Of a DNA stretch of 64,000 bases, positions 1-64,000 are shown piece after piece. Location: NCBI GenBank assembly GCA_965116585.1, contig OZ220714.1:2211461-2275460 (forward strand), in the 5' to 3' direction. Both the position numbers and the translations under genes were made by a program. The DNA comes from Gammaproteobacteria bacterium (GTDB taxonomy: Bacteria; Pseudomonadota; Gammaproteobacteria; Eutrophobiales; Eutrophobiaceae). Each line of letters begins with the position of its first letter. Position 1 is the first letter of the stretch. The notes under the pieces were generated by a model. It was not told the DNA's origin. It saw only the letters and a program-made list of their open reading frames with translations, and did not search any database.

Positions 1-2
1 AG

Positions 3-71
3 GTCGCCCACGTCAAACCCGGCATCCTGCCGACGGAGGAAGCGGAAAGCATCATTACCGGATTGCTTTGA
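3..71 (+). CDS. 3' end of an unidentified gene entering from upstream (...VAHVKPGILPTEEAESIITGLL, stop TGA 69-71)
   Basis: The frame is open from the window edge to TGA 69-71 and a hairpin follows. 22 residues are too few to assign a family. Confidence 0.3.
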   Translation, partial: VAHVKPGILPTEEAESIITGLL

Positions 72-104
72 TCGCCTGTGCGGGCAAGCATCGGGGAGAA
101 ACCG

Positions 105-131
105 GGCGCCTCTAATTTTTAGAGGCGCCCA
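105..131 (+). terminator. Hairpin GGGCGCCTCTA-ATTTT-TAGAGGCGCCC downstream of the partial gene
   Basis: Perfect 11-bp stem with a 5-nt loop, read directly. There is no clear U-tract. Confidence 0.4.
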
Positions 132-227
132 TAAGCGAGACTTAATTCCAATAACTTCTTCCATTTTCTGCTAATTTGTGGGAAACTGTAGCGAACTATT
201 CCGATTTCACCTTATAATTTTGTTGTT

Positions 228-668
228 ATGGCAAAACTGCTGGTATTACATGGGCCCAACCTGAACCTGCTTGGGGAACGGGAGCCGGAGATTTACGGCA
301 CGACTACGCTTGAGGATATCAACCGGGACCTGGTTGCGGCCGCCGGACGCCTGGGCCATAGCCTGGACTGTTTTCAGTCCAATGCCGAACATGAACTGGT
401 TGAACGCGTTCACCAGGCAAAAAAAGCAGGCGTTGAGTTCATTATCATTAATCCCGGGGCGTTTACCCACACCAGTATTGCCCTGCGCGATGCGTTTGCC
501 GGGGTTGCCATCCCATTCATTGAAATCCACCTGTCCAATGTATTTGCCCGGGAGCAATTCCGGCGTCATTCCTACCTGTCGGACCTGGCGGTCGCGGTGA
601 TCAGCGGCGCCGGCGCGCCGGGTTACCGTCTGGCATTACAGGTGGCCGCGGAAACATTGCAGGGGTAA
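228..668 (+). CDS. aroQ: 3-dehydroquinate dehydratase, type II
   Basis: The 146-aa product has the N-terminus [21 protein letters not shown] and IHLSNV, typical of type II dehydroquinase. It shows the classical aroQ-accB-accC synteny. Confidence 0.95.
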
Positions 669-677
669 TCCAAACCG

Positions 678-1142
678 ATGGACATACGAAAAGTAAAAAA
701 ACTGATCGAGATGCTGGAGGAATCGGCTATCGACGAGATCGAAATCCATGAAGACAAGGATTCCGTCCGGGTCAGCCGTAACCGGCAGGCGCCGGCCCCC
801 GTTGCTGCCCCGGCCAGGGAAGTCCAGGCTGCCCCCCAGCACGGCGCACCGGTTGCAGACAGCGCACCCGCGCCCGAACCGGCGCAGGAAGAAGAACCCG
901 AGGAGAACATCGTGCGCTCACCCATGGTAGGGATTTTCTACGAGGCCCAGGCGCCGGGCAAACCGTCTTTTGTCCAATTGGGCCAGACCGTGGCAAAAGG
1001 CGACGTGCTCTGTATCATCGAAGCAATGAAGATCATGAACCAGGTGGAAGCCGAGAAAACCGGTGTCGTCAGCCGCATCATGGTTGCCAACGGCGATCCG
1101 GTGGAGTACGGGCAACCCTTGTTCATCATCCGCGCTCAGTGA
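678..1142 (+). CDS. accB: Biotin carboxyl carrier protein of acetyl-CoA carboxylase
   Basis: It has the biotinyl-lysine motif EAMKIMN and a Pro/Ala-rich linker, and it precedes accC. Confidence 0.95.
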   Translation: MDIRKVKKLIEMLEESAIDEIEIHEDKDSVRVSRNRQAPAPVAAPAREVQAAPQHGAPVADSAPAPEPAQEEEPEENIVRSPMVGIFYEAQAPGKPSFVQLGQTVAKGDVLCIIEAMKIMNQVEAEKTGVVSRIMVANGDPVEYGQPLFIIRAQ

Positions 1143-1189
1143 AACAACCGGGTTACACCACTTTGTGACCGCTGTGGCTTGTTTTAACC

Positions 1190-2533
1190 ATGCTTGAGAA
1201 ACTCGTCATTGCCAACCGGGGAGAAATCGCCCTGCGTATCCTGCGTTCCTGTCGCGAACTGGGCATCAGGACCGTGGCCGTGTTCTCGGAGGTGGATCGG
1301 GAACAGAAACACGTACTGCTGGCCGATGAGGCAGTATGCATCGGCCCGGCCGCATCTGCCGGCAGCTACCTGAATATCCCGGCGGTTATCAGCGCGGCGG
1401 AGGTCACGGATGCCGCGGCCATCCATCCGGGTTACGGCTTCCTGGCCGAAAACGCTGATTTTGCCGAACGGGTTGAGGAAAGCGGATTTATCTTCATCGG
1501 CCCGCGCGCCGATACCATCCGCCTGATGGGTAGCAAGATCTCAGCGCGGGAACAGATGCTGAAATTCGGTGTGCCCTGCGTACCCGGTTCCAACGGCGAC
1601 ATCGGCGAGGATATCGATGAGATTGGCAAGATTGCCAGGGAACTGGGCTACCCGGTAATCATCAAGGCCGCGGCGGGCGGCGGCGGGCGCGGCATGCGTA
1701 TCGTACGCGGGGAGGCATCCCTGCGCAATGCGGTGGCGCTGACACGCGCGGAAGCGGCTGCCGCGTTCGGCGACGACACCTTGTACATGGAGAAGTTTCT
1801 CGAACGGCCGCGCCATATCGAGATACAGATCCTAGGGGATGAAGCCGGCAACGTAATACACCTGGGAGAAAGGGACTGCTCCATGCAGCGGCGCCACCAG
1901 AAAGTCATGGAAGAGGCACCGGCGGTAGGGATCACAAACGAGATGCGTGAGAAGATCGGTACAACTTGTGTTGACGCCTGCAAGACCATGGGCTATCGCG
2001 GCGCCGGCACCATGGAATTTCTCTATCAGGACAACGAGTTTTACTTCATAGAAATGAATACCCGAATCCAGGTGGAGCATCCTGTCACCGAGATGGTAAC
2101 CGGCGTTGATATCGTCAAGGAGCAACTGCGCTGCGCGGCCGGCCTGGAACTGAGTTACCGGCAGGATGATATCCGGCTGCGCGGCCACGCGCTGGAGTGC
2201 CGCATCCAGGCCGAGGACCCCGACACCTTCATGCCCTCACCCGGGCAGGTCAAGCATTTTCACCAGCCCGGCGGCCCGGGAATTCGCATGGAAACCCATA
2301 TTTATGACGGCTACCGCATCCCACCGCATTATGATTCGATGATCGCCAAGTTGATCGCACACGCGGAAACCCGTGAACTGGCCCTGGCGCGCATGTCCAC
2401 GGCCCTGTCGGAGCTGGTCATTGAAGGGATCAAGACCAATATCCCGTTGCAGCAGAAACTGCTGGATGACGCGGCGTTTATTAGCGGCGGCACGGATATT
2501 CATTACCTGGAAAACAAGCTCGGCCTGAAGTGA
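1190..2533 (+). CDS. accC: Biotin carboxylase subunit of acetyl-CoA carboxylase
   Basis: 447-aa ATP-grasp protein with [26 protein letters not shown] and a conserved N-terminus. Confidence 0.97.
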
Positions 2534-2534
2534 A

Positions 2535-3386
2535 ATGTTCACAGATTGCCCATCCTGTGAACGCCTGTTTCGCATACGCGCCGACCAGCTTGGGGCAGCC
2601 GACGGCTGGGTCAGGTGTGGTTATTGCGCACAGACCTTCTACGCGCTGGAGCGCTTGCATGATGCGCCGGTAACACAATCGGCGCGGCGTCGGCAACCCG
2701 AAGAAACCGTGCCCCCACCCCTGGTTGCGGATATCGAACCGGAACCTGCGCCCGGGCAACCCGCAGTAGACGCGCCGGTTCAAACTCCGCAGGAACCCGG
2801 CGCGCCGCAACAGGACTTTGCACAGGATGAAACCACGGAGACCGAGGAAGCTGACGAGTTTCTTTCCGGCCTGCGGTCGGCGCCGGTCGGCGCGAGCACA
2901 AACAGTACCGGTTCATCCGTACGCATCATCTGGCTTGGCATGATTGTGCTGTTCTCCGTGCTTGCCTTGGCGCAGCTTGCCTGGTTCAACCGGGACTGGA
3001 TGGTGCGCGCCTACCCGACGCTGGCGCCCTGGGTGCACAAAATTTGTGTGAGATGGCAGTGTGAACCGATACGCTTCCGTGACCTGTCGGCCATCAGGTT
3101 GTTGAACAGGGAGGTAACACTGCACCCCCGCTATCGAAACGCCCTGCAGGTCAGGGCCAGCCTGGTCAACCTGGCCAAATTCATCCAGCGTTATCCGGAC
3201 ATTGAGCTGTTGATTTTCAGCGTTGACGGAGAGGCGCTTGCCCGCGGACGTTTCAGGCCCGAGCAATACCTCAACCCGGACGTCGATCCGGCCGCCGGCA
3301 TGCCCTCCCACGTGCCGGTGGACGTCACACTGGAGCTTGCCGGCCCCGCCGGGGAGGCAACGAACTTTCACCTGCGTTTCCATTAA
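2535..3386 (+). CDS. Zinc-ribbon (MJ0042-type) and DUF3426-like membrane protein
   Basis: It has an N-terminal CPSC...CGYC ribbon, an acidic/Pro-rich linker, one TM segment (IIWLGMIVLFSVLALAQLAWF) and a C-terminal beta-rich domain. Its position after accC matches other gammaproteobacteria. Confidence 0.7.
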   Translation: MFTDCPSCERLFRIRADQLGAADGWVRCGYCAQTFYALERLHDAPVTQSARRRQPEETVPPPLVADIEPEPAPGQPAVDAPVQTPQEPGAPQQDFAQDETTETEEADEFLSGLRSAPVGASTNSTGSSVRIIWLGMIVLFSVLALAQLAWFNRDWMVRAYPTLAPWVHKICVRWQCEPIRFRDLSAIRLLNREVTLHPRYRNALQVRASLVNLAKFIQRYPDIELLIFSVDGEALARGRFRPEQYLNPDVDPAAGMPSHVPVDVTLELAGPAGEATNFHLRFH

Positions 3387-3525
3387 CAGGCCACTTGTCA
3401 AAGGGATGCCAAAAAGGATTGCATGAACATGGATAGATTGTTATTGTGAAAGAGTACCGGTATCTGGATACAGAAGGAATGGAGCAGGGGACGGAAGAAA
3501 ACCATGCGGAAGTGAAAAACATAAT

Positions 3526-3792
3526 ATGAGTTCGAGCAAACAGGATTCAATCTATTCCAACGCACAGTCCCTCAGTGAATGTGTGGAAAAAGCCTTGCAA
3601 AATTATTTTGAGGACCTGAACGGACAGGATGCATCAGAACTGCATGATCTGGTCATTTCCCAGGTTGAAAAACCACTTTTTGAGACCGTATTAAAACAAT
3701 ATAACGGCAATATTACCTACACCGCACAAGCCCTGGGCCTGAACAGGGGGACGGTGGTGGGGCGCTTGAAGAAGTACGGTATAGCCCGCTGA
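3526..3792 (+). CDS. fis: DNA-binding protein Fis
   Basis: 88-aa protein with a C-terminal HTH ([25 protein letters not shown]). Its stop overlaps the purH ATG by 1 nt. Confidence 0.9.
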
Positions 3793-5366
3793 TGGCCGAC
3801 CCGCATTTTCCTGTACGACGCGCACTGATCAGCGTCTCGGACAAGTCCGGGATCGTGGAATTTTGCCAGGCCCTGGACGGGTTGGATATCGCCATGCTCT
3901 CCACCGGCGGCACGTTCAAACTGCTCCAGTCCCATAATATCCGGGTCACGGACGTGTCTGACTATACCGGTTTCCCGGAGATTATGGACGGTCGGGTGAA
4001 AACCCTGCACCCGAAGATCCACGGCGGCTTGCTCGGACGGCCGGGACGGGATGACGGAATTATGGAAGAGTTGGATATTCCCCCCATAGACCTTGTCGTC
4101 GTCAACCTGTATCCGTTTGAGGCGACCGTGCAGCGCGCAGAGTGCACCCTGGCCGACGCCATTGAGAACATTGATATAGGCGGGCCGACGATGCTCAGGG
4201 CCGCGGCTAAAAATTACCAGGCCACCGGTGTTGTCGTCGATGCGGCCGATTATCCCGTACTGTTACAGGAACTGCAGGAAAACAACAACCGGCTGAGTAC
4301 AGAAACCTGCTTCAGGCTGGCGCAGAAGGTCTTCTCGCACACGGCGAACTACGATGCCAATGTAGCCAACTACCTGGGTGCGCTGGACCACGAGGGCAAC
4401 AGCCGGCATTACCCGGACACCTATACCATGCAGTTCAGCCTTGCCCAGGAACTGAGATATGGTGAGAACCCGCACCAGTCCGCGGCCTTTTATACAGAGC
4501 CGGAACCCGCCGCGGGAACCCTGGCCGCCGCCCGCCAGTTACAGGGCAAGGCGCTGTCCTACAATAACCTGGCCGATGCCGATGCGGCCCTGGAATGTGT
4601 GTCAGGTTTTACGCGTCCTGCCTGTGTCATCGTCAAGCACGCCAACCCCTGCGGCGTCGCAGTGGCGGACTCGCTCGCGGCGGCGTATGCCGCCGCGTAC
4701 GCGACTGACCCGGTCTCCGCGTTCGGCGGCATCATCGCGTGCAACCGCGGCCTGGACCGGGAGACTGCGCAAGCTATCATTGACCAGCAGTTCGTGGAGG
4801 TGATTCTGGCGCCGGAACTGGAAGAGGGAGCGCTTGCCGTTACGGCAGCAAAGTCGGGGGTGCGGGTGCTGGTCAGCGGAGATCGCTCAGCGCAACCTGC
4901 GCAGCTTGAACTGAAGCGCGTCAGCGGCGGCTTGCTGGTGCAGGACTCGGATACGGGAACGATTAAACCGGAACAGTTGAACGTGGTCTCCAGGCGCAAA
5001 CCGACCATCGATGAACTGGAGGATCTGCTGTTTGCCTGGCAGGTGGTGAAATATGTCAAGTCCAACGCCATCGTCTATGCCCGGCAGCGCCGGACTATCG
5101 GTATCGGCGCCGGCCAGATGAGCCGGGTGTACAGCGCCCGTATCGCCGCCATCAAGGCCGCCGATGCCGGCCTTGAGGTTGCCGGCGCGGTAATGGCCTC
5201 GGATGCGTTTTTTCCATTCCGGGACGGCATCGACTCTGCCGCACAATCAGGCATTCGTGCCGTCATACAACCGGGAGGTTCGGTGCGGGACCAGGAGGTC
5301 ATCGCGGCCGCGGATGAACATGACATGGCCATGGTATTCACCTCGATGCGCCACTTCCGGCACTGA
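3792..5366 (+). CDS. purH: Bifunctional AICAR transformylase / IMP cyclohydrolase
   Basis: 524-aa protein with [15 protein letters not shown] (MGS-like domain), the GGILG-type motif KIHGGLLGR and the C-terminal MRHFRH. Confidence 0.97.
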
Positions 5367-5378
5367 ACCGGTATAGTT

Positions 5379-6674
5379 GTGGACGTCCTGATTATCGGCG
5401 CGGGTGGACGGGAACACGCCCTGGCCTGGAAAACGGCGCAATCCTCCGAGGTGGAAAAGGTGTACGTGGCGCCGGGCAACGCCGGCACGGCGTTGGAGGA
5501 CAAGGTAGAAAATGTGCCCGTCTCGCCTGCTGACATCCCCGCCCTGATCGAGTTTGCCGGTGAACGCCGGGTGGCCTTGACCATTGTGGGCCCCGAAGCG
5601 CCGCTGGTGGCCGGTATTGCCGACGCTTTTGCCGCGGCGGGATTACGCTGCTTCGGTCCCTCGCAGCAGGCCGCCAGGCTGGAGGGTTCCAAGAGCTTCA
5701 GCAAGGCATTTATGCAACGCTACCACATCCCCGCAGCCGCCAGTGAGACCTTTACCGAACTTGACGCGGCGCTGGATTATGTGCAGTCAAGGAGTCTGCC
5801 GATAGTGGTCAAGGCGGACGGCTTGGCCGCGGGTAAAGGCGTCGTCATCGCCCGCACTCATGCCGAAGCCGGACATGCGTTGAGCGATATGTTGCGCGCC
5901 GGGAAATTCGGTGCCGCCGGCCGCCGGGTGCTGATCGAGGATTTTATCGCGGGTGAGGAAACCAGCTTCATCGTGCTCAGCGATGGTGAGAATGTTGTTC
6001 CGCTGGCCAGTTCCCAGGATCATAAAGCCAGGGACGATGGCGATGCCGGGCCCAACACCGGCGGCATGGGCGCTTATTCGCCTTCTTCCATCCTGGACAA
6101 CACACTACATGAGCGGATCATGCAGCGTGTCATTGAACCTGCCATTGCCGGCATGAGAGAGGAAGGCACACCCTACCGGGGTTTCCTGTATGCCGGGCTG
6201 ATGGTTGATGCCGAGGGCAACCCCCAGGTCCTGGAATTTAACTGTCGCCTGGGCGACCCGGAGACCCAGCCTGTCCTGATGCGTTTGCAGGGAGATTTGC
6301 CGGCCCTGTGTGACCTGGCCCTGGCGCAGCAATTGCGTAACGCCAGGGTTGCCTGGGACCCGCGCCCGGCCGTGGGTGTGGTAATGGCATCGTCGGGATA
6401 TCCTGACCGCGCAACCCGGGACAAGCCCATTACCGGCCTTGGCCGGGCCGACGAGACAGTGAAGATATTTCACGCCGGCACCCGGCAAGCCGGGGATGAG
6501 ATACTGACCAATGGCGGCCGGGTACTGTGCGTGACGGCCTTGGCAGACAGTGTTACCGCAGCCCGCAACAAGGCCTACCACACGGTTGCAGCCATAGCTT
6601 GCGATACCTTGTTTTATCGCACCGATATTGCCCACCGGGCGGTGCAAAGGGAAGCGGCGACCGGCTCCGATTAG
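5379..6674 (+). CDS. purD: Phosphoribosylamine-glycine ligase
   Basis: GTG start. The N-terminus [16 protein letters not shown] is typical of GARS, the fold is ATP-grasp, and the gene follows purH. Confidence 0.95.
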
Positions 6675-6931
6675 TTGTGGGCAGTCCTGCAGAGCCTGCC
6701 CCGTACTTGATACGGGGATGGGCTTGTCGGCGTTTCCCTGAATAATTCCGCTACGCGTAAAAAAATAGTATATCTCCACAAATTATTTTGTAATATAATC
6801 GTAAGACAAGGGGGAAAGTTGGATAACGAAATTCGATTTATCAGCCACATCAGGGATTGCTGTAACCGGCAAAACGACAGGCGCCATATACAAACAACAT
6901 TACTAACTTACTTTCGTAGAGAGGGGTAGAC

Positions 6932-7264
6932 ATGTCTGACACACCACAAGCGATTGCGCAGAAGCAAACCAAATCACAAATCCTGACTCATATTGCCGAA
7001 GACACAGGCCTGACAAAGAAGCAGGTCGGAGCAGTATTGGACTCAATGGCCGCACTGGCCGTGCGCCACCTGCAAAATGGCGCTTCAGGAGAATTTACCG
7101 TCCCGTCAATGGGCGTTAAATTGAGCCGGGTGATGAAACCTGCCCGCGCTGCGCGTCCCGGTATCAACCCGGCAACCGGAGAGAAAATCACCATCGCGGC
7201 GAAACCGGCATCTGTTGCCGTGCGCGCCACGCCACTGAAGGCGCTGAAAGACTCCGTATCCTGA
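6932..7264 (+). CDS. HU-family DNA-binding protein with a short N-terminal extension
   Basis: HU/IHF fold signature (...GEFTVPSMGVKLSRVMKPARAARPGINPATGEKITIAAKP...). Confidence 0.85.
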   Translation: MSDTPQAIAQKQTKSQILTHIAEDTGLTKKQVGAVLDSMAALAVRHLQNGASGEFTVPSMGVKLSRVMKPARAARPGINPATGEKITIAAKPASVAVRATPLKALKDSVS

Positions 7265-7316
7265 CCTGGCCCCGGGCCAGAGTCAGGTCAGGAATCACCT
7301 GATAAAGACCCCTGTT

Positions 7317-7354
7317 TGCGCAGGAGTGGTTCGCTATTCTCCCACTCCTGCGCA
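7317..7354. terminator. 13-bp-stem hairpin between the convergent HU gene and hisH
   Basis: TGCGCAGGAGTGG-12 nt-CCACTCCTGCGCA, read directly. Confidence 0.5.
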
Positions 7355-7401
7355 GGCGTTTCTGTATTGTGCTTACTCATCCTTGGTAACCTTATTCCCG
7401 C

Positions 7402-8058
7402 TCAAGGGCGCCAGTCCAGGAAATTCCTGAGCAGGGTGAGGCCTGGTTGCTGGCTTTTTTCCGGGTGGAATTGTGTGGCGAACAGGTTGTCCCGCGCCGC
7501 CGCGGAGGTGAAATTCACGATATAATCCGTCACTCCGGCCGCATCTGACTCATGGTCCGGTTGCACGTAGTAGCTGTGTACGAAATAAAACCGCTCATCG
7601 TCCCTGATGTTCTTCCACAGGGGATGCGCGGCCGACTGCTTGACCTTGTTCCAGCCCATGTGCGGGATCTTGTACCGATCGCCGTTTTCATCTCTGGCAG
7701 TTGCGGGAAACCTGAGCACTTTTCCCTGAATTAGCCCCAGTCCTGCCGTCCCATCATCCTCCTCGCTGAAGTCCATCAGGGTTTGTAGTCCCAGGCAGAT
7801 ACCCAGGAAGGGTTTGTTGAGGAGGCACTCCCTGAGCAGGGCAGGAAAACCCTTGTCGATAAGGGTCTGCATACATTGGCCTATGGCGCCCTGCCCGGGG
7901 AAGACAATGCGTTCGGCAGCCAGCACCGTGTCGCGCTCAGCGCTGACCTGCACGGAATAGTCCTGTCCGGCCACGTGTTCGAGCGCCTTGGCTACCGAGT
8001 GCAGGTTGCCCGAACCGTAGTCCAGGATGGCGACGGTTTGGCGCGTGCGTATGCCCAT
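7402..8058 (-). CDS. hisH: Imidazole glycerol phosphate synthase, glutamine amidotransferase subunit
   Basis: Class I GATase with VAILDYGSGNLHSV, GICLGLQ (catalytic Cys) and FATQFHPEKS. Confidence 0.95.
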   Translation of the reverse strand: MGIRTRQTVAILDYGSGNLHSVAKALEHVAGQDYSVQVSAERDTVLAAERIVFPGQGAIGQCMQTLIDKGFPALLRECLLNKPFLGICLGLQTLMDFSEEDDGTAGLGLIQGKVLRFPATARDENGDRYKIPHMGWNKVKQSAAHPLWKNIRDDERFYFVHSYYVQPDHESDAAGVTDYIVNFTSAAARDNLFATQFHPEKSQQPGLTLLRNFLDWRP

Positions 8059-8068
8059 GGCCGACAGG

Positions 8069-8665
8069 CTACAGGCTGCCTTTGGTTGAAGGCAGTATTC
8101 CTTCCATGCGCGGGTCCGGTTCGACGGCGGCGCGCAATGCGCGGCCGAACGCCTTGAAGATCGTCTCCGCGATGTGGTGTGTATTCCTGCCGCGCAGGTT
8201 ATCGATGTGCAAGGTCACCAGTGCATGGTTGGCGAACCCCTGGAAAAATTCCCTCAGCAGGTCCACGTCGAATTCACCTACCCGTGCCCGGGGGTATTCA
8301 ACGTGGTATTCCAATCCGGGCCGGCCGGAGAAATCCAGCGCTACCCGTGACAGCGCTTCGTCCAGCGGCACGTAAGCATGCCCGTAGCGGCGTATCCCGC
8401 GCTTGTCCCCAAGCGCCTGCCTGAACGCCTGTCCCAGGGAAATGCCAACGTCCTCAACGGTGTGGTGGGCGTCAATTTCCAGGTCGCCTTGTGCCTTGAT
8501 GCCCAGGTCAAACATACCGTGCCGGGCAACCTGGTCCAGCATGTGCTCGAGAAAGGGAACGCCGACGTCCAGCGCCGCGTCACCTTTGCCGTCCAGGTTC
8601 AGCGCCACGGCTATCTGCGTCTCTTTGGTTGACCTGTCAACGGAGGCCTGTCGTGCATTGCTCAT
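8069..8665 (-). CDS. hisB: Imidazoleglycerol-phosphate dehydratase
   Basis: IGPD motifs ([25 protein letters not shown]). I prefer the internal ATG at 8665 ([16 protein letters not shown]) over the track start at 8749. Confidence 0.92.
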
Positions 8666-8689
8666 GTTTGTTTGCCAATTATCACATAG

Positions 8690-9709
<1,020 letters not shown>

Positions 9710-9750
9710 AGGTTCCTTTGAGGGAAACTCTGGTTAAATCTGAAGTGGCA

Positions 9751-10713
9751 ATGCAACCGACAAGCACGGTATTTCATAACTGTCCGCAGGCGCCGGGTAG
9801 GCGCGTCGCGCTCAGCCGCGCGGTTCTACTGCCTTTCGTCCTCCTGCTCCTGTGCGGTCCCGTACAGGCTGAGCAATACAAGGGTTTTCCGCGCGGGCAT
9901 GCCCTGGTTACCGCAGATGAGGTTAAGTCGATGCTGGACGGAACCGGGCCGAAACCAATAGTGCTGGCTGCGGTCAAGCGTGTCTCCTGGCTGCTTGAGC
10001 ACATTCCCGGCGCCTTCCATGCTCCGCGCAAGGCCTACACCGACCAGGCCGGTATGGCAGTGAACCGTGAGCGCTTCCAGGAATTTGCGCGCGCACTCGG
10101 TATCGACAACGATTCCATCGTGGTCGTTTATGATAATGCCTACGATGCCGCACGCCTCTGGTGGCTCTTCCGCCTGTACGGAAAACCTGACGTGCGGGTG
10201 CTGGACGGCGGTCTGGATGCCTGGAAAGATGCGGGGTACGACCTTGAGCGCGGGCCCGGACGTGCGGCAAGGGTAGCCGGGAAATTTGTCGCGGCGCCGG
10301 CCCTTGCCGACTGGACGGCCGCCATGGCCGACGTCAACCAGGGCCGCACAGATACGGGGACCCGGGTCTGGGATACTCGCGACGTGGGGGAATGGGACGG
10401 CTCAACACAGATCGGCGGCCTGCCGGCAGGCCGCATCGGCTGGGCCCAATTCGCCGGCTGGCGGGATTTCCGCAAGTCAGCAGAAGGCCGCCCGTCAGAG
10501 TTCCGGCCCGCCACCGAGATCGACGCGCTGTTAACGCAGGCAGGCTTTGAACCCGAACACGATCATATCTTCTACTGCCACTCCGGCGTACGCGCCGCCA
10601 CACCGCTGTTCGCACTCTACCTGATGGGGTTCCCCATTGAAAGACTACACCTTTACGATGGCTCCTGGATAGAATGGAGTCAACGGGCTGTGCAGGAGGA
10701 TGGACCAAACTGA
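9751..10713 (+). CDS. Secreted two-domain rhodanese (thiosulfate/3-mercaptopyruvate sulfurtransferase family)
   Basis: It has a signal-like N-terminus (LLPFVLLLLCGPVQA) and the active-site loop CHSGVRAA. The start is uncertain (TTG 9718 or ATG 9751). Confidence 0.8.
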   Translation: MQPTSTVFHNCPQAPGRRVALSRAVLLPFVLLLLCGPVQAEQYKGFPRGHALVTADEVKSMLDGTGPKPIVLAAVKRVSWLLEHIPGAFHAPRKAYTDQAGMAVNRERFQEFARALGIDNDSIVVVYDNAYDAARLWWLFRLYGKPDVRVLDGGLDAWKDAGYDLERGPGRAARVAGKFVAAPALADWTAAMADVNQGRTDTGTRVWDTRDVGEWDGSTQIGGLPAGRIGWAQFAGWRDFRKSAEGRPSEFRPATEIDALLTQAGFEPEHDHIFYCHSGVRAATPLFALYLMGFPIERLHLYDGSWIEWSQRAVQEDGPN

Positions 10714-10751
10714 TCCTGCTCTTTCTGTGGAGCGATTCGTTATTTCCTGCT

Positions 10752-11189
10752 TCAAACCTGTAACCAGAACGTCACTGGTCCATCGTTAGTCAGATTCACC
10801 TGCATATTTGCTCCAAACACACCGGTTTGTACACGGCCGCGATCTTGTTGAGCGAAATCAACAAGTTCCTGGAATAGCCGTTGTCCTATTTCTGGCGGTG
10901 CCGCGGAACTGAAACTGGGCCGACTGCCTTTATGGGTATCCGCCGGCAAGGTGAACTGCGGCACCAGTAACAACTCACCACCGACATCATCCAGGCTCAG
11001 GTTCATCTTCCCATCGGCATCCGGGAAGATGCGGTAATGGGTAATCCTCCGGGCCAATCTTTGTGCAGTTTCAGAATCATCCTGTTTCTCAACACCGACA
11101 AGAGCCAGGATACCTCGGCCGATCTGCGCAACCACATCTCCATCAATCACCACCCCGGCATCACTGACGCGCTGTATCAATCCGATCAT
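10752..11189 (-). CDS. dtd: D-aminoacyl-tRNA deacylase
   Basis: 145-aa protein with MIGLIQRV..., SRPSF and GPVT motifs. Confidence 0.93.
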   Translation of the reverse strand: MIGLIQRVSDAGVVIDGDVVAQIGRGILALVGVEKQDDSETAQRLARRITHYRIFPDADGKMNLSLDDVGGELLLVPQFTLPADTHKGSRPSFSSAAPPEIGQRLFQELVDFAQQDRGRVQTGVFGANMQVNLTNDGPVTFWLQV

Positions 11190-11308
11190 GTTATCTCAGG
11201 TGTAGCCCAAAGACGGATTATACAGGAGTACCATAACCGGCCCATTAAGAAGATATAATAGGAAAATAGAAATATAATTTATGATGAGAATGCGCAAATG
11301 ATTGAAAA

Positions 11309-11545
11309 TCAACTAATCTCTTTTAAGAGCTTCATATATTCCTTTCTATTCATCTGGGCTGTTCGCATATTGCTCCTTATAATATCCAGCCCTACTTCCT
11401 TGTATTTAGGAATAACTACAGGTCGGATAATACCTTCTTTTGTATAACATCGGTGAGAGCTCCTCTCTCTTTCAAAGACAAACCCGAATTTTAGAAAAAT
11501 GGCCTCCTGTGTCTGCCAATCAGTAGGTTTGAGTTTGACGGACAT
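11309..11545 (-). CDS. HicA/YcfA-like mRNA interferase toxin
   Basis: Small basic protein (...FGFVFERERSSHRCY...VVIPKYKEV...) with a HicA-like pattern. It sits in an AT-rich insert and overlaps the upstream HicB-like gene. Confidence 0.65.
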   Translation of the reverse strand: MSVKLKPTDWQTQEAIFLKFGFVFERERSSHRCYTKEGIIRPVVIPKYKEVGLDIIRSNMRTAQMNRKEYMKLLKEIS

Positions 11546-11906
11546 GAGCAGCAACCAGCAAGGGCAGAGGGACGTCGATCATCAAGGAACCTGAAGCATC
11601 AGGAACCTGAAGCAGAGAAGATGCCTGTTGCAAGCCTAAACTGGCGTGTTCTCTGTCGGGTTCGAAACCTAGTTCTTTTAATGCCTCTGAAAGCACCCCC
11701 CGCTCATAACAGGATTCAATAAATAGCTGGATTGCTTCAATAATATTTTCTTTTGCCTCATCTTCCGTGTAGCCCTGGCTATGAACATCAAACGCATCAC
11801 TGCCAATGTAATAGACATCATTTTCTTTGCGGATGTTGACGATCACTTGCAAAGAAAAATGAACGCTATTACGCGCTTTTCTTATATGTAGACTGGATTG
11901 GCTCAT
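11520..11906 (-). CDS. HicB-like (UPF0150) antitoxin
   Basis: ...VYYIGSDAFDVHSQGYTEDEAKENIIEAIQLFIE... matches the HicB N-terminal fold pattern. It is paired with the HicA-like gene. Confidence 0.6.
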   Translation of the reverse strand: MSQSSLHIRKARNSVHFSLQVIVNIRKENDVYYIGSDAFDVHSQGYTEDEAKENIIEAIQLFIESCYERGVLSEALKELGFEPDREHASLGLQQASSLLQVPDASGSLMIDVPLPLLVAAHVRQTQTY

Positions 11907-11998
11907 GGGGATCCCGAATTATAGTTCATTTTGCGGAGGGTTTGGGCCTCTCTTGTCTCAAGACGGTGGCGTGCGGCTCCCTCTGTGGCTAAACAACC

Positions 11999-12655
11999 TC
12001 AAACAGCCAGGCTGATCACCCGCCGGTCGCTGGCGACCAACAGCATGTCGGCGCGGCGGATGGCGAACAGGCCGTTGGTGACTATGCCGACGATCTGGTT
12101 GAGGTGTTGTTCCAGCTCGGTTGGGTTGAGGATGGAGAGGTTGTGCACGTCCAGGATGATGTTGCCGTTGTCCGTGGTGAAACCTTGCCTCAATACCGGC
12201 TGCCCGCCCAGCTTCAGGATTTCCCGGGCCACGTGGCTGCGGGCCATGGGAATCACCTCGATGGGTAACGGAAATGTGCCAAGGACGTCTACCAGCTTTG
12301 AATCATCGACGATACAGATGAACTTCTCGCTCACGGCCGCGGTGATCTTCTCCCGGGTCAAGGCGCCGCCGCCGCCCTTGATGAGTTGCAGGTGGCGGGT
12401 GGCCTCATCGGCGCCGTCCACGTAAACCGAGAGGTCGCGCACACCGTTCAGGTCGACGATTGGGATCCTGTGTTGATTTAACCGGACTTCGGTTGCGATT
12501 GAACTGGCCACGGCGCCATCGATACGATGCTTGATTTGTGCCAGTTCATCGATGAAGCAGTTGACCGTGCTGCCGGTGCCGACACCCACGATCATGTCAT
12601 CTTCAATGTAATCGAGCGCGGCTCTGGCAGCTCGTTGTTTTTTTTCCTGGCTCAT
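11999..12655 (-). CDS. rpiA: Ribose-5-phosphate isomerase A
   Basis: [19 protein letters not shown] and an RpiA-like C-terminus. I prefer the internal ATG at 12655 ([17 protein letters not shown]). Confidence 0.93.
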
Positions 12656-12691
12656 TTTGGTTAAAGTCCGGCGCGGTGTTATCTTATAGGC

Positions 12692-14212
12692 ATGTTTGCA
12701 GAATACCAACCATTAATCAATGCCGCGCTGGACAGGGTTTATGACGTTGCCCGCCGTTCTCCCCTGGATTACGCCGCGCAAGCCGCGCGCGCGTTGGATA
12801 ACCATGTCTGGCTGAAGCGGGAAGATCAGCAGTCGGTGTTTTCCTACAAGCTGCGCGGCGCGTATAACCTGATCGCCACGCTGGATGATGAACGGAAGCG
12901 CAACGGTGTTATCGCCGCTTCCGCGGGGAATCATGCCCAGGGTGTGGCCCTGGCCGCCGGCAAGATGAATCTCAGCGCCACCATCGTCATGCCCAAGACC
13001 GCGCCGGAGATCAAGGTCAGCGCGGTGCGGCGGCTGGACGCCAGGGTGGTGCTGTACGGCAATACCTATGACGAGGCGCGCCTGCATGCGGAAGATCTCG
13101 CCGCTACCGAGGGTCGGACATTCATTCCGCCCTACGACCACCCGCTGGTCATTGCCGGGCAGGCGACTGTCGGGGTGGAACTGTTGCAGCAATGCGAACA
13201 GCAACCGGACTGCATTTTTGTCCCGGTCGGCGGCGGCGGCCTGGTGGCGGGGATTGCCCTGCACGTGAAAGCGCACAGCCCCGGCACCCGGATCATTGGT
13301 GTGGAACACGACGGCGCGGCCAGCATGTACCGGGCCTTGCAAGCCGGGACCAGGGTGATACTGGATCACGTGGATATTTTTGCCGATGGCGCCGCGGTGC
13401 GGCAGGCCGGGGAGGAGACGTTCAGGATCTGCCGGGAACTGGTCGATGAGGTGCTGATGGTCAGTCTGGATGAGATCTGTGCAGCGGTAAAGGACATCTT
13501 CGAGGATACCCGTTCCATTCCCGAACCTGCCGGCGCGCTGGCCCTGACCGGATTGAAACAATATGTGCAACGGGAAAACCTGCAAGGCAGGCATCTGGCT
13601 GCCATCGTCAGCGGCGCCAACGTGAACTTTGACCGCCTGCGTCACATCGCCGAGCTCTCCGCACTGGGCGAGCAACGGGAGGCATTGCTATGTATCACCA
13701 TTTCCGAACGCCCCGGCAGTTTTCGCAAGCTCTGCCATGACCTGGGCCCGCGCCAGATCACGGAATTCAACTATCGCTACTGTGACAGCGACGACGCGCA
13801 TATCTTCGTGGGCATACAGTTACGCCACGGAGTCCGGGAGAAGAACCAGCTACTGGTCAATTTGCGCGACAAGGGCTACCAGGTCATCGACCTGAGCAAC
13901 GACGAAGTGGCAAAGATGCACATCCGCTACATGGTGGGCGGCCATGCGTCCGGTCTCAACGATGAGTTACTGTACCGTTTTGAATTTCCCGAGCGTTCCG
14001 GGGCGTTGCTGCATTTTCTTACACAGTTGAGCAGCCGTTGGAATATAAGCCTGTTCCATTACCGCAATCACGGGGCTGCCTACGGGCGCGTGCTGATGGG
14101 CATACAAGTGCCGTCCCGGCAGTCCGGCGAGTTCCAGCAATTTCTGGACGGACTGGGCATTGAATACTCGGAGGAGACCAACAACCCTGCTTACCGGGTG
14201 TTTTTGAACTGA
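12692..14212 (+). CDS. ilvA: Biosynthetic threonine dehydratase
   Basis: 506-aa PLP-dependent protein (SFKLRGA-type: SYKLRGAYN) with two C-terminal ACT-like regulatory repeats. Confidence 0.95.
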
Positions 14213-14291
14213 ATAGCCAGGGAAGGCATCCGTCATTCCCGCGCCGGCGGGAATCCAGCCATACAAAGAGTCGCCTCCGGCAACCCTTACT

Positions 14292-14326
14292 CCCCTTCAT
14301 TCCGGGACAGGCCCGGAATGAAGGGG
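14292..14326. terminator. Perfect 15-bp-stem hairpin between ilvA and the 6S RNA
   Basis: CCCCTTCATTCCGGG-ACAGG-CCCGGAATGAAGGGG. Confidence 0.5.
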
Positions 14327-14333
14327 AAGAATC

Positions 14334-14530
14334 AGGCGGGTATCAACCGTCGTGCCGTTACGGGCAATAAACTTGAACCAGGGGTTCAAGTGGGAACAGC
14401 AGGCGCTACATCAGGCTTCCCACTACAAGTGGGCGTGCACACAATAGCGCGGTTCAGTTCCCTTTCTACACGAAATAAGCTCAAGTTTCTGCAGGCCCAG
14501 ACGCGCACACGACAGAAGATACCCTAAACT
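14334..14530 (-). ncRNA. ssrS: 6S RNA (ends approximate)
   Basis: On the minus strand the closing stem is GGGUAUCUUCUGUCGUG / CACGACGGUUGAUACCC. The 3' half CACUUGAACCCCUGGUUCAAGUUUAUUGCCCGUAACGGCA parallels E. coli 6S CACCUUGAACCAAGGGUUCAAGGGUUACAGCCUGCGGCGGCA. It lies immediately downstream of zapA, as in E. coli. Confidence 0.7.
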
Positions 14531-14560
14531 TTAACTGGTGAGAAATACGGGCTTAATCAA

Positions 14561-14857
14561 TCACTCTTCAACCAGCACATCATCAATCTTGGCTTGCAGG
14601 CGCTGTACCAGCGAGCCTACGGATTCAGTATAGTGCTCGTTTTGTTGTTTGTATACGAGTAACTCGTTGGCGATATTCAACGCGGTCATGACCACTACGC
14701 GCTCCGTCCCGATCACCTTGCCGCTGTTTTTTACTTCCAGCAGTTTCTCGTTCACAAATTCCACAACGGAATGTAGCTGCTCGCGCTCTTCTTCCGGGCA
14801 CGAGATAAGGTATTCCTTGTCGAGAATCGATACCCGGACCGGTCTGGTTTGTGTCAT
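14561..14857 (-). CDS. zapA: Cell division protein ZapA
   Basis: 98-aa protein (VRVSILDKEYLISCPEEEREQL...) in the zapA-ssrS arrangement, divergent from pepP. Confidence 0.9.
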   Translation of the reverse strand: MTQTRPVRVSILDKEYLISCPEEEREQLHSVVEFVNEKLLEVKNSGKVIGTERVVVMTALNIANELLVYKQQNEHYTESVGSLVQRLQAKIDDVLVEE

Positions 14858-15078
14858 GAGCGGGTATCCATAGCCTTCAGGCGCGCAATCATGGACTCGA
14901 CACGAAACCTCGCCTGTTCTGTTTTTTCAATGAGCGCCGCACGCTCACCGATCAGGTTTTTTTGTTGGTGGCGCAATGCGGAATTCTCATTTTTCAACGC
15001 GTCAACTGTCTTGATCAGTTCATCAACCCGCGCTTCAAGCACCCCCAGATCTACGTTTTCCAGATTTTTTTCCGACAT
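14854..15078 (-). CDS. Short coiled-coil protein (ZapB-like / TIGR02449-like)
   Basis: 74-aa heptad-rich sequence (LEARVDELIKTVDALKNENSALRHQQ...). Its stop overlaps the zapA start. The start is chosen at ATG 15078, but alternatives exist upstream. Confidence 0.55.
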   Translation of the reverse strand: MSEKNLENVDLGVLEARVDELIKTVDALKNENSALRHQQKNLIGERAALIEKTEQARFRVESMIARLKAMDTRS

Positions 15079-15215
15079 GCTGTTGCCCCCATCACGAATT
15101 TCCCCCAGATACCTGTCAATATAAATCGCTGTTGCATCACGGTCAAGCATGGTGAAGTCATTGCTTTTGACCGTGTATAACGGTACGGTAGAGCTTTTAA
15201 CCCGCAGCACAATAT

Positions 15216-16526
15216 ATGCAACGCAGTGAATACGGCAAGCGCCGCAAGAAGTTCATGGACATGCTCGGTGATGACAGCATCGCCATCCTGCCGGCCGCGA
15301 CCGAGAAAATACGCAATCGCGACGTCTCCTTTCGCTATCGCCCCGACAGTGATTTTTATTATTTGACCGGCTTTGCCGAGCCGGAAGCCGTGCTGACGCT
15401 GATCCCCGGCCGCGCACAGGGTGAGTTTATCCTGTTCTGTCGCGAGCGTAATCCGGAAAAGGAAACCTGGCACGGCGCGCGGGCCGGATTGGAGGGCGCG
15501 CGCCAGGACTACAACGCGCAAGACGCGTATCCCTTTGCCGATATGGATGACATCCTGCCCGGGTTGCTGGAAAACCGGGGACGGATCTATTACACCATGG
15601 GCAACGACGCGGCATTCGACCAGCGCGTCCTGGGTTGGGTCAACCAGGTGCGCGGCAAGGTTCGCAGTGGGGTTCACGCGCCGGAGGAATTTATTTCCCT
15701 GAACCACATTTTGCACGATATGCGTCTTTATAAAAGCCGCGGCGAGGTCAGCAAAATGCGTAAAGCTGCCGCCATATCGGCTGATGCCCACGTGCGCGCC
15801 ATGCAGGCATGCCGGCCGGGTATGACGGAATACCAGATCGAGGCCGAACTCCTGCATGAATTCATGTGCCAGGGTGCGCACAGCGCAGCCTATCCCTGCA
15901 TCGTGGGTAGTGGCGCGAACAGTTGTGTGTTGCATTACAGCGATAACACCAGGGAAATGCAGGCGGGAGATATCCTGTTGATTGACGCCGGCGCCGAGTA
16001 TGAATGTTATGCCAGTGACGTGACCCGCACCTTCCCCGTCAACGGCCGTTTCAGCGGTCGCCAGCGCGCCATATATGAACTGGTGCTGGCCGCGCAGCTT
16101 GCCGCTATCGATGCAGTGAGGCCGGGCAATCACTGGAACGAACCCCATAAAGCAGTTATTGACGTCTTCACCGAAGGGCTGGTTACCCTGGGAATTCTGC
16201 AGGGGGACCTGGAAACCCTTAAGCAAGAGGAAGCCTACAAGCGCTATTTCATGCACAAGACCGGCCATTGGTTGGGCATGGACGTACACGACGTGGGTGA
16301 TTACAAGATTGGTGAAGAGTGGCGCCTGCTGGAACCGGGTATGGCGCTCACTATCGAACCGGGGCTGTATTTCACCCCGCAGAAAGGTCTGGCCGAGGAA
16401 TGGTGGAACATCGGCGTGCGGATTGAAGATGACGTGCTGGTCACGAAAACCGGGCACGAGGTGCTGAGCAAGGACGCGCCCAAGACCATCGCAGAGATCG
16501 AGGCGGTGATGACGGCAAGCAGCTAA
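15216..16526 (+). CDS. pepP: Xaa-Pro aminopeptidase
   Basis: 436-aa M24B protein with DSDFYYLTGF, HGTGHWLG-type (HKTGHWLGMDVHD) and IEPG...GVRIEDDVLV motifs. Confidence 0.93.
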   Translation: MQRSEYGKRRKKFMDMLGDDSIAILPAATEKIRNRDVSFRYRPDSDFYYLTGFAEPEAVLTLIPGRAQGEFILFCRERNPEKETWHGARAGLEGARQDYNAQDAYPFADMDDILPGLLENRGRIYYTMGNDAAFDQRVLGWVNQVRGKVRSGVHAPEEFISLNHILHDMRLYKSRGEVSKMRKAAAISADAHVRAMQACRPGMTEYQIEAELLHEFMCQGAHSAAYPCIVGSGANSCVLHYSDNTREMQAGDILLIDAGAEYECYASDVTRTFPVNGRFSGRQRAIYELVLAAQLAAIDAVRPGNHWNEPHKAVIDVFTEGLVTLGILQGDLETLKQEEAYKRYFMHKTGHWLGMDVHDVGDYKIGEEWRLLEPGMALTIEPGLYFTPQKGLAEEWWNIGVRIEDDVLVTKTGHEVLSKDAPKTIAEIEAVMTASS

Positions 16527-16566
16527 CCAGACTGCAAGGACACAGGGTTCACAGAGCGTTGCGGCG

Positions 16567-19080
16567 ATGCACGATATCGCAATCATTGGTGGCGGCATGG
16601 CGGGGGCGGGGCTTGCCTGTGCCCTGGCCGGGGAGGACGTCAGTATTGCCCTGGTTGAGGAGCGCCCCGCGCGCGCGGATCATCCCCACAGTGATGATGC
16701 AAGAGGCATTGCCTTATCGCTTTCTTCCCGGAAGATACTGGCTGAGACAGGGCTGTGGCCAAAACTGGAACCACTTACCTGTCCCGTTGAACAGGTGCAC
16801 GTCAGCACGCGTGGCCGCATAGGTTGTGTCAGGCTCTCCGCCGGTATGCTCAGCCTTGATGCGCTGGGCCACGTAATCCCCGCACACGAACTGGGGCGGG
16901 CATTGTTCGGCGAACTGGCCGCACACGATAATATCGACCTGTTCTGCCCCGCGGCCGCGCACGGCGCGGAACATAATCCCGACTCAATGTCTGTGCGCGT
17001 CCGGCAGGCCGGCGCCGAGACCGTGATCAGGTGCCGGCTGCTGGTGATCGCAGACGGCGCCTTCTCCAACCTGAGGGAGCTGGTCGGGATCAAGGCCAGG
17101 AAGCATGATTATCAGCAGACCGCCATCGTGGCGAATGTCACGGTGTCGCGGGCCCACCGCAACACGGCATACGAGCGTTTTATTCCCGGTGGCCTGGTGG
17201 CCGTACTGCCGTTGCCTGGCGGCCTGCGTTGCGTCACGGTACTGGTAGCGCAGACAGACCGCGCCGCGCGTTACCTGCAACTGGACGATGAGGGCTATCT
17301 CCGTTTGCTGCAACAGACATTCGGCAAGCGTCTGGGAGAGTTATCCGAGCCGGGTCCCAGGCAGTCCTGGCCGCTGTTGTTACTGCAACCTGAACGCCAG
17401 ACCGGCGCTCGGGTCGTCTTGCTGGGTAACGCGGCCCACACCATCCACCCCAACGGCGCCCAGGGACTCAATCTGGTGCTGCGGGACACGGCAGTCCTGG
17501 CCGGGCTGTTGCGGGAGACGTTACGGGACGGCGGCGACGTGGGCGCGCCGGCGATCCTGGATGCCTACGCAGCGAGCAGACAAGCCGACCAGAGTCAGGT
17601 TGTCCGTTTCACGGATATGCTGCAAAAGACGTCCGGTGTCACGAACCCGTTTAAGTCGGCATTACGAGGGAGCGTCATGCTGGCGCTGGATACGCTGCCC
17701 GGCCTGAAGCGGGAGTTCATGCAGCGCACCACCGGGTTGCGTTTCGGGAAACAAGAGACAAGAGGCGAGCAACCGGGCAAAGTGTCCGGCAAGCAAAGGC
17801 CGGCGCGAGCAAACGAAAGGGCAGGCGGAGAAGTTTCATCCTTGAGTCGCCGCGCCCCTGTCTCTCGCGCCCCGGATACGGAACTTCTCATCGTCGGCGG
17901 CGGTGTGATCGGCAGCGCCATGGCGTTACTGGCGGCAGCGGACGGCGCCGACTGTATCCTGGTCGAACGTGCCACTCAGCCTGCGGCTGAAGCGCCGGTA
18001 CAAGACGCCCGGGCGCTGGCCATAACCCCCGCATCGAGGCAAATCCTCGACGCGGTGCAGGCCTGGCCGCTGCTTGCGGCAGCGGATATCGGCCGTTTCC
18101 GGCAGATGCATGTATGGGATGCAAACGGCACAGGCGAGTTGTGCTTCGACAGCGCCGATATCGGTCTGCCGGCCCTGGGCTATATCGTGTTGCAGAACGT
18201 GCTGGTACGGGCGCTGGAGTCGGTGCGGGCCAGGCAGCCGGGCATTGCGCTGCATGCCGGCGCCGAACCGGTTGGCCTCAGCAAGATGGGCAATGCCGTC
18301 CGTGTGGAATTGAGTGACGGCCGTAAAGTATCGGCAAAACTGCTGGTTGGCGCCGATGGGACCCGATCGAAGGTCAGGCAGCTTGCCGGCATCGAGTATC
18401 CGCTGCATTGTTACCGGCAAACAGCGGTAGCAGGCATCGTGCAGACGGAGTTGGAGCACGCACAGGTTGCCCGGCAACGCTTTCTTACAGACGGCCCGCT
18501 GGCATTTTTGCCGTTGGCCGACGCAAAGCGTTGCGGGGTGGTCTGGTCCACCGCGCCGGACCATGCGGAAGCGTTGCTTGCCATGGACGCTGCGACGTTT
18601 CAGCGCGCGCTGGAGGAGGCGTTCGAGCATACTCTGGGTGCGCTTACCCGGGTTGAACTGAGACAGAGTTTTCCACTGCGGAGGGCGCAGGCGCAACGCT
18701 ACTGTGCGGAGCGCATTGCCCTGGTCGGAGATGCCGCGCATTGCGTCCATCCCCTGGCCGGCATGGGCGCCAACCTGGGACTGCTCGACGTGGCCGGTTT
18801 GTGCCAGGTCATCAGCGCGGCAAGGGGAATGGGGCGGGATCCCGGCAGCAGCCTCGTACTGAGAAAGTACGAGAGGTGGCGCAAGGGTGAAAATTATATG
18901 GCCATGATGACCCTGGAGGGGTTAAAATACCTGTTCGAAAACCAGACCTTGCCCATCCCGGCGCTGAGGAATACCGGGATGGAACTGTTTAATTCTTTCC
19001 AGGCATTGAAGAACTTCACCATGCGCCGGGCTGTGGGTGTGGACGGCGATTTGCCTGACTTGTTGATTCCGGATGGATAG
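16567..19080 (+). CDS. Fused tandem UbiH-like and UbiI/UbiF-like FAD-dependent ubiquinone-biosynthesis hydroxylases (single 837-aa ORF)
   Basis: It contains two complete monooxygenase units, each with its own dinucleotide fold (IIGGGMAGAG; IVGGGVIGSA), DG..S motif and GNAAH/GDAAH motif. A low-complexity linker joins them at aa 394-436. pepP lies upstream, as in the E. coli pepP-ubiH-ubiI locus. Confidence 0.85.
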   Translation: MHDIAIIGGGMAGAGLACALAGEDVSIALVEERPARADHPHSDDARGIALSLSSRKILAETGLWPKLEPLTCPVEQVHVSTRGRIGCVRLSAGMLSLDALGHVIPAHELGRALFGELAAHDNIDLFCPAAAHGAEHNPDSMSVRVRQAGAETVIRCRLLVIADGAFSNLRELVGIKARKHDYQQTAIVANVTVSRAHRNTAYERFIPGGLVAVLPLPGGLRCVTVLVAQTDRAARYLQLDDEGYLRLLQQTFGKRLGELSEPGPRQSWPLLLLQPERQTGARVVLLGNAAHTIHPNGAQGLNLVLRDTAVLAGLLRETLRDGGDVGAPAILDAYAASRQADQSQVVRFTDMLQKTSGVTNPFKSALRGSVMLALDTLPGLKREFMQRTTGLRFGKQETRGEQPGKVSGKQRPARANERAGGEVSSLSRRAPVSRAPDTELLIVGGGVIGSAMALLAAADGADCILVERATQPAAEAPVQDARALAITPASRQILDAVQAWPLLAAADIGRFRQMHVWDANGTGELCFDSADIGLPALGYIVLQNVLVRALESVRARQPGIALHAGAEPVGLSKMGNAVRVELSDGRKVSAKLLVGADGTRSKVRQLAGIEYPLHCYRQTAVAGIVQTELEHAQVARQRFLTDGPLAFLPLADAKRCGVVWSTAPDHAEALLAMDAATFQRALEEAFEHTLGALTRVELRQSFPLRRAQAQRYCAERIALVGDAAHCVHPLAGMGANLGLLDVAGLCQVISAARGMGRDPGSSLVLRKYERWRKGENYMAMMTLEGLKYLFENQTLPIPALRNTGMELFNSFQALKNFTMRRAVGVDGDLPDLLIPDG

Positions 19081-19322
19081 CCCGCATATCTCACCAAGTG
19101 ATGCGAAGATCGCGCAGGATTTTTTTTGCCTGCGGGTGCCTGCGACCGAAAGCATAGCGGTAGCTATGGTTGAGGAAGCACGTGCCCGCAGGCGAAAAAA
19201 AGACCAGCGAGGGCGCATCAAGTGCAGTGTGTTATGTCGAAAAAGTTCGAATATTATCATAACTAATTGACAGCAAAAATGTTTCAGATTGCAACAAGCG
19301 ACTTGGTGAGATATGCGGGCTA
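19078..19322. repeat. 245-bp nested palindromic intergenic element bounded by perfect 22-bp inverted repeats
   Basis: TAGCCCGCATATCTCACCAAGT at 19078-19099 pairs with its exact reverse complement at 19301-19322. An inner palindrome lies at 19120-19201. Confidence 0.85.
19120..19201. terminator. Bidirectional terminator-like structure T8-GCCTGCGGG...CCCGCAGGC-G-A7 with a structured 48-nt loop
   Basis: A 9-bp GC-rich stem is flanked by a T-run on one side and an A-run on the other. The loop contains the hairpin CATAGC-GGT-AGCTATG. Confidence 0.5.
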
Positions 19323-20989
19323 GTACATCTCCAACGCATTTTATCCGCAAGATCATTGAGGATGACATGGCACAGGGCCGTTACCCTGCAGGCATCCACA
19401 CGCGTTTTCCCCCGGAACCCAACGGCTACCTGCACATCGGTCACGCCAAGGCCATCTGCCTGAACTTCGGCATGGCTGCGGAGTACCGGGGACAATGCAA
19501 CCTGCGCTTCGACGACACCAACCCGGAAAAGGAAGATATGAAATACGTCGAAGCCATACAGGAAGACGTGCGCTGGCTGGGGTTCGACTGGGAAGACAGG
19601 TTGTTTTTTGCCTCGGATTATTTCACCCGCTTATTCGAGTTTGCCATTGAGTTGATCGAGCAGGGCAAGGCTTACGTGGACGCACTGAGCGCGCAGCAGA
19701 TGCGGGAATACCGCGGCACCCTGACGGAACCGGGAGTCGACAGCCCGTACCGGGACCGGCCGGTTGCCGAGAACCTGGACTTGTTCCACAGGATGAAAGC
19801 CGGAGAGTTTGCCGACGGCGAACTGTCGCTGAGGGCAAGGATCGATATGCGGGCCGCCAACCTGAACCTGCGCGACCCGGTGATTTACCGCATCCGCAGG
19901 GCTCGTCACTACCGCAGTGGCGATGCCTGGTGCATTTATCCCATGTACGATTTTACCCACTGCCTGTCCGATGCGCTGGAGCACGTGACCCACTCGCTGT
20001 GCAGCCTGGAGTTCGAGGACCACCGGCCCTTGTACGACTGGTTTATCGACAACCTGGAAACGCCCGCGCGCCCGCGCCAGTATGAGTTCGCCCGTCTCAA
20101 CCTTGAGTACACGGTGTTGAGCAAGCGCAAGCTGATCGAACTGGTGGAGGACGGCCACGTGCGCGGCTGGGATGACCCGCGCATGCCCACCCTGTCCGGC
20201 CTGCGCCGGCGCGGGTTTACACCGGCATCCATCCGTGAGTTCTGTGAGCGTATCGGGCTGACCAAGAACGACACCTGGATCGACGCGGGTGTGCTGGAGC
20301 ACGCCATTCGGGATGAACTGGGCGCTACCGCGCCGCGTCGTATGGCAGTACTGCGCCCCCTGAAAGTGGTCATCGAAAACTACCCGGACGACCAGGAAGA
20401 ACTGCTGGAGGCCGCCAACCATCCGCAGGACCCCTCCATGGGGACGCGCGAGGTACCGTTCAGCAAGGTGCTCTACATCGAGCAGGATGATTTCATGGAG
20501 GATGCGCCGAGGAAATTCTTCCGCCTGGCGCCGGGCCGGGAAGTACGCCTGCGCTATGCCTATTTCATTACCTGTAACGAAGTGATCAAGGATGAAAATA
20601 CCGGCGCGGTGCTCGAGTTACGCTGTAGCTACGACCCGGCTACCCGCGGCGGGAATGCCCCCGACGGGCGTAAGGTCAAGGGCACCTTGCACTGGGTATC
20701 AGCCCGCCATGCGTACCCGGCGCAGGTCAGGCTGTATGACCGGCTGTTTTCCGCCGCCAACCCCGACCGGGGCGAACAGGACTGGAAAGCCTGTCTCAAC
20801 CCGGATTCCCTGGAGACGCTGGACGATTGCCTCATCGAACCGGACCTGGCACAGGCGGAACCGGAACAGCGCATCCAGTTTGAACGGCTGGGCTACTTCT
20901 GTGCCGACCGGCATGACTGGCGCCCGCACCGGCCGGTGTTCAACCGTATCGTAACGCTGCGCGATAGCTGGGCGAAGGTAAGTAGATAA
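19313..20989 (+). CDS. glnS: Glutaminyl-tRNA synthetase
   Basis: 558-aa protein with [26 protein letters not shown] (HIGH) and VLSKRKL (KMSKS-like). It aligns along its length with E. coli GlnS as I recall it. Confidence 0.95.
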
Positions 20990-21022
20990 AGACAAACAAC
21001 AAACACTCAACCAGGAGCTAAC

Positions 21023-21916
21023 ATGACAAACTCAAACACATCACTCTATCAATCAGAAATCGGCAGCCTGCCTCTGCTGAACCGGGGCAAGGTGCGCGAC
21101 ATTTACGATGTGGATGACGACCACCTGCTGATCGTCACCAGTGACCGCATCTCCGCCTTCGACGTGGTGCTGCCCGATCCGATCCCGGGCAAGGGCAATG
21201 TGCTGACCACGGTGTCCAACTTCTGGTTTGCCCGGACAGAGAATCTGGTCGCCAACCACCTGACCGGGCGCGGCCTGGATTCCATCGGCCTCAGCAATGA
21301 TGAGGCCGGCCAACTGGAAGGCCGCGCCATCGTAGTCAGGAAGCTGAAGCCCCTGCCGGTGGAGGCCATCGTGCGCGGCTATATCATCGGCTCCGGCTGG
21401 AAAGACTACCAGCGCAGCGGCGCGGTGTGCGGCATCGAGCTGCCGGCCGGCCTGCAACAGGCACAACAATTGCCGGAACCCATTTTCACGCCCTCCACCA
21501 AGGCAGAGGCCGGTGAGCACGATGAAAATATCAGCTTTGCGCAAACCGTCGAATTGCTGGGCGCCGAGCTGGCCGACAAGGTGCGCACGCTTAGCCTGAC
21601 CATCTATCAACAGGCCGCGCAATACGCCGCGCAAAGAGGGATCATCATCGCCGACACCAAGCTGGAATTCGGCTTTGACGCCAACAACGAGTTATACCTG
21701 ATCGATGAGGTGCTGACACCGGATTCATCCCGCTTCTGGCCGGCGGATTCCTACCGCGTCGGCATCAGTCCGCCCAGTTTTGACAAGCAGTACCTGCGCG
21801 ACTACCTGGAAACCCTGGACTGGAATAAACAGGCCCCCGGCCCGGTATTGCCGGATGGGGTCATCAGCCAGACTGCTGCCAAATACCGGGAAGCGCAGGA
21901 CCGGCTGCTGGAATGA
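21023..21916 (+). CDS. purC: SAICAR synthase (long form)
   Basis: 297-aa protein with [15 protein letters not shown] and ADTKLEFG. Confidence 0.95.
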
Positions 21917-22701
21917 TCCCCCTTCACGACGACAACCCCACGGAGATCTTTCCGGCACTGACCGTCACCTTCATCGCGGCCTGTATCCTCGTGTTCCTGT
22001 GGCAGGCGTCACTGGGTTCGCAGGGCTACCAGGCGGCAGTCTATGCTCTGGGCGTCATCCCCGCCGTGTTGCTTAACAAGGTATCACTGCCGGTGGAACT
22101 GGCCGTAGTGCCGCCCACCCTGACCGTGTTCACCTCCATGTTCATGCATGGCGGCTTCATGCACCTGGCCGGCAACATGCTGTTCCTGTGGATCTTCGGC
22201 AACAATGTGGAAGATGCCATGGGGCATGGCCGTTTTATCGTGTTCTACCTGCTGTGCGGGATCGCCGCGGTGTTCGGCCAGGTAATGCAAAACCCGGCCT
22301 CCCAGATCCCCATGATCGGCGCCAGCGGCGCGATTTCGGGAGTGCTGGGCGCATACCTCATCCTTTATCCGCGCGCCAGGGTGCTGGTACTGATTCCCCT
22401 GGGATTTTTCATGCAACTGGTAAGATTGCCGGCCATGTGGGTCTTGGGCCTGTGGTTCGCTATTCAGTTGATCAGCTCGGCGCTTACTTCATCGGAAGGC
22501 GGCGGCGTAGCCTGGTTCGCCCACATCGGCGGCTTCCTCGCCGGCATGGCGCTGATCCCGTTCTTCAAACGCGGCAACGTCACCTTGTTCCACAAAGCCC
22601 ACGGCTCCAAACGCTTCACCAAGCGAGTAACCCACTGGCCACAGGGCCACCATAATCAACTGGAGAATGCCGCAAGGCGCTGGTCGGGGCGGGGGAGGTA
22701 G
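21913..22701 (+). CDS. Rhomboid-family intramembrane serine protease
   Basis: Multi-TM protein with [26 protein letters not shown] (catalytic Ser) and AHIGGFLAG (catalytic His). Confidence 0.85.
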
Positions 22702-22712
22702 TGGAATACCTT

Positions 22713-31177: not shown

Positions 31178-32358
31178 CAGTACTCATTCTGCTCAAGTAC
31201 GGCGATGGCCGGCAGCGTTTTCCCTTCCAGCAATTCCAGGAACGCACCACCGCCGGTGGAGATACAGGACATCCCTTCTGTTACACCGAACCGGCTGATC
31301 GCAGATACGGTATCGCCGCCTCCGGCGACGGATAACGCGGGGCTGGCCGCAATTGCCCGTGCCAGCGCCGCGGTGCCGCTTGAAAATTGTTCGATCTCAA
31401 ACACTCCCAAAGGCCCGTTCCACAGGATTGTGGCAGAGGAATGGATAATATCTTCGTTCACTGCAATGGTTTTTGGCCCCACGTCCAGGATCAGGTCATC
31501 CGCTTCCATTTCCGCCAGGGTTTTGACCTGTGCCGGCGCATCCTCCGCCAGGGTTTTGGCGCAGACTACGTCCTGCGGCAGGGGGATCTGCTTGTCGTGA
31601 GCGCGGGCATAAGCGAGGATGTCTGCCGCGGCCTTGACCAGGCCCTCTTCATGGAGCGAGCCGCCTACAGGTTCACCGGCAGCTTTCAGGAACGTGTTGG
31701 CAATCCCGCCGCCGACGATCAGGCGATCTACCTTTTTGATCAGGTTCTCCAGCACCAGCAGCTTGGTGGAAACCTTGGCCCCGCCCACGATTGCAGTCAG
31801 GGGACGTCCGGGTTGTTCCAGGGCCTTTGTGAGGGTTTCTATTTCATCCAGCAGCAACGGACCGGCGCAGGCCACAGGGGCAAACCGGGCTACGCCGTGC
31901 GTCGAAGCCTGGGCGCGGTGCGCGGTGGCGAAGGCATCGTTGACGTAGATGTCGCACAAACCGGCGAGACGCCGGGCAAGCTCATCGCTGTTGTTCGTCT
32001 CACCCGGCATGAAGCGGATATTCTCCAGCAGCACCACTTCTCCGGGTTGTATTGAAATTCCCTGCTCCCAATCTGACACCAGGCGTACTTCCCGTTGCAA
32101 CAGGCCGGACACATGCCTGGCGACCGGAGCCAGGCTGAATTTGTCTTCGTACCGTCCTGCTTGCGGGCGTCCCAGGTGTGAGACCAGGATGATCGCGGCC
32201 GGCGCGGCCAGCAAACGTTCCAGGGTGGGCAGGCAAGCGCGGATGCGCGTGTCGTCCTGGATGACTCCGGCATTGACCGGCACGTTGAAATCCGCGCGTA
32301 TCAGGACTGTTTTGTGCGCCGGGTCGAGGCCATCCAGGGTAAGGAACTCGGTGGTCAT
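31177..32358 (-). CDS. pgk: Phosphoglycerate kinase
   Basis: 393-aa protein with RADFNVP, SHLGRP and GGGDT... motifs. Confidence 0.97.
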   Translation of the reverse strand: MTTEFLTLDGLDPAHKTVLIRADFNVPVNAGVIQDDTRIRACLPTLERLLAAPAAIILVSHLGRPQAGRYEDKFSLAPVARHVSGLLQREVRLVSDWEQGISIQPGEVVLLENIRFMPGETNNSDELARRLAGLCDIYVNDAFATAHRAQASTHGVARFAPVACAGPLLLDEIETLTKALEQPGRPLTAIVGGAKVSTKLLVLENLIKKVDRLIVGGGIANTFLKAAGEPVGGSLHEEGLVKAAADILAYARAHDKQIPLPQDVVCAKTLAEDAPAQVKTLAEMEADDLILDVGPKTIAVNEDIIHSSATILWNGPLGVFEIEQFSSGTAALARAIAASPALSVAGGGDTVSAISRFGVTEGMSCISTGGGAFLELLEGKTLPAIAVLEQNEY

Positions 32359-32434
32359 ATCAGGTTGAAAATGAACGCAACTTTACCGGGAATATACCAG
32401 CCTGGGGCAAAGTTACACTCGTATGAGGCGCCGG

Positions 32435-33448
32435 CTAATCCGCATTCATCAACGCGACAGTGGTATCCAGCATACGATTGGAAAATCCCCATTCATTATC
32501 GTACCAGGCAACCACTTTTACCGTAGTGCCCTCAATCACCTTGGTCAACGACGCGTCATACGTTGCCGATGCCGGGTCATGGTTGAAGTCAATCGAAACC
32601 AGCGGCGCCTTGTTGCAAGCCAGGACGCCCTTCAGCGGGCCCTCCGCGGCGGCCTGCATGATGCCGTCGATCTCCTCCTTCGAGGTCGCGCGCGCGGCCT
32701 GGAAAGACAGGTCCACCAGCGAGACGTTAATCGTCGGCACGCGCACCGCGTAACCGTCCAGCTTGCCGTTAAGTTCCGGCAGAACCAGGCCGACCGCGGC
32801 AGCGGCGCCGGTTTGGGTCGGGATCATGGACAAGGTGGCGGAACGGGCGCGCCGCAGGTCAGAGTGGTATACGTCAGTCAATACCTGATCGTTGGTATAA
32901 GCGTGAATGGTGGTCATGATACCGTTGACCACGCCCACGTGGTCATGCAGCGCCTTCACCACCGGGGCCAGGCAGTTGGTGGTGCAGGAGGCATTGGAGA
33001 TGACGGTGTCCGATTGTTTCAGGACGCCGTGATTCACGCCGTAAACGATGGTCGCATCCACGTCCTTGCCACCCGGCGCGGAGATGATGACTTTGCCGGC
33101 GCCGCCCTGCAGGTGCGCGCCGGCTTTTGCCTTACTGGCAAAAAATCCGGTGGATTCGTGCACAACGTCCACCTCCAGCTCCCCCCACGGCAGTTTTGCC
33201 GGGTCCCGCTCCGATAACACCCGTATGCGGTCACCGTTGACCAGCATGTAGTCGCCGTCCACCTCAACCGTTCCGGGGAACTTGCCATGCGCGGTGTCGT
33301 AACGGGTCAGGTGTGCGTTGGTTTCGGCATCACCCAGGTCGTTCACCGCAACGATACGGATCTCGTCGGTGCGGCCACTTTCATACAGCGCCCGTAAAAT
33401 ATTTCTGCCAATCCTGCCATAGCCGTTGATTCCTACCTTTATCGTCAT
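32435..33448 (-). CDS. gap: Glyceraldehyde-3-phosphate dehydrogenase
   Basis: INGYGRIGR, the active site [12 protein letters not shown] and WYDNEWGFS. Confidence 0.97.
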
Positions 33449-33487
33449 TGTGTGTAACTCCAGGTGTTGGTGTTTCAGGGACTCTGA

Positions 33488-35512
33488 TTAAGTCAGATGA
33501 TTCGTTTGGATTGTGTCGACCAGTTGCATCAGGCCGTCCACGTTAATGCCGAAATGTTCGTATACGGCAGCGCCAGGCGCTGACTCGCCGAAGCCCGGCA
33601 CCCCCAGAATCCTGCCGTCGAGACCGACGTACTTGCGCCAGTAATCCGGTATCCCTGCTTCGACGGCGATACGCCGGCGGCAAGCGGAGGGCAACACCTG
33701 TGCGCGGTACGCTTGCGGCTGGCTGTCGAACACGTCCGCCGACGGCATGGAAACGACCCGCACGCGCCCGCCATTCCCGTTCACTTGCTGCGCGGCTTCC
33801 ACCGCGAGGGCGACCTCCGAGCCGGTGCTGATTATAATCAAGTCAGGGATAATCAAGTCAGGTCCGCCTTCAGGTTCGACCAGGATATACGCGCCGCGTT
33901 CAATCGAATCGATCTGTTCTGCGCTTCTTTCCATGGCGGGCAGGGATTGCCGTGACAGTAACAGGGAGGTAGGTCCATTCCGGTTTTCCAGGGCGGCTTT
34001 CCAGGCCACCGCGGTTTCCACTGCGTCACAGGGGCGCCACACCGACATGTTTGGAATCAGGCGCAGGGTTGCGGCCTGTTCCACCGCCTGGTGGGTGGGG
34101 CCGTCTTCCCCCAGGCCGATTGAATCATGAGTCAGGACGAAGATATTGCGTTGTTTCATCAACGCCGCCATGCGCAGGGCATTGCGAGCGTATTCGGTAA
34201 AGATCAGAAAGGTGCCGCCATAGGGGATAAAACCACCATGCAGGGCGAGGCCGTTATTGATGGCAGCCATGCCGAATTCCCGCACGCCATAATAGAGATA
34301 GTTACCGTCTGCAACGGTCGCGCTGATGGCAGTGGAATCCTGGCGCAGGGTCAGGTTGGAGCCGGTCAGGTCCGCGGAACCGCCCACCAGTTCGGGCAAC
34401 GCCGGGCCGTATGCGTTCAGGGCATTTTGTGAAGCCTTGCGCGAGGCGATATTTTCCGCTTTCTGTTGGGTGGTCTCAACATAGCTCCGGCTGGTTTCCT
34501 GCCAGTTTTGCGGCAGGTCACCCTTGCTGCGGCGTCTGAACTCGGCTGCCTGTTCGGGGTAACGCTGTTCATACTCGGAAAAAGTCTCGTTCCATTGCGC
34601 CTCGAACTGCGCGCCGCGTTGCCGGGCATCCCAGCCCCGGTAGATCTCCTCAGGTATCTCAAACGCCGGCCAGGGCCAGTCTATGGTTTCCCGCACCAGC
34701 GCGACCTCGTCCGTACCCAGCGGCGCGCCGTGGCTCGATGCCTTGCCCTGCTTGTTGGGCGAACCCAGACCAATAGTGGTAGTGCAGCATAACAGGCTGG
34801 GCCTGCCGGTCTCTGCTTGCGCCGCGCTGATGGCCTGCCGTACCGCGTCAGGGTTGTGCCCGTCGATGTCCGCAAGCACGTGCCAGCGGTAGGCATCGAA
34901 ACGCCCGGGTATGTCTTCGGTAAACCAGCCCTCTACGGCACCGTCGATCGAGATCTGGTTGCTGTCGTAAATAACGATGAGTTTGCCCAGCCCCAGGGTG
35001 CCTGCCAGTGAGCAGGCTTCGTGGGAAATACCTTCCATCAGGCAACCGTCGCCGACGGACGCGTAAGTGTGGTGGTTAACGACAGCCAGGCCGGGACGGT
35101 TGAATTGGGCGGCCAGGGTGCGTTCGGCAAGAGCCATGCCTACGGCATTCGCGAGTCCCTGCCCGAGTGGCCCGGTGGTGGTCTCTATACCGGGGGTATA
35201 ACCGTACTCGGGGTGGCCGGGCGTTTTCGAATGAAGCTGCCGGAAATTCTGCAGCTCCTGTATGGGCAGGTCGTAACCGGTCAAATGCAGGATGGAATAC
35301 AGCAGCATGGAACCGTGACCGTTGGACATGACGAACCGGTCACGATCCACCCAGTCGGGGTTGGCCGGGTTGTGTCTGAAGAAATCGTTCCACAACACCT
35401 CGGCGATATCCGCCATGCCCATGGGTGCGCCCGGGTGTCCGGAATTGGCGCGCTGCACCGCATCCATGCTCAAAGCCCGGATCGCATTGGCGAGTTGACG
35501 TCTGGAAGAAAT
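33488..35512 (-). CDS. tkt: Transketolase, apparently initiating at a non-canonical ATT codon
   Basis: [31 protein letters not shown] and other transketolase motifs. The conserved N-terminus (I)[18 protein letters not shown] extends upstream of the track start (TTG 35473) to ATT 35510-35512, which lies 6 nt after AAGGAGA. Confidence 0.9.
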
Positions 35513-35660
35513 GGTCTGTCTCCTTATAGTGAGCGGACAACGGGTATGAGAAAAGAAGCGGGTCCCTTCTCATTACAAACTATCTGCCCGATAATATATC
35601 ATACTAATCACCTCTCGGCGATATGCCGTCAACACTTGACGATAACCGGAAAACGGGATT

Positions 35661-37208
35661 ATGAACGGCGCGGAAAGTCTGTTAAGAACACTGATTAATA
35701 ACGATATCACCACCTGCTTTACCAACCCGGGCACCTCGGAGATGCAGTTTGTTGCCGCCGCGGACCGGGTGCCCGACATGCATTGCGTGCTATGCCTGGC
35801 GGAGGGGGTGGCCTCCGGCGCCGCGGACGGTTACTCCAGGATGTCCGACAACCTGCCGGCGACTTTGTTCCATCTTGGTCCCGGCCTGGCCAACGGCCTG
35901 GCCAACCTGCACAACGCCATGCGCGCCGGCGCGCCCATCGTCAACATTGTCGGGGACCATGCAACCAGCCATAAACAGTATGACGCGCCGTTGGCCTCGG
36001 ACGTGGCTGCCTATGCCAAACCGGTCTCCGCCTGGATAAGGGAAAGCGCAACGGCCGGAGACATACCGGGCGATGCCGTGGCCGCGGTCACGGCCGCGCG
36101 CCAACCCCCCGGACACGTTGCCACCTTGATCATTCCGGCGGACTGTTCCTGGAACTCCTGTCCTGTCGAACCCGGCCGTAAAGCGCCCATACCTGTCCGC
36201 CCCAAAGTGGAGGATGAAGCGGTGAAAAACGTGGCAGAGGCACTGCGCACCGGGGAACCGGCCGCGCTGTTGCTGGGCGATATGGCCTTGCTGGAAGAGG
36301 GGTCCAGGTTGGCGAGCGTGATCGGCAACCAGGTAAACGCCCGGGTCTTTTCCCACACGTTCACCACGCGTATCACCCGCGGCGCCGGGCGCACCAGCAT
36401 TGAGCGGTTGCCGTATTTTCCGGAAGCAATCATCGAAACGTTGACGGGCCTGCGCCATCTTGTCATTGCCGGCACCAAGCCGCCGGTCGGCTTTTTTGCC
36501 TACCCCGACCTGCCCAGCTACCTGGTCCCCGAAGACTGCCGGGTGCACCACCTGGCCGCGGCCGGGGACGACGTGGTCGACGCGTTGTCCAGAGTGGTAG
36601 ACGAACTCGGCGCGGGTCGGGTCTCCCCAACCTTGATGCCGCTGGAAAAACCGCCCCTGCCCACGGGTGAATTGAACCCGGAAACCCTCGCGCTCAGTGT
36701 CGCGGCCCTGATGCCGGAGAATGCCGTCGTTGCCGAGGAAGCGATCAGTTCGGGAGGCAGCCTGATACCGGTCAGCGCGACAACGGAACCTCACGACTGG
36801 CTGTTCACCACCGGCGGCGCCATCGGCCAGGGCTCACCCAACGCCACCGGCGCGGCGCTGGCCTGCCCGGAGCGCAAGGTGCTGTGCCTGCAAGCGGACG
36901 GCAGCGGCATGTATTCCCTGCAAGCGCTGTGGACCCAGGCGCGTGAAGCGTTGAACGTCACCACCGTCATCCTTGCCAACCGCAAATACCGCATCCTCAA
37001 TATTGAATACCAACGCGTCGGCGCCGGCGCACCGGGCGCCAGCGCCCGTTCCATGATGGACATAGACAACCCGGTCATCGACTGGGTGAAACTGGCCAAC
37101 GGCATGGGCGTCCCCGCTTGTCGGGTATCCACCGCGGAAGAATTAAACCAAAAACTGGCCGCCTACCTGGCCGAACCGGGGCCGAATCTGATTGAAGCGG
37201 TGATTTGA
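35661..37208 (+). CDS. Thiamine-diphosphate-dependent enzyme of the acetolactate-synthase/benzoylformate-decarboxylase superfamily
   Basis: It has three-domain TPP-enzyme architecture, with N-terminal ...FTNPGTSEM... and a C-terminal TPP-binding GDGS-like motif (QADGSGMYSLQALWT...NRKY). The substrate is unknown. Confidence 0.75.
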   Translation: MNGAESLLRTLINNDITTCFTNPGTSEMQFVAAADRVPDMHCVLCLAEGVASGAADGYSRMSDNLPATLFHLGPGLANGLANLHNAMRAGAPIVNIVGDHATSHKQYDAPLASDVAAYAKPVSAWIRESATAGDIPGDAVAAVTAARQPPGHVATLIIPADCSWNSCPVEPGRKAPIPVRPKVEDEAVKNVAEALRTGEPAALLLGDMALLEEGSRLASVIGNQVNARVFSHTFTTRITRGAGRTSIERLPYFPEAIIETLTGLRHLVIAGTKPPVGFFAYPDLPSYLVPEDCRVHHLAAAGDDVVDALSRVVDELGAGRVSPTLMPLEKPPLPTGELNPETLALSVAALMPENAVVAEEAISSGGSLIPVSATTEPHDWLFTTGGAIGQGSPNATGAALACPERKVLCLQADGSGMYSLQALWTQAREALNVTTVILANRKYRILNIEYQRVGAGAPGASARSMMDIDNPVIDWVKLANGMGVPACRVSTAEELNQKLAAYLAEPGPNLIEAVI

Positions 37209-37231
37209 GTATTTTCTGATTCTGTTACCAG

Positions 37232-37960
37232 TCAATATTCCCAGGTTGCATGAGCGAGGGGTGCGCGGTTAAGTTCATTCCTGTGCGTACGCCACTGCGG
37301 CATGTGTTTGTCCATCAGGTCGCGAAACTGCTTGTTATGTTTACTCTCTATCAGATGCGCCAGTTCATGGACAATAACGTACTCCAGACATGAGGGCGGT
37401 TTTTTCATCAGTTCCAGGTTCAACCAGATGCGGCGCGCGCGGATGTTGCATGTACCCCAGCGGGTCTTCATCTTTTTTATGCGGACTTCATTCACAGTCA
37501 CGCCAATCTTCTGTTCCCATTTATCGATAAGTGCGGGCAAGCGATCGCGTAATTGTCCCCGATACCAACGGTCAAGCGTCGCTTCCCGCTGGCTCCGGTC
37601 TGAGCCCGGCCGCACGCCTAACGCCAGCGTGGAATGGTTGAGCAGCAGGACGGCAGGTGGACTGTTTTGCTCAATCACATCCAGCCGGTAGCGGTGTCCC
37701 TCAAAGTAATGGCTTTCGCCCGATACGTATTCCCGCTCAGATTGCCGTTCCTGACGTTCGAACTGTGCCTGTTTTTTGCGAATCCAGTTCAATCGGGAAA
37801 TAACAGCCAACTGGATGGCGTCCTTATCGATACGCAGCGGCGCGCTTACCCGAACCCGGCCACCCGGTGGATAAACGCCAACGTAGAGGTGCTTAATGTT
37901 CTTGCGTACCACTTCAACGGCGATGCCACAGACATCAAGACGAAGTTGCTCAGTAGTCAT
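37232..37960 (-). CDS. DUF45/YgjP-like (M48-related) zinc metallohydrolase
   Basis: It has the HEXXH motif VIVHELAHLIESKHNKQF, a WGTC motif (RWGTCN) and a length typical of YgjP. Confidence 0.8.
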   Translation of the reverse strand: MTTEQLRLDVCGIAVEVVRKNIKHLYVGVYPPGGRVRVSAPLRIDKDAIQLAVISRLNWIRKKQAQFERQERQSEREYVSGESHYFEGHRYRLDVIEQNSPPAVLLLNHSTLALGVRPGSDRSQREATLDRWYRGQLRDRLPALIDKWEQKIGVTVNEVRIKKMKTRWGTCNIRARRIWLNLELMKKPPSCLEYVIVHELAHLIESKHNKQFRDLMDKHMPQWRTHRNELNRAPLAHATWEY

Positions 37961-38100
37961 GCTGGGCCTTTACAATGCGACCCCGGTGGTAGTCACGGGT
38001 TTCTCCCTGAATATCGGTCACGAACTGTTTTCATACAAGGAATGTAGCCGAAAGAGAATATTTTTCAAGCGATGAGGTTTTTCTGTCGTATTTTTATTAA

Positions 38101-38116
38101 ATATCATTTATGATAT
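38101..38116. promoter_or_regulatory. 16-bp palindrome ATATCAT-TT-ATGATAT upstream of hipB (candidate HipB operator)
   Basis: It lies in an AT-rich leader 43 nt upstream of the hipB ATG. HipB proteins autoregulate through palindromic operators. Confidence 0.3.
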
Positions 38117-38158
38117 GAAACAGGTTTAAAAATCTTATTTTAAATCAAAAGTGATATT

Positions 38159-38494
38159 ATGAATATCAATCAGCTTACCCCAGAGAGTGAGATTCTGCGC
38201 GAATTCGGTAATCGGCTCGCCCGCATCCGCAAGCAGCAAGGGCTATCCCAGGTTGAACTAGCTGAAGAGGCGGGCATTGGCGTCGCGACGCTCCGGCGCA
38301 TTGAAGGCGGGCAGGATGGCTTGTTTGAGTCCTGGCTCAAACTCCTGAAGGCGCTGAATATGGCCGCCGCCATAGATGCCTTGTTACCCGAGACATTCAA
38401 CTCGCCGATGGCGGAGGCCCGCGCGGCGAACCCGAAGAATCGCAAGGCGGCTCAAGCAAACCCTGTCATTGCGTGGGGAGATGAAACCCGGTGA
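38159..38494 (+). CDS. hipB: HipB-like XRE-family HTH antitoxin
   Basis: HTH QGLSQVELAEEAGIGVATLRRIEGG. It shares a 4-nt GTGA overlap with hipA. Confidence 0.8.
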   Translation: MNINQLTPESEILREFGNRLARIRKQQGLSQVELAEEAGIGVATLRRIEGGQDGLFESWLKLLKALNMAAAIDALLPETFNSPMAEARAANPKNRKAAQANPVIAWGDETR

Positions 38495-39789
38495 GCACAG
38501 CCACCGTCAAGCTGTGGGGGACGCCAATCGGTTATGTTTCCATGAATGCTGATGAGCGTTACGCCCGTTTTGAATACGACCCCGGATTCGCAACGTTCGG
38601 GATAGAACCGGCGCCGCTGCACATGCCTGTTCGCTCTGGCAGGATTTACCAGTTTCAAAACCTGCAACGAAGATCATTTCATGGCTTGCCGGGCCTGCTC
38701 GCTGACAGTCTCCCTGACAAGTATGGCAATAAGCTCATCGACGTTTGGCTGGCGCAAACAGGCAGACAGGCTGAGGATTTCAACGCAGTCGACCGCTTGT
38801 GCTATACGGGACGGCGCGGTATGGGTGCGTTGGAGTTTGAGCCCTCAACAGGTGACGACATGGCTAAGGACAAGCCAGTTGAGGTACAGCAGCTTGTTGA
38901 GCTTGCCTCGATGGCATTTGCAGAGAAAGAAACGCTGGACACCAGGTTTGCACCCGGCAGAGAAGAAAACGCATTGCTCGACATCCTGGGCGTAGGCACG
39001 TCAGCCGGCGGCGCCCGCGCCAAGGCGGTTATCGCCTTTAACCCAGAGACCCGCCAGGTACGCTCCGGTCAGTCAGACCTGCCGCCCGGTTTTGAACATT
39101 GGCTCATAAAATTCGACGGCGTTGCGTTCAGTGGCGACTGGGAAGTTGCCGACCCATCGGGATATGGCCCGCTGGAATACAGCTATCATTTGGTGGCCAA
39201 GGCATGTGGCATCGACATGATGGAGAGCCGCATTTTCAGTGAAAACGGTCGTCACCATTTTATGACCCGCCGCTTTGATCGTGATGAAAACGGCGCCAGA
39301 AAATTTGTGCAGACCTTCGCCGCAGTAGCGCACTTTGACTACTATGAGAGCGGACGTTATTCCTACGAACAACTCTTCATGACGATGCGCCAACTGGGCA
39401 TGTCAAAGGTGGCGATAGAGGAGCAGTTCCGGCGCGTGCTATTCAACCTGACGGGATGCAACCGGGACGACCACGTGAAGAACTTTACCTTTATGATGGA
39501 CCGAAGAGGCGCCTGGGATATCGCGCCGGCCTATGATCTTTGTCACGCTGCCGGCAGCGATTTCACAAGGTTTCACCAGCTCAGTATCAATGACAAGACA
39601 TCAGACTTTACCAGGGAGGACGTGAAACACCTCGCCAGGTACGCCGGGTTGCCGCGTCACCGCGACAAAGCGATCCTGGAGCAGACCGTCGAAGCCTTCT
39701 CAACCTGGCGCCACATCGCCCGGGATCTTGAGATACCGCAGAACCTGCAAGATCACGTTCTGCGGACGCTCCGACTCAGGTGGACTTGA
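38491..39789 (+). CDS. hipA: HipA-family serine/threonine kinase toxin
   Basis: 432-aa protein with an N-terminal coupling domain, GTSAGGARAKA and the catalytic NRDDHVKNFTFMM. Confidence 0.9.
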   Translation: MSTATVKLWGTPIGYVSMNADERYARFEYDPGFATFGIEPAPLHMPVRSGRIYQFQNLQRRSFHGLPGLLADSLPDKYGNKLIDVWLAQTGRQAEDFNAVDRLCYTGRRGMGALEFEPSTGDDMAKDKPVEVQQLVELASMAFAEKETLDTRFAPGREENALLDILGVGTSAGGARAKAVIAFNPETRQVRSGQSDLPPGFEHWLIKFDGVAFSGDWEVADPSGYGPLEYSYHLVAKACGIDMMESRIFSENGRHHFMTRRFDRDENGARKFVQTFAAVAHFDYYESGRYSYEQLFMTMRQLGMSKVAIEEQFRRVLFNLTGCNRDDHVKNFTFMMDRRGAWDIAPAYDLCHAAGSDFTRFHQLSINDKTSDFTREDVKHLARYAGLPRHRDKAILEQTVEAFSTWRHIARDLEIPQNLQDHVLRTLRLRWT

Positions 39790-39824
39790 GTGCAATACCG
39801 GATTTGCTCATGTCTGTCCGCTGG

Positions 39825-40700
39825 TCACACATGTTTCGCCGGGCTTACGTAAGTGTGGCGCACGATGTAGATGCCGCTGGCGACGATGATGATAATGCCG
39901 GTCCAGGTGTACGGGTCCGGGAGTTCCTGCCAGATCAGGTAGCCGACGATGATGGTCCAGATCATGCGCAAGTAATCCAGTGGTGCGATGACTGCGGGAC
40001 GGGCCAGGCGCAGGGCTTCTATGTAGCAACCCAGCGCCGCGGTTTGGGATATGCCCAGCAGAGCGAACAGCAGCCAGTCCACGTGGGTCGGGCCGGTCCA
40101 GTAAACCAGGGTGGGATAACTGAACATGACGAGACCGGCAACGGGCAGGTAGAAATTGAGCGACCAGCGCGTCTCCGTGGTGGACAGGTAACGCGCGCTG
40201 ATGAGCATCAGGCTGATGAGCAAGGACATCCCCAGGGTTGCCAGGTGTGCGATATGAAAATGGTCCGGGGTCGGTCTCAATACGAACAGCACGCCGAGAA
40301 AACCCAGGATGATGGCAATCCAACTCTGTTTTGAGACTGTTTCCTTCAGTAGCCAGGGGGAAAGCAGGGCAACGAAAAAAGGCACGGAAAAAGTGAGCGC
40401 GACGAACTCGGCCAGGGGGATGTGTTTCAAGCCGTAGAAAATGCCCAGCACCATGGTGCTGCTGACTATGCTGCGCCCGACGTGCCAGGCGGGGCGGCGG
40501 GTTCGCAACTGGCCCAGGCTGGACGTGACCGTAGCTGCGCAGAGAATGGTGCAGATGCCGAAAGCACTACGCATCCAGGTTACCTGTACCACCGGGTAGG
40601 TTGCCGTCAGCCATTTGCCCAGCACGTCGGACAGGCAGAAGAAAACTGTCGCCAGGATCATAAAAACTCCCGCCAGGACAGGGTGGTGTTGACGTTCCAT
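39825..40700 (-). CDS. DMT-superfamily (EamA-type) transporter
   Basis: 291-aa protein with ~10 TM segments in two EamA-like halves. Confidence 0.85.
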   Translation of the reverse strand: MERQHHPVLAGVFMILATVFFCLSDVLGKWLTATYPVVQVTWMRSAFGICTILCAATVTSSLGQLRTRRPAWHVGRSIVSSTMVLGIFYGLKHIPLAEFVALTFSVPFFVALLSPWLLKETVSKQSWIAIILGFLGVLFVLRPTPDHFHIAHLATLGMSLLISLMLISARYLSTTETRWSLNFYLPVAGLVMFSYPTLVYWTGPTHVDWLLFALLGISQTAALGCYIEALRLARPAVIAPLDYLRMIWTIIVGYLIWQELPDPYTWTGIIIIVASGIYIVRHTYVSPAKHV

Positions 40701-40741
40701 TGCGGTTCCGGCCGCAGGGCCGGGTGTATTGGCAGGGTTGG

Positions 40742-41686
40742 CTATTCCAGCTTGTCCAACTCGGCGGAGAGCTCGGGCAGGGCCTGGAACAGGTCGGCGA
40801 CCAGGCCGTAATCCGCAACCTCGAAGATAGGCGCCTCCTCGTCCTTGTTGATGGCGACGATCACCTTGCTTTCCTTCATACCGGCCAGGTGCTGGATGGC
40901 GCCGGAGATGCCCACCGCAACGTACAGGTCAGGCGCGACGATCTTGCCGGTCTGGCCTACCTGGTAATCGTTTGATACGTAGCCCGCATCGACCGCGGCG
41001 CGGGAGGCGCCGACGGCTGCGCCCAATTTGTCGGCCACGTCTTCCAGCAGACGGAAGTTTTCCCCGCTGCCGAAACCGCGCCCGCCGGACAGCACGATTT
41101 TGGCGCTGGTGAGTTCGGGACGCTCGGATTCGGGGCTTTCCAGGCTGACGAAGCCAGATAGCCCGACCGGGCCCGGCAGGTCACCGGCAGTCGCAACCGC
41201 GGCCGCGCCGCCCTCTGCCGCCACTGCGTCAAAATTCGTGGTGCGCACGGTGATGACCTTGACGGCGTCATTGCTCTTCACGGTGGCCAGGGCATTGCCG
41301 GCGTAAATCGGGCGCACGAAGGTATCGGCGGATTCGATACTGACAATATCCGCCACCATGCCCACGTCAAGCAGTGCCGCCACCCTGGGCATCAGGTTCT
41401 TGCCAAAGGTGTCCGCCGGCGCCAGTGCATGGGTCATGCCGTCACAGCAGGCGGCAACCAGCGGCGCCAGCTCCTCGACCAGACCGTGCTCATAGTGCGG
41501 CGCATCGGCATGCAGCACCCGGCTGACTCCGTTAATGCGTGCGCCAGCCTCGACGGCCGCGCCGCAATCGCTACCCGCTACCAGCAGCGTTACCTCCCCG
41601 CCAAGTTGCACGGCCGCGCCGAGAGCATTCAGCGTTGCCGCCTTGATGGAGTGATTGTCGTGTTCCGCTATAACCAGGATACCCAT
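40742..41686 (-). CDS. etfA: Electron transfer flavoprotein alpha subunit
   Basis: C-terminal FAD-binding region ...[45 protein letters not shown].... Confidence 0.93.
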
Positions 41687-41687
41687 C

Positions 41688-42437
41688 TCAGATCACCTTC
41701 GCTTCATTGCGCAGTTTATCGACCAGCGCCGGCACGTCAGCCACCTTGACGCCGGCTGCGCGGGCGGGCGGGTCGGTCACCTTGAGAACCTCAATACCAG
41801 GGGTCACGTCTACGCCCAGTTCCTCGGGCGTCATCACGTCCAGCGGCTTTTTCTTGGCCTTCATTATGTTCGGCAATTTGACGTAGCGCGGTTCATTCAG
41901 GCGCAGGTCGGTAGTGACCACTGCCGGCAGTTTCAGGTCTACCGTTTCCAGGCCGTCGTCTACCTCACGGGCAACCCGGATGCCTGCGCCGGTAAACTCG
42001 ATGCTTGATGCAAACGTGGCCTGCGGCCAGCCCAGCAGGGCTGAGAGCATCTGCCCGGTCTGGTTATTGTCATCGTCAATGGCCTGTTTGCCGGTGATAA
42101 TGAGTCCCGGCGCTTCTTTTTCAACGATGGCTCGCAGCAGCTTGGCAATTGCCAGGGGTTGTACCGCTATCTCCGTCTCGACCAATATGGCCCGATCCGC
42201 GCCCATCGCCAGGGCAGTGCGCAGGATGTCCTGGCACTGGCGTCCGCCTATGGTCACGACCACGATCTCGTCTGCCTGGCCGGCTTCCACGGTGCGCACC
42301 GCCTGTTCCACCGAAATCTCACAGAACGGGTTCATGGACATCTTCACATTGGCCGTTTCCACGCCGCTACCGTCTTTTTTTACCCGGATGCGGACGTTGT
42401 AATCCACCACGCGTTTTATCGGGACCAGTATTTTCAT
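41688..42437 (-). CDS. etfB: Electron transfer flavoprotein beta subunit
   Basis: [23 protein letters not shown].... The start is set at ATG 42437, because the track ORF extends upstream without support. Confidence 0.93.
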
Positions 42438-42542
42438 GGGTTCACTCTTGATCGGGACAACAAAGGGGACAAGGATACATGGAAAACGGTCATTTCGCCA
42501 ATCCTGTATATCCCGTCCATCCATGTTATTATCGCCGCCAAC

Positions 42543-43577
42543 ATGAGCTTGGAATTCGGCATATTCGACCACCTGGACATGCGCGCCGAGCCGGTGGGCA
42601 GCACCTACGCGAAAAGGATCAGGTTTGCCCAGGCTGCGGAGGCTGCCGGTTTCAGGGGTTACCACCTGGCAGAGCACCACGGCACGCCTCTGGGCGCGGC
42701 CCCGTCACCCGGTATTTTCCTGGCGGCGTTGGCACAGGCGACCGCGCGTATACGCATCGGGCCGCTGGTTTACCTCATCCCGCTGTACATTCCACTGCGC
42801 TTGATCGAGGAGATTTGCATGCTGGACAATCTCAGCAACGGACGCCTGGAAGTCGGCCTGGGACGCGGCGTCTCGCCGATAGAGATTGCGTTTTTCGGCC
42901 TTGATCCGGATGAGTCCGTGGCCAGGTTCAGCGAGGGTGTTGACCTGATCATCCAGGGGCTGGGCACAGACAGACTGAGTTTCAAGGGCAGGTATTACCA
43001 GTATGATGACGTACCCATGCCGTTGGGCACGGTACAGTCGCCAGTGCCGATGTGGAGCGCGTCCATGTCGCCGCAAGGTCAGGCCGAGGCGGCGAAACGG
43101 GGCATGCATTCGATTTCCCTGGGGAGCACTGAGATCATCCGCAAGGCCAGTGAGAACTACCGCGCCGAGTGGGAGGCAAGCCGGGACGATCCGGTGCGTC
43201 CGGCGGGCGCACCCGCACAGCCATTTATCGGCGCCTGGCGCCTGGTTTACGTCAACGAGGATGAACAGGCCGCCGAAGCAGTTGCACGCCAGGGCTATGA
43301 CCACTGGTTTGCCAAGCTGCACAAATTATGGGTGGAAAAAAATATTGAGGCCCCGCACCTGGGTCCGATCTCCCGTTTTGAAACGGCCGTGGAGATTGGC
43401 ATGATGGTACACGGTAACGCCAACCGGGTGGCGGATACCCTGGCCCGGCAGGTGGAGATCACCGGCGTGAATTACCTGGCGTTGCAACCCGCGTTTGGTG
43501 ATATCGGGCACATTGAAGAAATGCGCTCGCTGGAGCGGTTTGCCGCAAACGCCATGCCGCAGTTGAAAACCGGCTGA
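42543..43577 (+). CDS. Luciferase-like (LLM class) flavin-dependent oxidoreductase
   Basis: [12 protein letters not shown]...[13 protein letters not shown]... is typical of LLM proteins. The start is set at ATG 42543, because the upstream part of the track ORF overlaps etfB. Confidence 0.85.
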
Positions 43578-43616
43578 TTCGCCTACCCGGATTTTTCTCC
43601 CGGCGAGAAATGCGGG

Positions 43617-44096
43617 CTAAAATCCCTGGCCTTCCTCCTCTATTGGAGGTCCCGAATAATGGATGTGAACGATTTTCCAGCCGTCAGCCTCTTTTTTCAG
43701 TACCTGGGTTTCCCTGCCTGTCGTTGCGAGGGGTTTCCCATCGGGAAATTCCGCTTCGAAATCCCAGTAGAACTCCGCCCAGGCCGTATCTTCACTCAGG
43801 ATGTGGATTGAAACATCCCGGAATTCAAGCCGCCGCTTTGCGAATGGCCCCATCGCTTCCAGGTAAAACCCGCTCTTTATTTCATCCCAGCCTCTCTGGT
43901 GCCCCCTGGGATGTATAAAGGAAATTTGCCCGGTTTGACTCCATATCTGCTCAGCTAAACTTATGTCCACTTCATTTATCGAAGTGATGTACTGGTCGAG
44001 CAACAGGCGCAGATTTGCTTCCTCATCAGCATGGCCGGCCAGGGATGCCGGGACAAGGAGGATGGAAAACACTATTCTGAGAGCCACATTCATCAA
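43617..44096 (-). CDS. Secreted NTF2/SnoaL-like (DUF4440-like) protein
   Basis: It has a signal peptide (MMNVALRIVFSILLVPASLAGHA) and the size and pattern of an NTF2-like fold. The assignment is weak. Confidence 0.5.
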   Translation of the reverse strand: MMNVALRIVFSILLVPASLAGHADEEANLRLLLDQYITSINEVDISLAEQIWSQTGQISFIHPRGHQRGWDEIKSGFYLEAMGPFAKRRLEFRDVSIHILSEDTAWAEFYWDFEAEFPDGKPLATTGRETQVLKKEADGWKIVHIHYSGPPIEEEGQGF

Positions 44097-44122
44097 AGAT
44101 CTCCCGTGCCGTTATCGACATT

Positions 44123-44130
44123 CAAAAAAA
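44123..44130. repeat. Left copy of the 8-bp target-site duplication CAAAAAAA
   Basis: Identical 8-mers directly abut both TIRs (partner at 46704-46711). Confidence 0.8.
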
Positions 44131-44153
44131 GGGAACTATATACCTAATTGTAC
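44131..44153. repeat. Left terminal inverted repeat GGGAACTATATACCTAATTGTAC
   Basis: It is the exact reverse complement of 46681-46703. A third degenerate copy lies in inverted orientation at 44184-44202. Confidence 0.9.
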
Positions 44154-44226
44154 AAAAAAGCCTTGACATCTGATTTTTAATTGGTACAATTAAGTATCAG
44201 TTAATTGAATTGACAGGATAAATCAG

Positions 44227-45135
44227 ATGAAAAACCACATGAGCATACCTGAATTTTACAAGCGGTTTCCCGATGAAGCAACTTGTAGAGAATTCATTGT
44301 AAATGAACGTTGGAATGGAAAGCCAGTTTGTCCGCACTGCGACCACGACAAGGTATATGAGATAAGCGGTGGAATGAGCTATAAGTGCGCCGGATGCAAA
44401 AAGCGTTTCAGCGTTCGCACCGGAACCGTTATGGAAGACTCTCGCCTCCCATTGCAAACCTGGTTACTGGCGATCAACATGATGACAACTGCTCGCAAGG
44501 GTATATCCAGTGTTCAATTTGCAAAGCATTTAGGAGTAACTCAAAAGACGGCCTGGTACTTGTCTAATCGCATCCGTGAAGCCTGCACAAGCGGGAAAAC
44601 TCCATTAACTGGTGAGATTGAGGTAGACGAAACTTACATTGGCGGTAAAGAGAAGAATAAACACGAATCAAAGAAACACAAGGACGGACGTGGAACGGTC
44701 GGGAAACAGCCTGTTATGGGTATGCTGGAGCGTGGCGGTCCGGTTCGGGCAATGCCTATTACAGGCGCAAAGAAAAAAGTGTTGCATGGACATATTAGCA
44801 ATGAAGTGGCAAAAGGCTCCACAATCTACACTGATGAATGGAAAGCTTACAAAGGACTGAAAGAATATAGTCATGAGTCCGTAAGACACAGCGCGGGCGA
44901 ATATGTCAATGGGGAAGTGCATACAAACGGGATAGAAAGTTTTTGGGCTTTGATGAAGCGGGGATATATCGGCACACATCATTGGTGGAGCATGAAACAT
45001 CTGCATCGTTACGTATCCGAATATGTCTATCGTCACAACACAATAGGTTTGTCTGGCGAGCCAGCACTTGCTACACTTGTCAGAAACAGTGTTGGTAAAA
45101 AGCTGCCCTACAAACAACTGATCGGGGAGGTGTGA
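44227..45135 (+). CDS. IS1595-family (ISXO2-like) transposase
   Basis: It has an N-terminal zinc ribbon CPHC...CAGC, an HTH region and DETYIGGKEKNKH, with the pattern typical of IS1595 DDE transposases. Confidence 0.9.
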   Translation: MKNHMSIPEFYKRFPDEATCREFIVNERWNGKPVCPHCDHDKVYEISGGMSYKCAGCKKRFSVRTGTVMEDSRLPLQTWLLAINMMTTARKGISSVQFAKHLGVTQKTAWYLSNRIREACTSGKTPLTGEIEVDETYIGGKEKNKHESKKHKDGRGTVGKQPVMGMLERGGPVRAMPITGAKKKVLHGHISNEVAKGSTIYTDEWKAYKGLKEYSHESVRHSAGEYVNGEVHTNGIESFWALMKRGYIGTHHWWSMKHLHRYVSEYVYRHNTIGLSGEPALATLVRNSVGKKLPYKQLIGEV

Positions 45136-45136
45136 T

Positions 45137-45298
45137 GTGGAACGAGGAATCATAGACCCTATTGATATGCCTTTTGATGAGGCAGTAAAACAAGTTGTAA
45201 AGCCCGATAGCGCTAAAAAGAAGAAAAAATATGATAAGCTGAAGAAGCGGCCAGTCCGCCAGTCCGCCAGTCCGGTTAGGAGTCATCCATCAAGGTGA
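45137..45298 (+). CDS. Probable detached 5' segment of the methyltransferase gene (53 codons, Lys-rich)
   Basis: Its GTG start lies 6 nt after a strong GGAGG. The frame ends 14 nt before the ATG of the methyltransferase ORF. One extra CCAGTCCG unit would fuse it to the methyltransferase frame. Confidence 0.45.
   Translation: MERGIIDPIDMPFDEAVKQVVKPDSAKKKKKYDKLKKRPVRQSASPVRSHPSR
45251..45274 (+). repeat. Octanucleotide tandem repeat (CCAGTCCG)x3
   Basis: Three exact head-to-tail copies, read directly. Confidence 0.95.
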
Positions 45299-45311
45299 CT
45301 GCGTTAATGTA

Positions 45312-45995
45312 ATGCGGTCGATGCCGGCTGAAAGCGTCCGGCTTGTAGTAACCTCCCCGCCTTACAATATCAAAAACAGCACAGGAAACGGCCTAAAGAA
45401 CGGCAGAGGAGGCAAATGGCCTAATGCCGCACTACAGGCCGGATATGATGTTCACGAAGACTGTATGCCGCATGATGAATACGTTGCCTGGCAGCGTGAT
45501 TGTCTTTCTGCAATGCTGCGCCTGCTCCGGCCCGATGGCGCCATCTTCTACAACCATAAATGGCGAGTTCAAAACGGCCTACTGCAAGATCGTTCGGACA
45601 TTGTTGATGGTTTCCCCGTCAGGCAGATTATAATCTGGCAACGCGCAGGGGGAATTAACTTCAATCCTGGTTATTTCCTCCCCAACTACGAGGTGATTTA
45701 CCTTATAGCTAAACCTGATTTTAAGTTGGCACCGAAAGCTAATGCCTTGGGCTGTGTATGGAGAATTACCCAGGAAAATGATAACCCGCACCCTGCCCCA
45801 TTCCCTGTTGACTTGGCTTCTCGCTGCATTGAATCTGTCACTGGAGGCCCCGTACTGGACCCGTTCATGGGAAGCGGGACAACCGCGATTGCGGCAGAGT
45901 ATGCTGGTGTTGAATGGGTTGGCATTGAAAAGTCGGAGTACTATGTACAGATGGCAAATGACCGGATTAACCGCGTCATTGCTCGCAAACCATGA
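45312..45995 (+). CDS. Beta-class DNA methyltransferase, probably N4-cytosine (SPPY motif IV)
   Basis: Motif IV is VVTSPPYN and motif I is DPFMGSGTTAIAA. The conserved upstream segment GVIHQGDCVNV is in frame (open from 45243) but has no canonical start before ATG 45312. Confidence 0.85.
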   Translation: MRSMPAESVRLVVTSPPYNIKNSTGNGLKNGRGGKWPNAALQAGYDVHEDCMPHDEYVAWQRDCLSAMLRLLRPDGAIFYNHKWRVQNGLLQDRSDIVDGFPVRQIIIWQRAGGINFNPGYFLPNYEVIYLIAKPDFKLAPKANALGCVWRITQENDNPHPAPFPVDLASRCIESVTGGPVLDPFMGSGTTAIAAEYAGVEWVGIEKSEYYVQMANDRINRVIARKP

Positions 45996-46681
45996 CGGTT
46001 ATGACAGACGCCGACCTTTATGCAAGGTTGCGCGGCGTCCTTAAACGTGGATGGACACAGATACCTGATTACTATGGATACCGCGGGACTGGTGCTCCTG
46101 GTTTAATTCTGGAAGAATTACTTGGCCTGAATGCAAGCAACCTGGATTTGCCGGACGCGGGAAAGTGGGAGATCAAATTTCATAGCGGCTCTGCGCCGCT
46201 CACCCTGTTTCACCTGGAAGCACAACCAAAAGGCCACATGCACCACATGGTGCGTGAATTTGGTTGGCCTGATGATAGGGGGCGAACCAGTTTCCGTCAT
46301 ACAATTTATGGTCGGTCAGAAAGAGGGTTTTACGTAAGCAACGAAAGCGGAAGAATTACTGTCAGAAACGACACGGCGAGCGATATTGTTTGGCCTTACT
46401 GGACGCATGATGCACTGATGAATGCGTTTGCGTCAAAGTTCCGAAGACTCATCGCAGTGAAAGGAGTGAAGCGTCGAAACAGGGTTAAGTATGAAACTGC
46501 TCATCTATATTGGGAGCCTCAGATCACCATGTTCATTGAGGCTATAGCGAATGGAATAATAGCAATTGACTTTGATGCAAGGACGAATAACGGACGTGGC
46601 CTCCGCAATCACGGAACAAAGTTTAGGATTCAATATGATAACCTGCGCCACATCTACAATAACCGACAAAAGTTTGGTTAG
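45992..46681 (+). CDS. MvaI/BcnI-family (MutH-like) type II restriction endonuclease
   Basis: GAPGLILEELLGL...DAGKWEIKF...LTLFH and IAIDFDART...RNHGTKFRI parallel BcnI as I recall it. It shares an ATGA overlap with the methyltransferase gene. Confidence 0.8.
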   Translation: MTVMTDADLYARLRGVLKRGWTQIPDYYGYRGTGAPGLILEELLGLNASNLDLPDAGKWEIKFHSGSAPLTLFHLEAQPKGHMHHMVREFGWPDDRGRTSFRHTIYGRSERGFYVSNESGRITVRNDTASDIVWPYWTHDALMNAFASKFRRLIAVKGVKRRNRVKYETAHLYWEPQITMFIEAIANGIIAIDFDARTNNGRGLRNHGTKFRIQYDNLRHIYNNRQKFG

Positions 46682-46703
46682 TACAATTAGGTATATAGTT
46701 CCC
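46681..46703. repeat. Right terminal inverted repeat GTACAATTAGGTATATAGTTCCC
   Basis: It is the exact reverse complement of 44131-44153. Confidence 0.9.
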
Positions 46704-46711
46704 CAAAAAAA
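46704..46711. repeat. Right copy of the 8-bp target-site duplication CAAAAAAA
   Basis: It is identical to 44123-44130. Confidence 0.8.
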
Positions 46712-46731
46712 CGCCACAACAAGTGTGGCGT
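46711..46731. terminator. Hairpin ACGCCACA-ACAAG-TGTGGCGT with flanking A-run and T-rich tail
   Basis: It lies downstream of the TonB-dependent receptor gene (minus strand) and now also of the endonuclease gene (plus strand). Confidence 0.6.
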
Positions 46732-46754
46732 TTATACAGTTTAGGGGAAACAGG

Positions 46755-49199
46755 CTAGAAGTCATAACGCAGGTTTAGCCCATACATGGGCTTGCCCGGG
46801 TTGGGGTTGTTACACTCCGCCTGGTAATTGAGACTACCGTTGTACTCGATGCTTCCGCAGTTCTTGTCCCCGGTGATGTTATCTATCCAGAAGGCGATTT
46901 CATACTGCTGCTCGCCACCGAATTCGTAGCTTGCCCGGGCATTCCACTGAAACCTTTCATCCACGGTCGTTCGCTGTGAACCGCTGGTGCTGCTGTTACG
47001 CTCATCCATCCAGTGAATATTGGTCTGCAGCGCCAGCAGGCCGTTGCCTACAGGGAAGGTCTTGATGACGAGCCCGGTCAGGCTCCACTCGGGCGAATTC
47101 GGCAGGGGCGCGCCTTCTACCGGTGTTACCAGGGTCCCGGCATCCTTGATCTCCGTATCCAGCCAGCCAACGCCCGCCTGTACATACAGGCTGTCTGTCG
47201 GCGTCCACTTGATATCCACCTCAGCGCCTATGAGTTCGCTTTCCGGGATGTTGAGAAAGGCCACGCGACCCAGGTTGTCCACATCAAATGCCTGCAGGTC
47301 GTCCCACTGGTAGAAAAACACCGCGCCGTTCAGGTCCAGGGCGCCGTCGGCCAGGGTTGACTTGACGCCAACCTCATAGGCATCCATGAATTCCGCTTCC
47401 GTAGGCTGGTCGGCTGTTCCCTGGAAGGCAGCCAGGGCGCGCGTATCGAATGCGCCGGACTTGAAACCCCGGGAGTAACTGGCATAGCCCATGATATCGT
47501 CGGTGAAACGATAGTCTATTCCAGCCTTGCCGCCCCATTCCGTCAGTACCTGCTTGACAGGGATATCGCTGCGGCAGGGCAGGCCGCCCACCGGCGGCGG
47601 GCATTGCCGGCTGCCGTCGGCCGCGGCAACGGTGATCTGGTTGAAGGTATCAAGGTCGATATACGTGCTGAGACCCAGGGGCATACCTCCCGGCGAGCCG
47701 TTATCGGTCTTGGCCGCCACACGGGCAGCACTGTTGCCGGACTTGCGGTCGTCGGTGTAACGCAACCCCAGAGTAATGGTCATTCTGTCGATAAAATCGT
47801 ATTCAACCTGGCCATAGCCTGACCAGATATCCACCTCCTGGTCGATGGCGATGGAGGGAACGATGCCGAAGGGCGCACCGGCGTTGTCGGTGCGGTAAAT
47901 GATGGTGGCCAGGCGGCTGTCGTCATTGGAGTAATACCCACCGGCGATCCAGCGGAAGATACTGTCATCCGTGGACGTCACGCGGATTTCCTGGGAAAAC
48001 ACCTCGGTCTGGCCGCTCTGCCCCGGCATGAAGCCTTGCCCGGTTGAATTGCCGCTGAGGGTCTGGTTGTATTCCACCGTCATTTCGTCATAGGCCGTAA
48101 TGGACACGATACTCATGTTGTCCAGGTCATGGCTGATACGCAGGAAGCCGCCCTCGAAATCCACGTCAGCCTGGTCCGGGGCGCCGTCCCGCATGTTGCG
48201 CCAGCCGTCCAGCGTCGTGCTCTCGGTGCGTCCCCCGGTGAAAGGTAGCACGGTCAGGCAGTCACTGGTGCCCTTGAACTGGCCGGAGCCGCCCTGGAGC
48301 AGGCTGGGACAGTCAATGGGGGCGGCACTGATGGCATGCGGCGTAGCCACACCGTCCACGACGTTGGGGCTGTCAGGGGCCCATATACCGATGGTCTTCC
48401 TGGGGATGCGGCCGCTGCGGTTGTAACCTACGTGGCCGTTGACGAGGACTTCCGTCCTGTCGCTTATTTCGAGCAGGAGTTGTGCGCGGCCGGAATTACG
48501 TTTTATATCGCCCATTTCCTTGCCGCTGAAGAGGTTGTTGAAAATGCCGTCGCGGTTTACGGTCTGGCCCGCTATGCGCAACGCGGCGCGATCGCCGAAC
48601 GGGATATTCAGCGCGCCTTCCACGTCCACGCGGGCTTCATTGCCGAGATTGGTAAAGACGTAACCTTCGATTCCATCGGTACTGGGCTTGCGCGAGATAT
48701 AGTTGATGGCACCGCCCGTAGTGTTACGGCCGAACAGGGTATTCTGGGGACCGCGCAATACCTCGACCCGTTCCATGTCGAACAGCGCGAGTTGGCTCGT
48801 GAACTGGCTGAACAGGGAGACCTCGTCCTGGTACTGCCCCACGGCTTGCAGGCCGGTAATATGCCAGTTGTTGCTACCCACGCCGCGTATGCTCACACCG
48901 GAATTGATGGAGCTGTTGTTCTGCAGTGTCAGGTTGGGAAACAGTGTCACCAGGTCGTCAGTGTCATGGACCCCGAGGGCATCGAGTTGATCGCCGACGA
49001 TGGCATTGATGGCGATGGGAACATCCTGTACGGATTCTGCGCGTTTTTGCGCGGTGACGACGACTTCTTCCAGCCAGCTGCTGTCCTGGGAGAACGCCGG
49101 CGGAGCGATCCAGGCCAGCGTCAGGGCCAGGGCCGTAGCAAACCGGATACCATTCGGGAAACCGGCGTTTGCCGGCTCCAAGGTTCGTAATAAATTCAT
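46755..49199 (-). CDS. TonB-dependent outer-membrane receptor
   Basis: 814-aa protein with a signal peptide, a plug with the TonB-box region EEVVVTAQKR, beta-barrel repeats and the terminal ...LNLRYDF. Confidence 0.9.
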   Translation of the reverse strand: MNLLRTLEPANAGFPNGIRFATALALTLAWIAPPAFSQDSSWLEEVVVTAQKRAESVQDVPIAINAIVGDQLDALGVHDTDDLVTLFPNLTLQNNSSINSGVSIRGVGSNNWHITGLQAVGQYQDEVSLFSQFTSQLALFDMERVEVLRGPQNTLFGRNTTGGAINYISRKPSTDGIEGYVFTNLGNEARVDVEGALNIPFGDRAALRIAGQTVNRDGIFNNLFSGKEMGDIKRNSGRAQLLLEISDRTEVLVNGHVGYNRSGRIPRKTIGIWAPDSPNVVDGVATPHAISAAPIDCPSLLQGGSGQFKGTSDCLTVLPFTGGRTESTTLDGWRNMRDGAPDQADVDFEGGFLRISHDLDNMSIVSITAYDEMTVEYNQTLSGNSTGQGFMPGQSGQTEVFSQEIRVTSTDDSIFRWIAGGYYSNDDSRLATIIYRTDNAGAPFGIVPSIAIDQEVDIWSGYGQVEYDFIDRMTITLGLRYTDDRKSGNSAARVAAKTDNGSPGGMPLGLSTYIDLDTFNQITVAAADGSRQCPPPVGGLPCRSDIPVKQVLTEWGGKAGIDYRFTDDIMGYASYSRGFKSGAFDTRALAAFQGTADQPTEAEFMDAYEVGVKSTLADGALDLNGAVFFYQWDDLQAFDVDNLGRVAFLNIPESELIGAEVDIKWTPTDSLYVQAGVGWLDTEIKDAGTLVTPVEGAPLPNSPEWSLTGLVIKTFPVGNGLLALQTNIHWMDERNSSTSGSQRTTVDERFQWNARASYEFGGEQQYEIAFWIDNITGDKNCGSIEYNGSLNYQAECNNPNPGKPMYGLNLRYDF

Positions 49200-49275
49200 T
49201 TCTTGACTCCCATAAAAAACCCGGTCAGACCTGAAATGGTCAATTTATAGAGGTTCCCATAATTCTTCATCTCCA

Positions 49276-49632
49276 TTATGTTACCGGAACCTGATTTTTC
49301 CACTCGACAAGTATTTCGCGATATCGGGTCTCCCCAGCATTGCGTGCAACGTGTGTGCACGGTACGCGGTGTCCCTGGTCGTCGATTGAAATCAGGTCGT
49401 CGCCTTCTATGCGCAGGGGGAAGATCTTTCCCGTCTCCGCCATCATCGTGCCCAGATCCCGGCCATCCATATCGAAAACCTGTAGCGGCGCGCCTTCCAG
49501 AGGGTAAAAAAGATAATCGTGCTCGTGCTTGTGCAAAGGTGTTTCCTCACCCGGTTCCAGCACGAGCTCCCACAGAATGATCGAGTCGTTCTCGAACAGT
49601 TTTGTCGTACCTACTTCGCCTGATTTATTCAT
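49276..49632 (-). CDS. Cupin-domain protein
   Basis: 118-aa protein with the cupin motif G(X)5HxH-like (PGEETPLHKHEHDY). It lies upstream of the receptor gene and is co-oriented with it. Confidence 0.65.
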   Translation of the reverse strand: MNKSGEVGTTKLFENDSIILWELVLEPGEETPLHKHEHDYLFYPLEGAPLQVFDMDGRDLGTMMAETGKIFPLRIEGDDLISIDDQGHRVPCTHVARNAGETRYREILVEWKNQVPVT

Positions 49633-50056
49633 ATTCCCCTCTACTGTTATCGAAGTTAAAAAAACAGTGCCTGCCTGCTATAAGTGCGCAATTATTATTG
49701 GTAGCAGATGGCAATTTTTCCTATCGTCCTGCCGCTTTCGATCAGGCGTTGGGCCTGCTTGTGGTCGTCAGCGTTAAACCCTGAAATAGTAGTTTGCGGA
49801 ATCGATTTAAAGGAACCTCGATTAATTCATCGCGATGATATAATACGTGTGACTGATGTCAACCCACACTTTCCTGTTTGAGGACGCTGCCATGAAGAAG
49901 ACTCAAGACCTGTTCGGTTCCTTTTTTGACCCGCAAGACAGCCGCTTGGACAAAAACTATATGTGCGTGCAAAGTTCGGGCAGGGTGTTCTAATGAGGCG
50001 GTTTCCAGTATGATCCGCTGACGTTCGTTATGATATAAGTTGCAATCAACCAGGTA

Positions 50057-50083
50057 GCGCCGCACCCGTTGCGGCGTTATTTT
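50057..50083 (+). terminator. Terminator-like hairpin GCGCCGCA-CCCGT-TGCGGCGT followed by TATTTT, 24 nt upstream of the sulfatase ATG
   Basis: Read directly. Its role (attenuator or end of an upstream transcript) is unknown. Confidence 0.3.
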
Positions 50084-50106
50084 GATGTGTTCAAGAGAGG
50101 GTTCAA

Positions 50107-51801
50107 ATGCGTAGATTACATGGAATAATCCTGGCTGCCGGTTTACTGGGTTTATCGGCTTGTACGGACCAGTCTGCTACCAACGAACCGGATCAGCGGC
50201 CCAACATCCTGCTGATCATAGCGGATGACCTGGGTTACTCGGACCTGGGCGTATTCGGCGGTGAGATCAGCACCCCGAACCTGGATGCACTGGCCGGCGT
50301 CGGCAAGATGCTGACCAATTTCCACGTGGCGCCCACCTGCTCTCCCACCCGTGCCATGCTGATGTCCGGCGCCGACGCCCACCGCGCCGGCCTCGGCACC
50401 ATGAATGGCCTGTGGTCGGAGGAGCAGAAAGGCAAACCCGGCTACGAGGGCTTCCTGAACAAGGACATCGTTACGTTTGTGAGACTGCTCAGGGAGTCCG
50501 GTTATCACACCTACATGTCCGGCAAGTGGCAGTTGGGCTACGAGGAAGGCTACTACCCCCTGGACCGGGGTTTCGAAGAGGCCTTCTGGCTGAAACACGG
50601 CGGCGCAAGCCACTTCTCCGATATGCGCGGGATTACCGAATACGCGCAGGTCGCTTTCTGGGCTGAAGGCAACGAGCAGTTACAGGCCCTGCCCGATGAT
50701 TTTTATTCTTCCGTGTATTTCACCGACAAGTTGATCGAGTACATCGATAAAAACCGCGCTGACGGCAAACCGTTCTTCGGCTACGCTGCCTACACCGCGC
50801 CCCACTGGCCGTTGCAGGCGCCCCGGGAATATGTCGACAGGTACGAGGGAGTCTATGCAGGGGGCTATGACGAGATCCGGGCGCAACGCATCGAGCGAAT
50901 GCAGGCCGCGGGACTCATGAAACAGGGACAGACCCCCGCGCCCCGGCATCCGCAATGGCCCGGCTGGGAGGACCTTGATGAAGAACAGAAAAAGCTGGAA
51001 GTGCGGCGCATGCAACTCTACGCGGCGATGGTGGAGGCGCTGGATGAGAATATCGGCCGCCTGATCCAATACCTGAAAGATACCGGGGAATACGAGAATA
51101 CTTTCATCCTGTTCTTTTCCGATAACGGCGCAGAGGGCAATAACCCGCACGATCTCGCCAGCAACCCCGCCTGGGTGCCGCCGAATTTCGATTTGAGTTA
51201 TGAAAACATGGGGAAACCCGGTTCCTATGCTTCCACGGGTCCGGGTTGGGCGCACGTCAGCAACACGCCGTTTCACATGTACAAAGGCTTCCCTACCCAG
51301 GGCGGCCTGCTATCACCTACCATCGCCGTGTTTCCGGACAGGATAACAGCAGGCAGCCGCTCGGATGCGTTCATCACCATCCTGGACGTGGCGCCGACTA
51401 TCCTGCAACTGGCAGATGTGTCGCATCCCGCACCTGAGTTTCAGGGACGCCCGGTTCATCCGATCGTCGGCAAGCCTTTCTTTGCACACCTCACCGATAA
51501 GGAAACCGTAGTGCATTCTCCGGAACACGTTTATGGCCTTGAATTGTTCAACCGCCGCATGATCCGGCAGGGTGACTGGAAACTGCTCTGGAACAATCAA
51601 CCCTGGGGCCGGGAAGGCTGGGAATTATATAATGTGGAGGAAGACCCGGGCGAACAGAATGACCTGGCACAGTCCCGGACGGGCAAATTACGAGAAATGC
51701 TGGTACTGTGGGAACAATACGTCGCCGATAATGATGTGGTAGTGTTTGATGGGCTGGAAATGAGTTTTACGAACGGGAAGAATCATTATGAATATCAGTG
51801 A
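50107..51801 (+). CDS. Arylsulfatase (formylglycine-dependent), lipoprotein-type signal
   Basis: It has the lipobox LGLSAC, the sulfatase signature PTCSPTRAMLMSG (C-x-P-x-R) and GKWQLG. Confidence 0.9.
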   Translation: MRRLHGIILAAGLLGLSACTDQSATNEPDQRPNILLIIADDLGYSDLGVFGGEISTPNLDALAGVGKMLTNFHVAPTCSPTRAMLMSGADAHRAGLGTMNGLWSEEQKGKPGYEGFLNKDIVTFVRLLRESGYHTYMSGKWQLGYEEGYYPLDRGFEEAFWLKHGGASHFSDMRGITEYAQVAFWAEGNEQLQALPDDFYSSVYFTDKLIEYIDKNRADGKPFFGYAAYTAPHWPLQAPREYVDRYEGVYAGGYDEIRAQRIERMQAAGLMKQGQTPAPRHPQWPGWEDLDEEQKKLEVRRMQLYAAMVEALDENIGRLIQYLKDTGEYENTFILFFSDNGAEGNNPHDLASNPAWVPPNFDLSYENMGKPGSYASTGPGWAHVSNTPFHMYKGFPTQGGLLSPTIAVFPDRITAGSRSDAFITILDVAPTILQLADVSHPAPEFQGRPVHPIVGKPFFAHLTDKETVVHSPEHVYGLELFNRRMIRQGDWKLLWNNQPWGREGWELYNVEEDPGEQNDLAQSRTGKLREMLVLWEQYVADNDVVVFDGLEMSFTNGKNHYEYQ

Positions 51802-53500
51802 GTTGAAATTTGCAAAAATTCTCCTGCTGGCTGCGCTGGTTTACACCGGCGGCTGTGCTGATAACGCGCAGGAGACCGTCTATACCAACGGCTTCGTGTA
51901 CACGGTGAACCCCGAACAACCAACGGCCGAAGCGCTGGCGGTCAGGGACGGGATGATCATCGCCGTGGGCGGCAACGAGGAGGTGCAGGCGCAGGTTTCG
52001 GACCGGGCGCGGGTTGTGGACCTTGAAGGCAGGATGCTGATGCCGGGAATCCACGATATGCACGCTCACCCCATGGAAGCCGGTGAGAAATACAACTTTC
52101 AGTGTGCGTTTCCATTCACGTTCACGGTGGCTGAGATCGTTGCGAAACTGACGGAGTGCGCGGCTGAGACACCACCCGGCGACTGGATTCGCGGCGGGCA
52201 GTGGGCCATGGAACTGCTGGAAAGCGAGACGGTGCCGCACAAGGATATTCTGGATGCGATCACCCGTGAGCATCCCATTTACCTGGGCGATTCCACCGTA
52301 CACGCGGCCTGGCTCAACTCTCCGGCCCTGGCGGCAATGGGCATTGACCGGGATACGCCGGACCCGCAGGGCGGCGTCATCATGCGCGACCTGGAAAGTG
52401 GGGAGCCGACCGGTATCCTGGTCGATAATGCCGCGTACAACATTCTGAGGGAATTGCCGGCCTATACCGATGAGCAGAACCAGACCGCGCTGGCCTGGTC
52501 CATGCATGAAATGAACAAGGTGGGCGTGACCACGATCAAGGATGCCCTGACTGACGGGCGTGGCCTGAGAGCTTACCGTGACCTGGATCAGGACGGTCGG
52601 CTCACGATGAAGGTCAGTACCAGCATCGCCTGGAAAATGATCTGGACCGAGACCGATTACGGGAAGAACGTGAGTGCGCGCGCCGAGTATGCCACGGAGA
52701 ATGTCGGCACCGAGTTTATCAAGATCATGCTGGACGGCGTGCCGCCGACCCGCACCTCCGCCATGCTGGAGCCCTACCTGCCTGATGAGAAACACGGTGA
52801 TAATTTCACCGGCAAGCTGATCCACTCCCCCGAAACCCTGACTGAAGACATGATCTACCTGGATGGCCAGGGCCTGACGGTGAAGATCCACGCCACCGGT
52901 GATCGCGCGGTGCGGGTAACGCTGGATGCGATTGAAGCGGCGCGCAAGGCCAACGGCGACTCCGGCATGATGCACGAGATCTCCCATGCGGAACTGGTCC
53001 ACCCCGATGACCTGCCGCGTTTCAAGGAGTTGAATGTGATCGCAGAGTTCTCCCCGATCCTCTGGTATCCCTCGCCCCTGGTGCAGGTGATGTCCCAGGT
53101 GATAGGAGAGGAACGCGCTAGCCGCTTCTGGCCGACCCGATCACTGTTGGAGGCGGGGGCGCATATCATCTACGGTTCCGACTGGCCCTCGGTGGTGCCC
53201 GACCCCAACCCCTGGCCGGGTATTGAAGCCATGGTGACCCGGCGTGATCCCTACGGTAACTTCTCCGGTGAGTTATGGCCGGAACAAGCCGTTGACCTGG
53301 AGACGGCGTTGCGGATCTTCACCATCAACGGCGCGCTCGCCGGGAAACAGGCGGACCGCACCGGCACTATTGAAGTAGGTAAGTCCGCCGATTTTATCGT
53401 GCTGGACCGGAACCTGTTTGATATTCCGGCGCAGGACATCAGTGATACGCAGGTGCTGTTGACGGTGGTGTCGGGACAGGAAGTTCATAGTTTGGAATAG
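51788..53500 (+). CDS. Amidohydrolase-family (YtcJ-like, Amidohydro_3) metal-dependent hydrolase, lipoprotein-type signal
   Basis: It has the lipobox-like LVYTGGC, a HDMHAHP metal-binding motif and C-terminal ...YGSDWP.... It overlaps the sulfatase gene by 14 nt. Confidence 0.85.
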   Translation: MNISELKFAKILLLAALVYTGGCADNAQETVYTNGFVYTVNPEQPTAEALAVRDGMIIAVGGNEEVQAQVSDRARVVDLEGRMLMPGIHDMHAHPMEAGEKYNFQCAFPFTFTVAEIVAKLTECAAETPPGDWIRGGQWAMELLESETVPHKDILDAITREHPIYLGDSTVHAAWLNSPALAAMGIDRDTPDPQGGVIMRDLESGEPTGILVDNAAYNILRELPAYTDEQNQTALAWSMHEMNKVGVTTIKDALTDGRGLRAYRDLDQDGRLTMKVSTSIAWKMIWTETDYGKNVSARAEYATENVGTEFIKIMLDGVPPTRTSAMLEPYLPDEKHGDNFTGKLIHSPETLTEDMIYLDGQGLTVKIHATGDRAVRVTLDAIEAARKANGDSGMMHEISHAELVHPDDLPRFKELNVIAEFSPILWYPSPLVQVMSQVIGEERASRFWPTRSLLEAGAHIIYGSDWPSVVPDPNPWPGIEAMVTRRDPYGNFSGELWPEQAVDLETALRIFTINGALAGKQADRTGTIEVGKSADFIVLDRNLFDIPAQDISDTQVLLTVVSGQEVHSLE

Positions 53501-53564
53501 AAATACTTCATTCGTCATTCCTGCATTCGCAGGACGAACAGGGTTTTACTGCCCCTATATAAAG

Positions 53565-53590
53565 AAAAGCCGATCCGGAGATCGGCTTTT
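53565..53590. terminator. Bidirectional rho-independent terminator AAAAGCCGATC-CGGA-GATCGGCTTTT
   Basis: Perfect 11-bp stem including A/T runs, between convergent genes. Confidence 0.7.
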
Positions 53591-53613
53591 CGGTTCAGCA
53601 GACCGAATGGAAG

Positions 53614-53907
53614 CTACTGGGTCAGTTTTTTGTACGTCAGCATCGTGTCGATCGTTTTGATAATGCAGCCGAGGTTGCTGCGTACCAAAGCGTCTTCAAG
53701 GCTTTCATCCTTATCCACTTTGCTGCTCCTGCGGTTGGTATGGCCGGTCTTATCGTAAGCACGATAAATGACCTGTGGCTTTACGTCCGACAGGGCGCAT
53801 TTGAGCATCACATCCCTTGCCTCAGCCATGAAAGGGCTGGCAACGGCGTGGCTGCCCACGATAAGGAGTAAAAAAACAATCACCAGGTATTTAAGCTTTA
53901 TTCTCAT
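53614..53907 (-). CDS. Small secreted hypothetical protein (97 aa, 2 Cys)
   Basis: It has the signal peptide MRIKLKYLVIVFLLLIVGSHAVA. It is AT-richer than its surroundings and I recognise no family. Confidence 0.45.
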   Translation of the reverse strand: MRIKLKYLVIVFLLLIVGSHAVASPFMAEARDVMLKCALSDVKPQVIYRAYDKTGHTNRRSSKVDKDESLEDALVRSNLGCIIKTIDTMLTYKKLTQ

Positions 53908-54072
53908 CGAAGTTCTCCTGTGGTTGGACCACAAGGGGAATACGCCCGGGGGCGTATTGCAGCCCTCGGGTCGGTTGCTGGGTCATGTCCGCGAAGGACA
54001 CGATCATCCCGCGGAACGGGAATGATTCTTTGAGGTATTTTCGATTTTTCATTACAAGTCTGTTCCATGTTG

Positions 54073-54099
54073 CCGGGGACAGACACGTTCTGTCCCCGG
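54073..54099 (-). terminator. Hairpin CCGGGGACAGA-CACGT-TCTGTCCCCGG downstream of the repeat-protein gene
   Basis: Perfect 11-bp stem whose arms match those of the palindrome at 27038-27065. Confidence 0.5.
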
Positions 54100-54117
54100 A
54101 TGTTCCAGTTCGCTTTT

Positions 54118-55821
54118 TCAAGGGGTAAAACAGGCGTATGGGCCATGGGCTATCACTTCCCATTTTCCGTTTCTGCACAGGTATCGCTTATATGCGGCAC
54201 AATAACTCTGGCCGTTACTGCATTCTGCTTTCTGACAACTCTTGGTTCCCGTTGCAGTGCGCGTCTTCGGCTGGTTATACCTGCCGCTACAGGAGTAATA
54301 GCTCTTCTGGGTAAACGTCTGGCCTTTGCATACCGTACCCGTAGACGGGCCATAAGGACCCCAACTGCAACCGCACCAGGAAGCCGTGCCTTGCGCGGTC
54401 TGGGATTCCTTCTTCCCACAAGTATTGGTGCGGGTCTGGGTGAAACTGCCGCACTTTGAGGCGCGGTCAGGGCTCCATCCCGTCGCGGTGCCGCAGCACT
54501 TTGTTCCTGTAGCACTACGACTCTCCGTACTACAGTTTTTCAGGGTGCGGGTCTGGGTGAAACTGCTCCCTGCACATACGGTACCTGGAGAGGGTTGCCA
54601 CCCGGTGGGCGTACATTCTCTGGGACAGGACTTGGTGCCGGTGGCGCTGCGGCTGTCACTGGAGCAATTGCTCAAGGTACGGGTTTGAGTCAGCTTCTGC
54701 CCACTACAGACTGTACTGGTTGAGGGACTCCAGGAGGTTATCTTGCAGCTTGGCGCACAACGTTTGGTGCCGGTGGCGCCACGGCTGTCCTGGGAGCAAT
54801 CGCTCAGTTTGCGGGTTTGAGTGAACTGTTGGCCGCTACAGACTGTGCCGGTTGCGGGACTCCAGGAACCGGCGTTGCAGGTTTGCGGGCAGTATTTTGT
54901 GCCGGTAGCCCTGCGGCTGTCGCTGGAGCAATTGCCCAGGGTGCGAGTCTGGGTAAATGACGTGCCACTGCAAGCCGTGTTGGTGGCAGGTGTCCAGGAA
55001 GTAACCGTACAGGTTGACGGACAGGACCGGGTGCCGCTGACCGTACGTCTGTCAGTGCTGCAATCACTCAGGGTACGGGATTGGGTCAGGGTATCCCTGC
55101 TGCACGCGCTGTCCCTGCCGGGCGACCAGGCTGTGACCGCGCAGGTCTTCGAACAGGATTTGCTGCCGTTCGCGCGGCGTTGCTCGGTGCTGCAATCCGC
55201 CCGGGTGCGGGTCTGAGTGAAACTGTTCCCGGCACAAATGCTACTGGCGCTTGGCGCCCATGCGCTGGTGGAACATTGTTTCTGCGGTGGCGGTGCGCAA
55301 GCCCCGTTGTCCACGCTGCGGCTGCGGGTCTGCACAGTGGGTTGGCAAAGATCGGGACAGGGCTTGACCGCATCGGTGGGGACGGAGCAGGTGCGCTGCT
55401 GGGTATAGCTGTGGACGCCACAGGCGGTGGGCGGGCTGCCTTGCCAGTTGCCCCAGGTTTCTGCGAGCTGGCACCAGTCCTTGTCGGCGCTCGCCTTGAT
55501 GTGGTCAAGAAAGTTATTGAACGTCGATGAATTTTTCAACACGACCGGGAAGCCGCCGGCACGGCCGGGGTCCACCCACAAACGGTACGGGTAGGGATGT
55601 TCCGTACTGCCGCTATAGCGTTTAACGATATTCTGCCGGTCCTGCGGCCACAGGATCATGACGTCCGGCTGGCCGGACTGCCAGTAACCGTGGTCTCCGT
55701 GTGTGTTGACGCGTTTATCAGTGTCACTGATGGTTTGTGCGCCGGCCGGTTGGGAGATGGCAAGGACGAGCGGCAACAGCTTGATGAGGGTAAATAATTT
55801 TTGTAAGTAGTTCATGTTCAA
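54118..55821 (-). CDS. Secreted cysteine-rich protein with ~9 tandem thrombospondin-type-1-like 44-aa modules
   Basis: It has the signal peptide MNMNYLQKLFTLIKLLPLVLAISQPAGA, an AAGGAG RBS and the repeat W-x-P-x5-C-x-G-x2-F-T-Q-T-R-T-x3-C-S-x-[DE]-S-R-x-A-T-G-T-K-x-C-x3-C. It lies 19 nt downstream of the PilV-like gene. Confidence 0.8.
   Translation of the reverse strand: MNMNYLQKLFTLIKLLPLVLAISQPAGAQTISDTDKRVNTHGDHGYWQSGQPDVMILWPQDRQNIVKRYSGSTEHPYPYRLWVDPGRAGGFPVVLKNSSTFNNFLDHIKASADKDWCQLAETWGNWQGSPPTACGVHSYTQQRTCSVPTDAVKPCPDLCQPTVQTRSRSVDNGACAPPPQKQCSTSAWAPSASSICAGNSFTQTRTRADCSTEQRRANGSKSCSKTCAVTAWSPGRDSACSRDTLTQSRTLSDCSTDRRTVSGTRSCPSTCTVTSWTPATNTACSGTSFTQTRTLGNCSSDSRRATGTKYCPQTCNAGSWSPATGTVCSGQQFTQTRKLSDCSQDSRGATGTKRCAPSCKITSWSPSTSTVCSGQKLTQTRTLSNCSSDSRSATGTKSCPRECTPTGWQPSPGTVCAGSSFTQTRTLKNCSTESRSATGTKCCGTATGWSPDRASKCGSFTQTRTNTCGKKESQTAQGTASWCGCSWGPYGPSTGTVCKGQTFTQKSYYSCSGRYNQPKTRTATGTKSCQKAECSNGQSYCAAYKRYLCRNGKWEVIAHGPYACFTP
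54496..55272 (-). repeat. Six well-conserved tandem 132-bp (44-codon) coding repeats; degenerate copies extend to about 54223-55455
   Basis: The periodicity shows in translation (aa 184-442), and the DNA units look roughly three-quarters identical by eye. Confidence 0.85.
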
Positions 55822-55840
55822 ACTCCTTCTTGGTTAGTCG

Positions 55841-56491
55841 TTACGGGTTAATGAGGATGTCGTTGAAGGTAGCGGTGGTACCGATGATAATGTCCGCTTC
55901 CACGGTGCCGGTGGCGCCGGGGTTACGGGCTATGACGCGCAATACGTCGGTTAAGCTGTTCTGGTTCAGGTCGATGGCGTCACCCATGCCGGCGTTGAAA
56001 CTCAAGGCGCCGCTCATCTGGTCTCCGGCGCGTTTGACGAACTCATCTTCGGCATCATCACGGCTGATAAAGGTATCCAGCAACGCCAGGTCGGTGGGGT
56101 CGGCGAAACCAACGGTGACCGTGTCAGCGCTGACCTGCGCCACCGCGCCCAGGCGCGCGGCAATGCGCCCGGCTTCGGCGTTGTCGGCTGCCTGATAGCG
56201 GATAGTGAAGCCGCCGGTTGCGGGAAACGCGAACACTGGCGCCGCAAAGCCCGGGTCGGCTTCCCAGATCGGCAGGTAGTCACGCAACGTGGCAATGTCC
56301 CCGGCATAGCTGCCGGACGCGGGGTTGTCCGGGTCGGAGACGTAGCGATGCTGCGCCAGGGCCAGTTGCACGATGGTGTTCTGGACCCGGTCCGGCACCA
56401 GCGAACGGGCGCGTTCTTCGATCCGAAAACTCAACCCCAGGGACAGCAGGCTGAACACCAGCATGAAGTAAACAGTGGGCAGGACGTTCAT
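55841..56491 (-). CDS. PilV-like minor pilin / tip-adhesin candidate (non-canonical N-terminus)
   Basis: It has an N-terminal hydrophobic segment. The motif RAGDQMSGALSFN...IDLNQNSLTDV recalls the motif at the end of the shufflon PilV constant region and phage tail-fibre proteins. It occupies the last pilin slot in the operon. Confidence 0.45.
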   Translation of the reverse strand: MNVLPTVYFMLVFSLLSLGLSFRIEERARSLVPDRVQNTIVQLALAQHRYVSDPDNPASGSYAGDIATLRDYLPIWEADPGFAAPVFAFPATGGFTIRYQAADNAEAGRIAARLGAVAQVSADTVTVGFADPTDLALLDTFISRDDAEDEFVKRAGDQMSGALSFNAGMGDAIDLNQNSLTDVLRVIARNPGATGTVEADIIIGTTATFNDILINP

Positions 56492-56940
56492 AACGGGTCA
56501 CAGGAAAAGTCGAGGCCGGCGTAGGCAAACAGGTTGTAGCTGTTGTTGGCGGCGCGGAACCCGGTGACATCGTGATCCGGGATGAACGTATAAGCGCCAC
56601 CTGCGTCAAACCCGCCCAGCGTTTGCCGGGGCAGGTAGGCCAGATAACCGGCGTTGCCGCTGACATCGACGCTGACCACGGGATGCTCTGCCGTGCGCCA
56701 GGTAAACGTCACGCCCTGGCTGTTGAAGTCGGCGGGCAGATTGCCCGCGGCCTGCAACATGGTCTGGGTGACTGTCCCCGGCAGGGCGTCGCAATGCGCG
56801 CCGATATAATCCATACCGGCGCGCTGCATTGCCTGCAAAGTCTGCATGTAGGCTTGTGTGTCCCGCTGCGGTTGCATCAAGGTCACGACCCCCATGAAGA
56901 CCGCCAGGGACAGGACCACCTGGTAGAAGACAGCTTGCAT
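56488..56940 (-). CDS. Membrane-anchored pilus-operon protein (pilin-like or PilM-like), 150 aa
   Basis: It has the N-terminal hydrophobic segment MQAVFYQVVLSLAVFMGVVTLM. It starts 3 nt after the upstream gene and shares an ATGA overlap with the downstream one. Confidence 0.45.
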   Translation of the reverse strand: MQAVFYQVVLSLAVFMGVVTLMQPQRDTQAYMQTLQAMQRAGMDYIGAHCDALPGTVTQTMLQAAGNLPADFNSQGVTFTWRTAEHPVVSVDVSGNAGYLAYLPRQTLGGFDAGGAYTFIPDHDVTGFRAANNSYNLFAYAGLDFSCDPL

Positions 56941-56943
56941 GGC

Positions 56944-57387
56944 TTACTTGATGACGACGGTGATAACGCTGGTGGCGCAGGCATTGGTGGCGGAGTCCGA
57001 GTCCACCTTGGCCCACTTGCCGGTGGTGGCCCGGTCCAGCAACCAGTTACAGCTCTTCTCATCGCCGGCATCGTAGGTGACGACGGGCGGCGTGGCGCCC
57101 GGGGACGCGGTGATATCCGTTTCAATCACGCTCTCATCCCCACCGTCTGCATACAGCTCGGAATCCAGGTAACCGTTGTCCACCAGCGCCTCAAAGTCGG
57201 CGCCTGCCAGGGCTGTATCGTTGCGGTTAACCCAGCGATACTCCGATGCGGCGTTGATAATGTTGGTGATTTCCGCTTCCATGTTGCGGTTCTCCGACTG
57301 GGTGACCAGCGGCGCCAGCGCGGTGTAAGCGCCGAAACCGACGACGCTGGTGATGATGAGTCCGAAGACAATTGCGACTTGATTCAT
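56944..57387 (-). CDS. Candidate major pilin (PilS position), 147 aa, non-canonical signal
   Basis: It has a strong GGAGG RBS, an N-terminal hydrophobic helix and a C-terminal Cys113...Cys137 pair like a pilin D-region. It immediately follows the platform gene. Confidence 0.5.
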   Translation of the reverse strand: MNQVAIVFGLIITSVVGFGAYTALAPLVTQSENRNMEAEITNIINAASEYRWVNRNDTALAGADFEALVDNGYLDSELYADGGDESVIETDITASPGATPPVVTYDAGDEKSCNWLLDRATTGKWAKVDSDSATNACATSVITVVIK

Positions 57388-57405
57388 GGTTTTTTCCTCC
57401 AGTGG

Positions 57406-58437
57406 TTACAGTTGAATTCCCATACCCATGGAAACCAGGGCAAACGGGATGGTGATGGCAATGCTGCTGGACAAAAACAGCATTGTGTAGAAACTCTGCC
57501 AGGCCTTGATGGCCCTGTTCAGCCTGATGTTCAGCATCCGGGCCGCCATGTTGAAACCCCTGGCGATCTCATCCTGGGTCTGGTTGGGCGTGCAGGCCAG
57601 GACGTGGGTGTAGGTATAAGGGGTTAAGACGTCGCCCAGCACTTGCAACAGGGAGGCCTCTTTCAGGCGCGCCCGGCTTTTGTGCAGCGCCTGACCCAGC
57701 AAACGTTGTCGGGAAAACGTTGTTTGCATCAGGCGCAGGTACTCATCAGGCGGCAGGCGGGTGGCGATCAGGGCGCCGCCGATTTTCAGGAAGCGCCGTT
57801 CGGTCAACATGGCATGGACCCGGAAACAGCCACAGGCCATCAGCGCGCTGCGTAACGGCCCGGTCAGCCGGAGCATGCACCAGTGGTAGAGGACCAACGC
57901 GGCTGCCGCCAGCGCTGCCAGTTGCGGCCACCAGGATTTGACAAAGGTGACGTAATCAAAGAACAGGACATAGCCGCTGGTGTAATTTTTCAGGTAAGGC
58001 AGCGTGTAGATGGACATGGCGGTCATGATCAGGCTCATGAAGATCCACTGCATGCTGCCGGAGAGGATTTGCAGTATTGCCGGGGCCCGTTCATCCTGGT
58101 CCAGCAGTAACTCCGTAACGGTATCCATGCAGTCGTAACGCTCCCCCAGTATCAACAGTTTGCTTTCCTGCTCGGTAAACAGTCCGGTGGCATGGTAATG
58201 GGTGGCGAAGGGCTGATTATTGCGAATGGCGCGCTTGCTGAGCCGGGCAATTTCCTGGATGGCCGGGTTGTTGCCGTGCTGCTGCACGTGGTTGAACACC
58301 CCAAGCAGGGGAAAATGGCTTCTCAGGTACTCCCGCAGGGTGGCGTAGAAGTAGGCGCGGGTATCGTTGTTGAACAGCAGGGTGCGCAGGTAGAGTGCTT
58401 TGAGCTGGTGCAGCCAGGTTTTAATTATGCCAGGCAT
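57406..58437 (-). CDS. GspF/PilC-family inner-membrane platform protein (PilR of R64 nomenclature)
   Basis: 343-aa protein with three hydrophobic segments separating two cytoplasmic helical domains. It lies downstream of the ATPase gene and overlaps it. Confidence 0.75.
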   Translation of the reverse strand: MPGIIKTWLHQLKALYLRTLLFNNDTRAYFYATLREYLRSHFPLLGVFNHVQQHGNNPAIQEIARLSKRAIRNNQPFATHYHATGLFTEQESKLLILGERYDCMDTVTELLLDQDERAPAILQILSGSMQWIFMSLIMTAMSIYTLPYLKNYTSGYVLFFDYVTFVKSWWPQLAALAAAALVLYHWCMLRLTGPLRSALMACGCFRVHAMLTERRFLKIGGALIATRLPPDEYLRLMQTTFSRQRLLGQALHKSRARLKEASLLQVLGDVLTPYTYTHVLACTPNQTQDEIARGFNMAARMLNIRLNRAIKAWQSFYTMLFLSSSIAITIPFALVSMGMGIQL

Positions 58438-60034
58438 CGTACAGGTTCCCTTTGTTGAAATTGCCTATCTTGCGTTGGGTGAGTAACGGGTCCAGTTCGC
58501 CATTGCTGATCTTCGTGCAAGCGTGCTGGTGGATATTCAGGATGCCGTTTGCGTGCATCCAGTCGCGCATTGCCTGGGGGTTGGTCGTATCCTTCAATAA
58601 ATACCTGTTGGCCTCGGTGATCGGGACGCACTCGGCCACCAGGGTAAGGCTGCCGATGCCGGTATGCCGGCAGGCGCTGCAACCGTATTTATTCTGAAAG
58701 CGGATATATTGACCGGCTTCGGCGCCGAAACCGGCACGGTAATAGTTCTGCCAGTACGGATCGGAGTGTTGTTCGAGTTTGCAATGATGGCAGAGCACGC
58801 CGATCAGGGACTGGACGATGATCAGGCTCAGGAAAGATTCGGAAAACAGGATGTCCGGGCTGATGCCGAGGTCGGCCCTGGACACCAGCCGGTTGATGGC
58901 GTCCACCCAGCCGGAGCCGTGGATGGAGGCGATCCCGGTAGTCCCTTGCAGCATCATGGAGGAGGCCATGACCGCGGTTTCCTTGTCGCGGATCTCGTTG
59001 ATGGCGATGAAGTCCACGTCGTGGCGGGTGGAGATACGCCGCAGCCGTTCCTTGTTTTCCCGGATAATGTCCTCGGTGCCTTCGATCGGTAGCTGGATTT
59101 GCACGAAGTTTTCCAGTTCCACCTCGATCTGGTCGGAGATCTCCAGGTTTTTCTCCAGCGCCGGCCGGGTCTTCATGATGGCCGTTTGCGTGGTGGACTT
59201 GCCGGAGTTGACCGCGCCGATGATTAAGGTAATGCCTTTGTTGGCGGCAACCTGTTTCAGGGTTTGCAACTGCGTCTCGTGGTAGCCCAGGGCGCTGAGG
59301 TCGGGGATATATTTCATGTCCCGCAGGCGGATAGCCAGACTGCGTTCGTCGGTCACCTTGGAATACCCGTAGGACACGCGGCACAGCCATTTCTGTCCGT
59401 TGTAATCGAAGTTGAAACGCCCGTCCTTGGCCACGTCGCCGTTGCTGAACGGCTGGTTCACGTAGATGTTCCAGACCGCGGCAATGATCTTTATGCCCTG
59501 GCTCTTGTCGAACGACTGGCTGGTAGAAAGCTGGCCGTAGATGCGTTGATACACGGTGGTCCTGTTATGCTTGATTTCCAGGTGGATGTCCGTAGCCTGG
59601 TTGTTGATGGCCTGTATCAGCAACTCGTTGACCTGGTTGGAGCTTTCCCGGGTTTGCTGTTGCAGGGAAAGTTCCTGGTTCCTGTTCATCCAGGATTCGA
59701 AGACCGAGCGCGTGGTCTGGCGAATCATGGGTTCCTGCTGCAGCGCTTCCCGGCTCAGGTTGATCAACTGGTTCAGTGCCAGCGCCTCGTGTTTGTTGAG
59801 GTCGCTACGGTCAATGCAATACAGTTGCTTGTCCTCGGCAATGAACCCGGGACAGGCGCCGTTCATTTTCCGGGTTTCCGTGAGGATATCGGCATTGGTC
59901 GTAGGCTGGATGTTTTCCAGTTCCTCATAATTGGTGATCAGCGGCGCTTCACACACCATATTCTCCGCGTGCTCCTGTTCGAACGACGGCAAGGCAGGCG
60001 CCTTATGCTGTTTTTTGAAGGTCTTGAACATCAT
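58421..60034 (-). CDS. GspE/PilB-family secretion ATPase (PilQ of R64 nomenclature)
   Basis: It has Walker A GAVNSGKST, Walker B/Asp box DFIAINEIRD, a His box TGIASIHG and the tetracysteine CHHC...CSAC. Confidence 0.9.
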   Translation of the reverse strand: MMFKTFKKQHKAPALPSFEQEHAENMVCEAPLITNYEELENIQPTTNADILTETRKMNGACPGFIAEDKQLYCIDRSDLNKHEALALNQLINLSREALQQEPMIRQTTRSVFESWMNRNQELSLQQQTRESSNQVNELLIQAINNQATDIHLEIKHNRTTVYQRIYGQLSTSQSFDKSQGIKIIAAVWNIYVNQPFSNGDVAKDGRFNFDYNGQKWLCRVSYGYSKVTDERSLAIRLRDMKYIPDLSALGYHETQLQTLKQVAANKGITLIIGAVNSGKSTTQTAIMKTRPALEKNLEISDQIEVELENFVQIQLPIEGTEDIIRENKERLRRISTRHDVDFIAINEIRDKETAVMASSMMLQGTTGIASIHGSGWVDAINRLVSRADLGISPDILFSESFLSLIIVQSLIGVLCHHCKLEQHSDPYWQNYYRAGFGAEAGQYIRFQNKYGCSACRHTGIGSLTLVAECVPITEANRYLLKDTTNPQAMRDWMHANGILNIHQHACTKISNGELDPLLTQRKIGNFNKGNLYDAWHN

Positions 60035-60066
60035 TGCCTAAAGATCATTGCCCAAAGATTATTGCC
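60032..60066 (-). repeat. 14-bp tandem repeat (about 2.5 copies) spanning the pilP-like stop and the ATPase start
   Basis: On the coding strand GGCAATA-ATCTTTGGGCAATG-ATCTTTAGGCAATG. It creates a 5-codon mini-ORF whose TGA overlaps the ATPase ATG. Confidence 0.9.
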
Positions 60067-60802
60067 ATGGCACAACGTAAACCTGTTTGCTGACTTGGTC
60101 CTGCAGATGCACTTCGTGCCGGCTGCCGGTGCGCCGGTCTTCGACGTAATCCACCTTGACGATCTTGAATTTGCGCCGATTGTGCTCGATGACACCCTCC
60201 AGGTTCAGGGAGCGGGGCCGTCCGTTGCTCACCAGTACCACGCTGGCCGTTATCCCCAGCTCCCGGTTTTCACCGTTGACGTGTCCGACTACCAGGCCAT
60301 CTATGCCTTCCCGTGGGGGCTTGGGCTTTGGTGCAGGCTGCACCGGCTTTTTGACAGGTTTCGGCGGTTTCTTTGCCGCTGGGGCCGGGCGTGGCGCCGG
60401 CGCTTTTTCCGGTTTCAGCAAGGCCGCAAGGTCGGGCCTGAGCTTTACCAGTTCGGCATGGGTGGCGCGCAATAATCCGGCGTTGATCTGTTCTCGCTGC
60501 AGGTTTATTTCTGCCAGGATATCCAGGATTTGCTTGTAATAAACCAGGTCCACCACCAGTTGTTCGCTACGACTGCAATGGGGACAGGTAGCGCTTTCAG
60601 ACGGCGTTACGGTTTGCTCCGGCGTTGCCGGGCGCGCGGCAGACAGGCCGGGACGTTGCGGCGCGTGCGGCGCTGGCACGGCCGGTTTTGCCACTTGTGC
60701 CTGCCCTACTGCCGGCTCGATACCGGCATCGGGCTTGTCCGGCTCTGCGCCGGCCCGATGCGCGGCGCCGGCTATGAACAACAGGAAGATCAGGTATTTC
60801 AT
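60059..60802 (-). CDS. PilP-like periplasmic pilus biogenesis protein with a Pro/Ala/Lys-rich linker
   Basis: It has a signal peptide (MKYLIFLLFIAGAAHRAGA), a coiled-coil segment, a PAPRPAPAAKKPPKPVKKP linker and a C-terminal beta domain. It sits between the PilO-like gene and the ATPase gene, as in R64/PAPI-1 clusters. Confidence 0.5.
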   Translation of the reverse strand: MKYLIFLLFIAGAAHRAGAEPDKPDAGIEPAVGQAQVAKPAVPAPHAPQRPGLSAARPATPEQTVTPSESATCPHCSRSEQLVVDLVYYKQILDILAEINLQREQINAGLLRATHAELVKLRPDLAALLKPEKAPAPRPAPAAKKPPKPVKKPVQPAPKPKPPREGIDGLVVGHVNGENRELGITASVVLVSNGRPRSLNLEGVIEHNRRKFKIVKVDYVEDRRTGSRHEVHLQDQVSKQVYVVPWQ

Positions 60803-60803
60803 A

Positions 60804-61976
60804 TCAGGTTCCAATGATTTCGATGACGATACTGATGCTGTCCCACCCTGCATGCCTGCCGGCGCTGACCCTGGCCTCTTTCAGGTGGCCGTGCAGCGCG
60901 GAGTGCTGTAATTGCCGGACCCATTGATCCAGGGTGGCGGGAGCGGGATGCTGATAACTGATCTCGACAACACCGTGTGCCGAGTCATGTTTCTGGTTGA
61001 CGCTGACAATCGTGAAGCGAGCGTCATTGGCGCCGGCGAATTGCCGGTATTCCTCGAAGCTGGTCGCCAGGGGAACCAGGTCCCCGGTTTCTCCCGCGGC
61101 GGGCTGGAACCGGGAGGAAGTCAGGGTCCACCTGTTTTTCTGCACGGAAAACCGGCCTTGCAGGCGTTGCGCGAGGCTGTGCAGGCGTTCCAGTGAAAAA
61201 GACTGGACATAGTTGCCGGTGGCGCTGACGTTGTATCCCGCCCCGGCCTGCTTGATACTGATAGTTGCCAGGTTGTAGGCCAGCAATACCGAGAAATTTG
61301 TGAGCAGGGAGGCCAGGGCATCCAGGTCCTCGTCAATCTGCCGGGTGCTTTCCGGCTTGGGGGGCGGTGGAGGCTGTGTGCTTTCCCGTATCTTCGGCGC
61401 TTCCACGTTGGTGATGAACACGTAAACCAGTCCCGCGATCATGCAGGGTGCAAGTGTCAGCAGGCTCAGTTCCGGCAAGCTGTAACCGCGCCGCAGCAGG
61501 TAGGGGTTGTTCTTTCCCGGCTCAAGGTTGATATGCAAGTCCTTGAGGGCGATATGGTGTTGCGTGAACGCGTTGCTGAGTTCGCCCAGTTCGGCTACCT
61601 GACACTCCAGCGGGTTGTTTTTAATCAACTCGATACAATCTTCAAACGCCAGCAGTTCCTCTTTTTCCACCAGGATATAATCCGCCTGTACCCGGATAGT
61701 TGCCAGGTACACCGTGTTGTCAAAAGGCAGGAAAATATAATGCCGGCCGGGGCGTATGTCCGTGTGAATCCACTGCACGATCTGCGCGGCGATGGAAATG
61801 GCCTTGCCTTCGTCGAAAAAAATGAAGCCCTCGGATTCCAGGTAGTATTTTTTCTTCAGCGCGCCCAAACGTTTATTCACGTACAACCAGGCGCGGCGCT
61901 CTTCCGGCAGGGTCTGGCTCTCCGCGTTCAGGCACAGGTCAATGTCGCGTGCGCCCAGGCTGATAGTCTCGATCAT
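60804..61976 (-). CDS. PilO-like (type IVb, R64/PAPI-1 PilO/PilO2) bitopic membrane protein
   Basis: 390-aa protein with a cytoplasmic N-domain, a single TM (LLTLAPCMIAGLVYVFI) and a periplasmic C-domain. It shares an ATGA overlap with the secretin gene. Confidence 0.5.
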   Translation of the reverse strand: MIETISLGARDIDLCLNAESQTLPEERRAWLYVNKRLGALKKKYYLESEGFIFFDEGKAISIAAQIVQWIHTDIRPGRHYIFLPFDNTVYLATIRVQADYILVEKEELLAFEDCIELIKNNPLECQVAELGELSNAFTQHHIALKDLHINLEPGKNNPYLLRRGYSLPELSLLTLAPCMIAGLVYVFITNVEAPKIRESTQPPPPPKPESTRQIDEDLDALASLLTNFSVLLAYNLATISIKQAGAGYNVSATGNYVQSFSLERLHSLAQRLQGRFSVQKNRWTLTSSRFQPAAGETGDLVPLATSFEEYRQFAGANDARFTIVSVNQKHDSAHGVVEISYQHPAPATLDQWVRQLQHSALHGHLKEARVSAGRHAGWDSISIVIEIIGT

Positions 61977-63541
61977 GATCTGAAGCTCCCCTGGATCAGG
62001 AACAGCGTCTGCGTCAGGCGCTTGCCCCCGGTGGCGGAATTGCCGGTCAAACGGTTAAACGGCCACACCGGCAACAACCCGGAGCGGTCGGTTTTTACTT
62101 CCACCTCCTCCCGGTGGGTGGAGGCCAGCAACACGGTTTCACCATCCTCGATGCTCACGTCAAAAATATTGTCATTGCCGGAACTGATCGGCAGTACGCC
62201 GGAGGTGCCGGCAATCTGGTAGGTGTCCATGGCGTCGATCTGGGCTTCGTTGATGACGATGTGCAGGGCAATCAGGTTATCGGTCAGCGTTGGCAGAATG
62301 TTGATAGCCTGCCCGGTTTCCAGTTCACCGATTTCCACGGTGGGTGTGGACAGGCTGGTGCCACCGGCATCGGTCTGCTGGATGCTGGTGCGTTCGACGT
62401 AGCGGTGTACGCGGTAGTTGCGGATGGTCACCAGGCGGTTGTTATAGACCAGGATTTCCTTGCTGTCGTCGATGGAAATATTGCCTACCTGGGCCAGCGC
62501 CCGGAGTATGATTTCCGACGAGTTCCAGGGGCTGCCGGGGTCGTCGATTTTAAGGCTGAACACGCCGCCGCCGGTATTGATTTGGGCGCCGCTCAGTTGT
62601 TGCGTCAGGTTGCTGATGTTGGCGGCAATGCTGGCATTGCGCACTACGGACAGGTCCACGTGTTGTTGTGCCAGATCGGTCACGTCCAGACGCACTACGG
62701 TGATCTTGATATTGGCCTGCCGGGTGACGGTTTGCAGCCATTTCCGGTATGCCTCATCGAACAGGACAATGCGTTGCGGCCTGGCTGTAATGGAGAGCAG
62801 GTTGCCGGTGGAACTGATGCTATAACATTCCTTGTCATTCCAGGTATACGTGCCTATCTCCTTCAAATTCTCCTCATCTTCTTTGTTTTCCTGTTCACAG
62901 TAGCGAATGCCCAGGACGGTATTCACCAGTTGATGGATGTCGTTCTCCGCGGACAACTGGCTGCTGATGTTGTTTTCATAGCCGCTTGCCTTGTTCGGGT
63001 CCCGGCCCAGGTTGTTGCTGCTGACGTTGATGATGTTGTTACCGCCACCGTACAACGGCACCTCATATTCCCTGGTGATCATGGGTGTGATCAGCAAAAT
63101 ACCCTGGCGGAATTCGTAGCCCACGTTGGCTTGCAGGCTGATGGCTTGCAGGTGGTCTTCCACGGTAACGGCAAGCGGGGTGGAACTGACCGGCGGGTTG
63201 TAGTTATCCGGCAACGCGTAGGCGACCGGATAGCCCGGGGTCAGCCGCCGCAGGGTCTCGCGCAGGCCCTGGTTGCTGTAGGTGGCCTGGTAAGGCCGGT
63301 ACAGCCAGGCTTTTTCCCGGGGTACGTCAACCCGTTTGGCGCGGGTGTTGATGGCGCGTACGGTTTGCTGTTCTTCCAGGATCTGGCGGTAGCGCGCCTG
63401 CGCGCTGCTGATTTCCTGTTCCCGTTGCTTAATGTTTTCGCTGCACGCAGACAGGACCAACAAGGCCAGCAGAAGCGTACGCCTGCCGGGGCCAAACGGG
63501 TAACGTAGGCGGGCCGGTTTACATTGTGTTGTCTTCATCAT
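61973..63541 (-). CDS. Secretin-family outer-membrane lipoprotein (PilN of R64 nomenclature)
   Basis: It has the lipobox LLVLSAC and a C-terminal secretin-like region (...LLASTHREEVEVKTDRSGLLPV...LFLIQGS...). The start is ATG 63541/63538 or 63565. Confidence 0.7.
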   Translation of the reverse strand: MMKTTQCKPARLRYPFGPGRRTLLLALLVLSACSENIKQREQEISSAQARYRQILEEQQTVRAINTRAKRVDVPREKAWLYRPYQATYSNQGLRETLRRLTPGYPVAYALPDNYNPPVSSTPLAVTVEDHLQAISLQANVGYEFRQGILLITPMITREYEVPLYGGGNNIINVSSNNLGRDPNKASGYENNISSQLSAENDIHQLVNTVLGIRYCEQENKEDEENLKEIGTYTWNDKECYSISSTGNLLSITARPQRIVLFDEAYRKWLQTVTRQANIKITVVRLDVTDLAQQHVDLSVVRNASIAANISNLTQQLSGAQINTGGGVFSLKIDDPGSPWNSSEIILRALAQVGNISIDDSKEILVYNNRLVTIRNYRVHRYVERTSIQQTDAGGTSLSTPTVEIGELETGQAINILPTLTDNLIALHIVINEAQIDAMDTYQIAGTSGVLPISSGNDNIFDVSIEDGETVLLASTHREEVEVKTDRSGLLPVWPFNRLTGNSATGGKRLTQTLFLIQGSFRS

Positions 63542-64000
63542 GGAACTCGACCTGTTTGTTGTCATGGATGAGTGTCTTGATCCCGAAGCGTGCTTGCAGC
63601 AGCTTGATCAGGTCCTTGTGGCCGTCGGGCAATGGCACTTCGAGGCTTTGCGTCAGGCGGTAATCGGCATACCTGCCGGGCTCACCAAGGCGCCAGGAAA
63701 CGTCGTCAAAACCACAGTTCAGGAAGTACTCCTGTACAGTCGCAGATAACATGGCCCGGTTGGTAAATTGAATGGAACGGCAGCGCCCCGCCTCGGCTAC
63801 GGCCTGCATATCGTCCTCGGCGGGAACGGGTTCGACGACGCGCCAGGTTGTCTGGTTGTGAGTGTCCCCGTTCCGGTCGGTTTCGGCGCTGTCGGTTTCG
63901 GCGCCTGACCGGGTGGGTAGTTCCTGCTCCTGCGTGTGCGCGTCCGTGCCGGCGGCTGCGCTGTCCGGCGCCGTCGCGACAGCAAGATCAGCGAGGACTA
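63519..64000 (-). CDS. PilL-like protein, C-terminal part with a TcpQ-like domain (5' end outside the window)
   Basis: The frame of track ORF 63519..63809 stays open to the window edge (...TWRVVEPVPAEDDMQAVAEAGRC...GFDDVSWRL...). An acidic/Thr-rich linker precedes the domain. It lies directly upstream of the secretin gene. Confidence 0.5.
   Translation of the reverse strand, partial: VLADLAVATAPDSAAAGTDAHTQEQELPTRSGAETDSAETDRNGDTHNQTTWRVVEPVPAEDDMQAVAEAGRCRSIQFTNRAMLSATVQEYFLNCGFDDVSWRLGEPGRYADYRLTQSLEVPLPDGHKDLIKLLQARFGIKTLIHDNKQVEFHDEDNTM

Follow-up and report, generated by a model that had tools for sequence, protein, structure and literature searches.

It has long been asked how restriction-modification (R-M) systems spread from one genome to another, and many of them lie near mobility genes. 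To our knowledge, clear cases of an R-M pair transposing as the passenger of one small insertion sequence (IS) are few. The locus shown here, from a 64,000-nt stretch of a gammaproteobacterial genome (GCA_965116585.1 OZ220714.1:2211461-2275460; the window hereafter), raises this question in a compact form. A transposase gene (tnp), a methyltransferase gene (M) and an endonuclease gene (R) lie between inverted repeats, and either the three genes form a single mobile unit or an IS has landed beside a resident R-M system. The borders and surroundings are the following.

43617..44096, minus strand: SnoaL-like gene, starting 26 nt away from the insertion point
44123..44130: left flanking duplication of the 8-bp target site, CAAAAAAA, identical to the right copy, with one copy at the empty site
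44131..44153, plus strand: left terminal inverted repeat (IRL), GGGAACTATATACCTAATTGTAC, 23/23 match to the right one
46681..46703, minus strand: IRR, the right-hand terminal inverted repeat, matching the reverse complement of IRL at every position
46704..46711: right copy of the duplication, CAAAAAAA, which on the minus strand is the U-tract of a terminator
46712..46730, minus strand: intrinsic-terminator hairpin CGCCACA-CTTGT-TGTGGCG, 3' of the TonB-dependent receptor gene (-17 kcal/mol, z -3.6)
46755-49199, minus strand: TonB-dependent receptor gene, receptor domains matched

Rechecking of coordinates and sequence confirmed the perfect 23-bp terminal inverted repeats (TIRs) and the exact 8-bp direct repeat reported in a preliminary description of the locus. 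An inverted-repeat scan extended the IRL/IRR match to 26 nt at 96%. With up to three mismatches allowed, the TIR matched twice in the 64 kb, against 0 expected from 100 shuffles, and a third full copy of the ends was absent from the window. The TIRs open with GGG, in keeping with the initial GG of IS1595-family ends, and the consensus GGGAAyTATATAC is common to the ends of relatives. The element measures 2,573 bp (44131-46703), and its composition is foreign relative to the flanks, with a G+C content of 47% compared to approximately 58-60% on either side.

As first described, the insertion lies in the T/A-tract of the TonB-receptor terminator, 26 nt upstream of the SnoaL-like gene. Both the hairpin and the T-tract of this terminator are unbroken by the insertion; the terminator scan overlooked it because the stem reaches into the T-tract, and folding confirmed the hairpin. 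The SnoaL-like gene is now cut off by the element from all upstream sequence, and a promoter scan of the element revealed no promoter facing outward to it. An Rfam search inside the element returned no match. Target octamers are A/T-rich, as the 46 duplications of related insertions are 86% A+T.

The empty site that had been predicted from removal of the element and one repeat copy was found in a 5,264-nt contig of run X1, which comes from another study's sponge metagenome and represents a related strain (flanks 3-5% diverged). In this contig, 44122 is directly followed by 46704, the two sides sharing 8 letters where they meet; it skips 2,581 bp (2,573 + 8) and lacks all three genes. Conversely, runs X2-X4 each yielded one uninterrupted contig running from flank through element to flank with 0 differences, and the element is single-copy in the host population sampled by these runs. 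The insertion is recent, judging by the mismatch-free TIRs and duplication and by the lack of the element in a strain only 3-5% diverged. Exact-sequence look-ups of the window transposase and endonuclease found no other contig, and a look-up of the Proteus methylase P0230 found no match.

Furthermore, ten other complete tnp-M-R elements with matching ends were identified in other genomes and at other sites, so that the proposed search for further copies and empty sites returned both. Each has its own 8-bp duplication (TTTGATTT for L001, ATTTGTTT for L003, and ATAGTTTG, TAGGGAAA, AAAATTAT and AAACAAGA for L081-L084, respectively); in the remaining four (L099, L120, L137 and L141), the transposase is only 48-51% identical. 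Duplications of 8 bp flank 46 of 46 related insertions, in agreement with the attribution of this size to the family. The three proteins co-diverge, with 85/85/82% identity between the window and L081 and 69/78/75% between the window and L003. From these comparisons, the whole tnp-M-R unit appears to move as one, and the empty site and the ten additional elements with their own duplications bear out the mobility proposed for it. The sole argument that the repeats are coincidental, or that an IS landed beside a resident R-M system and only tnp is mobile, is the prior that many R-M genes adjoin ISs. This reading is vanishingly improbable, since the right end follows R rather than tnp, the ten other complete elements enclose the same three genes and the chance expectation for the TIR pair is nil; it is refuted by the empty site, which removes the three genes together.

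The interior of the element contains the following features.

44163..44190, plus strand: predicted sigma-70-type tnp promoter, 11/12 matches
44181..44197, plus strand: internal inverted copy of the inner IRL, pairing with 44140-44156 (17 nt, 88%) and overlapping the -10 box
44227..45135, plus strand: tnp, IS1595-family transposase of 302 aa (Zn_ribbon_IS1595 and DDE_Tnp_IS1595)
45137..45298, plus strand: 53-codon ORF, N-terminal extension of the methylase, with the motif IDPIDMPFDEAVKQVV and a Lys-rich linker
45243..45995, plus strand: catalytic frame of a beta-class methyltransferase (PF01555, E 7.9e-36)
45250..45274, plus strand: octanucleotide tandem repeat (GCCAGTCC) x 3.1, site of the frameshift
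45992..46681, plus strand: MvaI/BcnI-family restriction endonuclease of 229 aa (PF15515 MvaI_BcnI, E 1.1e-24)

Domain matches from both Pfam and NCBIfam support the IS1595-family identity initially given to the transposase: its catalytic domain is PF12762 DDE_Tnp_IS1595 (E 1e-44 to 9.7e-44), and it scores 206.7 bits against transpos_IS1595 (NF033547; cutoff 75). The candidate catalytic residues D134, D203, E237 and K244 are intact and invariant in 15 relatives, as are, in the alignment of relatives, the cysteines C35, C38, C54 and C57 of a CxxC...CxxC zinc ribbon (PF12760, E 1.4e-12). We take this combination of DDE-K and zinc ribbon to point, as a lead only, to an ISNwi1/ISNha5-like type among the ISfinder subgroups of the family (ISPna2, ISH4, IS1016, IS1595, ISSod11, ISNwi1 and ISNha5). 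An N-terminal zinc ribbon is found in all IS1595 subgroups except IS1016 (PMC8101967). The best named relative of the transposase in plasmids, ISPepr2, shares only 38% identity.

The predicted tnp promoter combines a -35 TTGACA (44163-44168), a 16-nt spacer and a TG-extended -10 TACAAT (44185-44190), with 7 related elements conserving both the -35 box and the GGTACAAT block. The degenerate third TIR copy noticed earlier at this position is real, but a more apt description is the conserved -10 region of the tnp promoter. The inner left end is mirrored by such an internal copy in 7/7 close relatives, 81% of cells are paired between the copy and IRL across relatives compared to 18-40% in slid controls, and 2 pairs show compensatory changes. 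The internal copy could pair with IRL as a hairpin, though a weak one (-8.3 kcal/mol as DNA, z -2.2); an equally good fit is a candidate third transposase-binding site covering the promoter.

PF01555 and PF15515 matches verified that an SPPY methyltransferase and an MvaI/BcnI endonuclease are carried inside the ends. The catalytic frame of the methylase is open from 45243 (…LGVIHQGDC…), its first ATG at 45312 gives a product of 227 aa, and it contains TSPPY as motif IV and DPFMGSGTT as motif I. The best solved relative, found using the 85%-identical L081 protein as the query, is 8s9m, a 'DNA cytosine-N4 methyltransferase' (E 3e-34). In relatives, the normal methylase starts right past the tnp stop, bears an N-terminal extension and is a single ORF of 273-290 aa. 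In the window, the GTG start of the 53-codon ORF lies one base past the tnp stop, and its product shares homology with the N-terminal regions of P0122, P0182 and P0186 and of the intact methylases from L003, L081 and L084; searches of Pfam and NCBIfam gave no match for it. M had been taken for a single ORF, but the 53-codon ORF and the catalytic ORF lie in different frames and are the halves of one gene parted by a frameshift in the 8-bp tandem repeat. With 3 copies of the repeat, a 16-nt expansion, the extension and the catalytic domain cannot be read in one frame; by computation, the frame is restored at 1, 4 or 7 copies. The R-M system had been called complete, which holds for the full-length endonuclease and the intact catalytic frame of the methylase but not for the M gene as a whole, split by this expansion.

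The methylase and endonuclease genes are adjacent and co-oriented, the M stop and R start overlap as ATGA at 45992-45995, as noted before, and the endonuclease stop codon shares the first base of IRR. The residues D55, E60 and K62 of a PD…ExK motif are present and align with the motif of R.MvaI and R.BcnI. The similarity to these two enzymes is remote (E 3.5e-11 and 6e-7, respectively, that is, in the range of 1e-11 to 1e-7), and specificity is therefore not transferable. M.MvaI and M.BcnIB are m4C enzymes that recognize CCWGG and CCSGG. CCSGG is about 2-fold depleted within eight elements (19 observed vs 38 expected), which is too weak to assign a specificity, and the 64-kb host window shows avoidance of neither CCWGG nor CCSGG. 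The type IIP systems MvaI and BcnI share with the present module the endonuclease family PF15515, the aligned PD…ExK and a partner methylase of the SPPY, N4-cytosine type; unlike theirs, the present methylase has an extra N-terminal extension and, in its clade, a repeat-bearing linker.

The borders, the duplication, the empty site, the three protein families and the repeated independent insertion of the three-gene unit are established, and the segment 44131-46703 is very probably a single-copy, recently inserted transporter IS (tIS) of the IS1595 family. A single promoter inside the left end would drive a compact tnp-M-R operon, in which the three genes are presumably translationally coupled as well as cotranscribed. 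The DDE transposase would recognize the 23-bp ends and insert the 2,573-bp unit through an 8-bp staggered cut, the target here being the T-tract of the terminator 3' of the TonB-receptor gene; the element was probably moved by its own transposase. Its passengers would constitute a type II R-M module, consisting of a beta-class N4-cytosine-type methyltransferase and a monomeric MvaI/BcnI-type endonuclease, which may stabilize the element by post-segregational killing, defend the host, or both.

Passenger-carrying ISs are a recognized class, restricted to the IS1595 and IS66 families (TnCentral preprint), and the present element is a new tIS of the IS1595 family, in which such transporter ISs are already known. 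tISCpe8 of Clostridium perfringens and MTnSag1 of Streptococcus agalactiae are IS1595-family tISs with lincosamide-resistance genes; like the present element, they have one IS1595-type DDE transposase, TIRs of about 25 bp, 8-bp duplications and a passenger inside the ends (PMC5704250). They differ from it in that their passenger is an antibiotic-resistance gene, together with mobilization functions, instead of an R-M pair translationally chained to tnp. Furthermore, their movement or excision was shown experimentally, whereas the mobility of the present element is deduced from sequence comparison. According to PMC11891212 (citing Siguier 2009), the textbook IS1595 tIS is of the ISNha5 type, with a transcription regulator as its passenger; it resembles the present element in its family and in having tnp first and passengers downstream, and differs in the class of cargo. 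R-M units within perfect or imperfect inverted repeats, with 8-bp duplications and an empty site in a related genome, were described in X. oryzae and N. gonorrhoeae by Furuta, Abe & Kobayashi 2010 (PMC2853133). The Neisseria unit includes a COG3677 transposase-like gene, and in these units the transposase is absent or was judged inactive, and the authors did not identify the mover (PMC2853133). In contrast, the present unit encloses an intact, family-typical transposase and recurs at 11 sites.

R-M cargo on such an element had been considered unusual. Besides the recognition of tISs as a class, this view is contradicted by the relatives themselves: 43 of the 46 that were delimited carry more than 1 kb of cargo, mostly methylases and R-M genes. 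Cargo is the rule in this transposase clade, with DNA methylases and R-M genes as the commonest type. The transposase gene is directly upstream of this methylase at 31/50 informative metagenome loci. Between the element proteins dN is 0.06-0.25 with synonymous sites saturated, also for pairs whose two members are at present out of frame; because dS is saturated in every pairwise comparison, only an upper bound can be stated, with dN/dS far below 1. These values suggest long-term purifying selection on the element proteins.

What the split M gene means for this copy is less certain. Here, the catalytic domain would be produced only from the internal ATG 45312, most plausibly through re-initiation by ribosomes leaving the upstream ORF, whose stop lies 14 nt ahead of it. 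In the related elements, off-frame stops lie 14-35 nt upstream of this ATG, which 29 homologues share without exception. In the predicted structure, the 227-aa product lacks a beta-strand (model residues 37-40, pLDDT ~91) and most of the next helix, and could therefore lack activity. A cell with an intact endonuclease but no functional methylase should die; therefore, either the two genes are silent or the short methylase is functional.

One explanation is that the R-M cargo of this copy is dead, the repeat expansion having inactivated M, with R silent or inactive and the passengers decaying. The split gene and its truncated product, lacking part of the predicted core, are in line with this, as are the absence of CCWGG and CCSGG avoidance in the host window and the decay seen in relatives: in L001, M is disrupted by two frameshifts and an IS3-family element has inserted between M and R, tnp is gone from L167 and L168, and Xylella fastidiosa retains only a transposase remnant and degenerate ends. 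Yet the insertion is recent, no further lesions were found in the window element (the transposase, R and the catalytic frame of M keep their full length and their catalytic residues), and dN/dS is low. Moreover, the R-M ORFs are intact in L167 and L168 even though tnp is lost, which argues that selection keeps the module. We regard dead cargo as rather unlikely.

Alternatively, the repeat could act as a phase-variation switch, a layer added to the tIS explanation rather than a replacement for it. Slipped-strand changes in copy number would toggle reversibly between a full-length methylase (1, 4, 7… copies) and a re-initiated or missing product, with an effect on the coupled endonuclease as well. 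The unit of 8 nt is no multiple of 3, and the repeat can be read through in each of the three frames. A repeat occupies the equivalent position in nine elements (the window, L001, L081-L084, L167, L168 and L002), with diverged units and copy numbers from 2.75 to 20.6. Two of eight methylase-linked arrays are in frame and six out of frame, close to the one third in frame expected under a freely wandering copy number. Out-of-frame elements nevertheless keep the M catalytic ORF and R intact and under apparent purifying selection, and the off-frame stops shortly ahead of the invariant ATG also favor a switch. Conversely, all contigs of X2-X4 (3 runs, 2 samples) have exactly 3 copies, although contigs drop rare variants, and a 3-copy array is short and probably slow to slip. 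Loss of a type II methylase alone would kill the cell, so that the model requires a hypothetical co-regulation. Furthermore, the repeat is missing in L003 and most metagenome relatives, and L169, also without it, indicates that methylase calls from an internal ATG are not always repeat frameshifts. On balance, phase variation is a tentative proposal.

Methyltransferases of phasevarions resemble the window methylase in having a simple sequence repeat in the ORF, a unit not divisible by 3 and a variable copy number (PMC7383803). Known phasevarions mostly involve type III mod or type I hsdM/hsdS genes of host-adapted pathogens and units of 1-7 nt. The present repeat differs from them in its 8-nt unit, a type II methylase with a separate endonuclease, its location on a transposon and its sponge-associated bacteria, and switching by it is hypothetical. 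The window element and the L002-type element, both from one sponge metagenome, share the GCCAGTCC unit and the next 10 nt and then continue into unrelated methylases. Our literature search found no report explaining a variable 8-nt repeat between backbone and cargo. It is conceivable, although doubtful, that the octanucleotide repeat at this junction is a functional hypermutable switch and maybe also a recombination joint for cargo exchange. As a switch, the frame in which tnp-coupled ribosomes exit the repeat would set the output of methylase and endonuclease as fused, re-initiated or none.

The tIS described here offers an unusually clean case of R-M spread, with an exact empty site and eleven independent insertions of a 2.5-kb tnp-M-R unit, in a transposase clade that as a whole is normally loaded with methylases, endonucleases and other defence-type genes. 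Therefore, the idea of a selfish R-M system on a selfish IS becomes directly testable with a 2.6-kb clone. Such elements matter for annotation too, being small, common in genomes from the environment and from symbionts, and readily misread as an IS beside a resident R-M system. The 8-nt repeat, with its variable copy number, may tie translation of the transposase to R-M expression; if it is both a switch and a joint for cargo exchange, these elements would combine phase-variable expression of a transposon-borne type II R-M system with a modular site for swapping cargo, and would do so in symbionts instead of pathogens.

The element is bounded by inverted and direct repeats that were recovered both by reading the sequence and by a repeat finder, and its ends enclose four ORFs.

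43617-44096, SnoaL-like gene
44123-44130 and 46704-46711, exact 8-bp direct repeat CAAAAAAA
44131-44153 and 46681-46703, perfect 23-bp inverted repeat GGGAACTATATACCTAATTGTAC (96% when extended to 26 nt)
between the ends, tnp, ORF of 302 aa with Zn_ribbon_IS1595 and DDE_Tnp_IS1595 domains (NCBIfam transpos_IS1595, 206.7 bits vs a cutoff of 75)
45137-45298, 53-codon ORF without any family match
ending at 45995, methyltransferase frame (M), PF01555, TSPPY present
starting at an ATG that overlaps the M stop (ATGA, 45992-45995), endonuclease R of 229 aa, PF15515 (MvaI/BcnI)
46755-49199, minus strand, TonB-dependent receptor gene

The end sequence has only two copies in the 64 kb at ≤3 mismatches, where shuffles predict none, and the element has a G+C content of 47% vs 58-60% in its surroundings. 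The preliminary description had proposed perfect 23-bp ends, an exact 8-bp duplication, an IS1595-type transposase, an SPPY methyltransferase and an MvaI/BcnI endonuclease with an ATGA overlap. The repeats and the domain matches bear out each of these, and its core interpretation was right: the element is an IS1595-family transporter IS (tIS) with a restriction-modification (R-M) passenger.

We observed that the element landed in the tract of the receptor terminator, as had been claimed. A hairpin, CGCCACA-CTTGT-TGTGGCG followed by a run of seven U, lies 3' of the receptor gene and folds at -17 kcal/mol (z -3.6). The U-tract is the duplicated octamer, and the receptor terminator is therefore preserved on the right side. 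On the left, the other copy of the duplication precedes the SnoaL-like gene by 26 nt, and the element separates this gene from whatever stood upstream; a promoter scan detected no outward promoter. Elsewhere in the window, we noted a 6S RNA (SsrS) gene at 14340-14521 on the minus strand (90.6 bits vs a gathering score of 46.4) and a tandem repeat at 54632-54942 (132-bp unit, 2.4 copies, 76% identity).

The strongest evidence that the element moved as one piece is an empty site in sequencing run X1, from a different sponge-metagenome study. There, a 5,264-nt contig covers both flanks (~95-97% identity) and joins 44122 straight to 46704; at this junction, 8 letters are ambiguous. It lacks 2,581 bp, that is, the 2,573-bp element and one 8-bp repeat copy, and its joint is exactly the pre-insertion sequence that had been predicted. 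In runs X2-X4, one contig spans flank, element and flank with 0 differences, indicating that the insertion is fixed there and that the community holds no second identical copy of the element.

The sole strong plus-strand sigma-70 match is TTGACA (44163), 16 nt, and TACAAT (44185-44190) with a TG extension (11/12); seven related elements conserve the two hexamer regions. GGTACAATTA, the -10 block, mirrors the left end's inner portion. The resulting 17-nt inverted repeat (44140-44156 / 44181-44197) is present in all seven, with 81% of cells paired vs 18-40% in slid controls, and paired changes at two positions turn GTAC…GTAC into GCAC…GTGC in two of them (L083 and L084). The third copy of the end proposed earlier is real and conserved and, together with the left end, brackets TTGACA; the hairpin it could form folds only modestly as single-stranded DNA (-8.3 kcal/mol, z -2.2). 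Since the transcript would start downstream of the inverted repeat, an RNA hairpin is possible in read-through transcripts only. A putative additional binding site for the transposase, a third one that covers the -10 box and would permit autoregulation, seems no less likely than a hairpin.

The CxxC…CxxC zinc ribbon and residues D134, D203, E237 and K244 (E-x6-K) of the transposase are all present and invariant across 15 relatives. The endonuclease aligns with R.MvaI (E 3.5e-11) and R.BcnI (E 6e-7), its PD…ExK motif being D55, E60 and K62. The closest solved relative of the methylase is 8s9m, a 'DNA cytosine-N4 methyltransferase' (E 3e-34), a match that fits the SPPY motif. CCSGG is absent from the window element (0 vs 4.4 expected) and about two-fold depleted in eight elements (window, L001, L003, L081-L084 and L165; 19 observed vs 38 expected under a Markov model), inside which control words are depleted less. 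This depletion hints weakly at a BcnI-like specificity, or at self-avoidance; avoidance was not seen in the 64-kb host window.

A transposase scan over one genome per species returned 80 loci (L001-L080). Two of them, in a Halieaceae MAG (L001) and a Poriferihabitaceae MAG (L003), hold tnp-M-R inside the same ends, with duplications TTTGATTT and ATTTGTTT, respectively. The four closest endonuclease homologues (L081-L084) are all tnp-M-R at unrelated chromosomal sites, with duplications ATAGTTTG, TAGGGAAA, AAAATTAT and AAACAAGA, in that order. When metagenomes were scanned with the methylase, 31 of 50 informative loci had an IS1595 transposase immediately ahead of it. The scan also yielded four further complete tnp-M-R elements of 2.53-2.59 kb with duplications, L099, L120, L137 and L141 (Tnp only 48-51% identical). 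Counting the one in the window, there are 11 complete elements.

Decay was also observed. In L001, M and R are separated by an IS3-family insertion, two loci (L167 and L168) retain M and R without tnp, and in Xylella fastidiosa M and R adjoin a transposase remnant and degenerate ends. At this last locus (L165, 3987-6543), a conserved pair of M and MvaI/BcnI-type R lies between degenerate copies of the family's ends, with the remnant ~500 nt upstream of M; in this cultured plant pathogen, the pair appears to descend from the tIS family and to have become immobile.

In L003, L081, L084, Xylella and other homologues, the methylase is a single ORF of 273-290 aa that starts 1-4 nt past the tnp stop. 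Such intact methylases have a conserved N-terminal extension (…IEPIDLxF(E/D)(E/D)AVxxVV…), a basic linker, and then …IHQGDC…TSPPY. The window element encodes the extension as the 53-codon ORF, and the catalytic part lies in a different frame. An octanucleotide repeat, absent from the preliminary description, occupies the linker; its diverged units are found in 2.75 to 20.6 copies across eight loci and put the extension out of the catalytic-domain frame in six. The R-M system had been called complete: the catalytic frame of M and R are indeed present, but the methylase is split by the repeat, with its extension out of frame.

Octanucleotide arrays in the methylase linker of the window element and related loci (locus; unit and copies; position; frame of the extension)
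Window; (GCCAGTCC)x3.1; 45250-45274; out of frame
L001; AGCCCAGC, 2.75 copies; 7009-7030; out of frame
L081; CACCAACC, 5.25 copies; 4238-4279; in frame
L082; GACAGTCC, 14.6 copies; 4152-4268; out of frame
L083; GACAACCC, 20.6 copies; 4104-4268; out of frame
L084; GACAGCCC, 4.6 copies; 4241-4277; in frame
L167; GCAAGTCC, 12.1 copies; 3367-3463; out of frame
L168; GCAAGTCC, 6.1 copies; 3415-3463; out of frame

When frames were recomputed for 0-7 copies in the window element, 1, 4 and 7 copies gave fused methylases of 280, 288 and 296 aa, respectively, and 3 copies gave no fusion. Every contig from the three runs of two samples (X2-X4) has 3 copies. The repeat is characteristic of this clade; L003 and the more distant metagenome elements lack it. 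Among the 120 best methylase homologues, ~27 have their gene called from the internal ATG; the repeat explains this in the five that were inspected, but not in L169. Stops in the off frames lie 14-35 nt ahead of an ATG that 29 homologues share without exception, which makes re-initiation plausible. According to the predicted structure, a strand modelled with confidence (residues 37-40) and most of the next helix would be missing from the resulting 227-aa product. The endonuclease and the catalytic ORF are still intact and constrained in out-of-frame elements, suggesting that the short methylase works, that the frame flips back often enough, or that both genes are silent off-frame.

The repeat also marks a joint between backbone and cargo. 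Another element of the transposase scan (L002, 5587-8340) encodes a Tnp 69% identical to that of the window and the same N-terminal ORF, followed near 7025-7065 by (GCCAGTCC)x5, a repeat of the same unit, and by the same GATTAGGAGTC. Beyond this joint lies an unrelated 400-aa cargo, an N6/N4 methylase-HNH fusion. The 30 nt past the joint are identical to the 'loose end' (window 45284) of a higher-depth contig in X2-X4, indicating that the sponge community with the window element also harbours an L002-type element. This arrangement suggests that cargo may be exchanged at or just past the repeat.

Among L001-L080, 46 relatives were delimited by 18-nt inverted ends and an 8-bp duplication (Tnp 42-85% identical; ends GGGAAyTATATAC…). 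As a rule, the tnp stop and the start of the first cargo ORF are a few bases apart at most. The preliminary description considered R-M cargo unusual, a view that fails within this transposase clade, as 43 of the 46 carry >1 kb beyond tnp (cargo of 1-4.3 kb; only L028, L075 and L060 are near-plain ISs) and DNA methylases, nucleases and P63C/Bro-N proteins dominate. Outside the MvaI/BcnI group, cargo includes N6/N4 methylases (8), C5 methylases (4), N6_Mtase and Eco57I-type enzymes, HNH-methylase fusions (5), Vsr (2), EcoO109I-, ThaI-, HsdR- (HsdR-N) and GmrSD-type nucleases, and P63C/Bro-N proteins. The 46 target duplications are 86% A+T, which fits the insertion into a terminator T-tract described here.

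Three different elements in different MAGs (L028, L034 and L061; 1.3, 2.3 and 5.3 kb) share the identical duplication AATGCAAT, hinting that the target sequence is preferred or repeated. The left flank of L004 (~4720-4740) terminates with …TATATAATTCCC, which is the right end of a different member of the family, and the shared octamer TTTTCAAT comes directly after it. The two elements appear to lie in tandem or one within the other. At L083 (6006-9804, minus strand), a second, different IS1595-type transposase (315 aa) adjoins an N6_Mtase protein of 806 aa and a ParE-like toxin, only ~300 bp from the tnp-M-R element; this is probably another defence-carrying tIS.

The definition of tISs, ISs that carry passengers, arose with the IS1595 family, and their occurrence is described as limited to the IS1595 and IS66 families (TnCentral preprint). 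Hallmarks of IS1595 are the Zn ribbon, the DDE_Tnp_IS1595 domain and 8-bp duplications (PMC8101967). The characterised IS1595-type elements tISCpe8 and MTnSag1 have 25-bp ends, 8-bp duplications and resistance passengers (PMC5704250), whereas the passengers of the window element are R-M genes. Regulators, methyltransferases and resistance genes appear in lists of passenger classes (PMC11891212). Furuta et al. 2010 (PMC2853133) reported R-M units that are enclosed by inverted repeats and have 8-bp duplications as well as matching empty sites; a COG3677 transposase-like gene was present in one of them, but the authors could not name the mover. A search of the open literature found no description of the octanucleotide repeat, of the tnp-M-R family or of the defence-rich clade to which this family belongs. 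Known descriptions do not account for the repeat at the junction of tnp and cargo.

The Tnp, M and R proteins co-diverge across relatives, with a non-synonymous divergence of 0.06-0.25 and saturated synonymous sites, indicating that the tnp-M-R unit is old and has been kept under selection. The window element belongs to a widespread family of such units, one that seems not to have been described before.

What the first reader, a model, noticed from the sequence alone, without database searches (positions are those of the whole stretch)
54118..55821. Secreted cysteine-rich protein of ~9 thrombospondin-type-1-like repeats as the terminal gene of a type IVb pilus operon
The 567-aa ORF has a cleavable signal peptide (…AISQPAGA/QT) and its own AAGGAG RBS. 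It starts 19 nt after the PilV-like gene and is followed by an 11-bp-stem hairpin. It is therefore the last cistron of the pilus operon. After a ~120-aa N-terminal domain that I cannot place, the protein consists of 8-9 tandem ~44-aa four-cysteine modules. Six of these are well conserved (aa 184-442). The consensus is W-x-P-x5-C-x-G-x2-F-T-Q-T-R-T-x3-C-S-x-[DE]-S-R-x-A-T-G-T-K-x-C-x3-C. The first copy begins WGNWQG...C...YTQQRTC. A Cys-rich C-terminal knot (CSNGQSYCAAYKRYLCRNGKWEVIAHGPYACFTP) ends the protein, giving roughly 45 Cys in total. The W...C...G...(T)Q(T)R(T)C spacing resembles eukaryotic thrombospondin type 1 repeats (WSxW...CSxTCGxGxQxRxRxC). Such repeats are adhesion modules and are rare in bacteria. 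Type IVb pilus operons are known to encode pilus-dependent secreted or tip-bound factors at equivalent positions, such as TcpF in V. cholerae, CofJ in ETEC, and PilV adhesins in R64. I hypothesise that this is a pilus-exported or tip-displayed adhesin, possibly targeting a eukaryotic or particle surface. The 132-bp DNA repeats could also allow copy-number variation by recombination.
Basis: partly seen in the sequence, partly recalled or inferred. Interest (0 to 1): 0.8.

Follow-up and report, generated by a model that had tools for sequence, protein, structure and literature searches.

The report
Mini-thrombospondin-repeat protein in a pilus/T4SS operon
A real, uncharacterised secreted protein built from about nine cysteine-locked modules with a predicted thrombospondin type 1 fold is always encoded next to a pilus-like secretion machine in a group of uncultured Gammaproteobacteria, so it is probably that machine's adhesin or exported partner, but this is untested.

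Summary
The ORF is real. It lies on the minus strand, 55815..54118, and encodes 565 aa from the ATG that fits the AAGGAG site. It has a Sec signal peptide and 42 Cys. After an unplaced N-terminal beta domain comes one 6-Cys WxxW module, six 44-aa 4-Cys repeats at exact 132-nt spacing, two degenerate repeats and a Cys knot.

No Pfam, NCBIfam or PDB sequence match exists, and hhalign against TSP_1 gives 1% probability. However, AlphaFold models match tandem TSR structures by Foldseek (properdin, prob 1.0; BAI1 TSR3, TM 0.60). Related bacterial repeats also hit Pfam TSP1_2. The thrombospondin-like reading therefore holds at fold level.

In 18/18 loci of the 41-96% identity clade the gene directly follows the same secretin, GspE-like ATPase, platform protein and three small proteins. 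Where visible, these follow VirB4/6/8/9/10. More distant homologues (28-34%) lack pilus genes and mostly sit beside S8 proteases.

It is not the last cistron. A conserved 97-aa secreted protein (53907..53614) follows, and the T-tract terminator lies after that.

Pilus-dependent export or tip display remains inference. Verdict: observation partly confirmed, interpretation partly supported, a new variant of a known kind.

The parts
54118..55815 (-). Target CDS, 565 aa plus stop. The ATG at 55815 is preferred over the TTG at 55821.
   Evidence: ORF list and translation. RBS spacing read from sequence. 118 homologues. Confident AlphaFold model.
55823..55828 (-). AAGGAG ribosome-binding site, 7 nt before the ATG
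   Evidence: Read from sequence.
55738..55815 (-). Sec-type signal peptide (res 1-26, ...SQPAGA|QT)
   Evidence: Sequence features. Predicted helix 2-20, then low pLDDT at 22-25. A conserved A-x-A|QT junction in orthologues.
55468..55737 (-). Conserved N-terminal beta-rich domain (res 27-116), fold unplaced
   Evidence: pLDDT above 90. 83% identity among close orthologues. No convincing PDB or viral structural match and no PDB sequence match.
55273..55455 (-). First module (res 121-181): WGNW motif, 6 Cys, TSR-like fold
   Evidence: Foldseek on model m8a13db193260 hits BAI1 TSR3 (TMt 0.60, rmsd 3.9, prob 0.99), properdin, F-spondin, TSP-1, ADAMTS13 and Sema5A TSRs.
54478..55260 (-). Six tandem 44-aa, 4-Cys 'mini-TSR' repeats (res 186-446). 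Consensus: W-x-P-x5-C-x-G-x2-F-T-Q-T-R-T-x3-C-S-x3-R-x-A-T-G-T-K-x-C-x3-C.
   Evidence: 132-nt periodic DNA repeats. HMM hits of 53-64 bits each. Each unit is predicted as a Trp strand plus a beta hairpin. Properdin is the top Foldseek hit.
54220..54477 (-). Two degenerate repeat modules (res 447-532)
   Evidence: HMM hits of 16.6 and 25.9 bits.
54121..54219 (-). C-terminal Cys-rich knot (res 533-565), the best-conserved part
   Evidence: 88% identity among close orthologues. Also present in distant homologues P0024 and P0070.
54073..54099 (-). 11-bp-stem hairpin after the stop codon. It has no T tract and is window-specific.
   Evidence: Sequence. Absent from most orthologous loci.
53985..54028 (-). 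Conserved double-hairpin intergenic element upstream of the next gene
   Evidence: Nearly the same sequence and two hairpins are found in L001, L004, L007, L008, L012, L015 and L016. No Rfam family matches.
53614..53907 (-). Downstream conserved gene: a 97-aa protein with a signal peptide, 2 Cys and its own RBS. This is the true last cistron of the conserved block.
   Evidence: tblastn 35-90% identity in every locus with downstream sequence. Start and RBS. No family hit.
53564..53591 (-). Intrinsic terminator (12-bp stem plus T run) ending the operon
   Evidence: Terminator scan. Sequence.
55841..56491 (-).
   Evidence: No profile or PDB hit. Its family is narrow (92 clusters, all >=49% identity) and is always followed by the target.
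56488..56940 (-). 150-aa protein with an N-terminal hydrophobic helix
56944..57387 (-). 147-aa candidate major pilin: a conserved hydrophobic N-terminus and a conserved C113/C137 pair near the C-terminus. No G|xxxE prepilin motif.
   Evidence: No profile hit.
57406..58437 (-). Platform protein (weak T2SSF match)
   Evidence: PF00482, E=1e-3.
58421..60034 (-). GspE/PilB-class ATPase
   Evidence: PF00437, 9e-41. TIGR02533, 3e-42.
60059..61976 (-). Two unplaced genes (264 aa and 390 aa) in the positions of PilP and PilO
   Evidence: Conserved synteny. Gene order as in an annotated IncI-type pil cluster. No profile hits.
61973..63565 (-). Secretin related to PilN (type IVb) and MshL
   Evidence: TIGR02520, 6.9e-14. 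TIGR02519, 2.4e-13. Both are below the curated cut-offs.
63562..64000 (-). 3' part of a 324-aa gene that runs off the window. In the near-identical locus L020, VirB10, B9, B8, B6, a 282-aa gene and VirB4 lie upstream of it.

Best explanation
The gene encodes a Sec-exported, disulfide-locked (42 Cys) and strongly basic (K+R 62, D+E 30) rod-shaped protein. A conserved N-terminal beta domain and a conserved C-terminal Cys knot are separated by a variable-length stalk. The stalk is one TSR-like module followed by about eight shortened 4-Cys 'mini-TSR' modules.

I propose that it is the dedicated extracellular binding partner (adhesin or bridging factor) of the machine encoded by the same operon. 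That machine is a type-IVb-pilus/T2SS-class secretin-ATPase-platform-pilin module fused to VirB4/6/8/9/10.

Proposed route:
1. Sec export.
2. Oxidative folding in the periplasm.
3. Passage through the operon's secretin with the growing filament, as for TcpF and CofJ.
4. Either retention at the filament tip or release.
5. The Trp/Arg-bearing basic TSR faces bind anionic glycans on a target cell, which could be a eukaryotic host surface or the LPS of a recipient bacterium.

Shown: the gene, signal peptide, repeats, predicted TSR-like fold, conserved operon position, and conserved ends with a variable stalk.
Inferred: export by this machine, the location of the protein, and the ligand.
For: - The gene is real and conserved (118 homologues).
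- Models are confident (pLDDT 82.8 and 92.3).
- Tandem-TSR proteins are the best structural matches.
- Pfam TSP1_2 hits the same motif in linked relatives.
- The gene order secretin-390-264-ATPase-platform-147-150-216-target-small ORF is invariant in 18/18 loci, spanning 41-96% target identity.
- Genes are tightly packed and co-oriented, with a 25-nt gap and an own RBS before the target.
- The N- and C-terminal domains are conserved (83% and 88%), while the repeat array is less so (73%) and changes by whole units between orthologues. This is the pattern of a stalked adhesin.
- Net charge is about +32 and 42 Cys imply an oxidising extracytoplasmic location.
- In other bacteria the same repeat sits in proteins with Laminin_G, LRR_5 (BspA), FG-GAP, Glug, cadherin-like and classical TSP_1 domains, that is, extracellular binding proteins.
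- There is precedent. T4b pili export one operon-encoded Sec-dependent exoprotein that binds the tip minor pilin (PMC10120004, PMC6048534). Conjugative T4b pili carry adhesins that recognise LPS (PMC5297154, PMC9045228).
Against: - No experiment or expression data are available.
- Homologues at 28-34% identity keep the N-domain, repeats and C-knot but lack any pilus genes nearby (L002, L003, L018). The same genomes appear to hold both kinds. The protein family therefore does not need this machine in general.
- The mature N-terminus is folded after about 5 residues in the model. There is no long disordered export signal like that of TcpF.
- No large TcpB/CofB-like minor pilin, no canonical prepilin motif and no prepilin peptidase are in the cluster. 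Even the existence of an external pilus is therefore inferred.
- The TSR assignment rests on predicted structures and a transitive profile hit. Direct profile tests fail.
Confidence: 0.45

Rival explanations
1. Operon passenger. The protein is a general secreted or cell-surface, matrix- or glycan-binding protein exported by Sec plus a housekeeping T2SS, or retained on the envelope. Its function does not depend on the neighbouring pilus/T4SS machine. The linkage only reflects co-regulation or shared ancestry of the island.
For: Distant family members with the same domain plan occur without pilus genes. They are mostly next to Peptidase_S8 genes and are sometimes tandemly duplicated. Paralogues of both kinds seem to share genomes, because their contig sizes are identical. 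No TcpF-like disordered export signal is seen.
Against: Adjacency to the 216-aa gene is 18/18 across species that have diverged to about 41% target identity and about 34% identity in the 216-aa protein. The intergenic gap is 25 nt and no terminator separates them. Such stability is unusual for an unrelated passenger.
Confidence: 0.25
2. Recipient-recognition factor of a conjugation-type apparatus. The VirB module plus thin-pilus module work as in IncI plasmids or PAPI-1. The TSR protein plays the PilV role as a soluble tip partner rather than a pilin, binding LPS or another envelope polyanion of other bacteria. It does not bind a eukaryote.
For: VirB4/6/8/9/10 genes lie directly upstream in the same orientation. 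One related locus has SSB and ArdC-N genes just downstream. The gene order parallels an annotated MPF_I plasmid pil cluster that ends in PilV. The protein is strongly basic. Conjugative T4b pili are known to recognise LPS (PMC5297154, PMC9045228).
Against: In L020 the cluster is bounded on the VirB4 side by housekeeping genes (SDR, deaminase, CinA), and in the window by amidohydrolase and sulfatase genes. No relaxase, coupling protein or VirB11 is seen in the sequence available. The target has a Sec signal rather than a prepilin leader. There is no shufflon.
Confidence: 0.15
3. Structural part of the machine rather than an adhesin. The protein would be a periplasm- or envelope-spanning stalk, ruler or secretin-associated component whose repeat number sets a distance.
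For: It is invariably present in the cluster (18/18). It is rod-like and modular, with conserved ends and unit-wise length variation.
Against: No known T4P, T2SS or T4SS has such a component. The length varies almost twofold among orthologues (377-643 aa), which is hard to reconcile with a fixed envelope dimension. Unlinked homologues exist.
Confidence: 0.08
4. Protease-related function. The family is a substrate, inhibitor or partner of subtilisin-like proteases, and the pilus-linked copy is a derived use.
For: Three family genes in two loci are each followed by a co-oriented Peptidase_S8 gene: P0036 in L018, and P0070 plus its upstream 540-aa paralogue in L003.
Against: There is no S8 gene next to any of the 18 pilus-linked copies. 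No similarity to known protease-inhibitor folds appears in the Foldseek output.
Confidence: 0.05

Closest known systems
Thrombospondin type 1 repeats (TSR; Pfam clan with TSP_1 PF00090 and TSP1_2 PF23260), as in properdin, thrombospondin-1, BAI1, F-spondin and apicomplexan TRAP/CSP
   Same: - The predicted fold is a Trp-bearing irregular strand packed on a two-stranded Arg-containing hairpin and closed by disulfides.
- The modules form rod-like tandem arrays.
- Tandem-TSR structures are the best Foldseek matches.
- The first module has WxxW and 6 Cys.
- Relatives of the repeat are hit by PF23260.
- Classical TSP_1 domains are interleaved with this repeat in some bacterial proteins.
   Different: - The repeated unit is 44 aa rather than about 55-60 aa.
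- It has one Trp instead of WxxWxxW, 4 Cys instead of 6, and a QTR(T) motif instead of RxRxR.
- There is no Pfam TSP_1 hit, no PDB sequence hit, and hhalign probability is 1%.
- It is bacterial and exported by Sec.
- Where both module types occur in one protein, they are distinct.
TcpF (V. cholerae TCP) and CofJ (ETEC CFA/III): exoproteins of type IVb pili
   Same: The protein is encoded inside the pilus operon, has a Sec signal peptide and is not a pilin. It is the only non-machine protein of the cluster apart from a small ORF. The mechanism proposed here is borrowed from them (PMC10120004, PMC6048534, PMC9565799).
   Different: There is no sequence or fold similarity. No long disordered N-terminal export signal is seen in the model. 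No TcpB/CofB-like large minor pilin is in the cluster. The machine here is fused to VirB T4SS genes. Dependence on the pilus is untested.
PilV tip adhesins of conjugative type IVb thin pili (R64/IncI1, TP114/IncI2, PAPI-1 PilV2)
   Same: The gene sits near the distal end of a PilN-O-P-Q-R-S-like gene series that is adjacent to T4SS genes. The expected role is choosing the cell surface to bind (PMC5297154, PMC9045228).
   Different: PilV is a minor pilin with a prepilin leader and, in IncI plasmids, shufflon-variable C-termini. The target is a Sec-secreted TSR array with no pilin N-terminus and no shufflon. ATPase identity to the best plasmid system is only about 23%.
Bacteroidota ~88-aa 'WSPxxSTVNLGxxFTQSRxC...ATGTK' repeat proteins (for example MBD77313.1 from a Crocinitomicaceae MAG), annotated by Pfam as TSP1_2
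   Same: They share the W-x-P...F-T-Q-[ST]-R...C and ATGTK motifs and are linked by the repeat profile.
   Different: The unit is twice as long and mostly has one Cys per unit. There is no N-terminal domain of the target type. Their genomic context was not examined.

Membership tests
Thrombospondin type 1 repeat (TSR/TSP1) superfamily | Significant match to a TSP1-clan sequence profile (PF00090, PF19028, PF19030, PF23260) | tested here: not met
   The target has no Pfam hit at E<=1. hhalign of the repeat profile against a TSP_1 alignment gives probability 1.2%. The only link is transitive: PF23260 scores 61 bits on relatives that the repeat profile connects to the target.
Thrombospondin type 1 repeat (TSR/TSP1) superfamily | Three-stranded elongated fold with a Trp strand stacked on an Arg-bearing hairpin | tested here: met
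   Tested on predicted structures only. Foldseek top hits are properdin (prob 1.00, 0.99) for the whole protein. For res 27-185 the hits are BAI1 TSR3 (TMt 0.60-0.62, prob 0.98-0.99), properdin, F-spondin, TSP-1, ADAMTS13 and Sema5A. Per-repeat secondary structure is one short strand plus a hairpin.
Thrombospondin type 1 repeat (TSR/TSP1) superfamily | WxxW(xxW) motif and six Cys (three disulfides) per ~55-60-aa unit | tested here: not met
   This is met only by the first module (WGNW, 6 Cys, res 121-181). The six regular repeats have one Trp, 4 Cys and 44 aa.
Type IVb-pilus exoprotein (TcpF/CofJ class) | Encoded in the pilus operon and carries a Sec signal peptide | tested here: met
   Operon position is conserved in 18/18 loci.
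Type IVb-pilus exoprotein (TcpF/CofJ class) | Disordered N-terminal export signal on the mature protein that binds the tip minor pilin (PMC10120004) | tested here: inconclusive
   Only about 5 residues precede the first predicted strand. No TcpB/CofB-like minor pilin is encoded. Binding was not testable.
Type IVb-pilus exoprotein (TcpF/CofJ class) | Export across the outer membrane requires the pilus machinery | not testable with these tools
   This needs secretome or fractionation data from ATPase and secretin mutants.
PilV-type pilus tip adhesin (minor pilin) | Prepilin leader with a hydrophobic alpha1-N pilin N-terminus | tested here: not met
   The target has a classical Sec signal with an A-x-A cleavage site and a polar mature N-terminus.
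Type IVb pilus gene cluster (context claim) | Secretin, GspE/PilB-class ATPase and GspF/PilC-class platform | tested here: met
   ATPase PF00437, 9e-41. Secretin TIGR02520, 7e-14 (below cut-off). Platform PF00482, 1e-3 (below cut-off). Gene order is like an annotated PilN-O-P-Q-R-S cluster.
Type IVb pilus gene cluster (context claim) | Recognisable prepilin (G|xxxE class III signal) and prepilin peptidase | tested here: not met
   The 147-, 150- and 216-aa proteins have hydrophobic N-termini but no G|xxxE motif and no pilin profile hit. No A24 peptidase is in the cluster. The 147-aa protein does have a conserved C-terminal Cys pair like a pilin D-region.

The most novel reading that the evidence does not exclude
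A lineage of uncultured Gammaproteobacteria carries a chromosomal hybrid nanomachine in which a VirB4/6/8/9/10 core is fused in one operon to a type-IVb-pilus-like secretin/ATPase/platform/pilin set. Its single dedicated exoprotein is a bacterial 'mini-TSR' rod. The rod is displayed on or released from the filament to bind sulfated or anionic glycans of a eukaryotic host. This would be a bacterial counterpart of apicomplexan TRAP/CSP-type TSR adhesion, delivered by a pilus. The 44-aa 4-Cys unit would be a previously undescribed minimal TSR.
Probability: 0.2. Interest if true: 0.8.

Novelty: new variant of a known kind. Interest (0 to 1): 0.55.

Why it matters
If the model is right, three things follow.

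1. It would extend the small class of type IV pilus exoproteins (TcpF, CofJ) beyond enteric pathogens, to a structurally unrelated cargo.

2. It would define a minimal 44-aa, two-disulfide version of the thrombospondin type 1 fold in bacteria. The family is rare, with only 226 cluster representatives among 1.84 billion proteins, and it is absent from Pfam and NCBIfam.

3. It would point to an undescribed operon that joins VirB-type T4SS genes to a pilus/T2SS-class module.

The gene also gives a concrete handle for asking what these uncultured bacteria attach to, through the conserved N-domain, C-terminal knot and basic stalk.

If the rival 'passenger' reading is right, it is simply a new family of secreted Cys-rich repeat proteins.

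Tried and rejected
- Pfam, NCBIfam and PHROGs scans of the target found nothing.
- PDB sequence searches with the whole protein, the repeat profile and the N-domain profile gave zero hits at E<=10.
- hhalign of the repeat against TSP_1 gave 1.2% probability, so direct homology to PF00090 cannot be claimed.
- Foldseek of the N-terminal domain against PDB and BFVD gave only low-probability avidin- or PsbP-like matches beyond the TSR hits. The domain remains unplaced.
- PDB sequence searches with the 147- and 216-aa neighbours gave nothing meaningful.
- An Rfam scan of the intergenic region found only a sub-threshold int-alpA match lying over the terminator.
- Literature searches for bacterial TSRs linked to pili or symbionts, and for the accession numbers of the source assemblies, found nothing relevant. 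The habitat of these MAGs is therefore not established here. Sample and isolate names hint at marine invertebrate metagenomes, but I could not verify this.
- The idea that the post-stop hairpin is the operon terminator was rejected. It has no T tract, it is not conserved, and a conserved gene plus a true terminator lie downstream.
- The idea of ongoing recombinational repeat-number switching was rejected. The repeats are 62-82% identical and the longest exact match is 23 nt.
- An attempt to Pfam-scan about 55 repeat-family proteins in one alignment failed technically. Eight were scanned instead.
Full report
**1. What is in the sequence**

The ORF lies on the minus strand, listed as 54118..55821 with a TTG start. 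Reading the upstream sequence, AAGGAG sits at 55828-55823. The TTG is 1 nt after it and the in-frame ATG at 55815 is 7 nt after it, so I take ATG 55815 as the start (565 aa). The stop of the upstream 216-aa gene is at 55841, which leaves 25 nt to the ATG.

The N-terminus (MNYLQKLFTLIKLLPLVLAISQPAGA|QT) has the n-, h- and c-regions of a Sec signal peptide. The junction is conserved in orthologues. The model gives a helix for residues 2-20 and then a low-confidence linker.

The protein has 42 Cys, all in the mature part. It is 28% Thr+Ser and strongly basic, with K+R 62 against D+E 30.

**2. The repeats are real**

- Six DNA units lie at exactly 132-nt spacing (54493-55221) at 62-82% identity. 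TRF finds period 132.
- At protein level a profile built from 56 non-redundant units of the family (A4) hits the target six times at 53-64 bits (res 186-442). It hits twice more weakly (447-478, 490-532) and marginally on the WGNWQG module.
- The DNA copies are old. The longest exact shared stretch is 23 nt, and identical residues use identical codons only about half the time.

**3. Is it thrombospondin-like?**

Direct sequence tests say no:
- No Pfam or NCBIfam family at E<=1.
- No PDB chain at E<=10 with either the protein or the repeat profile.
- In proteins such as P0100 and P0113, classical TSP_1 domains and this repeat alternate as distinct modules.

Fold-level tests say yes:
- An AlphaFold2 model made with 62 homologues has mean pLDDT 82.8. 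Each unit is a short Trp-bearing strand, a turn and a beta hairpin.
- Foldseek against the PDB ranks properdin, a chain of TSRs, first. Hits are 1w0r_A (E=1e-5, prob 1.00, 389 columns), 6rus_A (0.99), 6ruv_X (1.00) and 6rv6_A (0.99).
- A second model of residues 27-185 (pLDDT 92.3) retrieves almost only TSR domains. These include properdin (prob 0.95-0.97), BAI1 TSR3 (TMt 0.60-0.62, rmsd 3.9-5.1, prob 0.98-0.99), and F-spondin, TSP-1, ADAMTS13, Sema5A and THSD7A TSRs.
- There is also a transitive sequence link. The repeat profile finds P0125 (E=4e-28). Pfam TSP1_2 (PF23260) scores 61 bits on P0125, above its cut-off of 27. Its best stretch (505-537) overlaps a W-x-P...Y-E-Q-T-R-S-C...R-x-R unit (510-539) that the repeat profile also hits.

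I conclude that the first module (WGNW, 6 Cys) is TSR-like. The 44-aa units are a shortened form with one Trp and two disulfides. The assignment rests on predicted structure, not on a direct profile match.

The family is rare. Only 226 cluster representatives among 1.84 billion proteins reach E<=1e-3.

**4. The other domains**

Residues 27-116 form a confidently predicted beta-rich domain with one helix. It is the hallmark of the family, with invariant G40, G43, W56, G88 and C115. It has no convincing structural or sequence match.

Among the nine closest orthologues, identity to the window protein by region is as follows:

| Region | Identity |
|---|---|
| N-domain | 83% |
| C-terminal knot | 88% |
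| Repeat array | 73% |

Orthologue lengths differ by whole units. Examples are 611, 565, 521 and 480 aa with 46, 42, 38 and 35 Cys. Conserved ends with a variable stalk is the pattern expected of a stalked binding protein.

**5. Context**

Upstream, co-oriented and tightly packed, lie these genes:
- a PilN/MshL-related secretin;
- two unplaced genes;
- a GspE/PilB-class ATPase;
- a weak T2SSF platform protein;
- three small proteins with hydrophobic N-termini.

The 147-aa protein has a conserved C-terminal Cys pair like a pilin D-region. None of the three has a G|xxxE prepilin motif or a pilin profile hit, and there is no prepilin peptidase. The order resembles an annotated IncI-type pil cluster (TcpQ-domain protein, PilN, PilO2, PilP, ATPase, T2SSF, pilin ... 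PilV), but ATPase identity is only about 23%.

The window ends inside a 324-aa gene. In L020, where the secretin is 99% identical, VirB10/TrbI, VirB9/CagX, VirB8, VirB6/TrbL, a 282-aa gene and VirB4 lie upstream of it. Beyond VirB4 come CinA, a deaminase and an SDR. CagX and TrbI occupy the same place in L001, L015, L016, L017 and L023.

The pilus-like module is therefore the distal half of one roughly 18-kb operon that begins with VirB4. No relaxase, coupling protein or VirB11 is seen in the available sequence. One related locus has SSB and ArdC-N genes downstream.

**6. Linkage**

In 12 loci from the first searches the order secretin-390-264-ATPase-platform-147-150-216-target-small ORF is intact wherever sequence exists (L001 and L004-L014). 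Three loci of more divergent subclades (41-47% identity; L015-L017) show the same order. I then started from the 216-aa protein, whose family is narrow (92 clusters, all >=49% identity). Three further loci all carry the target immediately downstream, frameshifted in low-coverage contigs. The total is 18/18.

By contrast, homologues at 28-34% identity that keep the N-domain, repeats and knot have no pilus genes within 10 kb (P0024, P0036, P0070). P0036, P0070 and P0070's upstream paralogue are each followed by a Peptidase_S8 gene. P0024 is instead followed by a DUF3604 gene.

**7. Not the last gene**

A 97-aa ORF (53907..53614) follows in every locus with downstream sequence, at 35-90% identity. 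It has an AGGAGA site, a signal peptide and two Cys. The only canonical terminator is at 53591-53564. The 11-bp hairpin after the target lacks a T tract and is not conserved. What is conserved is a double hairpin at 54028-53985, just upstream of the small ORF.

**8. Mechanism**

The best-supported reading is an extracytoplasmic, disulfide-locked, basic rod that serves as the binding partner of the operon's filament/secretin machine. The proposed steps are:
1. Sec export.
2. Oxidative folding.
3. Outer-membrane passage with the filament, as for TcpF and CofJ (PMC10120004, PMC6048534).
4. Binding of anionic glycans on another cell.

The same repeat occurs elsewhere with Laminin_G, LRR_5, FG-GAP, Glug and cadherin-like modules, which fits a binding role.

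Several things weaken it:
- There are no functional data.
- Unlinked paralogues exist.
- There is no TcpF-like disordered export signal.
- There is no large minor pilin.
- The existence of a pilus is itself inferred.

Whether the target cell is a eukaryote or a recipient bacterium cannot be decided. The second option follows the PilV-LPS precedent (PMC5297154, PMC9045228).

**9. Verdict**

The gene, signal peptide, RBS, repeats and hairpin are real. The start codon, the Cys count, the 'terminal gene' claim and the 'PilV-like' label are corrected.
The TSR-like fold and the conserved pilus linkage hold within one clade. Export route, ligand and recombinational variation are not shown.
- It is an uncharacterised family, best described as a new variant of a known kind of module in a new context.

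Noticed in passing
window 55841-64000 (minus strand) and L020 1852-13644: The pilus-like genes are the distal half of one co-oriented ~18-kb cluster. It begins with VirB4, a 282-aa gene, VirB6/TrbL, VirB8, VirB9/CagX, VirB10/TrbI and a 324-aa gene. In L020 it is flanked by housekeeping genes (SDR, deaminase, CinA). No relaxase, T4CP or VirB11 is seen in the sequence at hand. I could not match this T4SS/type-IV-filament hybrid operon to a described system.
   Followed up: partly
window 53614-53907 (minus strand): A conserved 97-aa secreted protein (signal peptide, 2 Cys, own RBS) lies downstream of the target in all related loci. It is often better conserved than the target (up to 90% identity). 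It has no family hit and its function is unknown.
   Followed up: partly
window 53985-54028 (minus strand); also L001, L004, L007, L008, L012, L015, L016: A conserved intergenic double hairpin (GAATCATNCCCGC...GCGGGATGATC followed by GTGTCC...GGACAT) lies just upstream of the small ORF. No Rfam family matches. It could be a regulatory or processing element.
   Followed up: partly
L003 4568-13997; L018 10001-14224: Distant family members (28-34% identity, same N-domain) are each followed by a Peptidase_S8 gene. In L003 the pair is tandemly duplicated and interleaved with HEPN/nucleotidyltransferase toxin-antitoxin pairs.
   Followed up: no
window 56944-57387 (minus strand): The 147-aa protein has an almost invariant hydrophobic N-terminus (MNQVAIVFGLII...) starting at residue 4. 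It also has a conserved Cys113/Cys137 pair like a pilin D-region. It lacks a glycine-containing leader and Glu5, and no prepilin peptidase is encoded nearby.
   Followed up: partly
window 44227-46681: This is a low-GC patch (0.47 against about 0.57). It holds an IS1595-family transposase, an N6/N4 DNA methylase and an MvaI/BcnI-type restriction endonuclease, so it is probably a recently acquired R-M module.
   Followed up: no
P0106, P0116, P0125 (proteins from other bacteria): Long proteins from Bacteroidota-type MAGs are made of about 88-aa repeats carrying the same W-x-P...FTQSR...C and ATGTK motifs. Pfam labels them TSP1_2. They bridge this family to the TSR clan.
   Followed up: partly
L022 8088-12992: One related cluster is followed by SSB, a T2SSE-family fragment and an ArdC-N antirestriction gene. 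These are typical of conjugative elements and hint at a mobile origin for the machine.
   Followed up: no
window 24001-26000: A second low-GC stretch (0.468) was not examined.
   Followed up: no
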